DNA from: Treponemataceae bacterium
GTDB taxonomy: Bacteria; Spirochaetota; Spirochaetia; Treponematales; Rectinemataceae
DNA: 64,000 nucleotides
Direction of reading: 5' to 3'
Assembly (NCBI GenBank): GCA_963678065.2
Contig: CAXXVZ010000005.1
Coordinates: 992,001-1,056,000 of the forward strand
The notes below the pieces were generated by a model. The model saw only the letters and a list, made by a program, of their open reading frames with translations. It was not told the origin of the DNA and did no database searches. Positions 1 through 64,000 of this stretch are shown here, piece by piece; position 1 is the stretch's first letter; each line of letters begins with the position of its first letter. Made by a program: the position numbers and the translations under genes.

Positions 1-500
1 TCGGAGCACTCCACGCGCGCGCGCTCCGTAACTTCGTACACAGCCACCGCCAGAGGCTCGGCCAGCGCGGCGACGTCATAGGGGACCTCTTTGTATATCC
101 TGTGCACGAGCACCTCCGGCATGACGATGTAATCCGTCATCGCCCCGTTGACGCCCCAGCCGGGAGCGCGCCTGTGCACGCAGAGATGGATTTTCCCCTC
201 GCGGCAGGCGTCGCAGACGCCGCAGGCACCATTCTTGGGTTCGGCGACGACCCGGTCGCCAACGCTGAAGCGAGTGACGCCGCTACCGATCTCCTCGATC
301 TCCCCCGAGAACTCGTGGCCGAGCACCACAGGGGGCCAGTAGCGCGCGAACTCGTCGCGAAGAATATGGATATCGGTCGCGCAGATCCCCGCCGCCTTGA
401 TTTTTATCAACACCCAGTCCGCTCCGGGCAGTCGGGGCTTCTCGATATCCCGGACTTCTACATGACCCGGCCCTTTGGCTACTTTCATCAATGCTTTCAC
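1..500 (-). CDS. Zn-dependent alcohol/polyol dehydrogenase (MDR family), 3' end runs off the window
   Basis: Not in the ORF track. Manual minus-strand translation from GTG at 500 (SD GGAGGG) gives MKALMKVAKGPGHVEVRDIEKP...AAGICATDIH...VVLGHEFSG...GACGVCDACREGKIHLC, which has the GHE and structural-Zn Cys motifs. Confidence 0.9.
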   Translation of the reverse strand, partial: MKALMKVAKGPGHVEVRDIEKPRLPGADWVLIKIKAAGICATDIHILRDEFARYWPPVVLGHEFSGEIEEIGSGVTRFSVGDRVVAEPKNGACGVCDACREGKIHLCVHRRAPGWGVNGAMTDYIVMPEVLVHRIYKEVPYDVAALAEPLAVAVYEVTERARVECS

Positions 501-531
501 GAATCCCTCCCCGCAAAATGTTCACAGAAAA

Positions 532-1236
532 TCAAACGCCCAAATAGGCTTTCTTGACATCGTTGTTCGCCAATAGATCCTGTCCCCGGCCCTCCAGGGT
601 TATCATCCCATCCTTCAGGATGTATGCGCGATCGGAAACCGAGAGAGCTTTCTTCGCGTTCTGCTCGACGAGGAGGATCGTGACATCAGAAGACCGCAGC
701 GAGACGATCGTCCTGAAAATATCCGACACGACCATCGGCCCCAGCCCGAGAGAGGGCTCGTCCAACATCAGGAGGCGCGGCTCCGCCATGATTGCGCGAC
801 CGATGGCGCACATCTGCTGCTCCCCGCCGCTTAGGGACCCCGCCAGCTGTCCCCTCCGCTCCAGGACACGAGGGAAAAGCTCATACACTTTTTCCAGGTT
901 GTCCGCGCGCTTGGCCTTGGCCCTTTTGCAAATCGAGCCCATCACGAGATTCTCTTCGACCGTCATGCTCGGGAAGAGCCTGCGGCCCTCGGGAACCTGG
1001 ATCAGGCCCAGCTCGACCCGGGCTCCTGCCGAAAGGCCGGAGATGTCCTTCCCGTCAAACGTGATCCGCCCCCGCATGTTCCCCAGTATGCCGGAGATCG
1101 CCTTTATCAAGGTGCTCTTGCCCGAGGCGTTCGCGCCGATGAGCGTGACGATCTCGCCTGTATGTACACCCATGCTCACGTTCCTGATCACCTGGAGATC
1201 ACCGTAGCTAACGGATACACCGGTCAGACTAAGCAT
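532..1236 (-). CDS. LIV-type ABC transporter ATP-binding protein (LivF-like)
   Basis: GANASGKST, VPEGRRLF, LSGGEQQM, LDEPSLGL. Confidence 0.95.
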   Translation of the reverse strand: MLSLTGVSVSYGDLQVIRNVSMGVHTGEIVTLIGANASGKSTLIKAISGILGNMRGRITFDGKDISGLSAGARVELGLIQVPEGRRLFPSMTVEENLVMGSICKRAKAKRADNLEKVYELFPRVLERRGQLAGSLSGGEQQMCAIGRAIMAEPRLLMLDEPSLGLGPMVVSDIFRTIVSLRSSDVTILLVEQNAKKALSVSDRAYILKDGMITLEGRGQDLLANNDVKKAYLGV

Positions 1237-1957
1237 CGTAGTCGTCTCCCAAGTAGGCTTTGATCACAGTGTCGTTGTGGATTATTTCCTGCGGACTGCC
1301 CTCCGCGATTTTTTCCCCGTTGGCCAGGACGATCACAGTCTCCGTCAAGTTGATCACCGCGCGCATGATATGCTCTATCAGCAGTATGGATACTCCGGAG
1401 TCGCGGATCTTCCGGATATGGAGGCCCAGATCGTCGACCTCGGAAGGGGTCAGGCCAGCCATGACTTCGTCCAGGAGTAAAAGCCTGGGCCTCGTCGCGA
1501 GGGCCTTGGCCACTTCCAGTCTCTTTCTGTCCGGAATGCCGAGATTCTTGGCGATCACGTTCTTCCGCGAGTCGAGGCCGAGGAATGCGACCGTTTTCTC
1601 GGCCTCCTCCCTCGCGGCCTCCATGCTGTTTGTCCGCAGAAGCGCCCCGACGAGGACGTTCTCGAGTACGGACAGGTTCTGGAGAGGCTTCGGAATCTGG
1701 AATGTCCTTCCGATCCCGAGCCGACACACCTGGAAACTTTTGAGCCCGGAAATCGGCTTCCCCTGGAAGACCACCACGCCATCGTTGAGGGGAAGCGCGC
1801 CGGAGATCATATTGAAGAGGGTGGTCTTGCCGGCTCCATTCGGCCCGATGAGACCCATGATCTGCCCCTCGGCGAGGTCGAAATCGACCTTGTTGACAGC
1901 CGTCAGGCCGCCGAAGCGCTTCGTCACGCCGCGGCAGCCAAGGAGTGCGCCGCTCAT
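1229..1957 (-). CDS. LIV-type ABC transporter ATP-binding protein (LivG-like)
   Basis: KRFGGLTAV, GPNGAGKTT, LLLDEVMAGL, C-terminal VIKAYLG. Confidence 0.95.
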   Translation of the reverse strand: MSGALLGCRGVTKRFGGLTAVNKVDFDLAEGQIMGLIGPNGAGKTTLFNMISGALPLNDGVVVFQGKPISGLKSFQVCRLGIGRTFQIPKPLQNLSVLENVLVGALLRTNSMEAAREEAEKTVAFLGLDSRKNVIAKNLGIPDRKRLEVAKALATRPRLLLLDEVMAGLTPSEVDDLGLHIRKIRDSGVSILLIEHIMRAVINLTETVIVLANGEKIAEGSPQEIIHNDTVIKAYLGDDYDA

Positions 1958-2937
1958 CTCGTCGCTCCCTCTCGCCTGGGCGCCGCGAACAGAGTGTTGA
2001 AGGCTCCGGTCAATCCACCCGGAAGGAAGTAGATTGTAAGAACGATGGCGATTCCGTAGATGACCATGCTGGAACCCGCAAGCCTTCCTCCGATCAGACT
2101 CGTCGTGAGTTCGGAAATCGGCACGAGAATGACCGCGCCGAAGAGCGGCCCGAACGTGGAACGTTGTCCGCCGACCAAGGGCAGGATCAGCATGAGAATG
2201 GAGAGATCCATGCCCAGGATTGTGAACGGATCGACCATGAGGACGTATTGCGCGAAGAAGGTCCCGCCCAAAGCAGTCATGAAGGCGCTGATCGCCGCGG
2301 CAATTATTTTATACAATGCCGGATCGATGCCCAGGGCCTCCGCGGCGTTCTGGTCCTCGCGGATCGCGGCCAGGTAGTGGCCCAATTTGGAGCGCGCGAT
2401 GAAGGCAGTGACCAGGAGAACTATCGCGAGAAGCGCGACGATGATGTAATAGAATGGAACCTTCGAGACGAATTCGTATTTCCAGAATCCCATTTTCAGG
2501 GGGACGAGGAGCCCCTGTGCGGCTTTGATTTTAAAAGGCCCTATTCTCTCGGTGGCGACAATGAAAAGGCGGAATGTTTCTGCGAACGCGATTGTCGCCA
2601 GGGTATAGTACGTTCCCTTGAGACGCAGGCAGGGGATGGCGATCGCCAGCGCGACCAGCACGGCCAGGATGCCTCCTGCGAGCATGCCCAGCCATGGGCT
2701 GATCCCGAATTGTGCGAACAGTATCGTCGAGGTATAGGCGCCGATTCCCGCGTAGACGGCGTGTCCCATCGAGACCTGCCCGGCGAGTCCTCCCACGATG
2801 GACCACGAGCTCGACTGGTAGGCATAATAGAAAACGATGATCAGCAGATGGATGATATAGGAGCTGCGCACGAAAAGTGGCACCGCCAGAAGCGCTGCGC
2901 CGACCATCAATATCGGGATTGCGTTGAATTTCTTCAT
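1954..2937 (-). CDS. LIV-type ABC permease (LivM-like)
   Basis: Hydrophobic; GQVSMGH, LRLKGTYY, AIREDQNAAEALGID; start could be 2955. Confidence 0.93.
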   Translation of the reverse strand: MKKFNAIPILMVGAALLAVPLFVRSSYIIHLLIIVFYYAYQSSSWSIVGGLAGQVSMGHAVYAGIGAYTSTILFAQFGISPWLGMLAGGILAVLVALAIAIPCLRLKGTYYTLATIAFAETFRLFIVATERIGPFKIKAAQGLLVPLKMGFWKYEFVSKVPFYYIIVALLAIVLLVTAFIARSKLGHYLAAIREDQNAAEALGIDPALYKIIAAAISAFMTALGGTFFAQYVLMVDPFTILGMDLSILMLILPLVGGQRSTFGPLFGAVILVPISELTTSLIGGRLAGSSMVIYGIAIVLTIYFLPGGLTGAFNTLFAAPRREGATR

Positions 2938-2986
2938 GTCCGGGTATTCTCCCATCGATGTGGTTTCGGGAAGGTACGATCCGCTG

Positions 2987-3862
2987 TCACAGCTCTTTCC
3001 CCATGAGACCTCTCGGCCTTACGATTATCACGATCAGGAATACGATGAAGATGAACATCTGGGCGTAACTCGAGTTGAAGAATGTCGCTCCGAGCGCCTC
3101 GACTCCTCCCACGATCAATCCTCCGACGAGCGTTCCGAGGATCGAGCCGAGCCCGCCCAGGACGACGATGATGAAAGCTTTCAGCTGGAAGACATCGCCG
3201 ACGGTCGGGTTGATGGAATAGAACGGGAGAATGACCATTCCCGCCACGCCCACGGTGGCCGTGCAGATCGCGAAACCCAAACGGAATATCCGACGTTCGC
3301 TGATACCCATCAGCTTCGCGGAATCCATGTCCTGGCTGAGAGCACGGATCGACCTTCCGAGATCGGTATTCTTGAGGAAAAAGAATATCGCTCCGTACAC
3401 CACAAGGGTGATCAGGGCGGCGACGAGCTTCCCGATATTGATGATCAGACCGAAGGCATCGAAGGTCCTGCCTGAGATGAACGAAGTCACACTATGGAAT
3501 TCCGGTCCGAAAATTATCTGCGCTCCGTTCACCATGATCAGACTGAAGCCCATGGTCAGCAACAGAGCGACATCGGAGTTGGTCGTGCGTTCGCGGACGA
3601 TCACGGGCTCGCTTATGATTGCCAATATGTATCCGAAGGCGAAGGAGGCCGGGACAACGATAAACAGTCCCAGGAATGGATCGAGGTGCAGGTACTTGTA
3701 GAGAATTTCCATCAAGTACATCCCGAGCATCATGACTGCGCCGTGACCAAAGTTCACGAACTTCATGACTCCGTACAAAATGCTCAACCCGAGCGAAACG
3801 AGACCGTAAACGCATCCGACGAGGAGGCCGGAGACAATATTCTGCGCTAGTAGCAATCCCAT
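2987..3862 (-). CDS. LIV-type ABC permease (LivH-like)
   Basis: YGVMKFVNFGHG, GRSIRALSQD, IIVVLGGLGS, RPRGLMG. Confidence 0.93.
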   Translation of the reverse strand: MGLLLAQNIVSGLLVGCVYGLVSLGLSILYGVMKFVNFGHGAVMMLGMYLMEILYKYLHLDPFLGLFIVVPASFAFGYILAIISEPVIVRERTTNSDVALLLTMGFSLIMVNGAQIIFGPEFHSVTSFISGRTFDAFGLIINIGKLVAALITLVVYGAIFFFLKNTDLGRSIRALSQDMDSAKLMGISERRIFRLGFAICTATVGVAGMVILPFYSINPTVGDVFQLKAFIIVVLGGLGSILGTLVGGLIVGGVEALGATFFNSSYAQMFIFIVFLIVIIVRPRGLMGKEL

Positions 3863-3884
3863 CGGTTTCTCCTGGCATGGAATC

Positions 3885-3915
3885 CGGGGAGGCTTCCCTT
3901 AGGGGGCCTCCCCCG
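3885..3915 (-). terminator. GC-rich stem-loop between the substrate-binding and permease genes (mRNA-stabilising or attenuating)
   Basis: Imperfect inverted repeat CGGGGAGGCTTCCCTTAGGGGGCCTCCCCCG; no U-tract on the minus strand. Confidence 0.55.
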
Positions 3916-3922
3916 ACGAAAA

Positions 3923-5137
3923 TCAGGGCAAGGGAGAAATAGCTTTTACCGTCGCGACATCTCTCGGCCAGATAGTCTTGAATCCTTTGATGCCATCGCC
4001 GTCCTGGTACTGGCCCATAAGATACATTCCGGTCGTGCACTGGCCGGTCGCGTCAAAGTTGAGCACATTTCCCTTGTAGTACTGGGAGGCAAGCGCCTTG
4101 TTGGCGGGATCGCTGATGCGAAGATTCGCGAATGAATCCCTGACCTTGTCGGGCTTCGTCGATGCGGCTTTTTCGAATACTTCCTTGATCACGTACACGG
4201 CGCCGAATCCGAACGCAGCGTGGCTCGTAGCGGTGACGCCGCTGTACTTCGACTCAAAGCTCTTTATGAAGCTTTGCACGTTTGAATTGGCCATATCCGG
4301 GGCCCAGGCACCGGCGTAGCACCAGCCTTTCCGCAGTTCAAGGTTGTTGACGAAGGTCGGATCGGCGTATCCGCCCCATCCTATCGCCCATTTCGGCTTG
4401 AAGCGGAGCTCCCTCATCGTCTTCGCGATCAAGAGCGCATCCTGTACGTACGAATTGGCGAGAAACGCGTCGGGGTTGATGGCCTTCACCTTGTTGATCA
4501 TGGGATTCACGTCCGCCGCTCCATGCGGATACGCCTCTTCGAACACCAGCTTGATCGCGTTCAGGCCAAGCCATTTTCTGACGCCATTGGCGAAGGTTTG
4601 ACCGCCCTCCGTGTTTTCATATGCCATCGCCACTGTCTTGACGCCCGATTCCACGAGGAATTGCACCAAGTCGCGAGTGCCGTACTCAGCCTTGGGCTGC
4701 GTTCTGAACACGTACTTGAAGCCTTGCTCGGTGATACCGTCGGAAGTGGCGTTCGGTACGTAGTAGGGGATCTGGTATTTCTCCGCGATGGAAACTGTGG
4801 GCAAGGTCACGGCGCTCTGGAAGGCGCCGACGAGCAGATGCACCTTCTCCACCGTGACGAGTCTTTCCGCTTCGGACATGCCGACCTGCGGGTCGCCGCG
4901 ACTGTCCGCGTAGATCATTTTGATCTTGGCGCCGCCGAGCGACTTGATGCCGCCTGCAGAATTGATCTCCTCGACTGCCAGATCGAAGCCCCGCCTCTGC
5001 TGTTGGCCATCATTGGCCGTACCGCCGCTCAGCGGAAGAATGTTGCCGATGCGCACCTCCGCCACATTCTGGGCAAAAGCGCCGATCGCGATTGAGCATA
5101 ACCCAACGAGCATGAGAAGAAACGTTTTCCTTTTCAT
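3923..5137 (-). CDS. LIV-type ABC substrate-binding protein (LivK family)
   Basis: Signal peptide MKRKTFLL...AFAQ; IGNILPLSG, AVEEINSAGGI, YVFR; SD AAGGAG before ATG 5137. Confidence 0.93.
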   Translation of the reverse strand: MKRKTFLLMLVGLCSIAIGAFAQNVAEVRIGNILPLSGGTANDGQQQRRGFDLAVEEINSAGGIKSLGGAKIKMIYADSRGDPQVGMSEAERLVTVEKVHLLVGAFQSAVTLPTVSIAEKYQIPYYVPNATSDGITEQGFKYVFRTQPKAEYGTRDLVQFLVESGVKTVAMAYENTEGGQTFANGVRKWLGLNAIKLVFEEAYPHGAADVNPMINKVKAINPDAFLANSYVQDALLIAKTMRELRFKPKWAIGWGGYADPTFVNNLELRKGWCYAGAWAPDMANSNVQSFIKSFESKYSGVTATSHAAFGFGAVYVIKEVFEKAASTKPDKVRDSFANLRISDPANKALASQYYKGNVLNFDATGQCTTGMYLMGQYQDGDGIKGFKTIWPRDVATVKAISPLP

Positions 5138-5328
5138 ACACCCACTCCTTTGGAATCTGTAATCGACGCGATGCGTCTGGACTTCGACCACTCAAGAATG
5201 CAGGCATAGCCGGATCTCCTGGGCAGGTGATTTTCTCACCGCCCCGATCGAACTGCACACTTTCTGTGCGCGCGGCGAATCGTATCCCTCCGCGTAACGC
5301 ACTCTCTGTATCGTGTGTTCACATCCTG

Positions 5329-5378
5329 ATGCAATGTTCAATGTTCTATGTTATAACATTGAACATTGCATTTGTCAA
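5329..5378 (-). promoter_or_regulatory. Sigma70 promoter TTGACA-17-TATAAC overlapped by a perfect 17-bp inverted-repeat operator
   Basis: -35 at 5378-5373, -10 at 5355-5350; ATGCAATGTTCAATGTT-N9-AACATTGAACATTGCAT at 5329-5371. Confidence 0.8.
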
Positions 5379-5534
5379 AGAAAAACTTGAAGAAATAACT
5401 ATCCAAGAAAAGCATTGTCTGACGCGGAGATAATCGATATGCCTATTTCTTTCGACCGCGCCAGTCATGCAATTCTTCGATGTAGCCGGCTATTTTCCCG
5501 GACTGGTTTGCGGCGGGCTCCGAACCAGCAGGTT

Positions 5535-6299
5535 TCATATATTCCGCTTATTCTTTCCCGCTATCAAAAACCTGTGGCACAAAAAATCCATGTAACCCTC
5601 TTCTTCCATAACCCCGGCCATTCTCATGATTCCATCCCTGTACTTTTCCAGACTGAAACCCTCGACCTGCCAGGGTATGCACTTCAGGTAATAGATAATC
5701 GCCCCCACATCGTAAAACCTCGTTTTGGTGATGCACTCCTTCTTCACGATAATTTCGAAGCCCGCGGACTCCAGTCCGGCCACGGCGGAACTCAGGGACC
5801 ACGACACATACTCGCTCGCCTTCGCGCCCAGCCACATATTCAGATCGACGGCATTCAGGCCGCCAACCTGCTGTGTGATAAAATACCCGCCATCCCGCAA
5901 AACCCGCGCAAGCTCGGAAACATCATAGGATTCATGTCTGTTCAGAATCACATCGAAAAACCCGTCTTCGAACGGAATCTTGTCATTCTCGATTTTTCTG
6001 ACCTCGATACCCCGTTTCCCCAGGCGTTCCGCCGCGATCGGCAGATTCGGCTCGTATCCCTCAGTCGCGTAGCTGCGCGGTGGCAAGCCCCGAAGCGACG
6101 ATAAAAACTCACCGCCTCCGGTGCCCATATCGAGAAGACAGGACGCCGCGTCGATATATCCCTGAATCTCGATACGATAATTCCACGGCAGAGGAAAGGA
6201 TTCCATTCTCCCCGTATCGCTCAGATGCGAAAAATCCCATCCGGAGAACTCGCTGCCGTACTCGCGGGAGAGTTTCTCGAAAAGCTCGGATTCATTCAT
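5535..6299 (-). CDS. Class I SAM-dependent methyltransferase
   Basis: LLDMGTGGGE SAM motif; PFEDGFFDVI; ELARVLRDGG. Confidence 0.9.
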   Translation of the reverse strand: MNESELFEKLSREYGSEFSGWDFSHLSDTGRMESFPLPWNYRIEIQGYIDAASCLLDMGTGGGEFLSSLRGLPPRSYATEGYEPNLPIAAERLGKRGIEVRKIENDKIPFEDGFFDVILNRHESYDVSELARVLRDGGYFITQQVGGLNAVDLNMWLGAKASEYVSWSLSSAVAGLESAGFEIIVKKECITKTRFYDVGAIIYYLKCIPWQVEGFSLEKYRDGIMRMAGVMEEEGYMDFLCHRFLIAGKNKRNI

Positions 6300-6487
6300 A
6301 TATTCCCGCCCCTTTGCCCTGTACCGAAAATCCGTTGCGGAGTATCCCGATCGGCACCAGGGCCAGGCCCCGGAGCGCGACGATGGCGGACAGTATCGGC
6401 AGTATGAACACGAAGCGCAGGGACGCGCTCCATGTCCAGCTGCCTCCGGCGAGGTTCATCTGTCTGCGGCCGGCGGTTCCCCCTTCG

Positions 6488-7000
6488 TCAATCGATCCGT
6501 ATCATATTCGAGTAATCGTTTTCGATTTTCAGCTGATCGAGAATCTGACTTACCTGGCCGCGGTGGTGGGTCTGATGGTTGAACACATGGACGAGGGCCT
6601 TCCAGAACAGCTTTTCCTGCTTTTCTCCGAGCCTGGTCACCCGCGATACAGTTTTTGACAGATCGGCTTCCCCGATCTCTTCGGTCAGGCGCGCGAAAAC
6701 ATCGTCGAGGTGAATCCTGCCCTTTTTGTAGGAGGCCAGGTCGTTGAACATCCTCAGGTTCCGGTCGGGAGGGGCCGCGAAAACAGGATCGCGGAAAATG
6801 GCGAAGTCCCTTACGGTTTTGAAGCTCATGAGCCACATGAGGTCGGCCTTGTAGATGTGGTCGAGTATTTCCCCGATACCCTTGAAGTAGCCATCCACTT
6901 CGGCGTCGTAGGGATCCCCCTTCGCGTCTTCCAATACCCGGATCATTTCCGCGTTGATGCTCCGGTTGCATTTCGAATAGTGCTTAAAAACTTCGGTCAT
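6488..7000 (-). CDS. DinB family protein
   Basis: ILDHIYKAD and HVFNHQTHHRGQV metal-binding His motifs; SD AAGGAG before ATG 7000. Confidence 0.88.
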   Translation of the reverse strand: MTEVFKHYSKCNRSINAEMIRVLEDAKGDPYDAEVDGYFKGIGEILDHIYKADLMWLMSFKTVRDFAIFRDPVFAAPPDRNLRMFNDLASYKKGRIHLDDVFARLTEEIGEADLSKTVSRVTRLGEKQEKLFWKALVHVFNHQTHHRGQVSQILDQLKIENDYSNMIRID

Positions 7001-7198
7001 GGCGGTCTCCTTACTCGTACCGTTTCCCTTCAATCATAGGGGCCATCGATATTATATCATGCCGACAGCGGCTTCCGCGATTGTCGGGCTGTGCGCAGGC
7101 CCTTCAAATCGGAACGACATAGTCGGGGATGCGAGAAAGCGCCTCGAGAAGCTAAGAGTGTTCAAAGAAACCAACAATTACCGAATTCAGCAAAAACG

Positions 7199-7232
7199 AA
7201 GGACTGCCCATGCATGCACATGGACAGTCCTT
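7199..7232 (-). terminator. Stem-loop downstream of the PIG-L deacetylase, probable terminator
   Basis: AAGGACTGCCCATG-N6-CATGGACAGTCCTT (13/14 paired) followed by CGTTTTT on the minus strand. Confidence 0.6.
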
Positions 7233-7274
7233 CATGACACGGCAGTCAACTACTACCTTTCCGGAATTGCCCCG

Positions 7275-10166
7275 CTATTCCCATCCGAGGCTCAAAAGAT
7301 TCGCATAAAGCTTGTACGCTCCCGGCACTAATCCGGTGAGCTGGCGCTCCCATACCACAGAACTGTAGGTGTAGGTACCGGAACCGATCTTGGCATAAAG
7401 GACTGCAGGTCGGTCAAAAACATCGCCGGGATCCCTACCCTGGAAGAGAATCGAATAGCCCAAGTCTTTCAGGTATGCGATCGGGTCGAGCGATGCACCC
7501 GCCGGAACATCGGAAGTCCTCGGTCCGACTGTCCACTCGCAACGCTGCTGAATCCATCCATTCCAGATATCGGATGCCGCCGATTTTCTAGTCGCATCGA
7601 GATCAAGAGCTATCTTGTTAGAACCTGTATAGATTCTGTTATCCGCGCTGTCGCCGAACACGTAAACATCGGAATCTTCCTTGTTGATATTGACACCGCT
7701 CAGATAGAAGGGGACAGGCGCCAGGGTCATCTTTCCCTTCGCGGTATCCGCCGACGATCTCCAGTTCTGATAATGGACAACAAGGTTTCCGCCTTCGGCC
7801 GCAAAATCGAGAAGGTTCCGGTAGTTTGACGCCAGAGCGGGTTTCACCGACATCCCCATCTTGCCGACGACGATCGTGTCGAATTCCGCCTTCAGCGCCG
7901 CTCCGGACTTCGTGAGATCTACGTCACCGAGTATTTTGAGATTCGCTGCTGCCTTTGCCTGATCATTGTACATCAGCTTGATGTAGTTCATCACGAAATC
8001 GTCTTTGCCGGTCGTATAATAACCGATCCGGATATCGTCGCTAGGCAGGCCGAATCCGGCGACCGTCAGATTCTGGACTGCGGCACGGTAATAATTCTTC
8101 TTTTCGATGTGGGCATAATCGATTATCTGAAAGCCCTCGGTATAGGCGGTGCCGCCCAACGTAGCCGAAACCAACATCTTCGTACTCGATTTAAATGTTG
8201 CGGGGATAGCCAGGTTCAGGATGACCGCAACTTCCTGCCCTTCGGAAGCGATACTCACGGTCTTGCTCGACGCGGTTATTCCTGATGCCGGGTCGGCTGG
8301 TACCGCGCTCACCACGATAGCATTTGCCGGGGATTTCATGTTGTTCTTTACAATGATGTTTATCGTGCTTTCCGTCAGCTTCGAACCGGTAAACCTGTTC
8401 ATCGCGCTTTCGTTGGAGACAAGAACCGAAATTTTCGGAACAACCCGGAGATCCGGTTCAGCGGAAACGGAATAGTCCATTCCTTCGGCGGAGAACGTAG
8501 CCCTGGCCTGGATCGGAGAGTGGCTGTACGGATCGGTACTCCTGGTTGTGATTCCCTCGGTCATCTCATTCCATGTTATGACGCCGTCGCCATTGCTGTC
8601 TTTGGAAACTCCATAGGGGAATGCCGGATTGGAATAATATTCATCATACGGCGCATTGAAGGGGCCGGTATAATCCTTGAAATCTTCGGGGACCGTGACC
8701 GTGTACGAATAGGTTTTTCCGCGCAGTTTCGTCGACTGATCGATCTCATCGGCCGGAGTGGATGCGCTGTTTTTGGACGTGACCTTCCAGCCAGCAGGCA
8801 GGCTCATGACAGCAGGTTTGCCCGTGGTATCGAAAAGAGCGGAAGGAACTTCTACCATGCCGCCTCTGAACCAGAGTTTGACCGTGACATCGAAGCTCTG
8901 CCCTGGATGAACATCACCGTCACTGACCGTTACATCCAGTGCCACACCGTATATATCGAGGACAACTTTGGCGATATGCCGTTTCACTCTGTTGACCAAC
9001 TCGAGCGCATAACCCTTTTCAGGAATCGTATCCGGAATCGATTTCCTGAGTGTCGATTCGATTTTTCCCACGGTTTTCTGCGCTGCCGCCATCTCCGTCG
9101 CTATTGAGGTCGGGGAGAGGATTGTGAACTCCGAAACGGCGTTTGCGAGATACCCGTCGAGCCTGATCACATCATCCTTGACCAGCCCCTGCAGCGAAGT
9201 CGGAAGACACGCATAGATCGCGGAAAGCGAAGTGTCGATCGCCCCGAACACCGAGTTATTTTTTGTATCGAAACCAGGTGCGGCTGCTTTCTGCTTCCAC
9301 GCGCTTATCTGACTTCCCTTGACAGGGAAGGCGACCATGTTCTGGCACTTGTGCATGTTGCGTCCAAGGGTACCGGACTCCGCGTATGACATACCGAGCA
9401 CGCTATCGAATTCACCAAGGTCGATCTTGAGGTCAGCGGAATCGACCGGAGCGCCATCCAGCGCCGGCCTCCAAGATGTATAGAATTTCTTCACGGACCA
9501 GGCCGAAAGCTCTGCACGGCCATCGAAATCCTTGATCGTGTAGGAAGGATCAGCCGCCAGCCTGATCGCCTTCTCGATGAGGTATCCGTTCGCCTGATGT
9601 TGTCCGTGATCAAGATAGTCTTGCCTGTGATGTGAGAAAAGAATTTCCGGCCTTTCAGCCCGGAGAATCCGAGCCAGATTGTAAGCCAGGATATCCGGAT
9701 CCCATATGCCTTTCGCTCCGCTCGCTTTGTCGATGAGAGATTCCGCGAGCGAAACAGAATAACCGAAATCATAGGCTCCCCAGTACATTTGGGTCGCACC
9801 GTCAAATTTGCGGGATGAATTGAGTTCCTGCGAGCGAAGCACTCCCAGTGAGCTGTAAAGTTCTTGACCGATCCAGTTGTCTCCGCCTTCGCCCCAGTTG
9901 GAAACAGCATAGCTCGTGTCCGCGTTCAGCGCGCGGTTGAGATACACAAGGAGAGCATTGTTCTCGTCATCCGGATGTGCCCCGACGAACAAGATTTTTG
10001 CTGTCGAACGAAGCATTTTTACATCGTTCAGCACATCGGCGGCACCCTTAATGGGAGCGTACTTCAACTCCGGCGACGGCGTCGCGACTGCGGGGGCTGC
10101 AAGTATCAGACCGAGAATCATCATGCCCGCAAGCATGCCGATCATTTTTTTCGCTCTTTTCTGCAT
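7275..10166 (-). CDS. Secreted PIG-L/LmbE family de-N-acetylase with Ig/NEW3-like and C-terminal glutamine-amidotransferase-like domains
   Basis: Signal peptide; GAHPDDE, GEGGDN, LGVLRSQEL, DFGYS, DHGQH; C-terminal FAAEGGNLVVHYQ and RQLTGLVPGAYKLYANLLS; SD AAGGAGG. Confidence 0.85.
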   Translation of the reverse strand: MQKRAKKMIGMLAGMMILGLILAAPAVATPSPELKYAPIKGAADVLNDVKMLRSTAKILFVGAHPDDENNALLVYLNRALNADTSYAVSNWGEGGDNWIGQELYSSLGVLRSQELNSSRKFDGATQMYWGAYDFGYSVSLAESLIDKASGAKGIWDPDILAYNLARILRAERPEILFSHHRQDYLDHGQHQANGYLIEKAIRLAADPSYTIKDFDGRAELSAWSVKKFYTSWRPALDGAPVDSADLKIDLGEFDSVLGMSYAESGTLGRNMHKCQNMVAFPVKGSQISAWKQKAAAPGFDTKNNSVFGAIDTSLSAIYACLPTSLQGLVKDDVIRLDGYLANAVSEFTILSPTSIATEMAAAQKTVGKIESTLRKSIPDTIPEKGYALELVNRVKRHIAKVVLDIYGVALDVTVSDGDVHPGQSFDVTVKLWFRGGMVEVPSALFDTTGKPAVMSLPAGWKVTSKNSASTPADEIDQSTKLRGKTYSYTVTVPEDFKDYTGPFNAPYDEYYSNPAFPYGVSKDSNGDGVITWNEMTEGITTRSTDPYSHSPIQARATFSAEGMDYSVSAEPDLRVVPKISVLVSNESAMNRFTGSKLTESTINIIVKNNMKSPANAIVVSAVPADPASGITASSKTVSIASEGQEVAVILNLAIPATFKSSTKMLVSATLGGTAYTEGFQIIDYAHIEKKNYYRAAVQNLTVAGFGLPSDDIRIGYYTTGKDDFVMNYIKLMYNDQAKAAANLKILGDVDLTKSGAALKAEFDTIVVGKMGMSVKPALASNYRNLLDFAAEGGNLVVHYQNWRSSADTAKGKMTLAPVPFYLSGVNINKEDSDVYVFGDSADNRIYTGSNKIALDLDATRKSAASDIWNGWIQQRCEWTVGPRTSDVPAGASLDPIAYLKDLGYSILFQGRDPGDVFDRPAVLYAKIGSGTYTYSSVVWERQLTGLVPGAYKLYANLLSLGWE

Positions 10167-10250
10167 AAATGCCTCCTTTCTCACATACCTCAATACGCCG
10201 GGATGTGTTCCCGGTTCATGGGTCTCTTCGTAGCGGACAGTGTCCGTTCT

Positions 10251-10290
10251 TCCCTTTATCCCTTTATCCCTTTATCCCTTTATCCCTTTA
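10251..10290. repeat. Perfect 8-bp tandem repeat (TCCCTTTA)x5
   Basis: Five exact copies counted; overlaps the permease stop codon at 10280-10282. Confidence 0.97.
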
Positions 10291-11110
10291 CCGCTCCTGC
10301 CGTCATACCCGAAATGAAATAGCGATGAAGCGCGAGGTAAACCATGATGACCGGCAAGGTCATCATGGTCGCGCCCATCGCGGTCAGGGGCGCGTTCGCG
10401 ATATATTTTCCCTGAAAAAAGGCCATACCGACTGGCAGTGTTCGCAAACTGTCGGAGCTGATGATGACGAGAGCGAGGAGAAATTCGTTCCATGTCCAGA
10501 TGAAGAACAGAAGCGCGAGAACGGTCAGCGATGGAGCCATCGTAGGAACCAGAACACGCCAGAGAATCTTCCAGGTTCCCGCTCCATCGATTTCCGCCGC
10601 TTCGACAAGCGGCCGCGGAACATCCCTGAACGATGCGTGCAGAAAGTAGATGCCGAACGGCATACTCATGCCGATCTGAACCATGATTAGTCCCGGAAGC
10701 TGGTTCAAAAGACCGATTTTCAGCAACAGATAGTAGACCTGGATCATGACTACTTCCATGGGCAAGGTCATGCCGACAATGAACAAACCGAGAATGCCAT
10801 TTCTGAAAGGAAGTCTGAAAACGCTCAGCGCGTAGGCGCCCATGATCGAGAACAGAATCGATACGACCACCACGGGAACTGCTACAACAATGCTGTTCAG
10901 GTAATAATTGCCGAATTTCCCCTGCTTCCACGCACCGGCAATATTGCCTGTCTCCCATTTTTTCGGAAAACCCAGCGTGTTGGTGATCAGCTCGGATTTG
11001 GATTTGAATGCGGTCGACCACGTCATGAAGAATGGCAAAAGGGCATATACGACAAACAGAAGGAGAACCGCAAACATGATGCCATCGACAAAGGATTTAC
11101 GCGATTTCAT
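10280..11110 (-). CDS. Carbohydrate ABC permease (MalG-like)
   Basis: EAAEIDGAG EAA loop; WNEFLLAL; C-terminal GAVKG. Confidence 0.95.
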   Translation of the reverse strand: MKSRKSFVDGIMFAVLLLFVVYALLPFFMTWSTAFKSKSELITNTLGFPKKWETGNIAGAWKQGKFGNYYLNSIVVAVPVVVVSILFSIMGAYALSVFRLPFRNGILGLFIVGMTLPMEVVMIQVYYLLLKIGLLNQLPGLIMVQIGMSMPFGIYFLHASFRDVPRPLVEAAEIDGAGTWKILWRVLVPTMAPSLTVLALLFFIWTWNEFLLALVIISSDSLRTLPVGMAFFQGKYIANAPLTAMGATMMTLPVIMVYLALHRYFISGMTAGAVKG

Positions 11111-11996
11111 AGTCTTCCCCGGATCGTGAAAGCCGGCTGAGCAAGAAGGCGAGCAGGAATATGAGTAGGGCGAGGGTTACGGCCAAAGCCGATGCATACC
11201 CGATCCGGTTGAACTGAAAGGCATTCTTGAAAACATACAGGGAGAGCACTTCAGTGCTGTTGCCCGGTCCCCCTTTGGTCATGACATATACAAGATCGAA
11301 TGTCTTCAGTGTCGAGATGAAGAGGAAGCTCGTCACAACGCCGATTTCTTTTGTCAGCAGAGGCAGGCTGATGCGATGGAATTTCTGAAACCGGGTGACG
11401 CCATCCATGTCTCCGGCTTCATAGAGCGACAATGGAATGCGTTTGTAGCCCGAAAGGAAAACAACGAACGCGAAGCCAAAGTTGACCCACGAGCCCGTAA
11501 GGCCGATGGCGGTGAGGGCCGTGGCCGAATCGCCGAGCCAGCCGCGAGAAAGGGATTCAAGTCCTGCTGCCTTAAGGAGGGCTTCAAGCAGACCGGTTCC
11601 GGGATTGTAGATCCATTTCCAGATGACCGAGACCACAACCAGCGAGAGTATCTGCGGCATGAAAAAGACGAGTTCGAATATCTTGGCCCTCTTGTTTTTA
11701 CTGGCTTCGACGACAGTCGCCAGGAAAAGGCCGATGCATCCGGGAACGACAAGGAGGAAGATGACCAAGAAAAAATTGTTTTTCAGCGCACCGAAGAATC
11801 GGGGATCGCCCGCGAGTTCGAGATAGTTTCGTAAACCGACATAGACCCGTCCGCTCAGTCCATTCCAGTCAAAGAAGCTCGTCGAAATGGTCATGCACAC
11901 AGGCACAAGAACAAAACTTGCATACACCAACGTGGCCGGCAGCAGGTAGGCGAGAGCTTTAGGAACCGACGTGTAAGGACTTCTCGGCGTTTTCAT
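11097..11996 (-). CDS. Carbohydrate ABC permease (MalF-like)
   Basis: LYEAGDMDG; FDLVYVMTKGGPG; GYASALA. Confidence 0.95.
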   Translation of the reverse strand: MKTPRSPYTSVPKALAYLLPATLVYASFVLVPVCMTISTSFFDWNGLSGRVYVGLRNYLELAGDPRFFGALKNNFFLVIFLLVVPGCIGLFLATVVEASKNKRAKIFELVFFMPQILSLVVVSVIWKWIYNPGTGLLEALLKAAGLESLSRGWLGDSATALTAIGLTGSWVNFGFAFVVFLSGYKRIPLSLYEAGDMDGVTRFQKFHRISLPLLTKEIGVVTSFLFISTLKTFDLVYVMTKGGPGNSTEVLSLYVFKNAFQFNRIGYASALAVTLALLIFLLAFLLSRLSRSGEDYEIA

Positions 11997-12008
11997 GTCT
12001 TCTATTCC

Positions 12009-13361
12009 CTATCGCAGGATAATCCGATCGCCCTGCGCTTCCAGAATTCTGTTCAAAAGCTCGTCTGCTTTTGCAGGATGGGCGAGCAGAGGATTCATCG
12101 AGAGGGCCTTCCGCGCCATTCGCAGGTCGAATGTCACAGCGGCTTCCGACGTCATGCGTTCGTACGCCTTGGCCGAACGCACAAGGGACGCGAGATCCTC
12201 GGGGAGGCGGGGATCGAATGGAACGGGGCTGAGGCCATTCCTGTCTATCCTGCACGAAACCTCGATGACGTCTGCGGCTTCCAGCCACGAGCAGAAACCG
12301 CCATTGCGGACATTAACCGGCAGCTCCGTCGCGCCGTTTCCGGACAATGCGCGCATGATCATGATGGCCACATCATCGTAGCCGAAGGAAATGCCTTTTT
12401 CAAAAAGCGAGAAGTCTTTTTTTTCGCGGACGTTGCCCGATTCAGTGGCCATGTAACCGGCCTCACGCCCTGCCAGGTATGCTTCGTACGCGGCAACAGG
12501 GTCCAGGTCGGGGTCGGTCAGCCTGCGAAATAACTCTGCATTATCCCGAGCTATCCCCTCCCCTCTTGTCGTTCCGGATACCTTCAGCTTTTCAACAATA
12601 TCATCCCTGAATAGATAGAAAAGCAGGTATTCGTTGGGAATGATCCCATATCGACGCATGTGCGGAATCAGAGAGCTGTATAGCGGTTCGTACGAGGCAA
12701 ACGCTTCTGCCATGTCTCCGGTGAGATCAGCGATTTTTTCTTCGCCTCCGATCTTGACCGAAGTCACCCACCCCAGATGATTAAGTCCGAAATAGCGGAT
12801 GGCAACATCGACGGCCGGAACACCGTAGATAGTGGCGGCAATTCGTTGTATCGCGACAGGAGCATCGCAGATTCCGACAACGCGGGGATTTCGTGAATGA
12901 TCGAGAAGAGCCTGTGTGAGTATACCTGAGGGATTTGTGAAATTTATATACCATGCTTCAGGGCATACCCGGAATGCAAGGTCGGCATAGCGAAGACTCG
13001 GCGGAATGCTGCGCATTGCCATGGAAAACCCGCCTGGGCCGACAGTTTCCTGGCCGAGTTCCCCCATCGCCAATGGAACTTTTTCGTCCAGAACACGCGC
13101 AAAATCTCCCCCCTGCCTGAAACTCGAAAATATGTAGTCGGCGCTTTCCAGAGCCGACTCTATGCTGTCCGCTGTTCCGATTTCGGTACCGCCGCCGAAG
13201 TGTTCGGCAACCCTGTCGACGACGCGCATGATGTTCGTCGCGCGGCTTTGATCAGTGTCAAACAGTGTTATTTTTTGTAGTGGCAGATCCTGCTGAAGCA
13301 GAAGACCGCGGACAAGCAGCGGAGTCCGCACGGAGCCGCCTCCCAGGACGGTAATTTTCAT
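12009..13361 (-). CDS. Glycoside hydrolase family 4 (6-phospho-beta-glucosidase-like)
   Basis: KITVLGGGS, GQETVGPGG, INFTNPSG, GICDAP, GLNHLGW, PNEYL. Confidence 0.9.
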   Translation of the reverse strand: MKITVLGGGSVRTPLLVRGLLLQQDLPLQKITLFDTDQSRATNIMRVVDRVAEHFGGGTEIGTADSIESALESADYIFSSFRQGGDFARVLDEKVPLAMGELGQETVGPGGFSMAMRSIPPSLRYADLAFRVCPEAWYINFTNPSGILTQALLDHSRNPRVVGICDAPVAIQRIAATIYGVPAVDVAIRYFGLNHLGWVTSVKIGGEEKIADLTGDMAEAFASYEPLYSSLIPHMRRYGIIPNEYLLFYLFRDDIVEKLKVSGTTRGEGIARDNAELFRRLTDPDLDPVAAYEAYLAGREAGYMATESGNVREKKDFSLFEKGISFGYDDVAIMIMRALSGNGATELPVNVRNGGFCSWLEAADVIEVSCRIDRNGLSPVPFDPRLPEDLASLVRSAKAYERMTSEAAVTFDLRMARKALSMNPLLAHPAKADELLNRILEAQGDRIILR

Positions 13362-14338
13362 GGCAAAACGCTCCTCATCGATGTGTCGGTCCCGAGTTCG
13401 TCCCTGAGCGCCAATAAAAGATCCTCGCGCGGTATGGAGCTGACTGACGCAACGGTAGCCGCGCCGACCCGGACAGAAAACGAAGCGGATTCCTCTGCAG
13501 TCAGACCGGCGGCCAATGAGGCGATAAAGGCCGCAGCAAAACTGTCGCCGGCTCCGCAGGTATTCAGAACAGGTACAGGGACGGAAGGAATATGCACCAT
13601 GCGTACCGGTACATCATGGTTCCTGCCCGCGTTGCCCGGGATTGCCAGCATGCAGCCTTCCTGTCCAAGGGTCATAACAGGCATCGGAACATACTGCCTC
13701 AAGAGCGACATGGCTTTTTCAGGATCGGCGGTCTTGCAAACCATCGCGGCTTCGTCGTTGTTCAGAAAAAAGACATCAAGTAGTCGCAGAATTTCCCAAC
13801 ATGAGGCATCCCATCCTTCTGCTTCGGCAAATCCGATGCCCGCCGAAATATGGACACCCTGCGCACGCGCCGCACATACAGCGGTTTTTATCTCTTCATC
13901 GCGCAAATATTCGAATGCGATGTGCATGCCAGACACAGGCGGGTCAATCCGAATCCGCTGCTCAATGCTCTGCGCAATGCTGTGCAGATCCGTGGATCTC
14001 GAATTGCCCGCGGTTACGAAAAACCTGTCACCTTTATACGGAAATACAATACTGGTCGGCGTCGCGCATGCACTGCGGGATATCGCCGCAGTACCGACGC
14101 CGTATCGATCGAGCCGCTCCCATACGAATTGCCCGGCAGGATCGCCCCCTACTGCCGACACCAACTCGACCGGTCGTCCAAGAAGGGCCAGCACAGCCGC
14201 TGTTATACCGACCCCTCCTGGCGAAAACTCTACGGAATCAATGAATACTTCCCTTCCATTTTCCGGTAATCCATCAAATCCCGCCAGAATGATATCGAGG
14301 AAAACGGGGCCGGCAACGAGTATCGTTGGTAGCCTCAT
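13358..14338 (-). CDS. PfkB/ribokinase family carbohydrate kinase
   Basis: PGGVG, VGGDPAG, FLNNDEA, NTCGAGDSF anion-hole motif. Confidence 0.92.
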   Translation of the reverse strand: MRLPTILVAGPVFLDIILAGFDGLPENGREVFIDSVEFSPGGVGITAAVLALLGRPVELVSAVGGDPAGQFVWERLDRYGVGTAAISRSACATPTSIVFPYKGDRFFVTAGNSRSTDLHSIAQSIEQRIRIDPPVSGMHIAFEYLRDEEIKTAVCAARAQGVHISAGIGFAEAEGWDASCWEILRLLDVFFLNNDEAAMVCKTADPEKAMSLLRQYVPMPVMTLGQEGCMLAIPGNAGRNHDVPVRMVHIPSVPVPVLNTCGAGDSFAAAFIASLAAGLTAEESASFSVRVGAATVASVSSIPREDLLLALRDELGTDTSMRSVLP

Positions 14339-14374
14339 TTGATCCTCTCCCGTTTTGCCCGAAGTTTCATTTTT

Positions 14375-15637
14375 TTACTTTGCTGATCCGATGAACTTGG
14401 CGTAATCGGCGTCGAGAGACTTGACGAAATCCTGGGGAGTCATTTCAAGCGCCATGAGCTTCTGGACTGCCGCTGAAGTCGTGTCGTAGAAGGTGGGAGT
14501 GACCCAATCGATGTAGTACCCGATCGCGTCGCCGTCAACAGCCTTCTTGTACGCTTTCACGATGTCCTTGAAAAGATCGTCTGAGCCCGTCACATCGGAT
14601 TCGTTTATGCCGACGGCCGGAAGCATAAGCTCGGAAGCCCAGAGTTTTGCGATATCCTTGCGGGAGAGGAAGTCCAGGAACTTGATCGCCGCGTCGACAT
14701 TTTTCGATTTGGACGAGACGCAGAAAGGAATGCCGGGAGCACCGATAGCCTTGAGATTCGCGGCTTTGTCGGTCGGCATGAGGAAGAATCCGACTTTGAA
14801 GTTTTCTATTTTGGAGAACTCGCCCTGGAGCCAGTTTCCGGTGAACATGAGGGCGCTGTCCCCCCTCATGAATGAAGCGGCCGAATCGTCGTAGCCGATC
14901 GCGGCAAAGTTCTTGCTGAAATAGCCGGCCTTTACCCATGCCTGCAATGTTTCGGCTGCCTTGATGTTCGCACTCGCCATCCAGAAGGTGCCTTTTGTTC
15001 CGCTCATCATGTCATCCAGTTCGTTGCGGGTCGTCAAGACATGCTGGATGCCGCTCCATTCGTGTATTCCCGTCCAGCCATCGAGATTCCCGAAGTTGAT
15101 CGGTGTATAACCCGCTTTCTTGACCTTGTCGAGCGTGGCTTGCAGCTCCGAGAACGTCTGCGGAATTTTGAGGCCCAGTTTTTCGAAAATTCCCTTGTTG
15201 TAGAAAAAACCGACGATTTCGGCGGTTGACGAAACACCGTAGGTCTTGCCTTTGTAACCCATGAGCTTGAGCGCCGAGTCGGAAAATATCGAATTCCATT
15301 TTTTGACTTTGGCGGTAGCAGTCAGATCGACAAGAAGTCCCGCTTTGACAAATACACCCATATCGGCCTCGCCCTGGTTGACCTGCATGATGTCAGGTCC
15401 GGTTCCGGACTCGACAGCCATTTTCAGAACCAACTTGAGGTCATCGAGGGTCTTGGTCGTGCGATCGATTACAATAGTCGGATTTTCATCATGGAACTTG
15501 GCTATCGTCTGTTCCATGATGGAAGATTCGACATCGCGATAGAACTGATCCCACAGAACGAGTTTAGTCGTTCCCTGTGCAAAACCAGTCGCCAGTGCGC
15601 ACATCACGAAAAGCAGGAAAATTCCCGTTTTTTTCAC
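14375..15637 (-). CDS. Carbohydrate ABC substrate-binding protein
   Basis: Signal peptide ...ATGFAQ; GPDIM, GLLVDLT, FYNKGIFEKLG; SD AAGGAG before GTG 15637. Confidence 0.92.
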   Translation of the reverse strand: MKKTGIFLLFVMCALATGFAQGTTKLVLWDQFYRDVESSIMEQTIAKFHDENPTIVIDRTTKTLDDLKLVLKMAVESGTGPDIMQVNQGEADMGVFVKAGLLVDLTATAKVKKWNSIFSDSALKLMGYKGKTYGVSSTAEIVGFFYNKGIFEKLGLKIPQTFSELQATLDKVKKAGYTPINFGNLDGWTGIHEWSGIQHVLTTRNELDDMMSGTKGTFWMASANIKAAETLQAWVKAGYFSKNFAAIGYDDSAASFMRGDSALMFTGNWLQGEFSKIENFKVGFFLMPTDKAANLKAIGAPGIPFCVSSKSKNVDAAIKFLDFLSRKDIAKLWASELMLPAVGINESDVTGSDDLFKDIVKAYKKAVDGDAIGYYIDWVTPTFYDTTSAAVQKLMALEMTPQDFVKSLDADYAKFIGSAK

Positions 15638-15681
15638 GACTTCTCCTTCTGGCATTCTTTGTCATCAGCCAGTTTAGGGCA

Positions 15682-15710
15682 ATCATAACGGGAAAACGTT
15701 TTCCTGTCAA
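15682..15710 (-). promoter_or_regulatory. Sigma70 promoter TTGACA-17-TATGAT with a LacI-type operator in the spacer
   Basis: Perfect palindrome GGAAAACGTTTTCC (15691-15704) between -35 (15710-15705) and -10 (15687-15682). Confidence 0.88.
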
Positions 15711-15854
15711 TGAAAAAGGTTCAAATATCAATTTCTCCTTCACTTCGCCCATGGCTCAGCGATACTCGTCAGAGCGACAAAACGAGAAACTAGTGAAAAG
15801 GAATGCTTGATACAGGCTATCTGGGCGCAGGTCGGAAGCGTGTGTCTGCCAGTC

Positions 15855-16880
15855 TCAAAAGGTCGCGGCGGCTGGAGAAGAGCAGGAACCGCGAATGACG
15901 ATCCTGTACGGGATGATAATTCTCCGCGCCTCGCCCGATATGCGATTCTTCATTATTTCGAATAAGGTTGAAACAGTAGTCTCGCCAATTCGCGCCGTAT
16001 CCTGCCGCACCGTCGTAAGCGGCGGACGGGTATAAGCGCTGACCGCAATATCGTCAAAGCCGAGAACAGATACCTGGTCAGGAATGGAAAGGCCGATATC
16101 CCATGCGGCTTTCATCACGCCGATCGCCATTTCGTCATTCGCCGCGAAAACTGCGGTCGGCAGCATCGTGCCGGAGAAAAATCGCAGGGCAGCGCTTCTT
16201 CCTGATTCCAGCGAATAATCGCCTGTCGTCACGAGCGGTTCCAGTGACTTGCTCTCCATGGCGGCCAGATAGCCGGCAAGTCTGTTCCGCTCTGTCGATC
16301 CTTCATCATTGCCATTGATGAATCCGATCGACCGGTGCCCGAGATCCAGAAGATACTGTGTCCCGTCGAATGCAGCTTGATATTCGTCGACGCCGATGCT
16401 CGGCACCATGAGTCCCCCGATTTCGATCGTCGAGAGTACAATGGGGATAGATGTCGATCGCAGTACTTTCATGATGGACTCATCGTTCGACTCGTGCATG
16501 AGAATGATGCCGTCTACATGCTTGCGCTTGAGCAGATCAAGGTAGGCTATTTCGTCAGCATTGTCATTTTGCCTGACTGTGCAGGTAATTATCTTGAATC
16601 CCGCGGCCGCAATGTGTGAATTCAGGGATAGAAAAAGCGCATTGAAGAAAGAGAGCGACACATCAGGCATGACCAGCCCGATAGTGTTTGTTTTGCCGAG
16701 TACCATCGTGCGGGCATTGGAATCGGGAGCGTAATCGCGTGCCTTGACAATATCACGTACCCGCTGGGCGATGACTTCGCTCACTGGCTTCGTTCCATTG
16801 AGGACCCGCGATATCGTGGAGATGGATACGCCCGCTTCCTGCGCAATATCCTTTATAGTAATGCTTTTACCATTTTCCAT
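15855..16880 (-). CDS. LacI family transcriptional regulator
   Basis: ITIKDIAQEAGVSISTISRVLN HTH; ANDEMAIG; GFDDI; PLTTVRQ. Confidence 0.96.
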   Translation of the reverse strand: MENGKSITIKDIAQEAGVSISTISRVLNGTKPVSEVIAQRVRDIVKARDYAPDSNARTMVLGKTNTIGLVMPDVSLSFFNALFLSLNSHIAAAGFKIITCTVRQNDNADEIAYLDLLKRKHVDGIILMHESNDESIMKVLRSTSIPIVLSTIEIGGLMVPSIGVDEYQAAFDGTQYLLDLGHRSIGFINGNDEGSTERNRLAGYLAAMESKSLEPLVTTGDYSLESGRSAALRFFSGTMLPTAVFAANDEMAIGVMKAAWDIGLSIPDQVSVLGFDDIAVSAYTRPPLTTVRQDTARIGETTVSTLFEIMKNRISGEARRIIIPYRIVIRGSCSSPAAATF

Positions 16881-16985
16881 GCTTGTGATAATCTCTTCTT
16901 TCACTATACACAGCTTGGCCGCATAGTGGCAACAATGTTTGGGGTGGAGATCGATAGCGATAATAAAGATGGACTTCGGGCGTGC

Positions 16986-18527
16986 TCATCCGCAGAGGGA
17001 AAACATCACATCCCGATCGTCGAGTTTCACCGGGAGGAGCGATTCGCCGACCACAGCAGGCATTGCAGCAGTGGTCGCAGCGTCAGCCTCGGTCGCGGCT
17101 TCAGCTGCCGTCGCGGCCCCGGACATGGTCATCGCGGTCATCGCGGTCATCGAAACCGCGGATGTCGGAGAGCCCGCCGAGGACGCAATGGCCTTTCTTT
17201 GCGCGCCGGCTCCAACCAGGCCTTTCTTCAACAGAGGAATGTCGGAGACCTCGACGGGGTCGAGGGATCTGACGGGGATCCGCATTCTTTTTCCAGAAAG
17301 GCAGGAAGCGATTGTCGTCGTCAAGGGCTGAAAGCTGCCCCGCTTCGATTCTTCGTAGTAGGCGGCCCCTCTCGGGCAGGTCGCTTCCCGGTCGGAGACG
17401 ATACAACCCCTCGGGCAGACGATGCAGACGCGCGCGTCACAGCCGCCGAGGCGCGCGAACCAGTTGGCATCGAATCGCGTGTCCGCCTGGATCGGTCGGT
17501 AGGGCAGGTTTTCCGTACCGTTGGCCGCGTAGTCGTCGCGGGAGCGAAGGTAGAGGGCGACGTGGGAGGCGACGAGTTCGCCTTCTTTGGATGCGTTGTC
17601 CGCGAGGTCGTGGATGTGAAGGGCGTTGCCGCACAGGAATATGCCCGTGGAGCCGCCTGAGTCGGTGCCGCCGGCCTCGAAGTGGCTGTTCACGCCGATG
17701 CTGCGCCCCAGTGGAGGCCTCATGCCGGCGGATTTCAGGATGTCGACTTCCGGAATGAGGCCGACGGAGAAGAGGACGGTGTCGCAGGGGTGGTATTCCC
17801 GGGTGCCGGCGACAGGCCGCTGCTGCGCGTCGACGCGCTCGACCCAGACTCCTTCCACGCGGCGCCTGCCGGCGATTTCGCAGATCTGCGCGCCGAAATG
17901 CAGGGGAATGCCAAAGTGGTCCAGGCACTGCACTTTGTTGCGGATGAGGCCCGACAGGTAGGGCAGGCGCTCGAAGACGCAGTCGACCCGGTAACCCTCG
18001 ATCGTGAGCCGGCGCGCCATGATCAGGCCGATGTCGCCCGAGCCCTGGATGACGACATGCTCGCCGAGTCTGTAGCCCCGGAGGTTGATGAGGTTTTGGG
18101 CCTGTCCCGCGGTGAAGACGCCCGCGGGCCGCGTTCCCGCGATTTCCAGGTTTTCCCTCGTGCGCTCCCTGCAGCCGGTCGCGACGATGATGGCCGTTGC
18201 GCGAATTTCGGCGTAACCGCCGTTTTTGGAAATTACCCGCAATACCCTCGATTCCGAAATTCCGAGTACCATCGCGCCGAGCGCGTATTCTGCACCCGAG
18301 CCGACAAATTCCCTCTCGAGGGCCCGAGCGTATTCGGGGCCCGTGAGGTCGCGCCCGAAACGCGCAAGGCCGAAGCCCGGGTGGATGCACTGGTTCAGTA
18401 TGCCGCCCAGGCGGGCATTCCTTTCCAGCACGAGGACATCGTCGATCCCGAGCTTTTTCAGGGCGATGGCGGCGGCCAATCCCGCCGGACCTCCCCCCAC
18501 GATCACGCAGTCGTACTCAGTCTTCAT
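16986..18527 (-). CDS. NAD(P)/FAD-dependent oxidoreductase with fused C-terminal DUF1667-like Cys domain
   Basis: GGGPAGLAAA, GGILNQCIHPGFG, ATGCRER, GSGDIGLIMARR; C-terminal CIVCPRGC...CPRG. Confidence 0.85.
   Translation of the reverse strand: MKTEYDCVIVGGGPAGLAAAIALKKLGIDDVLVLERNARLGGILNQCIHPGFGLARFGRDLTGPEYARALEREFVGSGAEYALGAMVLGISESRVLRVISKNGGYAEIRATAIIVATGCRERTRENLEIAGTRPAGVFTAGQAQNLINLRGYRLGEHVVIQGSGDIGLIMARRLTIEGYRVDCVFERLPYLSGLIRNKVQCLDHFGIPLHFGAQICEIAGRRRVEGVWVERVDAQQRPVAGTREYHPCDTVLFSVGLIPEVDILKSAGMRPPLGRSIGVNSHFEAGGTDSGGSTGIFLCGNALHIHDLADNASKEGELVASHVALYLRSRDDYAANGTENLPYRPIQADTRFDANWFARLGGCDARVCIVCPRGCIVSDREATCPRGAAYYEESKRGSFQPLTTTIASCLSGKRMRIPVRSLDPVEVSDIPLLKKGLVGAGAQRKAIASSAGSPTSAVSMTAMTAMTMSGAATAAEAATEADAATTAAMPAVVGESLLPVKLDDRDVMFSLCG
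17127..17152. repeat. 9-bp in-frame tandem repeat (GGTCATCGC) x~3 in a low-complexity segment
   Basis: Encodes MTAMTAMT within an Ala/Thr/Ser-rich stretch. Confidence 0.8.
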
Positions 18528-19986
18528 AGTCGGTCACCATGTAGCTGCCGGGCGCGTTGGCCACGACTGAAGCAGGATCCATCCCGTATTCTTCCGTCAT
18601 GATTTCCAGAATCTTCGGAAGGCAGAAGCCAGCCTGACAGCGACCCATCATCGCGTGGCTCCGTTTCTTGATCGCGCTCAAGGTTCGCGCTCCAAGGGGA
18701 TTATCGAGGGCGGCCTTTATTTCCGCCCTGGAAATGTGATTGCACCTGCACACGATTTCTCCGAAATCGGGGTTCCGCTTACAGGCGCGAGCGAGCTCCC
18801 CGGCGTCGAGTTCGGACACCCGCACGGGAGCCGGCCTGCGCGTCGCGGCATCGGGGCGCGGCGCGAGCCGTTTTTTCGGCTCGACGAACTCGCGCGCGAT
18901 GTACTCGGCGATCGCGGGGGCCGAGGTCAGGCCGGGAGACTCGATGCCGATGAGGGATATGAAGCCGGGATTCTCGCGGGACTCTTCTATTATGAAGTCT
19001 TCGAAGGTGGAGACGCCGCCCGCGACAAATAGTTTCGGACGGATTCCCGCGTAGGCCCGGATGAAGGCCACGTCGCGGAGTTTGGGCAGCAGTTCCAGGG
19101 CCTCGCGCTTGAGCGTGTCCATGACCTCCGCCGTCGTGGCGAGATCGTCGCGCTCTTCGATGTATTCGGCGGAAGGCCCGATGATTATGTTGCCCTCGGT
19201 CGTCGGCGTGAGGTGGATGCCGAGGCCCCGGCCATCGGCGGGCGGGACGGGATAGACGGCCGTTTTCAGGAATCCCGGATCGACCCGATCGAGGACGAAG
19301 TACTCGCCCCTGCAGGGGTGGATGCTCCGGTCATGTACCTCGACCATGGAGAGGATTTTGTCGGAGTACAGACCGGCCGCGTTGACGACGAGGTCGGCTT
19401 CGTGCGCGGTGCCATCGGCGACGACGACTTCGTAGCGTGCACCGATCCTCCTGATGGCCGTCACCGGCGAGTTGAAGCGGAAGTCGACGCCGTTGCGGCA
19501 GGCGATTTCGGCGAGGGCGATGGTGAACTCGGCGGGGGAAATCACCGCGGTGAGTTCGGAGAATAGCGCGTACTCTCCCCTGAGGTCGGGCTCGATGGCG
19601 CGGATCGCGTCGCCCCCGATGATGGAAAGGCCTCGGCAGCCATTCTTTCTGCCTTGCTCCAGCAGTTTTTCCAGGTAGGGACGTTCGCTTTCGTCCTTCG
19701 CGACGACCATTTTTTTCGTGAGCCGGTAGGGCACGCCCAGTTCATCGCAGATCGCGGGAAAGTGTGAAAGACCTTCGATATTGAAACGGGCCTTCAGCGA
19801 GCCCGGCCTGACATTGAAGCCGGCGTGCACGACGCCCGAGTTGGCCTTGCTCGTGCCTTCGGCGACGTCTCCCTCCTTCTCAAGGAGAAGTACGTCGAGG
19901 GTGTACCGGGAGAGTTCCCGCGCGATGGCGCATCCGACAACGCCGCCGCCGATGATAAGGATGTCGTGCGACACGGTCGACCTCAC
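18517..19986 (-). CDS. FAD-dependent oxidoreductase (GlpA/LhgO-like) with C-terminal BFD-like [2Fe-2S] domain
   Basis: IIGGGVVG, TSKANSGVVHAG, GIESPGLTSAP; VCRCNH...MGRCQAGFC. Confidence 0.9.
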   Translation of the reverse strand: MRSTVSHDILIIGGGVVGCAIARELSRYTLDVLLLEKEGDVAEGTSKANSGVVHAGFNVRPGSLKARFNIEGLSHFPAICDELGVPYRLTKKMVVAKDESERPYLEKLLEQGRKNGCRGLSIIGGDAIRAIEPDLRGEYALFSELTAVISPAEFTIALAEIACRNGVDFRFNSPVTAIRRIGARYEVVVADGTAHEADLVVNAAGLYSDKILSMVEVHDRSIHPCRGEYFVLDRVDPGFLKTAVYPVPPADGRGLGIHLTPTTEGNIIIGPSAEYIEERDDLATTAEVMDTLKREALELLPKLRDVAFIRAYAGIRPKLFVAGGVSTFEDFIIEESRENPGFISLIGIESPGLTSAPAIAEYIAREFVEPKKRLAPRPDAATRRPAPVRVSELDAGELARACKRNPDFGEIVCRCNHISRAEIKAALDNPLGARTLSAIKKRSHAMMGRCQAGFCLPKILEIMTEEYGMDPASVVANAPGSYMVTDYED

Positions 19987-20199
19987 GGGATAGAGTCACT
20001 TCCATCGATATACGCACAAATTTGCATGGCAAATGTACACTATCAAGAGTAAAACAAGCGACCACATCTGTCAACCGGAAATCGGACGGAAAGCCGGCGC
20101 CGGCAAGAGGCCAACCCGAGCCCGCAGCTCTTCAGGCGCGCCCATTTCTGTCGGAGCATCCCTGTCGCAGCGACTCCGGGTCCCGGCAACCCGCGGCTG

Positions 20200-22035
20200 T
20201 CAGATCGCGTTCCCCTTGAACTGGCTCAGGTACAGATGGTGATAGAAGCCGTGCCGCTCGAGCAGCTCCTGGTGGCTTCCCTGCTCGACGATCGCGCCTG
20301 AGTCGATGACCACTACTTTGTCGGCGTCCCGGATGGTGGAGAGGCGGTGGGCGATGACAAAGCTCGTGCGGCCGTGCATCAGGCGCAACAAAGCTTTCTG
20401 GATGCGCAGCTCTGTGCGCGTATCGACTGAGCTCGTGGCCTCGTCCAGGATCAGGATGGCCGGATCGGCCAGGATGGCGCGGGTGATCGAGAGGAGCTGG
20501 CGCTGGCCCTGGCTCAGGTTGCCCGCCCGCTCCGAGAGATTGGTGTGGTAGCCTTGGGGTAGCTGGCGGATGAAGTGGTCGGCCTCGGCCATGCGCGCGG
20601 CCTCCACACACTCGTCGTCGGTGGCGTCGAGCCGGCCGTAGCGGATGTTTTCCATGACAGTGTCCGCGAAGAGGAAGGTGTCCTGGAGGACCAGGCCCAG
20701 ATTCCGGCGAAGATCGGCCTTCTTCAGGTCGCGGATGTCCACGCCGTCGACGCTGATGCTGCCGCCCTGGATCTCGTAGAAACGGGTGAGGAGGTTGATG
20801 ATGGTCGTCTTCCCGGCGCCCGTCGGCCCCACGAGGGCGATGGTCTGGCCCGCGGCAACTTCAAGGCTGAAGTCCTTTATGATGGGTCTATCGGGCACAT
20901 ATGCGAACTGCACATCGCGAAAGCTCACGTCGCCCCGGAGGGCCGCAAGAGAAAGACTGTCGGGAGTGTCGGCGGTCTCGGGCGCTGTGTCGATGATCTC
21001 GAAGACGCGCTCCGCCCCTGCCAGGGCAGCCTGGATGGAGTTGTAGAGGTTGGCGAGCTGACGCAGAGGCGAGGTGAAGTTCTGGCCGTAGTTGATGAAG
21101 GTGGCGATCATGCCGACGGTCGCGAGCCCCTTGAGGGCGAGCCAGCCGCCGAGGCCTGCGAGGACGATCACGAAGAAGCTGCCCAGCACGCCCGTGAGCG
21201 GCATGAGGAGCATGGCGTAGGAGTTGGCGTAGACAGCGGATTCGAACACGGACCTGTTGCGCTCCCGGAATTTTTCGATGACGGAGTCGTTGCGCCTGAA
21301 AGCCACGATCACTTTCTGCCCGGAGATGGCTTCCTCGGCCACGGCGTTGAGCTCGCCCAGGTTCTTCTGAAGATCGCGGAAGCCCTTGCGCGTGTAGGAG
21401 GCCACGAAGCGGCTGAACCAGAACATGATGGGAATGACGACGAGGCTCGCCAGCGCGAGCCAGTGGTTCAGCACGAACATGGCGACGAGGATGCCCAGCA
21501 TCGTGAGCACGCTCGAGAGGAGCGAGATCACGTTCTGCGAGACCGCCTGGTTGATGGCGTCGATGTCGTTGGTGAGACGGCTCATGAGGCCGCCCGCCGC
21601 GTGGGTGTCGAAGAAACCCATCGAGAGGGTCTGGAGGTGGGCGAAGAGATCGTCGCGCAGTCCCTTGAGCGCAGCCTGCGAGATGCGGGCCATGAGCCAG
21701 TTGGCCACCACATTGAAGAGATTGCTGAGAATGTAGGCCGCGAGCATGAGGGCCGCGGTCTTCGCGAGGCCGGGCAGGTCCGCGCCGCCTATGCAGGTGT
21801 CGATGGCCACGCCCATGAGATAGGGACCCGCGAGGCCGAGGGCAGAAAAAAGGACTACAGTGACTCCGACGAGGACGAGGGTGAGTCGGTAGGGCGCAAG
21901 GTAGCCGAGGAGACGGACCATGGCACGTCTCGGGTCGGCGGCCTTCTCTATCTTGCCGGGACGACTCGGGCGACGCTGCATGCTGGAACGGATGTCGGGG
22001 CCCGAAGACGTGGGTTCATAGGCCATGGAAGCCAC
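20200..22035 (-). CDS. ABC exporter ATP-binding/permease subunit
   Basis: TM domain plus GPTGAGKTT, LSQGQRQL, LDEATSSVD, IAHRLST. Confidence 0.95.
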   Translation of the reverse strand: MASMAYEPTSSGPDIRSSMQRRPSRPGKIEKAADPRRAMVRLLGYLAPYRLTLVLVGVTVVLFSALGLAGPYLMGVAIDTCIGGADLPGLAKTAALMLAAYILSNLFNVVANWLMARISQAALKGLRDDLFAHLQTLSMGFFDTHAAGGLMSRLTNDIDAINQAVSQNVISLLSSVLTMLGILVAMFVLNHWLALASLVVIPIMFWFSRFVASYTRKGFRDLQKNLGELNAVAEEAISGQKVIVAFRRNDSVIEKFRERNRSVFESAVYANSYAMLLMPLTGVLGSFFVIVLAGLGGWLALKGLATVGMIATFINYGQNFTSPLRQLANLYNSIQAALAGAERVFEIIDTAPETADTPDSLSLAALRGDVSFRDVQFAYVPDRPIIKDFSLEVAAGQTIALVGPTGAGKTTIINLLTRFYEIQGGSISVDGVDIRDLKKADLRRNLGLVLQDTFLFADTVMENIRYGRLDATDDECVEAARMAEADHFIRQLPQGYHTNLSERAGNLSQGQRQLLSITRAILADPAILILDEATSSVDTRTELRIQKALLRLMHGRTSFVIAHRLSTIRDADKVVVIDSGAIVEQGSHQELLERHGFYHHLYLSQFKGNAI

Positions 22036-23761
22036 CTCCGAGCTGGGAATCGTAGATCTCCCGGTAGATGGGACTCGCGCGCAGGAGCTGGGCGTGCGTG
22101 CCCTCAGCGACGATCCGCCCCTCGTCCAGGACGAGGATTTTGTCGGCGTTCAACACCGTGCTGATCCGCTGGGCCACGACGACGCAGGTGGAACCGCGCA
22201 TGTACTCTCCGAGCGCGAGCTGGATTTTTGTCTCGGTCTCTACGTCGACGGAACTCGTCGAGTCGTCGAGGATGAGGATGGAGGGGCGGCCCAGCAGGGC
22301 CCGCGCTATCGCGATTCGCTGCTTCTGCCCTCCTGAAAGGTTGCCGCCGCGCTCTTCGACGCGGGTACCGTAACCCTCGGGGAGGCGGAGGATGAAGTCG
22401 TGGGCCTGGGCCGCCCGCGCGGCCGCCACCACCTCGTCCTCGCTCGCTCCGGGGTGGCCGTAGCGGATGTTGTCGCGGACCGAGCCGGAGAAGAGGATGG
22501 TTTCCTGCGGCACGACGCCGATCCGCGACAGTACGGAGTCCCGGGAAAGTCTGCGCACATCGATCCCCGCTATCGATACCTCGCCCGAGGAAACGTCGTA
22601 GAAGCGCGGAATCAGGTTGACCAGACTCGATTTTCCCGAACCCGTGGCGCCAAGGATGGCCGTGGTTTTGCCCGGCTCGGCGTGGAGGCAGACATCGACG
22701 AGCACCGCCTGATCGGAGTCCCCGTTGTAATGGAAATCCACGTCCTTCAGGCGGATATCGCCGGCGGCGTCCTCCGGCAGGGCCAGCGAGTCCGCCGCCT
22801 CGGCCACCTCGGGCTCTGCGTCCAGAACCTCGTTGATCCGCTTCGCCGACGCGAGACCATTCGCCCAGGTGTTGGAGAGCTGGGTCATCATGATGAGAGG
22901 ATGCATGGTCGCGAGGAGGTAGTTCGTGAAGGCGACGATCTGCCCCAGGGAGAGTCGGCCGCCGATGGCCTGCACCCCTCCGAGCCACACGACCACGACC
23001 ATGCCGATGTTGATGAGGAGGGTGAGAACCGGGGTCATGGAAGACATGAACTGCATGACCACGACTGTGCCGTCGGTGAGGTCGCCGTTGGCCTCGCCGA
23101 AGCGGGCGGACTCGCGGTCGGCACGGACAAAGGCCTTGACGAGGCGCGCGCCCGCAATATTCTCCTGGAGAACCGTGTTGAGGCGGTCCAGCTTCTGCTG
23201 GACTTTGCGGAAAAGCGGCTCCATCCTCGCGCTGAAGAAGACAATGACGACCCCGCTCACGAGGAGTATGGGTATCATGGCCACGGCGAGTGCGGGGCTC
23301 GTGACGAACATGAGGACGATGCTGCCGATCATGGAGAGAGGGGCTCTCGTGCCGATGCGCAGGGATATCTGGAAAAGGCGCTGGACGGCGCCTGAGTCGC
23401 TCATGAGGCGCACCAAGAGCTTTCCCGTGGAGAACCTGTCGAGGTTCCCGTAGGAAAAGTTCTGTATCTTGACGAATATGGCTTCCCGGAGGTCGCGCGC
23501 GACGCTCTCGCCCACCCTGATGGACGAATTGCTGTTGAGGACGGCGACCAGCGCCGAGAGGGCCGACATGCCCAGCATGAGGGCGGAAGTCCCGAGAACT
23601 ACCGCCATGTCCTTGCGCTTTATGCCCTGATCGATGATGCGCGCGACAAGCCGCGGCACGGCCAGATCGAGGACGACCATGGCCACCAGCATGACGAGGG
23701 AGAAGAGGGCCGTTTTCCAGTACGGCGCGGCGAAGTGAAGCAGCTTCCTGAACTCTTTCAT
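22016..23761 (-). CDS. ABC exporter ATP-binding/permease subunit (degenerate-site partner)
   Basis: GATGSGKS, LSGGQKQR, LDDSTSSVD, VAQRIST (D-for-E and Q-for-H, as in heterodimeric exporters). Confidence 0.95.
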   Translation of the reverse strand: MKEFRKLLHFAAPYWKTALFSLVMLVAMVVLDLAVPRLVARIIDQGIKRKDMAVVLGTSALMLGMSALSALVAVLNSNSSIRVGESVARDLREAIFVKIQNFSYGNLDRFSTGKLLVRLMSDSGAVQRLFQISLRIGTRAPLSMIGSIVLMFVTSPALAVAMIPILLVSGVVIVFFSARMEPLFRKVQQKLDRLNTVLQENIAGARLVKAFVRADRESARFGEANGDLTDGTVVVMQFMSSMTPVLTLLINIGMVVVVWLGGVQAIGGRLSLGQIVAFTNYLLATMHPLIMMTQLSNTWANGLASAKRINEVLDAEPEVAEAADSLALPEDAAGDIRLKDVDFHYNGDSDQAVLVDVCLHAEPGKTTAILGATGSGKSSLVNLIPRFYDVSSGEVSIAGIDVRRLSRDSVLSRIGVVPQETILFSGSVRDNIRYGHPGASEDEVVAAARAAQAHDFILRLPEGYGTRVEERGGNLSGGQKQRIAIARALLGRPSILILDDSTSSVDVETETKIQLALGEYMRGSTCVVVAQRISTVLNADKILVLDEGRIVAEGTHAQLLRASPIYREIYDSQLGGGFHGL

Positions 23762-24252
23762 GGTCCGATTCTACCCCCGCCTGCATGGGGAGCCGGACGC
23801 GCCTCGCCCGGGGCGAAGGTCGTTTTCAGGATCTCCATCGCCCTGTGCACGATCTCGAGATCGACAGGCTCGAGTGCGGCCATCGTGGACTTCATCCACG
23901 CGCGGTTTTCCGCAAAATTCGCGTCCATCACCTCGCTGGCGTAGGGGGTGAGATCGAGACGCACGAGGCGCCTGTCGCCGCTCTCTTTTTCCCGTGTGAC
24001 CAGACCCTTGGCCACGAGCGCGTCCACGGCCTGGCTGACGGCCGAGCGGCTGATCTGCCGCTTCTCGGCGAGGTCGCCCACGTAGCGGTAGCCCCAGCGG
24101 ATGTGGCGCAGCGCGTGGAACTGCTCGAGCGTGATGCCCAGTTTGACGGTCGCCGCCTGGCGCAGGTTGGAGCGGATGCGGTCCCATACCGGCGGGAGGG
24201 TCTCGAGGACGCCGTCGACAGTCTTCTGAAGGAGGGATTCCGTTTGATCCAT
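23758..24252 (-). CDS. MarR family transcriptional regulator
   Basis: ITLEQFHAL, SRSAVSQAVDALVAKGLVTR, DRRLVRLDLT. Confidence 0.92.
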   Translation of the reverse strand: MDQTESLLQKTVDGVLETLPPVWDRIRSNLRQAATVKLGITLEQFHALRHIRWGYRYVGDLAEKRQISRSAVSQAVDALVAKGLVTREKESGDRRLVRLDLTPYASEVMDANFAENRAWMKSTMAALEPVDLEIVHRAMEILKTTFAPGEARPAPHAGGGRIGP

Positions 24253-24280
24253 GGCTTCCCTTTATAGTTAATGTACTTAC

Positions 24281-24299
24281 CTGTTAAGCGACTAAACAG
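24281..24299 (-). promoter_or_regulatory. Putative MarR operator
   Basis: CTGTTAAG-CGA-CTAAACAG inverted repeat (7/8) about 30 bp upstream of the MarR start. Confidence 0.55.
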
Positions 24300-24384
24300 T
24301 ACATCCGCGCGCCCCGAAGCGTCAAGAGAGTCCAAAGTTGCGGGAAGACGAGAAGCCTGCCAATCGGCCGCTCGCCCCGGACTG

Positions 24385-26106
24385 CTACAGTCGCGTATCC
24401 CACTTCCCGCAGAAGGGATCGACGGGATTCTTGCCCGTGAAGGGGCTGCGCCCCATCAGTTTCTCGATGAGGGCATCGATGACGGCGCCGTTGGAGCTGT
24501 AGGCGTTTATGAAGGTCTTCACCCTCGGCACGTCCATGAGGTGGTAAGGGTTTTCGAGCGAGATGAAGATCGTCGGTACGCTGGCGATGTACACCGGGCA
24601 GTTGGCTCCCATCGGCTGGGCCCACTCGATGCGCACGACGGTCTGGTTGCTCTTCGTTTCCATCTTCGCGAGGTAGATGATGAGATCGTAGACTTCGGTC
24701 ACCGCGCCGTACGGTTTCACCGTGCCCTCCATCCCCTGGGAAGACTCGAAACGATCGACGGCGAAACCTTCCGCGCACAGGCGCTCCGCAAACTGGTCGA
24801 AGACTTTGGTTTTGGAAGGATCGTAGTACGAAGGACCGGAGTCGATGTCGTAGAACAGTACCCGCGGGTACGTGGACGGCGATATCGGCAGGACGCCGGG
24901 CTCTTCCTTCACCAGGGTGATGGCCTTGTCCGCGCACTCGCGGGCCCACCGCCTGTGTTCGGCGCAGCCCACCACATCTCTGGCCTCGCCCGATGCGGGC
25001 AGGAGCTTCCCCTCGGCCTTCTTCGTGTGCAGAGCGAGGGCGGCCTTGAGGCCAAGGATTTTCGTCACCGCCTCTGTCAGACGCTCTTCGGTGACAATGC
25101 CCTCTTCTATACCCCGGCGCATGAAACCGAAGTCCTCTTCCGTGTTGCGGGTGAACAGGAACATGTCGCAGCCGGCGGCGATGGCTCCCGGAACAGCCTG
25201 AGCCCGAGGCATCGGAATCACCATGCCCGCCATGGTCGTGGCGTCCGAGACGACGAGGCCATTGAAGCCGAGCTTCCCGCGCAGGAGACCGCCTATGAGT
25301 TCGGGCGAGAGCGAGGCGGGGAGGATGCGATCGTCGCTCAAAGAAGGATCGAGAAGCCGCGAGTACTCGGGCAGCATGATGTGGCCGACCATGACGGTAT
25401 AGGCGCCCGCGTCGATCGACGCTTTGTACGCGGCCCCGTAGCTCCTGTCCCATTCCTCGACGGGCATCGTATTGACGCTGGTCACGAGGTGCTGATCCCG
25501 TTCGTCGACCCCGTCGCCGGGGAAGTGCTTGATCGAGGCGGCCACGCCGCTGCTCTGGCAGCCCCTGACGTATTCGACCCCCATCCGGCGCACGCGATCG
25601 GGATCGCTCCCGAAAATCCTCGTGCCGGTGATCGGGTTGCTGAAGTTGTACCCTATATCGATGAGCGGCGCAAAGGCCCAGTTGGCGCCGATGGCCGCGC
25701 CTTCGCGGCCGCAGACGAGTCCCAGTCTGTAGGCAAAACTGTCGTCGTCGGTGGCGGCTATCTCCATGGGAGAGCCCATCGTCGTCCCCTCGGTCACGGC
25801 GCCGCTTCCTCCTTTCTCGAAGTTGGCCGAAATGAGGAGGGGAATTTTCGCCTTGGTCTGGAGCACCCGCACCGATTCCAGCACCTCTTCCAGGGCCATG
25901 GCCCGGAGCATAATGCCGCCGACGTGGAGCTCTCCGGCCATGAAGGAAAGCGAGGCCTCGTCGCTGGAACGGACGACCTGGCAGAACAGCTGCCCCAGTT
26001 TCTCGTCGTCGCTCATAGCCCGGAAGGTCTCGTCGACCCAGGCGATTGCGGCGTCATCAAGGGTAAAAGGCATCGCTCGCAGCGATCTCTCCAGCTCGGT
26101 TTTCAT
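24385..26106 (-). CDS. Glycoside hydrolase family 3 (beta-hexosaminidase/glucosidase-like)
   Basis: EKLGQLF, KHFPGDG, VMVGHI, LRGKLGFNGLVVSDA. Confidence 0.92.
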   Translation of the reverse strand: MKTELERSLRAMPFTLDDAAIAWVDETFRAMSDDEKLGQLFCQVVRSSDEASLSFMAGELHVGGIMLRAMALEEVLESVRVLQTKAKIPLLISANFEKGGSGAVTEGTTMGSPMEIAATDDDSFAYRLGLVCGREGAAIGANWAFAPLIDIGYNFSNPITGTRIFGSDPDRVRRMGVEYVRGCQSSGVAASIKHFPGDGVDERDQHLVTSVNTMPVEEWDRSYGAAYKASIDAGAYTVMVGHIMLPEYSRLLDPSLSDDRILPASLSPELIGGLLRGKLGFNGLVVSDATTMAGMVIPMPRAQAVPGAIAAGCDMFLFTRNTEEDFGFMRRGIEEGIVTEERLTEAVTKILGLKAALALHTKKAEGKLLPASGEARDVVGCAEHRRWARECADKAITLVKEEPGVLPISPSTYPRVLFYDIDSGPSYYDPSKTKVFDQFAERLCAEGFAVDRFESSQGMEGTVKPYGAVTEVYDLIIYLAKMETKSNQTVVRIEWAQPMGANCPVYIASVPTIFISLENPYHLMDVPRVKTFINAYSSNGAVIDALIEKLMGRSPFTGKNPVDPFCGKWDTRL

Positions 26107-26287
26107 CGATCTCTCCTCCTATGCTATAGTCCAGGAAGCCGCCGGGCGGCTATGTGCGAAAGATCGGGGATTCCCAGAACTGCCGAGGAATTCGCCGCCG
26201 CGGGGCCTTTTCGGCTTCGGTGTACACGCGCGGTAATGACACTCGTCGGTGGATACGAGGACCCCATAGCGATCGCAAAAGCCGCTC

Positions 26288-27781
26288 TCATGGGGCTCTC
26301 TCTCCGACCTTGTGCGCGCGCAGGGCCATGTATTGTTTCCCCGGCAGGGCGACGCGGAATGAACCGGAGAAGCGTCCGTCGAGTTTCGTTATCGTCATCT
26401 CCCATGTATCGAGTATCTCGCACTCGTACTCGCCGCCCGGGGGCAGGGAGAAGTCCCGGAAAAGCGGCCGGTTGAAGCCAAAATAAAAAAGGTAGTATTC
26501 CTTTTCCACGCCGCCCGAGGGCAGGTCCCAGCCCGACCAGCCGAAGGATATGGACGCCATTCCTTCCGCTGGCCCTTCCTCGGCGATCCGCCTCAGAAAG
26601 GCGATCCGCCGGGAACTCTCGCCGCGGAGCCTTCCGCCCTTGGACCACCACAGAATATCGTTCGGGTCCACGAAGGTTTCGCCGTGGCCGACATAGCCGC
26701 CGCGCACGTAGCCTTCCCAGCATCGCCGGACCAGTTCCTGGCCGGTGATGTTGCCCCAGCCCCAGTTTATGTTGCCCTCGTAGGCGCACTCGTCGATCAC
26801 GATGGGCTTTCCGTACTTCGCGCGCCACTCGTCCGTGTATTCGGCCGTCTTGTAGACGTCCTGCCTCTGTATGCTGCAATGCGTCACCCAGGGCTTCGAA
26901 TGGTCGTAAAAGGGCATGCAGTTGTGTATCGAGCGGAGGTGATCGTAGGGATCGATCTCGACGAGAATCCCGGCGAGGCGCTCCCAATCCTCGATCGTCT
27001 TGCCCTTTATCAGGTCGTACTCGTTCGCGAGGGACCACCAGAGATTGGGATAGGCGCAGAGGCGCGCGACGATATAGCGCAGGTATCGCTCGTCGGCCTC
27101 CTGGCCCATCGTCGAGAAGCCCCAATGATCGTAGGGATGAAACAGGATGAGATCCGCTTCGATACCGAGATCGAGGAGATCGCCTATCCTCTTCTCGAGC
27201 TTTCCGAAGAAGGCCGGCTTGAACGCAGTGAAGTCCCAGCCTTTTTCGGGCGAGCCCTCGAAAGGGAAGAGTTCGGGCTCGTCGCGGTTGTAGTCGTAGT
27301 GCTTCGGGAACACACAGAAGCGCAGCTTGTTGAAGGGCGAAGTCGCGAGCGTCGTGAGCGTGAGCTCCTGGAGAGCATCCGGCTGGTGCGTCCACGCGTA
27401 ACAGGTTGTTCCGAAGGGCAGATAGCGGGTGCCGTCCTCGTGGGCGAAGTGATAGCCGCGCGCGACTCTGACCGGTCCGTGCGCACCCGGGGCTGCCCTT
27501 TCGCAGACGAACGAACCGCGGTGGCCGTCCAGCTCGACACGGTTACTCGACGTCACAAAATCCCAGCGCCCTTCGTGGCCCGGCATGAATCGAATTTTGT
27601 ACACACCGCCACCGTCGTAGAAACCGCTCGCCACAACCGAAATCGAGGTCCCACAGGCGGAAAAATCCGCGCGCAGTTCGACATCGGTGAAGGGATTGCC
27701 GTCCGAAGGGCCATCGATCGACAGTTCGAAGACCTTCCACTTCTCCACCCGGCTGGCGTACTCCACTCTTTGCGTATTCAC
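26288..27781 (-). CDS. DUF5060/DUF4038/DUF5605-type putative glycoside hydrolase
   Basis: GFYDGGGVYKIRFMP, GTTCYAW, PFNKLRFCVFPK, WWSLANEYD, DECAYEGN, GHGET. Confidence 0.8.
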   Translation of the reverse strand: MNTQRVEYASRVEKWKVFELSIDGPSDGNPFTDVELRADFSACGTSISVVASGFYDGGGVYKIRFMPGHEGRWDFVTSSNRVELDGHRGSFVCERAAPGAHGPVRVARGYHFAHEDGTRYLPFGTTCYAWTHQPDALQELTLTTLATSPFNKLRFCVFPKHYDYNRDEPELFPFEGSPEKGWDFTAFKPAFFGKLEKRIGDLLDLGIEADLILFHPYDHWGFSTMGQEADERYLRYIVARLCAYPNLWWSLANEYDLIKGKTIEDWERLAGILVEIDPYDHLRSIHNCMPFYDHSKPWVTHCSIQRQDVYKTAEYTDEWRAKYGKPIVIDECAYEGNINWGWGNITGQELVRRCWEGYVRGGYVGHGETFVDPNDILWWSKGGRLRGESSRRIAFLRRIAEEGPAEGMASISFGWSGWDLPSGGVEKEYYLFYFGFNRPLFRDFSLPPGGEYECEILDTWEMTITKLDGRFSGSFRVALPGKQYMALRAHKVGERAP

Positions 27782-27785
27782 GTGT

Positions 27786-28670
27786 CTACCCTTTCACGGC
27801 GCCGATGGCTATGCCTTTGACGAAGTACTTCTGGAAGAAGGGATAGATCGCGAGAATCGGTATGACCCCTATGACCGCGATCGCCATGCGCACGGTCGCG
27901 CTCGGGATCTTGGCGTAGGCGGCGCCGGCGTTGGCGCCGAGGTTGGAACTTGCGAGGAATTGAATATCGGTGATTATCCTGTTCAGGATATTCTGGATGT
28001 TGAAAAGCCTGTCGTCAGTGAGGTAGATGAGTCCGTTGTACCAATTGTTCCAGTAGTTGAGGGCCTGGAAGAGGCCGACCGTCGCAAGGATAGGCAGCGA
28101 AAGGGGAAGAACGATCGACACGAAGGTTTTGAACTCTCCCGCCCCGTCTATACGCGCGGACTCGATGACAGCCGCCGGTATCGAATTCGCGAAGAAGGTC
28201 CTCATGAGGAGGACGTTGAATCCGTTCATGAGGAGGCCGGGGATTATGAGGGCAAGAATAGTATTCTTGATGTGAAAAATTTGCGTGTACATGAGATAGG
28301 TCGGCACGAGTCCGCCTGAGAAAAGCATCGTGAAAAAAACAAAGAATGATCCGACCGTGCGAAAAGGAAAATCCTTGCGGGACAGAGGATAGGCGAAACA
28401 CGCCATGAGGCAGAGGCCGAGGACCGTTCCCACGGCAGTCACTCCGATCGTTATGCAGTACGCCCTGCCGATCTCCGCTATGTGCAACAGAAGGTATTTA
28501 TAAGCCTCGAGGCTCACATGCCTGGGTGCGAACGAATACCCATAGCGCAGGATATCCTGCTCGCCGGAAAAGGAAGAGATGACGAGAAGGACGAAGGGAA
28601 CGATGCAGGCGATGGAGACAAGTATGAGGACGGAGTGAGTCACTATCCTCCAGGGTAGCGGGCTTTTCAC
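27786..28670 (-). CDS. Carbohydrate ABC permease
   Basis: FSGGLVPTY, ESARIDGAGE, YPFFQKYFVKG. Confidence 0.95.
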   Translation of the reverse strand: MKSPLPWRIVTHSVLILVSIACIVPFVLLVISSFSGEQDILRYGYSFAPRHVSLEAYKYLLLHIAEIGRAYCITIGVTAVGTVLGLCLMACFAYPLSRKDFPFRTVGSFFVFFTMLFSGGLVPTYLMYTQIFHIKNTILALIIPGLLMNGFNVLLMRTFFANSIPAAVIESARIDGAGEFKTFVSIVLPLSLPILATVGLFQALNYWNNWYNGLIYLTDDRLFNIQNILNRIITDIQFLASSNLGANAGAAYAKIPSATVRMAIAVIGVIPILAIYPFFQKYFVKGIAIGAVKG

Positions 28671-28679
28671 GGCATCCTC

Positions 28680-29594
28680 CTAAAAAAGCGCGTTCTCGGG
28701 ATTGGTTCTCTTGACCAGGTAATTGGACAGAAGGACGATGATGAAACCCACGATCGACTGGTAGAATCCCGCGGCCGAGGACATACCGATGTCGCCCAAC
28801 TGCAAGAGACCGTGGTACACGTAGGTATCTATCACACTCGTAGTGTCGCTGAGCATGCCCGAGTCGAGGGGTACCTGATAGAAGAGACCGAAATCGGAGT
28901 AGAAGATGCGTCCGATCGCCATGAGTGTCATCATCGAGATGACCGGCACGATGAGGGGAATCGTGATCTTGCGGATCTGCTGGCCTTTGCCTGCCCCGTC
29001 TATCGTCGCCGCCTCGTAGAGTTCCTGATCTATGCCGATGATCCCGGCGTAATATACGACGCAGAGGAATCCGACATTCTTCCAGAGTTGCACGATCGTC
29101 AGGATCACCGGCCACTGGCGCGGCTCGTTGTACCACGCGACCTCGTTCAGACCGAGGAATGGCAGAACGCTCTTGTTCATGAAGCCCGTCTCGACGCTGA
29201 GGCAGGCGTACACGAGATAGCTCACGATGACCATGGAAATCAACATGGGGAGAAGAATGACGCTCTGGTAGAATTTCTTGGCCGCCTTGCTCCTCACCTC
29301 GTTGAGCAAAAGGGCGAGCCCGACCGCCACCACGAGATTCACGACGATGAAGACCGCGTTGTAGAGGATCGTGTTCCGGGTGATGACCCAGGCATCGGAG
29401 GTCGCGAAGAGGTATTTGAAGTTCTTGAATCCGACCCAGTCGCTCGCGAAGAAACCTTTCTCGTAATTGATATCCTTGAAAGCTATCACGAGGCCGATCA
29501 TCGGCAAATAATTGTTGATCAGGAAATACAGGAACCCCGGAACCATCATGATCGCGAGCGGGAGATACCTCGCTTTGAACCGGCGCTTTGCCAT
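28680..29594 (-). CDS. Carbohydrate ABC permease (LplB-like)
   Basis: NNYLPMIG, LYEAATIDGA, SDFGLFYQVP. Confidence 0.95.
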   Translation of the reverse strand: MAKRRFKARYLPLAIMMVPGFLYFLINNYLPMIGLVIAFKDINYEKGFFASDWVGFKNFKYLFATSDAWVITRNTILYNAVFIVVNLVVAVGLALLLNEVRSKAAKKFYQSVILLPMLISMVIVSYLVYACLSVETGFMNKSVLPFLGLNEVAWYNEPRQWPVILTIVQLWKNVGFLCVVYYAGIIGIDQELYEAATIDGAGKGQQIRKITIPLIVPVISMMTLMAIGRIFYSDFGLFYQVPLDSGMLSDTTSVIDTYVYHGLLQLGDIGMSSAAGFYQSIVGFIIVLLSNYLVKRTNPENALF

Positions 29595-29625
29595 AGTCGA
29601 TCCGCTCCATACTCAAAAGACTGCA

Positions 29626-29659
29626 GGCCGCGTCCACTGCGCGTACAGTGGACGCGGCC
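29626..29659 (-). terminator. Perfect 14-bp stem-loop after the substrate-binding gene
   Basis: GGCCGCGTCCACTG-CGCGTA-CAGTGGACGCGGCC. Confidence 0.6.
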
Positions 29660-29678
29660 GGGCGTTGTGCCGACTCGG

Positions 29679-31136
29679 CTACTTCGAAGCCGCCGCCCAC
29701 GCGTCGATCTGCTTCTGCTTCTCGGCGGTAATCTTGTCGATACCCGCCGCCTTCAGGTCTTTTATGAGGGAGGGAAGGGTCTTGTCAGGATCGACCGCTC
29801 CGCACTCGACTGCGAGCTTGTAGCGGTTGAGGGCGTTGGTGACAGCCGCGATCTCGGTCTTCACCGAAGAGTTGTCGAACATGAATCCCAGAGCCTTCGA
29901 CTTGACCGCGCTCCTGTTGAACGAATCCAGCTCCTTGTAGAGGGTGGGAGAGTCGCCCTTCCAAACGTAGGAGAGGAGTTGGTTGCCGAACATCCAGCCC
30001 ATGTTGAGACCATAGCCTGTGTTGGTCGCGTCGACTCCCGCGGGGTAGTCGATCAGGCCGCCATCGATCTTGACATAGTGCTTGCCCTCGATGCCCCAGT
30101 CGAGGAGATTGATTATCGAGGGGTCGGAGTACATGAGGTTGAGGAACTGCACAGCCTTGTCGGGGTTCTTGGAGTTGCGGGGAACCGCCCACATGACGTT
30201 CGCCACGGAAGTCGTCGTAGCGAGAGCGGGCTGTATTCCCACCGTGACCATCTCGGTTCCGCACTCCTTGGTTTCCTGGGCGGTGATTCCCGGCTTCATC
30301 GTCGTCACGAAGGCGAAGAGTTTGCCGGCGCGGACGAGGGTGGTACTGTGGTCCTTGTTGGTCGTCGCGTCTTTCTGGAGGAGGCCCTCCTGGTACCAGC
30401 CGCGGATCTTCTTGACGAGGGCGGCGTACTCCGCGGTTTCGTAGAGGTTGACGACCTTCAAGGAGGAACCGCGGTCCATGAGGACGCCGAGACTGTCGCC
30501 CAGGACATCCCACGCGTACATGAAATCGACGAAAGACCGGCCTTCGATGCCGGGCGCGAGGGGAACGAGGTCGGGCTCGGCCGCGGCGATCTTGCGGAGT
30601 ACCACGGCGAGATCGTCGTAGGTCCTGATGGACTTGGGGTCGATCTTGTACTTATCCAGGATATCCTTGCGCATCGCGACGCCGAGGTTCGAGGCGAAAT
30701 CGCGGATCGAGGGGAAGGCGTAGCGCTTGCCGTTCATCTTCCCCGCGGCGAGGTATTCCGTGTCCATCGACTTGATTATGCCCGCGCCGTACTTGGCGAC
30801 GGACTCGTCGATCGCCGTCAGCTGACCTTTGGCGACTTGCGAGCCGAATCCCGTGCTGCTGGTGGATCCGGTCTCCATGAGGTCGAGCTTCTCGCCGCTC
30901 GCGAGCATAAGATTGGTCTGCTGGCTCCATGCGCCGAACGATATGGGAAGAAACTTGACGGTCGCCCCGATCTTCGCCGAAGCGATCTTGTTTACTTCGT
31001 CCTGGACGAGCTGAAGATCCTTGGGCGTGCCGCCGAAGGTAAAGAAAGCCATTGTGAGCTCAGTGTCAGCCGCCATGGCGACAAAAGGCACAATCAGGCT
31101 CAACAAGGCTACGAAAACCAACATCCTGCTTTTCAT
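29679..31136 (-). CDS. Carbohydrate ABC substrate-binding protein (DUF3502-type C-terminus)
   Basis: Signal peptide; WGIEGKHY, LGFMFD, LKAAGIDKI...QKQIDAW. Confidence 0.92.
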   Translation of the reverse strand: MKSRMLVFVALLSLIVPFVAMAADTELTMAFFTFGGTPKDLQLVQDEVNKIASAKIGATVKFLPISFGAWSQQTNLMLASGEKLDLMETGSTSSTGFGSQVAKGQLTAIDESVAKYGAGIIKSMDTEYLAAGKMNGKRYAFPSIRDFASNLGVAMRKDILDKYKIDPKSIRTYDDLAVVLRKIAAAEPDLVPLAPGIEGRSFVDFMYAWDVLGDSLGVLMDRGSSLKVVNLYETAEYAALVKKIRGWYQEGLLQKDATTNKDHSTTLVRAGKLFAFVTTMKPGITAQETKECGTEMVTVGIQPALATTTSVANVMWAVPRNSKNPDKAVQFLNLMYSDPSIINLLDWGIEGKHYVKIDGGLIDYPAGVDATNTGYGLNMGWMFGNQLLSYVWKGDSPTLYKELDSFNRSAVKSKALGFMFDNSSVKTEIAAVTNALNRYKLAVECGAVDPDKTLPSLIKDLKAAGIDKITAEKQKQIDAWAAASK

Positions 31137-31227
31137 TCACAACCTCCTCGTAGTAAAGGAACGATGATGCGGCATCCTAACCGACCCGGAAAAATCGCTC
31201 CACCCGAAGGCCGACGTAGGCCTACGC

Positions 31228-33793
31228 CTATTCCGACATTGCGCGCGACAGCGATACCGGCCCCAGAAGCCCGACAGGCTCCATCGCCATGTACAGCGAA
31301 ATCGGATCGGGCGTTTCCCGTACGAGGGTCGTCGTGATCTCTATACATATGTGGTTCATTCCCGCCCGCAGGAGGCCCGCCGCCCCGAAACGATACGGCG
31401 GACATATCCTCAGGCCGAGACGCTCTCCATTGACGAAAACTTCTGCCGTTTCACCGACCGAACCGAGATCGACGAGCGCGGACTCCGTGGCCGAATCGAG
31501 GACGAAGTCGGCCTCGTAGCGGATGCTTCCCGCGAAGCTCGGGCGGAGAGTCGAGACATCGACGAGTTCGTCCATCCCGATCTCTCCCGCGAAGACGGGG
31601 TAGTCGGCGGCCGACGCGAAAGAGATGCGCCACGGGCCCGCGATGGGTGCGGCCGCGCCGAACCGGATCGCGGAAGCGTGAGGACGCTCAGGCACCATCC
31701 CCATACTCGCCGGCAAGGAGCCGAGTATGAAAACTGCGGATTCATACGGCGAGAGCTCGAGGTCGAGCGAGGCAGAGCCGGGCGCGGAATCCCGCGGTGG
31801 GCGTACCGGAACGAGGGCTGGACCGAATCGAGCGAGATGTCGCCAAGCCCTTCGGAACGAAGGTAGGCGGCGAGTTCCCCGAGTGGCGCGACAGGAATGA
31901 CGGCCAGACGTTCGCCGTAGCCCGTGCCGGCGGCCCGACCGGCAACAGCGGCCTGACTTGCGCCAGCGGCCAGACCCGGGCCAAAGGCCTCATCGACGTT
32001 GCCAGTATCGATCTCGGCTCCGACGACGAGTTCGGGCCGCGCATCGACGAAGACGACGGTCAAGCCCGCGTCGCGGGCGGCACAGGCGAACGCCGCCGCG
32101 GACTCGGGAAGTCTCTGCGAATAAGGAAGGACGAGGCCCGATAGCGCTCGCCGCACACGAGGAGTTCCCCCTTCCCGAACCGGGCCGCGTAGCGATCCGT
32201 GTCGGAGATCAGGTCTTCGGGGACGATGTCGTAATCGATCTGGTTCTGCGCGAGGACGCGCGCCGGCGTTTCGCAGGGCATATAGTCGCCGCACCATTCC
32301 ATCGCGGCGTGGTAGAGGATGGCGACGGGCGCGACATGCGTTCCCCCCTCGAGAAGGCCGCAGAGCCTGTCGGTGTAGCGCATGAGGTAGCCGAAGTGCC
32401 TGTACTGCGGATTCCTGCCGCGCGCGTAGAAATGCGGCGGGCAATCCGGATCGGGATATTCTTTGGGGTTGAAGGCGTGGGGCACGAGGCGGTTGATCCC
32501 CCGGACGAGCATGTGGTCGACGAGCCACTTCATGAGCTTGAGGCCCTCGCTCCACCCGTAGGCGCCGAAAATCTCGCACAGGGCGATTCCCTTCTTGCCC
32601 GCATCGATGTGCGCGAGGGAGGACGCGAGCTTGGCCAAGGCATAGTGGAAGAACTCGCCATCCCACTCGCCGCCGAAGAAGGCGTGGCCTGTTTCTCCGA
32701 ATCCCGGCAGGATCTGCTGAATCACGACATCGACGCCGGCCCAGTCCTGCCCCGCGAGGGCCCTGAAGTAGTGCCCGGCGCCCGCGCCGAGCCTCGCGTG
32801 CTCACCCTGATCCTCGATGACGTGCCCGATGTACTGGCCGCCGCGGGCGCGACACCACTCGCCGAGCTGTTCGGAGAAGTTCTTCCGGTAGAGGGACGTG
32901 GCGGCATCCATGTACGCGTAGCGCGCCCGCGGAGCCTCGCTCCCCGGCACCCACAGGAAGGGCAGGGATCGCGCGAAACCATCGCGGAGTCTGAGGGAGA
33001 GCATGTCCCGCAACTCGCCGCACCAGGGGAGGACCATCCCTTTTTTCCGGCCTATGTCCTCGTCGAAGGCGTAGCCGGCCGTATTGCCCATGCCAGGCTC
33101 GTCGGAAAAGAAACCCGAGAAGGTCAGGCCGAACTCGGCCTTGTATCGCTCATAGTGAGGCTCATAGACGGCCTCGATGAGCGCCTCCACCGACTTCCGG
33201 TCGATGGGGTTGAGGTAGTCGGGATTGCCGCCTCCCGAACTCGTCTCGTAGACGATGAAGAGCCGCCACAGGCCCTCGGGGACATCCCAGTGCACGAGAC
33301 TGTCGCGCAGGGATGAGCTGAGATCGATGGGCGAATCGAAGAGCGCCCCGCTCCGGCGGCAGGCGACGAGAGCGACCACGCGATCAGGCCTGTCCCCGGG
33401 GGAGGGCGCGGGGGTGCCGAAGGGACTGCGGTGATCGAGCCTGGCGTCGATCGCGAAGGTCGCCCCGTGAAGAGGGCCGCAGGCGTCGGCCTGCATCTCG
33501 GCGAGATAGCGCTTGGCGCGCTCGGGATACTTCGTCCTGATGAGGCCATTCGCGTACCCGGTCGGAAAGTGCGCGTCGTCCAAAAGCCAGACGCGCATGC
33601 GGCGACGCTTCGCTTCACCCATCACGGCATCGAGATCGCGCCACCAGAGGGGACCGCAAAAGTCAGGATGAGGCCTCGACTCGACGCAGAGGGCAGCCAT
33701 GCCCGCCTGCGCGATCGCCGCGATCTCTTCCCGGATTATCGACTCGGCCTCTCCGTGGAGCCACAAAAAAGGCAGGATCCGTTCGCCTTCCAT
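31228..33793 (-). pseudogene. GH106 (alpha-L-rhamnosidase-like) glycoside hydrolase broken into three reading frames
   Basis: ILPFLWLHGE, ESRPHPDF, WLLDDAHFPTG, FFSDEP, HMLVRGINRLVPHAF; frame changes at about 32135 and about 31790; C-terminal piece LVDLGSVGETAEVFVNG...GLLGPV. Confidence 0.82.
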
Positions 33794-33871
33794 ACGTCCG
33801 CGCGCCTCCCGATACCATCCAATCCGAAAGGCCGCCGCCGCGCTACCCGCAAACCGACGGGGTTCTACCAC

Positions 33872-35473
33872 TCATCCGCCATCAGGTTTTCCGGCGCAGC
33901 GTTCGGCGCGATATCGCGATGGATTGACGCCCTCTGTTTTCCTGAAAGTTTCGGAGAAGTGCGAGAAATTCGTGTATCCGATCCGCGAGGCAATCTCCCC
34001 GACCGGAAGATTTGTCTTCTCGAGGAGATCGCGGGCCATTTTCATGCGTTCGCCGAGAATGTATTCCGAGACAGAGAGGCCGGTTTCTTTCTTGAACAGT
34101 CTCGAGAGGTAATCGGGGTTGAGCGACACGTGCTCGGCTATGCTGGAGCACGACAGATTCTCGGTGAGATGCCGCGAGATATAGCGCGACGCCCGCCCGA
34201 AGGGCGTGCCCGATTTCTCGAGCTCATCCATCTTCCGCCCCGCCCCGTCGAGGAGATGCCCGACCCAGGCGGCGAGGTCAGCCAGAGAATCGGTCGCCCG
34301 CCTCTCCAGGGCGATGGACTCGGGATCGTCGAAGAGCTCGTGCACGGGAACACGCTTCGATTTCAGGATGGAATACACGGCCTGGGAGAAATCCTGGCGG
34401 AAACGATGCAGAGTAGCGGCCTTCCACGAACCGCGCCTGCTCAGGCGCTCGATGTACGCGAGCGCCTCCGATTGCACGGCCTCGCGTCCGCCAGAGGCCA
34501 GCATCATGGCCCAGAGCATCGTGTCCGGAAACGCGGAGCCTTCGGGTTCGTCACCGCAGGAGCCGGCCGCGAGGACCTCGCCCTTCCGGGCGAAACTGTT
34601 CGCCTCGAGGCGGCGCAGCTCGCCGATCCCCGCAGTCAGAGCGACGATATCGCCGACCCGCCCGAGATAGCAGGAGGGTTTGCAATAAAAATGGACGCCG
34701 CAATACGAGATTATCCTTTCGAAAAGCGATCGGTCGGCCGCGCATCCTTCGGCGAGGACAAGGATGAAGAGCAGCTTGCCCTCGCCGAAGACCGCCGAAC
34801 GGGCGTCGATGCCGGCCTGAGCGCAGCTTTCGTCAGTCGCCTTGCGCACGGCGAATTCGAGAAGCCTCCTGTCGTTCTCGCCGATTCCCTCGGTCCAGGA
34901 CCTGATCGAGATCAAGACAGGCTGAAGAGAGGCTCCGGGAGGAATGGCGGTCCCATTCTCCTCGGCCAGGGCGAGAAGTTCCTCCGCGCTGCCCGCGACG
35001 CGTCTCTCCGCGAGGCCGAGCCAAAAGCCCTCGGCGAGCTCCGAACGATGCCTCCGCCAGAGCTCCCCGCGCGATGCGCCTTCGCGCTCGGCGCTCTCAC
35101 CCTCTCTCTTCTGAAAAAGGCGCTCGAGGACTTCCTCGAGTTTCGCATAGGGAACAGGCTTGAGAAGGTAATCGAATCCGCCCAGCCGCAAGGCGCGCTG
35201 CGCATACGAAAAATCCGCGTGGCAGGTGAGGAAGATCGAATCTACGCCTGGCTTGTTCTCCGCTACCCAGGTGACGAGATCGAGGCCGGAGCCCTGTGGC
35301 ATCTCGATGTCGCAGATGATGACATCGACGTCCTGGGCGGCCAGTACCGCCTCGGCCTCGCGGCGGCTATACACCCCGAGAACCGGGGATACACCGAGCC
35401 TTTCCCAATCGACGCAGCGCTTGAGGCCTTCCACAGCGTATTTCTCGTCGTCGATAATAAGAACCCGCCTCAC
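33872..35473 (-). CDS. YesN-type response regulator (REC plus AraC HTH)
   Basis: LIIDDE, CDIEMPQGSG, YLLKP; LNPDYLSRLFKKETG, IGYTNFSHFS; SD GAGGAG before GTG 35473. Confidence 0.94.
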   Translation of the reverse strand: MRRVLIIDDEKYAVEGLKRCVDWERLGVSPVLGVYSRREAEAVLAAQDVDVIICDIEMPQGSGLDLVTWVAENKPGVDSIFLTCHADFSYAQRALRLGGFDYLLKPVPYAKLEEVLERLFQKREGESAEREGASRGELWRRHRSELAEGFWLGLAERRVAGSAEELLALAEENGTAIPPGASLQPVLISIRSWTEGIGENDRRLLEFAVRKATDESCAQAGIDARSAVFGEGKLLFILVLAEGCAADRSLFERIISYCGVHFYCKPSCYLGRVGDIVALTAGIGELRRLEANSFARKGEVLAAGSCGDEPEGSAFPDTMLWAMMLASGGREAVQSEALAYIERLSRRGSWKAATLHRFRQDFSQAVYSILKSKRVPVHELFDDPESIALERRATDSLADLAAWVGHLLDGAGRKMDELEKSGTPFGRASRYISRHLTENLSCSSIAEHVSLNPDYLSRLFKKETGLSVSEYILGERMKMARDLLEKTNLPVGEIASRIGYTNFSHFSETFRKTEGVNPSRYRAERCAGKPDGG

Positions 35474-35517
35474 GGGAACACTCCTCACCGCCGCGAATTC
35501 GACGCTATACTGGCCAC

Positions 35518-37236
35518 ATGAAGCTCAGACCGCCGGGGCGCAGCTCGATACGCGTCAAGCTCATTTTCCTCATGCTCGTCGCCACGGTACCGCTCGGTTC
35601 ACTGTTGATTTACCAAAATTTATACTCAATTTCCGCCATGCATGACAAGGTCGCACAATCCAACAAGGATCTCCTGTCGGTCTATCTCGGTCAGATCGAC
35701 CAGAGCCTCCGCTACGTCGAGTACTACATGAACTCCCTCACCGTCAGGAACACTTCCATACTCGCCTTCGACGACTTCGCCGACAGGGACGAGGACGCCT
35801 ACCAGCTGGCAAAACTGGATATCCAGAACGAATTGGGGAACACGGTCCCTCTCTTCGCGATGATGGACGGACTCTTCGTCTACTCGACGAAGCGCAACGA
35901 ATTCATAGAGGCGCTCAACGCGAACACGCCGTATCAGACACGGTTGCTGATACACGCGAGCATCAGGAAGGCCGTCGCGAAAGGGTCAGCGGCGAAAGAG
36001 GTGATGACCTGGCAATCGCCCAAAATCGGCGACGGATACTATATCACGCGGATCGTACAAATCGGCGATACCTTTTTGGGCGCATGGGGCCGCGCCGACC
36101 GGATACTTCTTCCGCTCGAGCGCATAGACCTCGGGAAAGGCGGCAAGGCACTCTTCGTCTCCTCTTCGGGAGAGCCGATGAACTGGGGGGAATGGATAGC
36201 GGAGCGCGGCATAAACCTCAGGCCCGACTTCAGCCGCTACTACATGAGCGGCAACAGAGAAAAATACCTGGTCGTCGGCAGTCGATCGCGGGAAGGAGGG
36301 TTCTCGCTCGCGGCCGTCATTCCGGACTCGACCATCAGAAAGGGCCTTCCCACGCCGCAGGGGCTCATCCTCTGGATATCCGTATTCGCTCTCGGACTCG
36401 TACCGCTCTCCCTCCTCATCGCGCAGAGGAGCGTGATCGACCCGCTCCGGCGCATGGTCGAGGCGATGCGGCGGATCCAGGGCGGCAATCTCGAGCTCCG
36501 GATGGAGGCGGACCCCACTTCCAACGAGTTTGCGATCGTGGACTCGACGTTCAACAGCATGATAGCGCGGATACGCGACCTGAAAATCGCCGTCTACGAA
36601 GAGCAGCTCAACGCTCAGCGGGCAGAGCTGAAGCAGCTGCAGCTCCAGATAAAACCGCACTTCTACCTCAATTCGCTCAACGGCATATACCACCTGGCGC
36701 AGATGCGCGAGTACAGCCTCATCCAGGAGATGACACAGAACCTCGTCGATTATTTCAGGTACATGATAAAGACCAACGCCAGCTTCGTCAGCCTCGGAGA
36801 TGAGCTCAGGCATGTCCGGACCTACCATCGCATACAGGAGATGCGGCTCGCCGGCGAGCACAGGCTTTCCATCGACGCCCCCGATGAAGCGATGACTGCC
36901 TCGGTGCCACCCCTCCTCGTCCAGACCTTCGTGGAGAATTCGAGCAAGTACGGGATAGAAGAGGACGGATCGCTCCGGGTATCGATCACGGTCTCGCTGA
37001 GCGCGACGCGGGAGAGGCTCGCGATCTCGATCGGGGATGGCGGCCCCGGTTTCCCGGAAGAGGTGTTGGCGGAACTCAAGGGTGGAACGCTCGAACCGGA
37101 CGAAAACGGCAAAAAAGTCGGGATATGGAACATGCGCAGGAGGCTCGCGATCCTCTATCACGGGCAGGCGAGTCTGCGATTCGAGAACACGCGACCCGGG
37201 GCCCTCGTGGAGATCGACATCCCTTTCACGGAGTGA
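35518..37236 (+). CDS. YesM-type sensor histidine kinase
   Basis: Two TM helices, HAMP, LQLQIKPHFYLNSLN, QTFVENSSKYG, DGGPGF. Confidence 0.94.
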   Translation: MKLRPPGRSSIRVKLIFLMLVATVPLGSLLIYQNLYSISAMHDKVAQSNKDLLSVYLGQIDQSLRYVEYYMNSLTVRNTSILAFDDFADRDEDAYQLAKLDIQNELGNTVPLFAMMDGLFVYSTKRNEFIEALNANTPYQTRLLIHASIRKAVAKGSAAKEVMTWQSPKIGDGYYITRIVQIGDTFLGAWGRADRILLPLERIDLGKGGKALFVSSSGEPMNWGEWIAERGINLRPDFSRYYMSGNREKYLVVGSRSREGGFSLAAVIPDSTIRKGLPTPQGLILWISVFALGLVPLSLLIAQRSVIDPLRRMVEAMRRIQGGNLELRMEADPTSNEFAIVDSTFNSMIARIRDLKIAVYEEQLNAQRAELKQLQLQIKPHFYLNSLNGIYHLAQMREYSLIQEMTQNLVDYFRYMIKTNASFVSLGDELRHVRTYHRIQEMRLAGEHRLSIDAPDEAMTASVPPLLVQTFVENSSKYGIEEDGSLRVSITVSLSATRERLAISIGDGGPGFPEEVLAELKGGTLEPDENGKKVGIWNMRRRLAILYHGQASLRFENTRPGALVEIDIPFTE

Positions 37237-37367
37237 AGGGGCCGGCCAACGATACGACTGCGAAAACACGGCAGTATTGGAAACGTCTCTGTCGGCTTTG
37301 TCAAAACCCTGCTAGACTGAGGATACAAGCCCGTCCGGCAAGGACAGACAAATCCAAGGAGGAAACC

Positions 37368-38231
37368 ATGAGACTGAAAGCAGCGGCAATCGTCGCGCTC
37401 GCCCTCGCGATCGTCGCGGGATCGGTGTACGCGGATCCCATCAAAACCACCGAATTCGTGGCCTACATCCCGAACGAGGGGCGGATGATTCCCGCCACCG
37501 TGTGCCTTCCCGCGGGGGCTGCAGACCGCATGTATCCCGCCGTCGTTATGCTCCACGGCACAGGCTCCAACAGGGAAGAGGCCGGAAACGGCTACAAAAT
37601 GCTCGCGCCCTACATGGCCGAACACGGCATCGCTTCCATACGGATCGACTTCGCGGGCTCGGGAGACAGCAAAGCCGACTACGTGGAGTACACCTGGACT
37701 TCCGGTGCCTCCGACGCGGCGGCCGCGGCCGAGTTCATAAAGCAGTTCAAAGTTGTCGATCCCGACAGAATCGGAGTCATGGGATGGAGCCAGGGTGGAT
37801 CGGTCGCCATACTCGCGGCCGCCAGATACCCGACCTTCAAAGCCCTCCTCACATGGGCCGGCGCTCTCGACATGTTCGACTACTTCGCGCCCATCTACGA
37901 CGAGGCGAAGGCCAAGGGATTCGCGAAGGCGACCTTCGAGTGGAGAACCCCGCTCAACCTCTCGCTGCAGTGGTTCGCTGACGCGAAGAACATTTCCCTC
38001 CGCAAGGAACTGTCCAATTTCAAGGGTCCCGTTCTCGCGATCGCGGGAAGCGACGATGAGGTCGTTCCGCTCAGCGCCCTCGACGAAATCGTAGCTTCCT
38101 CAGGTGGCTGCGATTCAGCGAAACTCCTCATTCAGGGCGCCGACCACACCTTCAGGGTTTTCACGGGCGATCTTTCCAAATTCAACGAACTGAGGGACGC
38201 GACCACTTCCTGGTTCGGCAAGAAGCTATAA
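37368..38231 (+). CDS. Secreted alpha/beta hydrolase (esterase/peptidase-like)
   Basis: Signal peptide; VMLHG, GWSQG nucleophile, GSDDEVV, GADHTF; SD AAGGAGG. Confidence 0.9.
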   Translation: MRLKAAAIVALALAIVAGSVYADPIKTTEFVAYIPNEGRMIPATVCLPAGAADRMYPAVVMLHGTGSNREEAGNGYKMLAPYMAEHGIASIRIDFAGSGDSKADYVEYTWTSGASDAAAAAEFIKQFKVVDPDRIGVMGWSQGGSVAILAAARYPTFKALLTWAGALDMFDYFAPIYDEAKAKGFAKATFEWRTPLNLSLQWFADAKNISLRKELSNFKGPVLAIAGSDDEVVPLSALDEIVASSGGCDSAKLLIQGADHTFRVFTGDLSKFNELRDATTSWFGKKL

Positions 38232-38232
38232 A

Positions 38233-38313
38233 ACAAAGGCGTTCGAAACACCGCGCCTTTGTCGGCCGGCGCGGATCAGGAACGGACACCAAGTCCTGCC
38301 TGATCCCGCCGGC
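38233..38313. terminator. Two adjacent stem-loops between convergent genes
   Basis: ACAAAGGCG...CGCCTTTGT (38233-38262) and GCCGGCGCGGATCAGG...CCTGATCCCGCCGGC (38265-38313). Confidence 0.6.
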
Positions 38314-38326
38314 GATGGCGATGCGC
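38292..38326. repeat. 35-bp direct repeat, left copy
   Basis: AGTCCTGCCTGATCCCGCCGGCGATGGCGATGCGC; 34/35 identical to 51381-51415. Confidence 0.95.
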
Positions 38327-38335
38327 TGGTCGCGG

Positions 38336-39892
38336 CTACTTTTTGTCCGGGAATGAGATCATCCCGTCCCAGCTGTTGAGAACCTTCCCCGCCCGCGCCT
38401 CCTCCTCAGAAAACCAGTGTGCGGTCACACTCTTCAGTTCCGTGAAGAACCGGATGCCGTCCGTCCCCATCGCGTGCAGATCCCCGAAAAACGAGTTCTT
38501 GTGCCCCGTGAACCCGAACACCCCCAGCGGCACGGGAATCCCGACGTTGACCCCCACCTGCCCGCCATGCGTCCGCTTCGCAAACTCCCGCGCGTAGTAC
38601 CCACTCCGCGTGTAGATCACCGAACCGTTCGCATACTCGTTCCCGTTCATGAGCGCAAGTCCCTCCTCGAAGTCCTTCACCCGCTTGATGCACAGAACGG
38701 GTCCGAAGACCTCTTTGTCCCCGATGCTCATCCCCGGTTTCACGTGATCGAAGAGCGTTGGTCCGACATAGAACCCTTTTTCGTAGCCCTTCACGACGAC
38801 ATCCCGTCCGTCCAGCACGAGTTCGGCCCCCTCCTTCACTCCCTTCCCGATCCAGTCGACGACGAATGCGCGGTGTTCCGCGTTCACCACCGGCCCCATC
38901 TGGCTCGACGCTTCGTACGCCGGCCCCACGGTGAGCTCCGACATGAGCTTCGCGAGGATCGCCACGAGTTCATCCGCAATCTCTTCCTCTACAACAACCG
39001 CAGGCAGGGCCATGCAGCGCTCGCCCGCGCAGCCGCAGGCCGAGTTGACGATACCCCGGGCTGTGCGCTCAAGGGCGGCATCCTTGAGCACGAGCGCATG
39101 GTTCTTCGCCTCCGTGAGGCACTGCACCCGCTTCCCCGCGGCCGCCGCCGTGGCGTAGATATGTCTCCCCACCCCCGTCGAGCCCACGAAGGATATCCCC
39201 CTCACATCGGGATGCCCGAGGAGTATCTCCGCCTCATGCCTCGAACAGGTGACCAGATTGAGCACCCCGGGTGGCAATCCCGCCTCGGCCCAGAGCTCCA
39301 TGATCCGCATCGAGGTCTGCGGCGTGAAGCTCGCCGCTTTGATGACCATCGTGTTCCCCGTGGCGATGCACAGGGGCGCCATCCAGCCCATCGGAATCAT
39401 GGCCGGGAAGTTCCAGGGCGCTATCCCCGCGAAGACTCCCAGGCTCTCCATGTACTGCGTCGTGTCGTAGCCCGTCGTGCAGTTCATGAGGGCGGGACCC
39501 TTCATGAGCTGCGGGATACCGCAGGCGAACTCCACGACTTCCGTGACCTTGAGCACATCGCCCATCGCCTCGCCCAGCACCTTGCCGTTCTCGCGGGCGC
39601 AGAGCTGTGTGAGTTCGTCGAGATGTTTGTCCAGAAGGGCCTTCATCCGGAACAGCACCTGCACGCGCTTGTTCGGCGGGGTATCCGACCAGGCGGGGTA
39701 GGCCGCCGCGGCCGAAGCGACCGCCGATTCGACCTCATCTGAGGTGCACTGGGGTGCGCGGGCGATGATTTCGCCCATGGACGGATTGTAACAATCCATG
39801 TAGTTCGTGGTCTTCGAAGTTTTCCACCCGCCATCGACCCAGTACTGAAGCTGCCGCACTCCGGCTACAACATCGGTTTTCGCGTTATCCAT
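38336..39892 (-). CDS. mmsA: CoA-acylating (methyl)malonate-semialdehyde dehydrogenase
   Basis: VEFACGIP, PWNFPAMIP, SFVGST, AKNH, catalytic AGERCMA, VGVNVGIPVP, SFFGDLH. Confidence 0.9.
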   Translation of the reverse strand: MDNAKTDVVAGVRQLQYWVDGGWKTSKTTNYMDCYNPSMGEIIARAPQCTSDEVESAVASAAAAYPAWSDTPPNKRVQVLFRMKALLDKHLDELTQLCARENGKVLGEAMGDVLKVTEVVEFACGIPQLMKGPALMNCTTGYDTTQYMESLGVFAGIAPWNFPAMIPMGWMAPLCIATGNTMVIKAASFTPQTSMRIMELWAEAGLPPGVLNLVTCSRHEAEILLGHPDVRGISFVGSTGVGRHIYATAAAAGKRVQCLTEAKNHALVLKDAALERTARGIVNSACGCAGERCMALPAVVVEEEIADELVAILAKLMSELTVGPAYEASSQMGPVVNAEHRAFVVDWIGKGVKEGAELVLDGRDVVVKGYEKGFYVGPTLFDHVKPGMSIGDKEVFGPVLCIKRVKDFEEGLALMNGNEYANGSVIYTRSGYYAREFAKRTHGGQVGVNVGIPVPLGVFGFTGHKNSFFGDLHAMGTDGIRFFTELKSVTAHWFSEEEARAGKVLNSWDGMISFPDKK

Positions 39893-39931
39893 ATGTCTCT
39901 CCTTCGGCAATACATAAAATCGCCCATAGTC

Positions 39932-40867
39932 TCATCCCAACAGGCGTCGCGCGGTACTCTCTATTTCCCTGGATGTGAGTCCATAGACCTCCAACAGCTC
40001 GTCGTAGTTGCGGGCGGATCTGCCGAACTGGTCCTGCACTCCCACGAAATCGATCGGCGCGTGACGCTCCAATCGCAGGGCCTCGACGATAGCGGAGCCG
40101 AGGCCGCCGTACACCGTATGTTCCTCCGCCGTCACAATCGCCCTCGTCCCGGCGGCGTACGCGATCAGTGCGCCTCTATCGAGGGGCTTTATCGTGCTCA
40201 CGTTCAGGACCCGCGCCTCGATGCCGCTCTTTGCAAGATTCCCGGCCGCTTCGAGCGAGCGCGTCACCATCGTGCCGCAGGCGAAGATCGCGACATCCGC
40301 CCCATCCCGGAGCCGCGTCACTTTCCCGATATGGTAGGGCTCGTCCTCCGGGTACACCCTCGCGAGGTCATTCCGGTTTATCCTGATATAGGCTGGCCCG
40401 GCCCAATTCTCCAGGCACTCCATCATCTTCTCGGTCTCGGCTGAGTCCACAGGACAGAGCACCGCCATGTGGGGAAGCGAGCGCATGATCGCCATGTCCT
40501 CGAGTGACTGGTGTGTTTTGCCATCGCCGTAATCGGAGAGCCCGCAGCTCGAGCCGGCGATCCGCACGGAAAGGTTGGGTATGCAGATCGAGCCCCGGAT
40601 CTGGTCGAATGCCCTGCCGGAGGCAAACACCGCGAAGGAGTTGATGAAAGGGATCTTCCCCGACAGCGCGAGCCCCGCCGCGATGGAGGCCATATTCTGC
40701 TCGGCGATCCCCACGTCGAAGTAGCGGTCGGGGAATCTTTCCTTGAACAGGACGCTCCTCGTCGATTTCCCGAGATCCGCCTCGAGAACGACGACGTTCC
40801 TGTTCCGCGTCCCGAGCGATACGAGCCCGAGACCGTAGGTCTCGCGAATACTGTTAGACTGCGTCAT
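39932..40867 (-). CDS. Transketolase, C-terminal subunit
   Basis: ADLGKST, GIAEQN, RAFDQIR, DGKTHQ, EEHTVYGGLG. Confidence 0.93.
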   Translation of the reverse strand: MTQSNSIRETYGLGLVSLGTRNRNVVVLEADLGKSTRSVLFKERFPDRYFDVGIAEQNMASIAAGLALSGKIPFINSFAVFASGRAFDQIRGSICIPNLSVRIAGSSCGLSDYGDGKTHQSLEDMAIMRSLPHMAVLCPVDSAETEKMMECLENWAGPAYIRINRNDLARVYPEDEPYHIGKVTRLRDGADVAIFACGTMVTRSLEAAGNLAKSGIEARVLNVSTIKPLDRGALIAYAAGTRAIVTAEEHTVYGGLGSAIVEALRLERHAPIDFVGVQDQFGRSARNYDELLEVYGLTSREIESTARRLLG

Positions 40868-40883
40868 GATACAGGCCCTCTCC

Positions 40884-41729
40884 TCAGTCGACGTTGTGCG
40901 ACGCCAAGCGCGCCTCAAGCTCGCGGATAGCCGTTCCCATCTGAACCTCCGTGAGCGCCGCGTTGTGGAAAACCGCGGAATCCTCGGCGTAGGAGATTCC
41001 CTTTCCCTTTATCGTGTCCGCGACGATGACGTACGGTCTGTCGCCGCCCTTGCCCGCTTCGCCCAGCGCGCGGAGTATCTCCTTCACGTCGTGGCCGTCG
41101 ACCGTCGCGACATTCCACCCGAAGGCCCGCCACTTGTCTTCGATGCGCGGGATGTCGAATACCTCGGCTGTCCTGCCCGTGGCCTGGATCCTGTTCCTGT
41201 CCACGATGCCGACGAGGTTGCCGAGCTTGTAAGCGCTCGCGGCCATTGCGGCTTCCCATATCTGGCCCTCCGACAGCTCGCCATCGCCCATTATTACAAA
41301 GACTCGGCTTTTCCGATCGTCGAGCCTCGCCGCGAGGGCCATACCCACGCCGATCGAGAGTCCCTGCCCGAGCGAGCCGGTCACCGCCTCGATGCCTGGC
41401 GTATGAGCCATGTCCGGGTGCCCCTGCAGGATGCCCTCGAGGCTTTTCGTTTTCGCCAACTCGCTCCGCGGAATGACGCCGAGTTCCACGAGAGCCGCGT
41501 ACTGTATGAGCACCGCATGGCCCTTGCTGAGTATGAGGCGGTCCCTGGCCGGGTCGTCGATTCTCTTCGGATCGAATTTCATCTCATGGAAATAGAGCGA
41601 GGCCACGATCTCCGCGAGAGAATTCGAACCGCCCAGGTGGCCGGCCTTCCCCACGCCCATCATCTCGAGGACGTTCATGCGCAGCTTGGTCGCCCTGTCG
41701 TATATTTTCTTCAACTCCCGATCTTCCAC
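40884..41729 (-). CDS. Transketolase, N-terminal (ThDP-binding) subunit
   Basis: GHLGGS, RDRLILSKGH, LQGHP, TGSLGQG, GDGELSEG...DRN; GTG start with SD AGGAG. Confidence 0.93.
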   Translation of the reverse strand: MEDRELKKIYDRATKLRMNVLEMMGVGKAGHLGGSNSLAEIVASLYFHEMKFDPKRIDDPARDRLILSKGHAVLIQYAALVELGVIPRSELAKTKSLEGILQGHPDMAHTPGIEAVTGSLGQGLSIGVGMALAARLDDRKSRVFVIMGDGELSEGQIWEAAMAASAYKLGNLVGIVDRNRIQATGRTAEVFDIPRIEDKWRAFGWNVATVDGHDVKEILRALGEAGKGGDRPYVIVADTIKGKGISYAEDSAVFHNAALTEVQMGTAIRELEARLASHNVD

Positions 41730-41751
41730 GTCGAATCTCCTTTCCTGGACC

Positions 41752-41781
41752 GCGTACAGTTTGCCTGCGTACAGCTTGCCC
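41752..41781. repeat. 15-bp intergenic tandem duplication
   Basis: GCGTACAGTTTGCCT GCGTACAGCTTGCCC (13/15). Confidence 0.6.
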
Positions 41782-41785
41782 GGCC

Positions 41786-42811
41786 TTAAGCGATGTCGAC
41801 GACACCTCTGAAAAGATCCTTCTCGCCCTTCGCCAATTGGGTATACAGCTTCTGGGCCCCGTCGAGGCCGATCCTCTCCTCGGCGAAAGCCCCCGCGAGC
41901 CCGGCGTGTCCCTCGACGAAGCGTATGGCAAAGCGATAGTCGTCGTCGGTATAGCAATAGATGCCTTTTATGGTCTTCGCGCGTACGACAATTTCCTGCA
42001 TGTCGATCTCGATCATCCGCTGCGAATTGCCAATCCACACGATTTCGCCGCCGGTCTTCGCGAGCGAGTTCGCTAACCTCGCCGTCTGGGAGATGCCGAC
42101 CGCCTCGAAGGAGGTGTCGACACCAAGGTCTCCGGTGGCCTGAAGGATGGCGGTTAAAGGATCCTCTTCGCTGAAATTGACGGGTATCGCCCCCAGTCTC
42201 TTCGCCATATCCAGCTTCTTCGGGAACTGATCGATGACGAAAACCCTGGCCGGTCTACGCTGGAGAACCATGGCCAGAACGGCGAGGCCGATCATGCCGC
42301 CACCCACGATCGCGACGGTGTCGCCCTCCTTCACGCCCGACCTCGACACGGCGCCTGAGCCGACCGCGAAGGGTTCCACCAGAGCGGCGGTGGAAAAGGG
42401 AATAGTGTCGGAGATCGGAAAGGCGCTCGAGGCTCTCACGACCAGGTACTCGGCGAGCCCGCCAGTCTTCCCCATGTTGACGCCGACCATCTTTTTGTTC
42501 AGGCAGACACTCGTCATGCCGCGTCGGCACGGCCCGCATGTTCCGCAGTACATGATCGGCTGCACGACGACGCGCTGGCCCAGGCCGAGTGTATCGACAC
42601 CGGGGCCGAGAGCGACGACAGTGCCGGATATCTCATGCCCCATCACCATCCCTGGCTCGCGCCTGCCGGTCTTGCCCGCGAAGCCATGCACGTCGCTGCC
42701 ACAGATGCCCACCGAACCGACGCGGATGAGCACCTCGCCCGCCCTCGCCTCGGGGACCGGGATATCCTCTCCGGAGAATTCGAATGGCCCCTTATAGATC
42801 AAAGCCTTCAT
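41786..42811 (-). CDS. Zn-dependent polyol/sugar-acid dehydrogenase (MDR family)
   Basis: GICGSDVH, MGHE, CGTCGPC...C, EPFAV, GGGMIG. Confidence 0.92.
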   Translation of the reverse strand: MKALIYKGPFEFSGEDIPVPEARAGEVLIRVGSVGICGSDVHGFAGKTGRREPGMVMGHEISGTVVALGPGVDTLGLGQRVVVQPIMYCGTCGPCRRGMTSVCLNKKMVGVNMGKTGGLAEYLVVRASSAFPISDTIPFSTAALVEPFAVGSGAVSRSGVKEGDTVAIVGGGMIGLAVLAMVLQRRPARVFVIDQFPKKLDMAKRLGAIPVNFSEEDPLTAILQATGDLGVDTSFEAVGISQTARLANSLAKTGGEIVWIGNSQRMIEIDMQEIVVRAKTIKGIYCYTDDDYRFAIRFVEGHAGLAGAFAEERIGLDGAQKLYTQLAKGEKDLFRGVVDIA

Positions 42812-42863
42812 GATCTGTTCCTTCGTCGAGCACTGTTTTTTGTTTCGCTCAGGACACGCACGG

Positions 42864-43610
42864 TCAGTTGCTCATCACGATCCCGCCGTTGACGTTCACA
42901 ACCTGACCTGTCACATAATCCGAAAGCGGGGAGGCGAGGAAGAAAGCCACATTCGCCACGTCCTCCACGGTCCCGACTCTTTCCATGGGAATGTCCCTGC
43001 CGGCATCGGGACTCGCGGCCCAGCTCTTCGTCATGTCCGTGAGAATAAAGCCGGGGACCACCGTGTTCACCGTGATTCCGTGCGTCGCCCCATACCGCGC
43101 GTAGGCTTTCGTCAGAGCGTGGATACCGCCCTTCGACGCGGTGTAGTTCACGCCGGCCTTCAATCCGCCAGTCTGCGCCGACATGGACCCGACATTGACA
43201 ATCTTTCCATGTCCCTGCGCCACCATCTCCCTGATGACCATCTGCGAGCAGATGTGCGTCCCCCTCAAGTTGACGGATATGACGCTGTCCCATTCCTCGA
43301 TGCTGATCTGATCGATGGGCTTGTTGCTCCCGAAGATCCCGGCATTGTTCACGAGAATATCGATCCGCGCCGCCTCGCCCATGACTGCCTTCACCATGCA
43401 TTGGATGGATTCCGCTTTCGATATATCCACTTTTATTGCCTTCGCCCCGTATCCTTGCTTCGCGATGGCGACCGCGGACTCAGTGACGCCCGCGAAATCT
43501 ATGTCCGCGAGGTACACGAATGCGCCCTCGGCCGCCAACTTCTCGGCGATCGCCCTGCCGATGCCTTTGGAGGCGCCGGTCACGATGGCCGTCTTGCCTT
43601 TGAGATCCAT
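42864..43610 (-). CDS. SDR family NAD(P)-dependent oxidoreductase
   Basis: TGASKGIG, NNAG, YTASK, PGFILTDM. Confidence 0.95.
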   Translation of the reverse strand: MDLKGKTAIVTGASKGIGRAIAEKLAAEGAFVYLADIDFAGVTESAVAIAKQGYGAKAIKVDISKAESIQCMVKAVMGEAARIDILVNNAGIFGSNKPIDQISIEEWDSVISVNLRGTHICSQMVIREMVAQGHGKIVNVGSMSAQTGGLKAGVNYTASKGGIHALTKAYARYGATHGITVNTVVPGFILTDMTKSWAASPDAGRDIPMERVGTVEDVANVAFFLASPLSDYVTGQVVNVNGGIVMSN

Positions 43611-43636
43611 GGATCCTCCCCGCCCGAGAATGGTTC

Positions 43637-44491
43637 TTATGCTTCCGCGTCCAGCATTCTCTCGATCGCGTCGACGTAATCGAGCGTCGTCGTGAGTTCA
43701 TCGAAAGGCCGCGAGGACGGGATATATTCGAAACCAATGAAGCCTTTGAAACCGATGCCCCGAAGGCTTCGGGTCATCGTCACGAAATCGAAATTCCCCG
43801 CTCCCGGTCGCCGCCTGTTGCTGTCGGAATAGTGGACGTAGGCCAGTCTGTCGCCGCAATCCTCGACGCAGCGGGCGAAATCCCTGTCCTCCAGATTCAT
43901 GTGGTATGTGTCCAACAGAATCCTCAGTCGCTGATTGCCGATCCTGGTCACATATTCCAGAACTTCGTAGGTTGTGTTGAAGTAATTGCACAGGATATGG
44001 CTTATCGCCTCGAGGTCCAGGTTCACATCGAATCTCTCGGCCTTCTCGAGGAGAATTTGGAGGCTCTCCGTCAGTCTTTCCTCGAATATTGAATACCGGG
44101 AGAGGTCGGGAATCTTCCCTCGCAGGAGTCCGATGATGACCGAACTCCCAAGCTTCCCGGCGAGTTCTATCATTCCTTCCAGCCTGACACGCGCGTTGCG
44201 CCTGACCTCGGCATCGTCATCGATCAGCGACAGACCCTCGGCCGCAAACCCCATACCCGTCGAGATCGAGGAGATCTGTACGTGGTTCTCGACACAGCAC
44301 TGCAGCAGCCTGTCGCTGTCCACCAGATCGGGGCTCCGCACATGCAGCTCCGCGAACGCGCATCCGGACCGGGCCACATCCTTCACGTTCTCGTAGAGGT
44401 CCTTCCTGAATACCGCCGGATAGCTGTCTGAAAGGTTCGGGCCTATCGCAACGCTGTACTTCAATCTGTTTGCCATTCCGGTACCCGTCAT
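43637..44491 (-). CDS. Sugar(-acid) isomerase/epimerase, AP-endonuclease-2 TIM barrel, IolO (5-keto-L-gluconate epimerase)-like
   Basis: ELHVRSP, STGMG...GLSL, VIIGLLRG, DTYHMNLE, HYSDSNRRRPGAG; ATGA overlap with the upstream stop. Confidence 0.85.
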   Translation of the reverse strand: MTGTGMANRLKYSVAIGPNLSDSYPAVFRKDLYENVKDVARSGCAFAELHVRSPDLVDSDRLLQCCVENHVQISSISTGMGFAAEGLSLIDDDAEVRRNARVRLEGMIELAGKLGSSVIIGLLRGKIPDLSRYSIFEERLTESLQILLEKAERFDVNLDLEAISHILCNYFNTTYEVLEYVTRIGNQRLRILLDTYHMNLEDRDFARCVEDCGDRLAYVHYSDSNRRRPGAGNFDFVTMTRSLRGIGFKGFIGFEYIPSSRPFDELTTTLDYVDAIERMLDAEA

Positions 44492-45201
44492 CCTTCTCCC
44501 AGATAGTGTTTTCGCACGCTCTCGTCTTGCATCAGGCACTTCGCGTCGGCGGAGAGCGCCACCTCCCCGGTCACCATGACGTAGCCGCGCTGTGCGACAT
44601 TCAGCGCAGCCTTGGAATTCTGCTCCACCAGCAAAACCGTCACCCCGTCGGCATTGATTTTCTTGATGATCTCGAAAATCTCCTTCACGATGAGAGGGGC
44701 GAGACCTAGCGAGGGTTCGTCCATGAGAAGAATCTGGGGTTTCGACATCAGCGCGCGCCCGACCGCGAGCATCTGCTGCTCGCCGCCGCTCAAGGTCCCG
44801 GCCTCCTGCTTCTCCCTCTCCATGAGGCGTGGGAAAAGAGCATAAACATAATCGAGGCCGGCGGCAAAACTGCGATCCTTTCTGAAGGCCCCCAAAAACA
44901 GGTTCTCTTTCGTCGTCAACTTCGGAAACACATGCCGCCCTTCGAGTACGTGGGATATTCCCGACGACACTATGCGCTCTGCCTTCTTCGAGATGATGTT
45001 GTCGCCCTGAAACAGGATCTTCCCGCTCGTGGGCTTCCCCAACAGCCCCGAGACGCAGCGCAGGGTGGTGGTCTTGCCGGCCCCGTTCGAGCCGAGTATC
45101 GCGACGATCTCGCCCTTGCCCACCGAGATGTTCACGCATTTCAGCGCATGGTTGGCCCCGTAATGGAAATGCAAGTCCTCTATCCTGAGTATCTCTTCCA
45201 T
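44488..45201 (-). CDS. LIV-type ABC ATP-binding protein (LivF-like)
   Basis: GSNGAGKTT, LSGGEQQMLA, DEPSLGLAP. Confidence 0.95.
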   Translation of the reverse strand: MEEILRIEDLHFHYGANHALKCVNISVGKGEIVAILGSNGAGKTTTLRCVSGLLGKPTSGKILFQGDNIISKKAERIVSSGISHVLEGRHVFPKLTTKENLFLGAFRKDRSFAAGLDYVYALFPRLMEREKQEAGTLSGGEQQMLAVGRALMSKPQILLMDEPSLGLAPLIVKEIFEIIKKINADGVTVLLVEQNSKAALNVAQRGYVMVTGEVALSADAKCLMQDESVRKHYLGEG

Positions 45202-45203
45202 CG

Positions 45204-45956
45204 CTACTCTCCCCCCAGGTAGGCTTCGATGACGACCGGATTGCGCTGTATTTCTTCCGGCTTGCCCGCGGCAATTTTCTTGCCGTAGTTCATCACATAG
45301 ACGGAGTCCGCCATACCCATGACAATTTTCATGTCGTGCTCGACGAGGAGAATCGTTTTCCCCAGATCCCGGATCTTCAGGATCAAGTCCATCACATCGG
45401 CCTTCTCGCTCGAGTTCATTCCCGCAACCGGTTCGTCAAGAAGGAGCATCGCCGGGTCGCTGGCGAGAGCGCGGGCGATCTCGAGCTTCTTCTGCTGCCC
45501 GTACGGCAGGTTTTTCGCGGTCTCCGAAGCGTAGGCGGCAAGATTTATGAATTCGAGAAGGCTCTTGGCCTTATCCAGCATCTCGCGCTCCTCGCTCCGT
45601 TGCCTCGGTGTGCGAAGGAGGTTGCGCACGACACCGCAGGTACCTTTCGTATGCCGGCCGACCAGGATGTTGTCCAGGACAGTCATTCCGCTGAACAGAT
45701 GGATATTCTGGTATGTCCGCGCGATCCCTTTTTCGTTGACCTGATACGGCTTCAGCCCCGAGATTTTTTCCCCTTCGAAATCGATCGCGCCCTCCATCGG
45801 TGCGAATACGCCGCTTATCAGATTGAACGCAGTCGTTTTTCCCGCGCCGTTGGGGCCGATAAGCGCGGTTATGCTGCTCTTTTCCACAACCATCGTCAGC
45901 CTGTCGACCGCGGTGAGGCCGCCGAACCGGATTGTAACGTCGCGCAGATTCAGCAT
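45204..45956 (-). CDS. LIV-type ABC ATP-binding protein (LivG-like)
   Basis: FGGLTAV, GPNGAGKTT, LPYGQQKKLEIARALA, VIEAYLG. Confidence 0.95.
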   Translation of the reverse strand: MLNLRDVTIRFGGLTAVDRLTMVVEKSSITALIGPNGAGKTTAFNLISGVFAPMEGAIDFEGEKISGLKPYQVNEKGIARTYQNIHLFSGMTVLDNILVGRHTKGTCGVVRNLLRTPRQRSEEREMLDKAKSLLEFINLAAYASETAKNLPYGQQKKLEIARALASDPAMLLLDEPVAGMNSSEKADVMDLILKIRDLGKTILLVEHDMKIVMGMADSVYVMNYGKKIAAGKPEEIQRNPVVIEAYLGGE

Positions 45957-46927
45957 GACGCATTCCTCTTCTTCGCTCCCCACTTCACCAGGCTCAGGAC
46001 GTTAAGGCCCCGCGAGACACCGCCCGGGATATAGACGATGATGAAAAGCAGGAATACTCCGTATACCAGCATCTGGTAGCTCCCGAGCTTCTGCAGGAAT
46101 TCCGAGAGGATGGCAAGCGCTCCGGCGCCGATAATCGGCCCCCAGAAGTTGCCCATTCCTCCGAACAGCAACATGGTCAGGAAAAGCGTCGATTGGCTCG
46201 AACTGAAGCTCTCGGGGCTGATAAAGCCGATGAGATGCGCATACAGCGCGCCGGCCAAACCCGTATAAAGCGCGCTCATCGCGAAGGCCATCGTTTTGTA
46301 TTTCGTGACATTTATCCCCATGCCGTTGGCCGCATGGCTGTCCTCCCGTATCGCGATGAAAGCCCGGCCGGTGCGCGAGCGGACCAGCCGCTGCTTGAGG
46401 AAAAGCAGGAGTACAAGCATTCCGTACACGACATAGAAGTACGAGGTGTTCGACTCGAAGGCGAACGTGCCGATTTTCGGCCTCGGGATGAAGTTCATAC
46501 CCGTATAGCCTTCCGTCAGGCCGCGGGCCTGGGAGACAAACAGATAAATAAGCTCTCCGAATGATATCGTCACGAGGGCGAGAAAATGGTGGACAAGTTT
46601 TACGGCCGACAAGGCGAGCAGGACAGCGACGAGCATCGCGAGGAAACCGCCGATGAAGATAGTCGCAAAGACGGGCAGTCCGAGGTTCCGCGACAGTATC
46701 GCTGAAGTGTAAGCCCCGATGCAGTAGAAGCCCGCGTGCCCGAGGGATATCTGTCCCGAATAACCGAACAGGATGTCGAGTCCCGTTATTACGATGATCG
46801 AGATCCCCGTCGTGCAAAGCAGGAGGACCAAATACGAATCAAAGAAGCATATGACAGGGAGCAGGCCGCCTGCGACCACGAGCAGAAGCGCTTTTACCGA
46901 TGGCGGAGTCTTGGCTCGGATATTCAT
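45950..46927 (-). CDS. LIV-type ABC permease (LivM-like)
   Basis: GYSGQISLGHAGF, GRAFIAIRED. Confidence 0.93.
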   Translation of the reverse strand: MNIRAKTPPSVKALLLVVAGGLLPVICFFDSYLVLLLCTTGISIIVITGLDILFGYSGQISLGHAGFYCIGAYTSAILSRNLGLPVFATIFIGGFLAMLVAVLLALSAVKLVHHFLALVTISFGELIYLFVSQARGLTEGYTGMNFIPRPKIGTFAFESNTSYFYVVYGMLVLLLFLKQRLVRSRTGRAFIAIREDSHAANGMGINVTKYKTMAFAMSALYTGLAGALYAHLIGFISPESFSSSQSTLFLTMLLFGGMGNFWGPIIGAGALAILSEFLQKLGSYQMLVYGVFLLFIIVYIPGGVSRGLNVLSLVKWGAKKRNASC

Positions 46928-46942
46928 CGAAGTACCCTCATG

Positions 46943-47815
46943 TCAGTCACCGTAGACCTTGCCCTTGAACAATCCACGGGGAATGAAAATCAAGAAAATT
47001 ATGAGAATGAAGAAGGAAATGAAGTCCTTGTACATCGACGATATATACGCCGCGGTAAAGGTCTCGATACCACCCAACAGCAGAGAACCCACAATCGCCC
47101 CGTACATATTCCCGTAGCCGCCGATGACTGCTCCCGCGAATCCCTTCGTCCCGATCATCGTGCCCATGTGCGCGCTTACTCCGTATATAGGGCCTATCAG
47201 CACGCCCCCGACCCCCGTCAGCATCGAGGCGATTCCCCATGTTATTCCGGTGGTCATGGAGACATTGATGTTCACCGTTTTCGCGGCCATGGGATCCTGC
47301 GCCGCGGCGCGCATGGAGGTCCCGAGCCTTGTGCGGGTCATGAAGAAATGGAAAACCAGCATTACGACGAGGCCGACCGCTATCGCCATCAAGGCCTCGG
47401 GCGGGACGTTAAAACTTCCCAGCCTGATGCGGTTGACTGCGAAGATCGGGGGGAACTGGAATACATTGCTTCCCCAGATGATCATCGCCAGATTCTTGAA
47501 GATAATCGACAGGGCTATCGTCGCGACAACTATGAATATCGCGTTGGCCCCGGCCTTCTGAAGTTTCCGTATTATGAATTTCTCGATCAGTATTCCGATG
47601 ATATACATGCATAGCATCGTCAGGAGAAGTGCGATGTAGAACGGCAGCTTACAATACTTGTAAAACGTAAGGCCGAGAAAGGATCCCAACATGAGCAGTT
47701 CGCCCTGAACAAAGCTCATCAATCCTGACGCGCTGTATATCACACTGTATCCGAGTGCGACGAGGCCGTAGACGCTGCCGATAACCAGAGCGCCGACAAG
47801 TACTTGGAAGAACAC
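46943..47815 (-). CDS. LIV-type ABC permease (LivH-like)
   Basis: GSVYGLVALG, GTSMRAAAQD, PRGLF. Confidence 0.93.
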   Translation of the reverse strand: MFFQVLVGALVIGSVYGLVALGYSVIYSASGLMSFVQGELLMLGSFLGLTFYKYCKLPFYIALLLTMLCMYIIGILIEKFIIRKLQKAGANAIFIVVATIALSIIFKNLAMIIWGSNVFQFPPIFAVNRIRLGSFNVPPEALMAIAVGLVVMLVFHFFMTRTRLGTSMRAAAQDPMAAKTVNINVSMTTGITWGIASMLTGVGGVLIGPIYGVSAHMGTMIGTKGFAGAVIGGYGNMYGAIVGSLLLGGIETFTAAYISSMYKDFISFFILIIFLIFIPRGLFKGKVYGD

Positions 47816-47888
47816 GAGGGACCCTCCCGTCAGAATCGCGAAAGCCGAGGGGAACCCGCGGCCTTCGCGATGATTTCAAGCGACTGGA

Positions 47889-49040
47889 CTATTTCTTCAC
47901 AGACTTCAGGTAGTCAGAAAGGAGTATGTCTCGCCCGTCCTTGATCGCGAACATCCTCGCCTCGCGGATGCCCTCACCATTCCCGCCGCGGAAGTCGAAG
48001 GTTCCGGCGAGTCCCTCCAGCCCGTAAAGGTTGGCAATCTGGTCGCGGACTGCAGTGCCATCGACGCTCTTGGCGCGCTTGAAGGCTTCCGCGAATATCT
48101 TCACGGAATCGTATGCTCGTAGGGCTGTCTGACTGTCGGGCATTCTGCCAAACTCGGCGACGAAGGCTTTGAAGAAGTCCTCGTGCATTTTGTTGATCGC
48201 CAACTCGGGCTTGGCCGGAATGACGTACGATGAGCCGAAGACCGACCCGTCGGCGTCCCTGCCCGCGACCTCTTTGACGGATGGTACGGAGAGACTTTCA
48301 GGCCCAAACACAAGGCCGCTGAAGCCGTTCAGCCTGGCCTGCTTGACGATCGGTCCCTGGTCGGCGTCGACGCCGAAAGCGATCAAGGCTTCGATCTTCG
48401 AGTTGAGCAGTTTCGTGAGCTGGCCGGTGAAATCCGTGTCGCCGGGGTTGAACCACTCGGCCACAAGCTGGATTCCGTACGTGTCGAGCTGCTTCTTGAC
48501 GTCCTCGACGCCGCCCTTGCCATACTCGTCCGACCGTCCGAGAGCGCCGACCTTCTTGTACTTGAGGTCACTGATCGTCTTCGCGATCTGGATGTTGATG
48601 AGGTTGGTATTCGCCAGGGGCCTGAACAGGTAGGTGTAGCCCTTCTGGAGCCATCCGGGACTCGTACCTATCCCGATTTCGGGCACCTTGGCCTTCTCGG
48701 CGACAGGCGCCGACGCGAGGATATTGCCGGAGTGCAGCGACCCGACGATGCAATTGACCTTGTCCGCGGTTATCATGCGCGTCACGGCCTTCACCGCCTC
48801 CTCGGGGGATGAATTGTCGTTGTAGGCGACGAGGACGAGCTTCTGGCCATTCACGCCCCCCTGGGCGTTGATCTGCTTGATGGCCAGCTCGGCGCCTTGT
48901 CGGGAGGCGATCCCGGAGAGGGACATCGGTCCGGCCAAGGGGCCATAGAAACCGATCTTGATGGCTTCCTGAGCGACGACGGGCATCGCCAGCAAAGCGC
49001 TTGCGCAGAGGCACAACAAAAGGCTTCTTCTCAACTGCAT
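47889..49040 (-). CDS. LIV-type ABC substrate-binding protein
   Basis: Signal peptide; IKIGFYGPLAG, AIKQINAQGGVNG, GDTDFTGQL. Confidence 0.93.
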   Translation of the reverse strand: MQLRRSLLLCLCASALLAMPVVAQEAIKIGFYGPLAGPMSLSGIASRQGAELAIKQINAQGGVNGQKLVLVAYNDNSSPEEAVKAVTRMITADKVNCIVGSLHSGNILASAPVAEKAKVPEIGIGTSPGWLQKGYTYLFRPLANTNLINIQIAKTISDLKYKKVGALGRSDEYGKGGVEDVKKQLDTYGIQLVAEWFNPGDTDFTGQLTKLLNSKIEALIAFGVDADQGPIVKQARLNGFSGLVFGPESLSVPSVKEVAGRDADGSVFGSSYVIPAKPELAINKMHEDFFKAFVAEFGRMPDSQTALRAYDSVKIFAEAFKRAKSVDGTAVRDQIANLYGLEGLAGTFDFRGGNGEGIREARMFAIKDGRDILLSDYLKSVKK

Positions 49041-49095
49041 CTCTACCTCCCTGTGGATAAATTCTTTTGATTTATCCTACAATATGACTAATAGC

Positions 49096-49125
49096 ATAAT
49101 ATGTCCCGTTTTTTCGTTTTGTCAA
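49096..49125 (-). promoter_or_regulatory. Putative internal sigma70 promoter for the transporter/catabolic operon
   Basis: TTGACA (49125-49120)-18-TATTAT (49101-49096); degenerate operator-like TTATCCTACAATA just downstream at about 49072-49084. Confidence 0.55.
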
Positions 49126-49162
49126 ACTCTTTTTTCCGCATCAGAATTGCCACTTGCAGTGC

Positions 49163-50257
49163 TCATTCTCCCCTGATGTCCGGATCAAGAATCAGCGCGT
49201 CGCGGATCAGCGCGACGAGATCGTCGTAGCTCTTCAGGAACTGCCTGAGCGTTCTCCGCGTCGCGCCGAAATAATCGAAGTCCGCCACGGACAGCCCCTT
49301 CTCGTCGTAGGCTCTGCGGAAATCAGGGTACTTTTTCTCCAGTTCCCCCACGATGCGCGGATCGACAGGAACACTCATTCGATCATTCACCGCCACATCG
49401 CTGACATTGAAGCGAAGCTGCCACTCATAGGGGATTGTCATACTGATTTTTCCCCCGATGAACTCCGACCATTGCATGTGATTCCGGTAGGCCGCAGTCA
49501 GCAACCTCGTTCTGTAGCCTCTTTCCGTGTATAAGGCATAGGCTTTCTTCACTACCGCGACTCCCGCCCACTCCAGATTTCCAGGATCCGTAATTATTCC
49601 TTTTTTGTCGGTGATCTTCTTGAGCCAATCATCCAGGCGCCCCGCCATGATCGCGCACATGGGACTCATACCGGCCGCGTCTTTCCCTTCCCGTTCGCGT
49701 CTGCATAATCCTCTTTCGGTGGCCTCCGCCACGGCCAGCGCCTGAGCGACGGTGAAGCAGACGGTGGCGTTGGTACTGACACCGAGGTAGGTGAGCTGTT
49801 CTATGGCATCCATGCCGGCACGTGTCGCGGGCAGTTTAATGTTCAGATTGGGCGCTATGGCGTTCAGACGGAGCGCCTGCTCCACCATCCGGCCGGCATC
49901 GCGGAAGTATTTCGGGTTGGTCTGTACAGAGAGCCGTCCCTTCTTCCCCCTGGACGCCTCGAAGATCGGAAAAAGGAGAGCGGCACCCTTCGCCGCCATT
50001 TCTTCGATGATCGTCCACGCAATCTCATCCTCGGTGCAGGATTGATTGGCTTTTATATATTCCCGTATCCGGGGTTCCCATTCCGGAAACTCCTTTTTGA
50101 GAACCGTCGCGACGATGACAGGATTGGTCGTGGCGCCTACAGCCCCGTTCTTGATGGCGTAACTCATCTCGTCGATCGCGCACGAATCGTTCCAGAACTC
50201 CGTCGGCGTCTTTCGCGACATCAAGGTCAGCGGATAGACCGATGGCATTGCTTCCAT
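49163..50257 (-). CDS. Transaldolase-family protein (non-canonical active site)
   Basis: FWNDSC, GATTNP, Schiff-base IKLPAT, NATVCF, GRLDD, AAYRN; SD GGAGG before ATG 50257. Confidence 0.88.
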   Translation of the reverse strand: MEAMPSVYPLTLMSRKTPTEFWNDSCAIDEMSYAIKNGAVGATTNPVIVATVLKKEFPEWEPRIREYIKANQSCTEDEIAWTIIEEMAAKGAALLFPIFEASRGKKGRLSVQTNPKYFRDAGRMVEQALRLNAIAPNLNIKLPATRAGMDAIEQLTYLGVSTNATVCFTVAQALAVAEATERGLCRREREGKDAAGMSPMCAIMAGRLDDWLKKITDKKGIITDPGNLEWAGVAVVKKAYALYTERGYRTRLLTAAYRNHMQWSEFIGGKISMTIPYEWQLRFNVSDVAVNDRMSVPVDPRIVGELEKKYPDFRRAYDEKGLSVADFDYFGATRRTLRQFLKSYDDLVALIRDALILDPDIRGE

Positions 50258-50336
50258 ACCCCCTCCCCGATCATGGCACAGACATCTCTCCGGGTTACGG
50301 AGAGAGACATAATTGATATTTATTGCACTTATTGTT

Positions 50337-50353
50337 GTATTGTCCGACAATAC
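50337..50353. promoter_or_regulatory. FadR/GntR-type operator
   Basis: Perfect palindrome GTATTGTC-C-GACAATAC in an AT-rich divergent spacer, downstream of minus-strand TTGACA (50386-50381). Confidence 0.8.
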
Positions 50354-50612
50354 TATTATTGTCTATCCTGATTCCGATTCTGTCAAGATTTTTCTTTAAA
50401 AACGGAAATATCATCCAATATATTATCGCATCAGCTTTTATTGATTATCAACTCTCCCGCATCGATCCGAATAATTTTCAGGGAAGGTTCCATTCACGAC
50501 TTTGTTTTTTCGCCAGAAAAAAAGCTTGTGCTATCATGATGATCCGTATTATACTTTCCTAGTCTTAATCCGCGTTAAGCGGTCCAAATCGTTACCGTAT
50601 AGAGGCGCGAAC

Positions 50613-51356
50613 TTGATAGATAACCCAGCCAATATCCAGATCCGCCAGAAAACCATCGTCGAACAAGTCATGGAACGGATCAAGGATTTCGTCGCTTCTG
50701 GGCAGATCAAGCCTGGCGATAAGCTGCCGACAGAACTGGAAATGGCGAAATCGTTTGGCGTCAGCCGCTCCTCCATCCGCGAGGCCATCAAGATATTCAC
50801 GTATCTCGGCGTGTTCGAAACGCAGACAAGGCGGGGCACGATCCTCTGCGACCACTCAAGCATTTCCAACGAGGCCCTCACGTGGACCTTCCTTCTCGGG
50901 AAGAAGGAATTCGATGACCTGATCGATCTCAGAAAGGCCATCGAGCAAGAGGCCTGGATCATGCTCTGCGAAGCGCGGAAAAAGGACAAAGAATCGACCC
51001 AGAGCACAGTCGATAAGCTCAAGGCCGAGGTCGAGAGCATGAAGAGCGCCGTGCAGAGGAAGGAGATGGATGAGCTCGAGGGCGCCGATTATCGATTCCA
51101 CCAGGCGGTGATCGACTCTTCGCAGAATGAGCAATTCATCATTCTCTTCCAGACACTGAAGGCCTTCACTCTCGAGGAGATCCGTAAGTCCAACATCTAC
51201 CGAAACATGTCACCATCGATCTGCACCGAACACATGCAGATGCTGAACGCGCTCGAATCCGGAGACATGGAAAAGGTATTGAAACTATTCCGGGCGCACA
51301 TCAAGAAGACAAAGAACAATATCAAGGCCTTGGTCTATTCCACGAAGAAACAATAG
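50613..51356 (+). CDS. FadR/GntR family transcriptional regulator (FCD domain)
   Basis: GDKLPTELEMAKSFGVSRSSIREA; DYRFHQAV; EHMQML; TTG start inferred from SD AGAGG. Confidence 0.93.
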   Translation: MIDNPANIQIRQKTIVEQVMERIKDFVASGQIKPGDKLPTELEMAKSFGVSRSSIREAIKIFTYLGVFETQTRRGTILCDHSSISNEALTWTFLLGKKEFDDLIDLRKAIEQEAWIMLCEARKKDKESTQSTVDKLKAEVESMKSAVQRKEMDELEGADYRFHQAVIDSSQNEQFIILFQTLKAFTLEEIRKSNIYRNMSPSICTEHMQMLNALESGDMEKVLKLFRAHIKKTKNNIKALVYSTKKQ

Positions 51357-51380
51357 AGTCGGCGGTCTCTCCACTTCTAT

Positions 51381-51415
51381 AGTCCTGCCTGATCCCGCCG
51401 GCGATGGCAATGCGC
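51381..51415. repeat. 35-bp direct repeat, right copy
   Basis: AGTCCTGCCTGATCCCGCCGGCGATGGCAATGCGC. Confidence 0.95.
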
Positions 51416-51424
51416 GTCACCGTT

Positions 51425-52309
51425 TTATTGCTGCTCCGCGTGCCGTTTCGCGACCGGCACGATGCCCGCCATGTCGCCGATGACATTGACGAGATCCCCG
51501 TTGGCGGGCAGGACGATCTTGGCGTTGTTCTTGAGCGATTCCTCGACAGTCTGGAGGCGTTTCAGGAGCTGTGCGTTGCCGACGAAGTACATGTTCGCCG
51601 CCTCGTTCACGAGCTTGATCGCCTGGGCCTCGCCTTCGGCCTTGAGTATTTCTGCCTGCCTGATGCCCTCGGCTTTCTTGATCTCGGCGCGCTTCTGGCC
51701 GTCGGCCATTGTCTCTGTCGCCGTGGCGAAGTCGATGGCCGCTATCTTTTCGTTCTCGGCCTTGACGACCTTGTTCATGGTCTCCTGGACATCTTTGGGC
51801 GGGTCGATCTCCTTGAGCTCGGTGCGCACGACGTCGATGCCCCAGCTCTTCGTCTCGTTGAGAAGCGTCGCGAGGAGCTCCGAATTGATGCGCGAACGCT
51901 CGCTGTTGGCGCTCTTCAGCGTCATCGTGCCGATGATGTTGCGCAAGGTTGTCCGGGCGAGGTTGACGATCTGCCACTGATAGCGGTTCACGTTGTACTG
52001 GGAAGCCTTGACGCTCTCTTCGTCGAGCTTGACGCGGAAGTAGACCTGCGCGTCGACGCGGGCGTTGAGGTTGTCGTTGGTGATGATTTCCTGCGGCTCG
52101 GCGTCGACCATCTGCTCGGTGGTGTTGACCTGGAACATTCTCGTGATGACCGGAATGATCCAGTGGAAGCCCGGCTCGGCGAAACCCTTGTACTTGCCGA
52201 GTGTTTCGATGAGTCCGCGGTGCGTAGGGCGGATTATCCTGATGCCGGAAAAAAACAGCACGACGATCGCGGCCAGAATGAAATACAGAAAGAATGATGA
52301 AACTGACAT
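51425..52309 (-). CDS. SPFH/band 7 (stomatin/QmcA-like) membrane protein
   Basis: N-terminal TM; LGKY...PGFHWIIP, QEIITNDN, TTLRNIIG, WGIDVVRTELK, AEG repeats. Confidence 0.92.
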   Translation of the reverse strand: MSVSSFFLYFILAAIVVLFFSGIRIIRPTHRGLIETLGKYKGFAEPGFHWIIPVITRMFQVNTTEQMVDAEPQEIITNDNLNARVDAQVYFRVKLDEESVKASQYNVNRYQWQIVNLARTTLRNIIGTMTLKSANSERSRINSELLATLLNETKSWGIDVVRTELKEIDPPKDVQETMNKVVKAENEKIAAIDFATATETMADGQKRAEIKKAEGIRQAEILKAEGEAQAIKLVNEAANMYFVGNAQLLKRLQTVEESLKNNAKIVLPANGDLVNVIGDMAGIVPVAKRHAEQQ

Positions 52310-52507
52310 GACTCCTCCGGCGCGATCCGAACCCGGATCGCGCTAGTTCAACAGTACGACTGCCCGTACCGCAGGTCAACTCTGGATGCTAAAAAAACTT
52401 CGTCGCTTCGGCTTTTGCGACCCCGGCCGTCGTCGACCCGGGAATCCGGCCTTGAGGCCGCGGATCATCCCGCCAGCCGACAGGAGAATGCACATCCGGC
52501 TACGGAA

Positions 52508-54340
52508 CTACTTCTTGTCGCGCAGACTCGTTTTGCGCTCCATGGCCGGAAGAATCGTCTTGCGCAGGCGGATGGATTTGGGTGTCACCTCGACCATCTC
52601 GTCTTCCTGCAGGAGCAGAACAGCCCGTTCGAGGGTCATGGCCTGGATCGGCGTCAGGGTCAGGGCCTCGTCCTTCAGGACCGAGCGCATGTTGGAGAGT
52701 TTCTTTTCCTTGGCGGGATTCACGTTCAGATCCGAATCGAGGTTGTGCTCGCCGATGATCATGCCCTCGTAGACCGGGTCCCCGGGAACGACGAAGAGGC
52801 GGCCGCGCGGCTCGAGGTGATAAAGGCCGTAGGTGACGGCCTTTCCGCTCCGGTCGGACACGAGGAAGCCCGTGAAGCGGTCGTTGAAGTCGCCGCGGTA
52901 TTCCTCGTATCCGGAGAGGTAGGAGTTCATGATGCCCGTTCCCTTGGTGTCCGTGAGAAAGGTGTCGCGGTAACCGATGAGGGCGCGCGCCGGAACGGAG
53001 AACTCGAGGTGCACGCGGCCGCCGTCGTGACAGGTGTAGGAAAGCATGCGGCCCTTGCGCGCCGACACTTTGTCCGTGACGATGCCCGCGAAAATCTCGT
53101 TGCAGTCGACGAAAAGATGCTCGATGGGTTCGAGCTTCTGTCCACCCTTGTACTTGAAGATGACTTCGGGCCGGCCCACGCAGATCTCGTAATCCTCGCG
53201 CCTGAGCATCTCGATCAGGATGACGAGCTGGAACTCTCCCCTGCCCCGGACGATGAATCCGCCGCCGACCTTCGCCTCCTCGACCTGGATGGACACATTT
53301 TTCAGGGTTTCCTTGCGAAGCCTTTCGAAGAGCTTCATGGACTGGACGTTTTTGCCCTCAAGACCGGAGAGCGGCGAGGTGTTCACGGTAAACAGCATGG
53401 AGACGGTCGGCTCGTCGATGACGATCCGCGGCAGGGCCTTCGGAGCGTCGCGGGTGCAGATGGTGTCCCCGATGTGGACGTTTTCGATGCCGGAGAGGAC
53501 GATGATGTCGCCGGGCTCGGCGCCCTCGGTCTCCACGAGCTTGACGCCCGAGTAGGTGTGCAGCTTGGAGATGTTCAGGGCCTCGCGGAGATCGCCCTCC
53601 CCGATGCAGACGAGGCTGTCTTTGGAGTGTGCCCGGCCGTTTATCACCTTGCCGATAGCCTGACGGCCGAAGTAGTCGGAGTAGGAAAGGTCGGAAACGA
53701 GCATCTGAAAGGGTTCGTCCGAAGTGTAGGCGGGAGGATCGAGCTTTTCCACGATGGCATCGAAGAGCGGATGCAGATTGTCGCCGGGGCCCTCCAGGGT
53801 ATTCTTCGCGATGCCGGCCTTGCCGATCGCGTAGAGCAGGGGGAACTCGAGCTGCTCCTCATTCGCGCCCAGGTCGATGAAGAGATCGTATATCTCGCTC
53901 AGGACCTCGGCGGGCCGCGCGTCCGGCCGGTCGATCTTGTTGATGACAACGATGATGGCGAGGCCCCCCTCGAGGGCCTTTTTCAGCACGAAGCGGGTCT
54001 GCGGCAGGGGTCCTTCGGACGCGTCGACGAGGAGGATGGCGCCGTCCACCATGGACAGCGCCCGCTCGACTTCGCCGCCGAAGTCGGCGTGGCCCGGGGT
54101 GTCCAGGATATTGATCTTGATGCCTTTCCACACGACCGAGCAGTTTTTCGCGGCTATGGTGATCCCGCGCTCGCGCTCCAGGTCCATGCTGTCCATGAGC
54201 CGCTCCGGCGCTTCCTGCCCTTCGCGGAACACGCCGGACTGTCTGAACATGGCATCGACGAGGGTGGTTTTCCCGTGGTCGACATGGGCGATGATGGCGA
54301 TATTCCGGATGGCGGGATTCGATGCGTCTTTATGGAGCAA
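52508..54340 (-). CDS. typA: Translational GTPase TypA/BipA
   Basis: RNIAIIAHVDHGKTTLVD, ERERGITIAAK, DTPGHADFGGEVER, GRGEFQL, VEVTPKSIRLRK. Confidence 0.97.
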   Translation of the reverse strand: MLHKDASNPAIRNIAIIAHVDHGKTTLVDAMFRQSGVFREGQEAPERLMDSMDLERERGITIAAKNCSVVWKGIKINILDTPGHADFGGEVERALSMVDGAILLVDASEGPLPQTRFVLKKALEGGLAIIVVINKIDRPDARPAEVLSEIYDLFIDLGANEEQLEFPLLYAIGKAGIAKNTLEGPGDNLHPLFDAIVEKLDPPAYTSDEPFQMLVSDLSYSDYFGRQAIGKVINGRAHSKDSLVCIGEGDLREALNISKLHTYSGVKLVETEGAEPGDIIVLSGIENVHIGDTICTRDAPKALPRIVIDEPTVSMLFTVNTSPLSGLEGKNVQSMKLFERLRKETLKNVSIQVEEAKVGGGFIVRGRGEFQLVILIEMLRREDYEICVGRPEVIFKYKGGQKLEPIEHLFVDCNEIFAGIVTDKVSARKGRMLSYTCHDGGRVHLEFSVPARALIGYRDTFLTDTKGTGIMNSYLSGYEEYRGDFNDRFTGFLVSDRSGKAVTYGLYHLEPRGRLFVVPGDPVYEGMIIGEHNLDSDLNVNPAKEKKLSNMRSVLKDEALTLTPIQAMTLERAVLLLQEDEMVEVTPKSIRLRKTILPAMERKTSLRDKK

Positions 54341-54526
54341 GAGGGATTCCTGGTTTCGTTCGATTCGGCTGAGGATGGAACCATCATAGCGAGAAGCGCG
54401 GGGTTCGAATAGCGTGGGAGTTTATCGGGGTCTGGATTGGGAGATACCTGCGATCCGGGCCCCGAAGCACGATGCAGGAATAACCTTTTCTTGTTCATAT
54501 CCCGAATTTCGGAAATGCGCTCCGCG

Positions 54527-55015
54527 CTAGCGGTGATTCTTCAGTTTTTCCGCGAGAGCGAGCCTCGCATCGCGCCGGATGCCCGCCTGCTCATAGCGGC
54601 GGACCTGATCGGGCGTTTCGGGGATGACAGGCCGGACCCTGACGGGTTTGCCTTCCCGGTCTATCGCCACGAAGGTGAGATACGCCGGGCATATCAATCT
54701 CTCTTCCGTATCGCCTGGCATCAATCCCGTGACGCGCACGCCCACTTCCATCGAAGTGGTAAAAACACGGTTCACCGATGCCCGGATGGAAAGAATGGTC
54801 GCTTGGGGAGCGGGATTCTTGAATACGAGCTGGTCCACCGACACGGTGACCACGCTATTCCCGGAATGGCGATACGCTGCGATTCCAGCGGCCTTGTCAA
54901 CCAAGGACATAAGGTGGCCGCCGAACACCGATCCGTGCACATTCACGTCGAATGGCTGCACTATCTCCGTCGTTTCCACGAAGGAAGACGATACGGGTTT
55001 CCCTTCCTGTTCCAT
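54527..55015 (-). CDS. Acyl-CoA thioesterase (YciA-like hotdog fold)
   Basis: NVHGSVFGG, VVTVSVD, TSMEVGV, LTFVAID. Confidence 0.92.
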   Translation of the reverse strand: MEQEGKPVSSSFVETTEIVQPFDVNVHGSVFGGHLMSLVDKAAGIAAYRHSGNSVVTVSVDQLVFKNPAPQATILSIRASVNRVFTTSMEVGVRVTGLMPGDTEERLICPAYLTFVAIDREGKPVRVRPVIPETPDQVRRYEQAGIRRDARLALAEKLKNHR

Positions 55016-55294
55016 GGTACCTGCCTGAAATATGTATCCGGTCGCCGCGGCCGGAGAAATGGGCGTCTTTTGCCTTCAAAGAATACCTTTTCCGCGCGTA
55101 CTTTCACAAGCGACATCGATGGCAGCAAAGGCAAAAAGCAGTACAGCGCGCTACGGCAGCAGACGACCGAAAGAACGGGCGCGGTCAGGAGAATTCTCCG
55201 CCCTTCGAGCGAGGTTCCGCTTTCCCGGAAAGGCAAATAAATGCCTCGAAGGGCACGGCATCGGCACTTCGACCTCTTGTCGCGTCGCCCGGGA

Positions 55295-56500
55295 TCAGGC
55301 GGTCCTTTTCTTTCCCTGAACGTTGAGGACGGCGAAAAGCGCCGCGCAGACGAGACAGACGCCGAAATCCGCGAGGAAGCCCGCAGTCATAGTCGAGGCC
55401 TGAATCACCGCGCCGATGATGAAGGGACCGGCCGATTGGCCTATATCCATGATCGAACTCAGCGCGCCCATCGAGGCGCCGAGATTCTCTCTCTCGGCCA
55501 CGTCGGAGACGTAGGTGCTGGTCGCGACGGTCGAGAATGAAAGCCCGACGCCGAATACGATGCCGATCGCCGTGGCCGCTGCGATTCCTGAAACCACCGG
55601 GATCAGGGCGAAGGATCCGCCGAGGACGACGATGCCGACCAGAATCTGGATACGGCGGTCGATACGGTCGGAAAGATGGCCGAAGAAGGGTTTCGTGAGG
55701 GCGATCGCCAGTATCTGGAGCGAAAAGATAAACCCGATCTGGTAGGGCAGGAGACCTTTCCCCTGGAGATAGAGAGGAAGGTAGGTTTCGAAGGCTCCGT
55801 AGGTAAAATACGTAGCCATCTCGACCAGGGCCGTACCGAGCAGCCTGCCGTTCGTCACGAAAGCATGGAGGCTCGAGCCGAAATCCCCGAGTGTCACTCT
55901 CTTGATTCCCGATTCGGCCGATCTGTCGTTCGGCATCAGGAACGAAAGGATGAACACGGGAATGGCGAGGATGAAGGCCGCGGCATAGACGAGTCGGTAG
56001 TTCCAGCCGCCGGAAAAAGTCGAGAACAGGGAGATTATCGCCCCGCCGAGTATCGGCGCGAGGGTCCGCCCCACGAGGGTCGCCGAGGAATAGATGCCGA
56101 GCATCTGACCCTTCTTTTCTCTGTATTCGCTCAGGATAATGGCCGCTGACACGGGACCGAGAATGGCCGTCGCGATGCCGTGGAAGAATCGGATGGGAAT
56201 GAACCACCAGGGACTCGCGACGAGAAGGTAGAAGAGCGGAGCCAAAAGAAAGACGAAGGCGGAAACGATGAGGAGCCGTTTTTTGCCAAGCCGGTCCGCG
56301 AGGAGTCCGACAGGAAAGCTGAAAAGGATTCCCGCCAAGGGCGATATGGCCGCGATGATGCCGATAACGTCGGTCCCCGCGTTCATCGATCTCATGAAAA
56401 GCGGCAAAACGGGATTTTTCGAAATGGTGGTCGAAAAGATTCCGAAGAATCCGACCGTCGAAAGAAGCGATATGACGGTTGCTTTCGTTTTTCCTTTCAT
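55295..56500 (-). CDS. MFS transporter
   Basis: Multiple TM helices; motif A GLLADRLGKK and GHLSDRIDRR. Confidence 0.93.
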   Translation of the reverse strand: MKGKTKATVISLLSTVGFFGIFSTTISKNPVLPLFMRSMNAGTDVIGIIAAISPLAGILFSFPVGLLADRLGKKRLLIVSAFVFLLAPLFYLLVASPWWFIPIRFFHGIATAILGPVSAAIILSEYREKKGQMLGIYSSATLVGRTLAPILGGAIISLFSTFSGGWNYRLVYAAAFILAIPVFILSFLMPNDRSAESGIKRVTLGDFGSSLHAFVTNGRLLGTALVEMATYFTYGAFETYLPLYLQGKGLLPYQIGFIFSLQILAIALTKPFFGHLSDRIDRRIQILVGIVVLGGSFALIPVVSGIAAATAIGIVFGVGLSFSTVATSTYVSDVAERENLGASMGALSSIMDIGQSAGPFIIGAVIQASTMTAGFLADFGVCLVCAALFAVLNVQGKKRTA

Positions 56501-56563
56501 GACCGATCTCCACGCGATGCTGAACCTGCGTCAGGGATGGCAGAAGGCCATCCCCGATCCCGA

Positions 56564-58699
56564 TCAATAGTCACTCAGACTTGATGCCGGCAGAATCTCT
56601 CCGGCTTCGACAGGTCCACCATATTTCGTGATACTGACCCACACCGAGACGATACCGCTCCACTTCTCGCTGCTCCCCGTGCGTGTTCCGCTCACCCGGA
56701 GATAGACGGTGGCCGAAGATGGATGCATGGCCTTGGGCGCGACGTTGCTGAATTCCCTTTGTGTGCGCTCTATACTGCTGAATTGTATTTCCTCTGCCGT
56801 CACCCCGGGATTTTTGAACACTTTCTGGCTTCGGGCGAAGGCCAGAGCCCGTTCGATCGCCTCTTTGTCGCCGATCGGCCGAAGCACCGTCATCGTCGTT
56901 TTACCCTCATAGAGCTTGCGCCAGAGACCGCTGGTCACGTCGGCCACCTCCAGCCCGACGGTAAAGATTCCCTCTTTGGGGAATTTGTGCTTCATCTGGA
57001 TCTGAAGCGGTTTGTCCAGCGGCTTGTCGTAGGGATAATCGATGGTTCTGGTGCCGTCGCCGAAGGTCCACACGTAGGATAGCTTCTTTACGGTCGCAGG
57101 CGGGGGATCGGCAGTACCGGCGAAGGCGTACTCGACATCGACTCCGCCCAACTCGTAATTGTCGGGGTATATCTTCACGGTACCCATTTCCTCCGAGTGA
57201 ACCATAACTCCCCCTATGCTCATCCGCAGGGTGAAGTTTAACGCGTTGCTCAGGGTTCGCGGGTCCATCGCGCTCAGGTCGACGGAAATTTTACCGTTTT
57301 CCACCTTCAGCGTGTAGGCGCTCTGCGGCTGGACATTGCCATTGATCGCGAGCTCGTACTTGTCGTCAGGCCCGCCCGAGTAGAATAATTCCTTGGTCTG
57401 GGCTCCGTAGGGGGTATGTTTGACGAGGCCGGTGAGAATTTTCTTATCCCGGTCGAAGGCGTCGAGTTTTATTTCCACGCGCGGCACATACCAATCGATG
57501 AGTCGTACATTGGCAGCGATCGCGATGGGGATCAGAATACCCGCCTGTTCGCGCACGCTTTCGTACGAGATCGCGATCCGGTTCATCGGCTCGCCCCATC
57601 CCTGCTCGCCGAGCCAGGTCCGGTGGGCCAGGCTCACCTTTACACCGTCGAAATCGCCATAGAAGTAGCCGGAGTCCTCATCGAAATTCAGGTTTTCGAG
57701 CTTCGGGGCTTCGTAGTCGGGCCGGCCGTTGGCGTTGTGGAAGTCTTGGCCGCGGAAGCTGCCGGAAATGGTATCCGCCGAGAAGAATCGTCGATTGGTG
57801 AAGCGGGCCACCTTGTCGAAAAGATCCATGGGATCTGTCGCATTCGCGATGAAGGGCTTCATGTTCGACACAAGCGCTCCGGCGCCGGCAGTCTCCGCGA
57901 CGCGGGGAATGCAGAGCAGCTCGTAGGGATCGTTTCTCAATAGCCCCAGATTGGCATCGGCGTTCCCCAGACCGATATAGTCGTAAATGGCCCGACCCGG
58001 ATGGGAGTCATTGCGCACATGCGGCACGCATGTCATGTCGGCTATCAGATGCATGGTCTCGCCGAGCGCGCGCCACGACTTCGCGAACAGCTTGTTTTTA
58101 TTGCTGGTCTTGTCGGCGAAACCCTGCGCCATGGCCAGCGCGCCCTCCTTCCAGCTGTATTCGTTGGGGCGGATTCCGTTGTTCTGCGTTCCGTTTATGG
58201 CCCAGTCGCGCGCATCCACCCGCGGATTGACCGAAGACGTGAAGGCGGCGAAGGGACTGCGGGTTACCGCGAAAATGGCGGTGCGGTAGACGTAGTCGAG
58301 CTCTTTCAGGTGATCGGTCAGGTACGAAACGCCATCAGCCTGTACCGGGTCGTAAAAATGCCGGAACGAGTTGTACAGCTCGGGCTCGTCAGCGGTAAAC
58401 CCGCCTTCGACGATCCACCAGTCGAAGGTGCCGTTCTCCGGACCTTCGCGTATGATTTCAAGGCCCGCCTCCCGCACCGCGACGCCGGTCAGAAGCGGGC
58501 TTTTGGCCGTTTCCAGGCTGGCGAGATATTTTTTGCGCGCTTCGTCGGATCCGGTTCCGGCAAGCCACGACTTGATGGCCATTTCGTTGATCTTCCGATG
58601 CGTGCCGAATGCTGTTGTGCGGTCCACCCCGCCGCAGTCGTAAGCCCAGGCTCCGGCCGTGAGGCCGAGGATCATACAGACAAGCAGTGCTCGTTTCAT
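56564..58699 (-). CDS. Secreted Zn-dependent phospholipase C/P1-nuclease-like protein with PKD-like domain
   Basis: Signal peptide; GTH, FTADE, RHFYDP, LGETMHLIADMTCVPH, DPYE; PKD-like YVWTFGDG...HKFPKEGIFTVGLEV. Confidence 0.72.
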   Translation of the reverse strand: MKRALLVCMILGLTAGAWAYDCGGVDRTTAFGTHRKINEMAIKSWLAGTGSDEARKKYLASLETAKSPLLTGVAVREAGLEIIREGPENGTFDWWIVEGGFTADEPELYNSFRHFYDPVQADGVSYLTDHLKELDYVYRTAIFAVTRSPFAAFTSSVNPRVDARDWAINGTQNNGIRPNEYSWKEGALAMAQGFADKTSNKNKLFAKSWRALGETMHLIADMTCVPHVRNDSHPGRAIYDYIGLGNADANLGLLRNDPYELLCIPRVAETAGAGALVSNMKPFIANATDPMDLFDKVARFTNRRFFSADTISGSFRGQDFHNANGRPDYEAPKLENLNFDEDSGYFYGDFDGVKVSLAHRTWLGEQGWGEPMNRIAISYESVREQAGILIPIAIAANVRLIDWYVPRVEIKLDAFDRDKKILTGLVKHTPYGAQTKELFYSGGPDDKYELAINGNVQPQSAYTLKVENGKISVDLSAMDPRTLSNALNFTLRMSIGGVMVHSEEMGTVKIYPDNYELGGVDVEYAFAGTADPPPATVKKLSYVWTFGDGTRTIDYPYDKPLDKPLQIQMKHKFPKEGIFTVGLEVADVTSGLWRKLYEGKTTMTVLRPIGDKEAIERALAFARSQKVFKNPGVTAEEIQFSSIERTQREFSNVAPKAMHPSSATVYLRVSGTRTGSSEKWSGIVSVWVSITKYGGPVEAGEILPASSLSDY

Positions 58700-58725
58700 A
58701 GCTGCCTCTTTTCCCTCAAACGATG

Positions 58726-61700
58726 TCAGAACCGTGCCAGGAACCAGCGATCGCCCAGCTTTTCAAGTACGACGATGTAGTTCCGGCCGCGCTCGGTCAC
58801 CGCATACTCCGCGTAGGAGCCCTCTTCCATGACGAGCCTGGCCGAGGAGAGCATCGTGAAGAGGCGGTTCATCGCTTCGGGATGCTGGGTGAATACTGTC
58901 TGATAATCTTTCCGGAAGGCGGGAGTGACTACCTGCGCAGCCGTCGAAGGATCCCCGCTTGCCATGGCCGCTCCGATCCCCTGCAGCGCAGTCGCCCGCG
59001 TTCCGGATGGACCGGGAATCGGGGGGAGCGTATCGCCGGCGGGCGGCTTCGGCGCGGACTCGGGGGACTTCGGCGTGGGCTCGGGCGGCTTGACGGCAGT
59101 CGCGGCAGCGGCCGGAATGGCGCCCAGGTAACGCAGTCTCATCGAACCAGTCATTGCGGGGTGAATATTGTACCGCGCGCCCCATCCATCGTCGTCGGGG
59201 ATATCTCCGACATAGATCGGCTTCCCCGACAAAATCATGGACATGGCAAGGTTCTTCTCTACCTTGCCATTCACGGACAGCGACACAGCGTTCTCCCCAA
59301 TATCTATATCCAGGGCCGCGTCGACACCCGGACTCAAGACCGAATCCGCCGCGATGACATGCCATCCGTTGGGAACCCTGACGGGGCTCTGCCTGCCTGG
59401 ATCGTAAATCTGGAAAATGGGTTTGCCGGAGCCATCGATCAACAGAATGAAGGATCCAAGAGGAGCGGCATTGATACCGACGGTATCCAGTATCGTGCCA
59501 GGCTTCGTATAGTTGACGGTCAGGGAAATACGCAGATTGCTTCGGGGATAATCCTTGGCGAGCAGCGAAGAAAAGGAGGGGCCGGTCATGGTAAACCCCT
59601 CTGATTTTTTTCTCATCCAGCGGAATTCGTATTTTCCGCTTCGACTGTCCGTGTACCGGCCCTCCAGTGTGTCAGAATCCAGGAGGGTTCCCTCGAACTC
59701 GGCCGTATAGTTTTTCGGCGCGTCGACATAGCGCATTCGGACAAGGATGCGGCCTCCGTCCGATACGAGCTCTCCGGTATAGCTTCCATAGAGTCCCGTG
59801 CCATAGCGGGCGGTGAAGCGGTTCCCTCCCGAAGGAGTTATATCCACCGGGTAGGGAGCCTCGACCGGCTGCATCCGGCCGTCCCAGGTCGCGTCGTATA
59901 CATAATCCCAGCGCCCGGCAAGAAAGCCGGCATCGGGATCGGGGGCTGCCGGAACCACCGGAGTAAGCGGCGCCGGCTGGGCTGCCGCGACGGCCTCAGA
60001 GCTGCCGGCGCAGCGGAAACCGCAATTGTAGTACATCCCGGAAGGCGGAGCCGCGTCCCTGTAATCTATCCGGAAATAGCGTGCCTCATCGCGATACCAC
60101 GAGCCGCCGTGCTGTACACAATCGCTGCCGCTGGATGGCGGATTCAGGTCGCCTTTCCGATATCGATCGTACGCGCCGCCCGCGAACCAGTCGGCGCACC
60201 ACTCCCACACATTCCCTACCATCTGGTACAAGCCCCAGGGACTGCGCCCCTCGGGGTATGACCAGACATCGGCGGTAGTCTCCTGGCCCCGGTTGGTCTT
60301 ATTCCGGCAGAGTCGCGCATCCCAGGTATCGCCCCAGGGGAATATCCTGCCATCTGTACCGCGGGCGCCTTTCTCCCACTCGAGTTCGGTGGGCAGACGC
60401 AGCCCGGCCCAGTCGCAATACGCCTTCGCTCCGTACCACGACACCATCACGACAGGGTGATCGGCCTTGCCGCCATATGCCTCATATCCGGAGCCGGCTT
60501 TTCGCACGAAACAGTCTCCATTGAGATTGATCCACTTCTTCAATTCTTCTTGACCAGGTCGCTTCGCGGTCAGGAATTTCGCATATTGCCCATTTGTGAC
60601 CGGATGAAGCGCCAGATAGAATGCAGGAAGGGTGACGGAAAACTTCGCCTCTCCCGCGAGAAAGCTCCCCGCGGGAATCTGAACCAGCTTCGTCCCGTCA
60701 GTCGGATTAGTCCGGACCGCCGCGGTATCCACATCTTCCGCGGGCCGGTCGCCCGGCCCCGGTGGAACTTCCCGGGTACCGCCGACGGTAAGCGGATAGA
60801 TTTCCACTTCATCCAGGTGAAGCCAGGTCTTCTCGTCAAGCTGCAGCCGGACGAAACGCGCGGGTTCGCCCTGGAGGACGACCCGCAAGGGATTTCCGTC
60901 AGTCCCTCCGATGGGCGCGCCGTTGTGCCGATATACGATTTTCCAGCCGGAGCCATCGGTTGACACCAGTACCTGCAAGGTCCTCAGCCGCTCGGGATTG
61001 AAATCGATACGGTTGAACACACGGATCTCGCCCAACATAAACACCGACCCCAGATCCACCTGCCACCAGGGATTAACCTCGTTATCCGTATGGAATCCAA
61101 AACTTCCGTTCTTTATGCCATCGACGGCACCCTGCGGATCGTTTGCGTTCGACCAGGACGATCGGCTCGACTGGCTTGCCGGGCGTCCCTTCGCGATATT
61201 GGCAGCGGCGTTCTCGCCGACCGATGCGTACTCAAAGATCTCGACTTCCTTCACTTGAGGCCCGTTGCCTGTCGACTCGCACCAGATCCTCAGCTTTTGC
61301 AGGCTCTTTCCAATATTTACCTTGTACCACTCTTCCCGTGGCGTCGGGATGAGGCTACCGACGGCCTGCCACACCCCGTTCTCCCATACATCCACCCTGA
61401 ATGCGCTCAGGAAGCTGGTGGACGGATCAGCCGCGATGTAGCGGTCCGGTTGTAGCTGCAGATGCGCGACATTCCGGGGGGTTTTGAAGTCGACGACGAT
61501 CCAGCCCGTTTTTGTGCCGCCCGCCGCGCACCATCCCGAGTTCTGTCCGAGATCCCCGTCGAATGCCTTGATCGCCGTGTAGCCGTTGTAGACGGAAGAA
61601 GCCGACAGAAGGTCTTCCGTGATTTTTATTTTCCGGATATCCGGCGATCCCGAATTCGGTACAGGCTGTTTTACCGGATTTTGCCCCGGAGACTCCCCTG

Positions 61701-62535
61701 CCGGCTTCTGGCCGGAGCCGCTCCCCGGGACTGCTGCGCCCGTCCCCTTCCCTGAAGCCGTTCCCGGCCGTACTCCGGCAGCCTTCCCCGTTTCATCCCA
61801 CCGATAGACATACACGTAGCCCAGGGCGTTCTGGTGATGGAGAACGATCGCGCGGAGATAGATTTTACCCATCTGGCGATACTCGCCGAACAGAGCGTTC
61901 AATCCGGGTACCGACACACTCCCCTTTATGGTTTTGGTTCGGGCTTCAGGGTCTGTGAGGTTCAGGGTGATTTGCCCGAATCCGAGGTTGAAACTCGTGC
62001 CGGCTCCAGGCATCGTCAGATCGATATCCGAATAAAAAACAGCTCCGAGATAGGAACCCCAGGTCTGATTGATTTTCGGGGTCGCGGCGAGGGACATCGA
62101 GATCGTTTCTCCGGGCGTCATCGTCACAGGCGGCGAAGACCATGAAAAATCGATGACTTGCCTTGCGACGGGATTGCTTCCCCGGACAGTGACCTCGCTG
62201 GAAATCACTCCGGAAGACTCGCTCCAGGTCCAGGAATAGTTCTGGTCGGAACCACGCAGCTCGTAAGGGAGCGTCTCCGACAAAACCCAACGCCCGGTTT
62301 CCCGCGGACTCTGGGCCGTGACGGGCAATAGCCCGGAGAAAAGGAACAACGCCAGAATGAACGAACCCCGGAGCAGAGCTCCGAGGTATCGTTCGTTCTG
62401 TAAGGAATGGATTGTATGCGGGTCCATACCCGATAGGCACCTCACAAGAAAAGCGAAGCAGAGCTTCGGGGTATGGACCCGCCTGCGAATCAGCGCGATG
62501 ACAAAACCAGAATACTCGCGCCCACGTCGATTCAT
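58726..62535 (-). CDS. Large secreted multidomain protein: discoidin (F5/8C), F-type lectin, FGE-sulfatase, LamG-like and NTF2-like domains
   Basis: KAFDGD...WIVVDF; AVDG...HT...WWQVDLG...NRID...[38 protein letters not shown]. Start uncertain: 62535 has SD AAGGAG, 62427 is nearer the signal peptide. Confidence 0.8.
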
Positions 62536-62864
62536 GATGCACTCCTTTCCGCTTTTGGCCGGACTGCTCGCTATTCCATCTCCATGGAGCAGATACAGGT
62601 ACACCTTGTGAGTATAGGGTAGAATTTTTCGGGCTGCCACGTCTGTTACAGGCTTGAGGTCGGGAAATCGGAATACCGGCAAGGATAACAAGGCGGGAAC
62701 GATGGAGCGGAAAAAGCTGGCCACGATTTTTTCAGGAAGGCTTGGGATGGCGGAGCGCCGCGATGCAAGGCAGGCGGGGCGGGAAAAACGCGGCGGGCCC
62801 GCCCCCGAAAGGTCGGACCCGGACGCTGTCCGATCAGGCAGCCCGCCGCGCCTGCTTCGACCTG

Positions 62865-63866
62865 TTATTTCTTGGCGGCGAGGAAGGCCGCGTACAGCTG
62901 CTTGACCCTGTCATCGGCGCTGGCCAGATACTCGTCGACCATCGGTTTTACCGCTTCCCGGAAGGCGGCCTTGTCGACTTCGTTGATCTTGACGCCGGCG
63001 GCCTTGAGGGTCGCGTATTCCTTTTCGACGGCCGCGGCCCAGATCTGGTTGAATTGCTCCTGGGAGGCTTTTCCGGCCTTGATTACCGCGTCCTGGAGAT
63101 CGGGCGGCAGTTTGTTGAAGACCTTGAGGCTGATGAGCTGCGGATCGGGGATGATGAACTGCTGGGTGAGCGAGTAGTACTTGGCGACTTCCTGCAGCTT
63201 GTTCGCGGTGATGACAGGCGGGCTGTTCTCGAGGCCGTCGATGACCTTCTGCTGAACTGCGCTGTACACCTCGCCCCAGGCCATCGGCGTTCCGATCGCT
63301 CCCATGGCCCCGATGGCCTTGGCGAGGACTGGGTCCTGCATGACTCTGATCTTGATACCCCTGAGATCGGCGGGTTTGACGATCGGCCGCTTCGCGTTGA
63401 GCACAGAGCGCTCGCCCATATTCCACCAGGCGATGATCTTGAACCCGGCGGCCTCGGCCGAATCGTTGAGGATCTTGGCCACGGCCGGACTGCTCAGGAT
63501 CCTGACCGCGTCCTCGCCACTATTGAAGGTGAAGGGGAGCGAAAAGACCGACCAGAGCTTGTCGAAGTTCGAAAGATCCGAAGCGGCGCATTCGGTCATC
63601 TCGATGCTGCCCTCGCGGAGGGCCTGCATGACAGGCATCTTGTCGCCGAGCTGGGAACTCGGATAGAATTTCATTACGAGCCTGCCGTTCGAGTACTGGT
63701 CGATCAGTTTCACCAGTCCCACGGCGCCATCCGCCTGGGCTCCGACGGGCGGGTAGACGACGGCGTACTTCAGCTCGATCTTGGCCTGGCCGAACGCGAC
63801 TCCCGTCGCGAACAGCAACAGGCAGAGTGCGAGGGCAAACCCTCTCCCGACACTACAGTTTTTCAT
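62865..63866 (-). CDS. dctP: TRAP transporter substrate-binding protein (DctP family)
   Basis: [46 protein letters not shown]. Confidence 0.95.
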
Positions 63867-63959
63867 GAAAACCTCCTGGAAAGAAATCCACACCTCGCCC
63901 CTTCAAGGCGATCTGATATCCAAAGACCCGACGACGTCGGATCGACAGCTGGCTGCGGC

Positions 63960-64000
63960 TCATATATACCCGAGGGCCCTCGGGACGATGAGGACGAGGT
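63960..64000 (-). CDS. 3' end of an upstream gene, probably the TRAP large permease (DctM-like)
   Basis: Minus strand reads ...LVLIVPRALGYI-stop just upstream of dctP. Confidence 0.5.
   Translation of the reverse strand, partial: LVLIVPRALGYI

What the first reader, a model, noticed from the sequence alone, without database searches (positions are those of the whole stretch)
38336..51356. Candidate undescribed kinase-free sugar-acid pathway: transaldolase-like enzyme, split transketolase and CoA-acylating malonate-semialdehyde dehydrogenase
Seen: FadR regulator, transaldolase-family enzyme, LIV-type ABC importer, IolO-like epimerase, SDR, Zn-ADH, two-subunit transketolase and MmsA/IolA, with no kinase, PTS, dehydratase or class II aldolase. 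Established: sulfoquinovose sulfo-TAL and sulfo-TK pathways cleave unphosphorylated anionic ketoses by TAL or TK. IolA oxidises malonate semialdehyde derived from 2-deoxy-5-keto-gluconate. Thermotoga IolO epimerises a 5-keto-hexonate. Inference: an aldonic acid is oxidised and epimerised to a keto-acid, the C3 or C2 ketol unit is removed by TAL or TK, and the carboxy-aldehyde (for example 3-oxopropionate) goes to acyl-CoA. This would be a carboxylate analogue of sulfoglycolysis.
Basis: partly seen in the sequence, partly recalled or inferred. Interest (0 to 1): 0.78.

Follow-up and report, generated by a model that had tools for sequence, protein, structure and literature searches.

The report
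Kinase-free sugar-acid cleavage gene block
A spirochaete carries a 13-gene block, also found almost gene for gene in another spirochaete family, that probably imports a sugar acid and splits it without first adding phosphate, using an unusual transaldolase-like enzyme and a transketolase; the sugar it eats is not yet known.

Summary
The gene list is confirmed: 12 minus-strand genes plus a divergent FadR, with no kinase, PTS, dehydratase or class II aldolase. A 35-bp direct repeat found nowhere else in the genome bounds the block. A 99%-complete genome of another spirochaete family (G1079, no iolD) has the same set; there MmsA is replaced by an acylating aldehyde dehydrogenase plus a carboxyltransferase, which points to malonate semialdehyde as shared product. 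The transaldolase-like protein has Gln and Met where transaldolases have Glu and Phe. In 26 of 80 homologous loci it sits among inositol genes (iolD/E/G/B), and only 2 of those 25 genomes have IolC over cut-off. It therefore probably cleaves unphosphorylated 2-deoxy-5-keto-gluconate. Best model: imported 2-deoxy-aldonates are oxidised, epimerised, then cleaved by this enzyme (C6) or the transketolase (C5) to malonate semialdehyde and acetyl-CoA. All chemistry is inferred from gene context, and the imported substrate is unidentified. Against: the swap is not exclusive (3 of 43 Negativicutes-class iolD genomes have the enzyme, all with IolC), and one family member is sulfoquinovose-induced. Not found in print in ten searches; earlier scan notes already report the inositol swap.

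The parts
38292..38326 (.). Left copy of a 35-bp direct repeat bounding the block
   Evidence: 34/35 identical to 51381-51415; only these two full copies in the genome
38336..39892 (-). MmsA/IolA-type CoA-acylating (methyl)malonate-semialdehyde dehydrogenase, 518 aa
   Evidence: TIGR01722 over cut-off; 61-71% identical to MmsA of five inositol operons, 71% to one in a canonical iolC operon, 40% to a sixth; 98.9% DNA identity to a second copy at C5:987674-989232
39932..40867 (-). Split transketolase, C-terminal subunit, 311 aa; the phosphate-site His of the RSFHR motif is Ser
   Evidence: (6YAJ E=1e-85); motif defined in PMC11659671 section 3.4
40884..41729 (-). Split transketolase, ThDP-binding N-terminal subunit, 281 aa
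   Evidence: PF00456; start
41786..42811 (-). Zn-dependent dehydrogenase, 341 aa; candidate aldonate dehydrogenase
   Evidence: (IolM and RspB-type models about 165 bits, below cut-off); 49% to the G1079 gene
42864..43610 (-). Short-chain dehydrogenase, 248 aa; candidate second aldonate dehydrogenase
   Evidence: FabG-like and hexonate dehydrogenase hits, no specific assignment; 48% to the G1079 gene
43637..44476 (-). Ketose 3-epimerase-like TIM barrel (IolO/TM0416-like), 279 aa
   Evidence: best PDB hit TM0416, E=3e-37, with its metal and acid-base motifs aligned; NF041099 below cut-off
44488..45201 (-). LivF-type ABC ATPase
45204..45956 (-). LivG-type ABC ATPase
45950..46927 (-). LivM-type permease
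46943..47815 (-). LivH-type permease
47889..49040 (-). HAAT-family binding protein, 383 aa, of its own subfamily; ligand unknown
   Evidence: PF13458; LivJ model 137 bits against 477 cut-off; near-invariant polar residues H103, N106, E172, R308 among 120 homologues
49071..49083 (.). FadR operator-like site (1 mismatch to consensus), downstream of the second promoter
49096..49125 (-). Sigma-70-like promoter (11 of 12) ahead of the transporter-to-mmsA unit
   Evidence: consensus match only
49163..50257 (-). Transaldolase-fold enzyme of the Gln/Met subfamily, 364 aa (D24, N45, Q112, K141 Schiff-base Lys, M204, R207, A256, R258)
50339..50351 (.). Palindromic FadR operator-like site; the only exact match to the consensus in the genome
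50358..50386 (-). Sigma-70-like promoter (10 of 12) ahead of the transaldolase-like gene
   Evidence: consensus match only
50407..50419 (.). Third operator-like site (1 mismatch), in the divergent region
50613..51356 (+). FadR-type (GntR-FCD) regulator, about 247 aa, divergent
   Evidence: start
51381..51415 (.). Right copy of the 35-bp direct repeat

Best explanation
A FadR-controlled catabolic block for acyclic 2-deoxy sugar acids. The ABC importer takes up the acid (inferred). The SDR and Zn-dehydrogenase oxidise the next-to-last carbon to a ketone, and the epimerase sets the D-threo configuration that TAL and TK need (inferred from family chemistry). The Gln/Met transaldolase-like enzyme cleaves unphosphorylated 2-deoxy-5-keto-D-gluconate (DKG) through a Lys141 Schiff base, passing the C3 unit probably to glyceraldehyde 3-phosphate, and releases malonate semialdehyde (strongly inferred from inositol operons). 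The transketolase does the same for a C5 homologue, 2-deoxy-4-keto-pentonate, for example from 2-deoxy-D-ribonate (weaker inference). MmsA turns malonate semialdehyde into acetyl-CoA and CO2 (family assignment). No ATP is spent on a kinase. My odds: malonate semialdehyde from a kinase-free cleavage about 0.75; TK as a second cleavage enzyme about 0.5; 2-deoxy-aldonates as the imported compound about 0.45.
For: (1) 26 of 80 TAL-homologue loci hold iolD (four checked by TIGR04377 over cut-off), from five phyla. Example: Parabacteroides sp. PF5-6, iolB-TAL-iolD-mmsA-iolE-iolG with no kinase (L043). IolC is over cut-off in 2 of the 25 genomes, against 7 of 13 iolD spirochaetes from an even sample and 36 of 43 in a second class. 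(2) 34 of 80 loci carry mmsA (30) or a SauS-like acylating dehydrogenase (4, three with a carboxyltransferase). (3) G1079 has FadR, the five ABC genes, epimerase, SDR, ADH, tkN, tkC in the same order, then SauS-like (72% to the inositol-linked L004 copy), carboxyltransferase (65%) and TAL. 11 of 12 of its proteins have the window gene as best hit in G000. G1079 lacks iolD, iolN and the type II GAPDH module. (4) The window TAL falls in a 35-row clade (SH-aLRT 99) with inositol-linked TALs. (5) The window TK groups (97) with the G1079-type TK and a paralogue next to tartronate-semialdehyde reductase; other TK+MmsA or TK+SauS-like pairs occur at L099, L123 and L154. (6) A shared operator: 12 exact matches in 199 kb of 13 module loci against 2 in 2.13 Mb of other loci (consensus taken from these loci, and three matches are one site). 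(7) Transketolases cleave unphosphorylated 5-keto-D-gluconate in vitro (PMC13527115, passages).
Against: No activity, ligand or expression data. No exclusivity in the second class: TAL in 3 of 43 iolD genomes, all IolC-positive and not beside iol genes; the 7 IolC-negative ones use another module. TAL coexists with iolC in L017, L091, a Clavibacter plasmid and probably L059. 15 of the 26 inositol loci are spirochaete MAGs, so they are not independent, and many are incomplete. The full gene set was seen in only one other lineage (1 of 400 class genomes; L108 is near-identical to it), and in 46 of 80 loci neither aldehyde dehydrogenase was seen. The acid-base residue is unidentified. The nearest-clade TAL at L122 sits beside IolN and an IolO-like gene, which fits a 2-hydroxy substrate. 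A family member is sulfoquinovose-induced (PMC11659671). The Zn-ADHs are not orthologous across most module loci. I know no large natural source of 2-deoxy-hexonates.
Confidence: 0.52

Rival explanations
1. The substrate keeps its 2-hydroxyl: a common hexonate (mannonate, gulonate, idonate, altronate type) is oxidised to a 5-keto-hexonate and cleaved to tartronate semialdehyde (TAL) or a C4 aldehyde acid (TK), handled by GarR elsewhere or by a promiscuous MmsA.
For: Distant TAL paralogues and the closest TK paralogue sit beside tartronate-semialdehyde reductase (L100, L124, L155). The epimerase is IolO-like. TAL lies beside IolN at L122 and L039. A D-mannonate oxidoreductase (over cut-off) lies just upstream in G1079 behind an operator-like site. 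GarR is over cut-off in 4 of 5 module genomes.
Against: The block encodes MmsA, not GarR. G1079 uses the same SauS-like/carboxyltransferase pair as the inositol-linked L004. GarR-linked TALs are only about 33% identical, lie outside the main clade and lack M204.
Confidence: 0.2
2. Only the TAL-like enzyme cleaves the acid (one C6 substrate), perhaps as an aldolase releasing free dihydroxyacetone; the transketolase is an ordinary pentose-phosphate helper.
For: Inositol operons with TAL carry no TK (0 of 26 loci), and TK was seen in only 5 of 80 TAL loci. Gln at the Glu position is FSA-like; PMC11659671 proposes an F6P-aldolase role for its member. G000 has two DhaK genes. The window TK keeps both Arg and the Ser of the phosphate site.
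Against: FSA's catalytic Tyr is also missing (Met in 82 of 82). DhaK was found in only 14 of 25 TAL+iolD genomes and not in the closest relative G495. TK is kept in both full copies and was recruited from different clades.
Confidence: 0.15
3. A sulfosugar pathway (sulfo-TK/TAL variant ending in sulfoacetaldehyde).
For: A TAL with matching residues (D23, Q111, K140, N162, T201) is induced on sulfoquinovose in Faecalicatena beside SqwGH (PMC11659671); membership inferred from residue numbering, sequence not seen. The G1079 dehydrogenase scores 534 bits on SauS (cut-off 600).
Against: MmsA and a carboxyltransferase need a carboxyl group to remove. No SQase, SQ isomerase, SqwI or sulfonate exporter in the block. 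The TK lacks the Ala/Asp of the RAFDR motif. The genome has a separate sulfo-TK-like locus with isomerase and CoA ligase (L146).
Confidence: 0.05
4. The ligand is an amino-sugar acid such as D-glucosaminate, oxidised at C5 and cleaved to aminomalonate semialdehyde; or the genes are a mosaic with no single pathway.
For: HAAT-type importer; the Ser, Thr/Ser, Tyr and acidic positions align with an amino-acid binding protein. Other family loci carry aminotransferases.
Against: No aminotransferase or deaminase in the block. MmsA is of the inositol type. Order, operator and content are conserved in G1079, which argues against a mosaic.
Confidence: 0.08

Closest known systems
Sulfo-TAL pathway (SqvA/SftT) and sulfo-TK pathway (SqwGH, SqwI; variant SqwD, SqwKL); bifurcated form in Faecalicatena (PMC12890257 passages; PMC11659671 sections 3.3 part 1 and 3.4)
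   Same: Kinase-free cleavage of an anionic ketose by a TAL or a split TK with GAP as acceptor; a SauS/SqwD-like acylating dehydrogenase in the G1079 copy; TAL and TK in one cluster.
   Different: Ends in a decarboxylating step (MmsA, or carboxyltransferase). The TAL is a 364-aa Gln/Met protein, not the Glu-bearing SqvA type. No SQase, isomerase or exporter. Entry by two dehydrogenases and an epimerase.
Canonical myo-inositol catabolism, IolG-E-D-B-C-J-A (PMC8355322 passages)
   Same: Proposed shared intermediate DKG and shared end step (IolA/MmsA); homologues of the TAL sit in iol operons.
   Different: No ring-opening genes in this block, no IolC kinase, no IolJ aldolase; the keto-acid is proposed to come from an imported acyclic acid.
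Thermotoga IolM-IolN-IolO route (recalled; NCBIfam models)
   Same: IolO-like epimerase and a Zn-dehydrogenase with IolM as top model.
   Different: Both score below cut-off; no IolN in the block or in G1079; that route continues through uronate enzymes and a kinase (recalled).
Classical transaldolase and fructose-6-phosphate aldolase (FSA)
   Same: Fold family, Schiff-base Lys, sugar-binding Asp/Asn/Thr, two Arg of the anion site.
   Different: Neither the TAL Glu/Phe pair nor the FSA Gln/Tyr pair; phosphate-site Ser replaced by Ala; best PDB match only E=4e-19.
Apiose transketolase pathway AptAB and the deoxyribonate BKACE pathway (both recalled, not checked)
   Same: Specialised split TK in a sugar catabolic cluster; deoxyribonate is one candidate substrate.
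   Different: The apiose route needs isomerase and kinase; the known deoxyribonate route uses CoA transfer and a beta-keto acid cleavage enzyme. None of these is in the block.

Membership tests
Classical transaldolase (EC 2.2.1.2) | TAL_FSA fold with Schiff-base Lys and sugar-binding Asp/Asn/Thr | tested here: met
   PF00923; D24, N45, K141, T165 each 82 of 82; alignment to 3R5E
Classical transaldolase (EC 2.2.1.2) | Catalytic Glu and Phe at the acid-base positions | tested here: not met
   Gln112 and Met204 in 82 of 82 homologues; aligned to Glu and Phe of 3R5E; E. coli numbering recalled
Classical transaldolase (EC 2.2.1.2) | Transfers a C3 unit from F6P/S7P | not testable with these tools
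   needs assay
Fructose-6-phosphate aldolase (FSA) | Gln plus catalytic Tyr, about 220 aa | tested here: not met
   Gln present, Tyr position is Met, 364 aa; TIGR00875 62 bits against 246 cut-off; the Gln/Tyr rule is recalled
Sulfo-TAL / sulfo-TK pathway | SQase, SQ isomerase, and SqwI or sulfolactaldehyde enzyme in the cluster | tested here: not met
   none among the 13 genes or in the G1079 copy
Sulfo-TAL / sulfo-TK pathway | RAFDR head-group motif in the transketolase | tested here: not met
   window TK reads R-S-F-S-R at these positions
Canonical myo-inositol pathway | iolG, iolE, iolD, iolB, iolC, iolJ with iolA | tested here: not met
   only the iolA-type gene is in the block; G000's iol operon lies on C3 and no IolC is over cut-off; G1079 has no iolD
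MmsA/IolA (CoA-acylating MMSDH) | TIGR01722 over cut-off; catalytic Cys motif with its Arg | tested here: met
   542 against 448.5 bits; motif aligned to solved MMSDH; one conserved Arg is Lys, as in five inositol-operon copies
IolO 5-keto-L-gluconate epimerase | NF041099 over cut-off | tested here: not met
   191 against 300 bits; still the closest family, with motifs kept
LIV branched-chain amino acid transporter | LivJ/K binding protein and equivalog scores | tested here: not met
   all five genes below the Liv cut-offs; architecture is HAAT-type
LIV branched-chain amino acid transporter | Binds Leu/Ile/Val | not testable with these tools
   needs ligand screen

The most novel reading that the evidence does not exclude
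A general 'carboxy-glycolysis': a widespread Gln/Met transaldolase subfamily and specialised split transketolases cleave unphosphorylated keto-aldonates, with the substrate's own beta-carboxylate standing in for the missing catalytic acid-base. The aldehyde acid then goes to MmsA, SauS-like plus carboxyltransferase, GarR or GAPDH/PGK-like modules. This block would be its dual-length (C5 and C6) deoxy-aldonate version, including a new route for deoxyribonate.
Probability: 0.3. Interest if true: 0.82.

Novelty: new variant of a known kind. Interest (0 to 1): 0.62.

Why it matters
If right, it defines a carboxylate counterpart of sulfo-TAL/sulfo-TK and gives a function to a large unassigned transaldolase-like family (7016 of 8000 scored candidates at E<=1e-20, a count that may include other transaldolases). 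It bears on a stated gap: gut inositol users that lack iolC or iolJ (PMC13617567 for Megamonas MAGs, PMC13311982 for Dysosmobacter); I did not test those organisms. A Schiff-base enzyme with neither the TAL Glu nor the FSA Tyr would be mechanistically new and useful for phosphate-free C-C chemistry. The block shows the back end working without inositol genes, and it supplies a binding protein and a regulator with a defined operator, so the substrate can be found by a ligand screen.

Tried and rejected
Housekeeping transaldolase: rejected; the genome has a separate 225-aa TAL/FSA-type gene and five more long paralogues. Inositol pathway in trans: unlikely; G000's iol operon has its own GAPDH/PGK/malic-enzyme module and G1079 has no iolD or iolN. 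A TK-only version of the block: my reading after (L108 showed no TAL) was overturned when G1079 showed TAL just beyond the carboxyltransferase. Strict TAL/IolC exclusivity: not upheld. DhaK co-occurrence as a test of aldolase versus transaldolase: inconclusive, 14 of 25. Family-level TAL search: 6 of 68 other genomes; none of the five stretches fetched held the block. Metagenome scan with the binding protein: 16 loci, 6 close, five of them too short to show the operon. ESM Atlas returned only 'transaldolase' clusters. PDB searches gave no specific function for the ADH, SDR or binding protein. The upstream alpha/beta hydrolase (37125-38231) lies outside the repeat and is not in the G1079 copy. 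No structure was predicted and no expression data were examined. Literature searches returned no description of TAL or TK cleavage of DKG or deoxy-aldonates; the library lacks most subscription papers, and no supplements were read.


Full report
Observation. The 13 genes are as described: twelve on the minus strand from the transaldolase-like gene (50257) to mmsA (38336), with FadR divergent on the plus strand. Gaps of -7 to 122 bp leave no room for another gene. The genome (G000, 5.27 Mb, 99.9% complete, 6.7% contamination) is a spirochaete; the closest TAL locus is from a Rectinemataceae MAG (79%). A 35-bp direct repeat with one mismatch sits at 38292-38326 and 51381-51415 and has no other full copy in the genome.

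Regulation. Two sigma-70-like promoters lie ahead of the TAL gene and of the binding-protein gene (10 sites found against 5.5 expected, so weak alone). Each is followed closely by a palindromic FadR-type site, and the one at 50339 is the only exact consensus match in the genome. The same site occurs 12 times in 199 kb of 13 related loci and twice in 2.13 Mb of other loci. The consensus was drawn from those loci, three of the matches are one site and one lies inside a gene, so this is support, not a clean test.

Conservation. Among 80 TAL-homologue loci only fragments recur: TK in 5, a related LIV importer in 2. Searching with the binding protein found G1079 (another family, 99% complete; 2 hits among 400 class genomes, the other a 40% hit without the operon). 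G1079 reads FadR, binding protein, livH, livM, livG, livF, epimerase, SDR, ADH, tkN, tkC, a SauS-like acylating dehydrogenase, a carboxyltransferase and TAL. Eleven of its twelve shared proteins have the window gene as best hit in G000; the epimerase hits a paralogue slightly better. Metagenome locus L108 is near-identical to G1079 and counts as the same occurrence; L103 shows TAL directly before the binding protein. G1079 has no iolD, no iolN and no type II GAPDH of the inositol-linked kind.

The product. MmsA passes its family cut-off and is 61-71% identical to five MmsA from inositol operons. In G1079 it is replaced by two unrelated genes that are 72% and 65% identical to those beside TAL and inositol genes at L004. 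An acylating dehydrogenase plus a carboxyltransferase gives malonyl-CoA and then acetyl-CoA (inference from family chemistry). Both solutions fit malonate semialdehyde, and neither fits a sulfonate.

The transaldolase-like enzyme. It keeps the Schiff-base Lys141, Asp24, Asn45, Thr165, Arg207 and Arg258, but has Gln112 and Met204 in 82 of 82 homologues and Ala for the phosphate-site Ser in 81 of 82. It thus lacks both the TAL Glu and the FSA Tyr (rule recalled; alignment). In 26 of 80 loci it lies with iolD, in five phyla (15 Spirochaetota, 4 Bacteroidota, 3 Acidobacteriota, 3 Bacillota, 1 Myxococcota); 19 of these also show mmsA or a SauS-like gene. IolC is over cut-off in 2 of the 25 genomes, with a partial copy in a third (L059), against 7 of 13 in an even spirochaete sample. 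DKG is 5-deoxy-D-fructuronate, has TAL donor stereochemistry and would give malonate semialdehyde (established chemistry, my knowledge). A quick tree of 93 rows (fragments under 250 aa dropped except L122; the small TAL and a few near-duplicate loci left out) puts the window enzyme in a 35-row clade with inositol-linked copies. Against this: in a second class, 3 of 43 iolD genomes have the enzyme, all with IolC and away from iol genes; it coexists with iolC at L017, L091 and on a plasmid; and its nearest clade includes L122, beside IolN. Whether it is a transaldolase or an aldolase is open: DhaK was found in 14 of 25 genomes.

The transketolase. Inositol operons with TAL have no TK (0 of 26), so TK is not needed for DKG cleavage by TAL. 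The window TK has Ser for the His of the phosphate motif and groups with the G1079-type TK and a paralogue beside tartronate-semialdehyde reductase. It is separate from the TK clade found inside other inositol operons. Those operons show that TKs can take unphosphorylated keto-acids: all 7 IolC-negative iolD genomes of the second class have type II GAPDH and PGK genes in the operon, and 5 have a split TK there, several with malic enzyme, malate racemase or tartrate dehydrogenase-like genes. Removing two carbons to leave a C3 aldehyde acid implies a C5 donor, hence 2-deoxy-4-keto-pentonate. This is the weaker half of the model; a linear C8 route using both enzymes is not excluded.

The front end. 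Two dehydrogenases and a ketose 3-epimerase-like protein (closest to TM0416/IolO) fit oxidation at the penultimate carbon and correction of the neighbouring centre. A D-mannonate oxidoreductase upstream in G1079 and an RspB-like ADH at L029 fit hexonate C5 oxidation but do not separate 2-deoxy from 2-hydroxy acids. The binding protein has near-invariant polar residues and an Arg yet keeps positions that align with amino-acid binders. The imported compound remains unidentified.

Literature. Ten searches found no account of this chemistry. PMC11659671 (abstract, section 3.4, section 3.3 part 1 of 2, discussion passages) describes a sulfoquinovose-induced TAL with matching residue numbers and leaves it unassigned, suggesting an F6P aldolase. 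Read as passages only: PMC13311982 and PMC13617567 (inositol users lacking iolJ or iolC; no mention of transaldolase), PMC8355322, PMC12482443, PMC12130570, PMC13527115 (TK cleaves 5-keto-D-gluconate) and PMC12890257 (sulfo pathways). The Thermotoga, apiose and deoxyribonate pathways are recalled. No supplements were read. Earlier scan notes, seen after my own analysis, already report the TAL-for-IolC/J swap and the TK-malate route; none matched this non-inositol block.

Verdict. A real, conserved, co-regulated block that works like sulfo-TAL/sulfo-TK but fails their membership tests. It is a new variant of a known kind, with a well-supported end product, a plausible cleavage step and an unknown substrate. 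Confidence 0.52 for the full model; interest 0.62.

Noticed in passing
L096 (G000:C3:361200-381100); L083, L086/L140, L128-L135: Inositol operons without IolC that carry type II GAPDH-like and PGK-like genes, often a split transketolase, and malic enzyme, malate racemase or tartrate dehydrogenase-like genes: a likely TK route from DKG to D-malate with ATP gain. Seen in all 7 IolC-negative iolD genomes of the class sampled. Already in earlier scan notes.
   Followed up: partly
window 3-5191 and L097 (G000:C5:975000-994900): A second LIV importer-ADH-TAL-TAL-mmsA cluster about 42 kb away; its mmsA is 98.9% identical in DNA over the ORF only, suggesting recent duplication or gene conversion. The two TALs are distant (34-36%) Gln-type paralogues.
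   Followed up: partly
L146 (G000:C4:76000-95900): TK, RpiB-type isomerase, SauS-like dehydrogenase and ADP-forming CoA-ligase-like subunits: resembles the sulfo-TK variant ending in sulfoacetate.
   Followed up: partly
L100, L101, L124, L155: Distant TAL paralogues or a TK paralogue next to tartronate-semialdehyde reductase(-like) genes, suggesting 2-hydroxy versions of the same chemistry.
   Followed up: partly
L039:7131-11772 and L122: TAL beside IolN-type ring hydrolase (with mmsA at L039): possible deoxy-cyclitol (quercitol) route.
   Followed up: no
L022-L026, L003, L013: TAL beside class III or DegT aminotransferases, M81 peptidase and lactonase: possible amino-sugar or aminocyclitol feeders.
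   Followed up: no
L029, L032, L033, L097, L100, L101: URO-D-fold proteins of unknown role recur beside this TAL family.
   Followed up: no
G000 whole genome: About a dozen split-transketolase pairs, six long TAL-like genes and four mmsA copies in one genome.
   Followed up: partly
L085 (G265): A complete spirochaete genome with iolD but no IolC over cut-off, no hit to this TAL and no GAPDH/PGK module in the stretch read: lower pathway unexplained.
   Followed up: no
window 58726-62724: A 1332-aa ORF with discoidin-like and formylglycine-generating-enzyme-like repeats by eye; not scanned.
   Followed up: no
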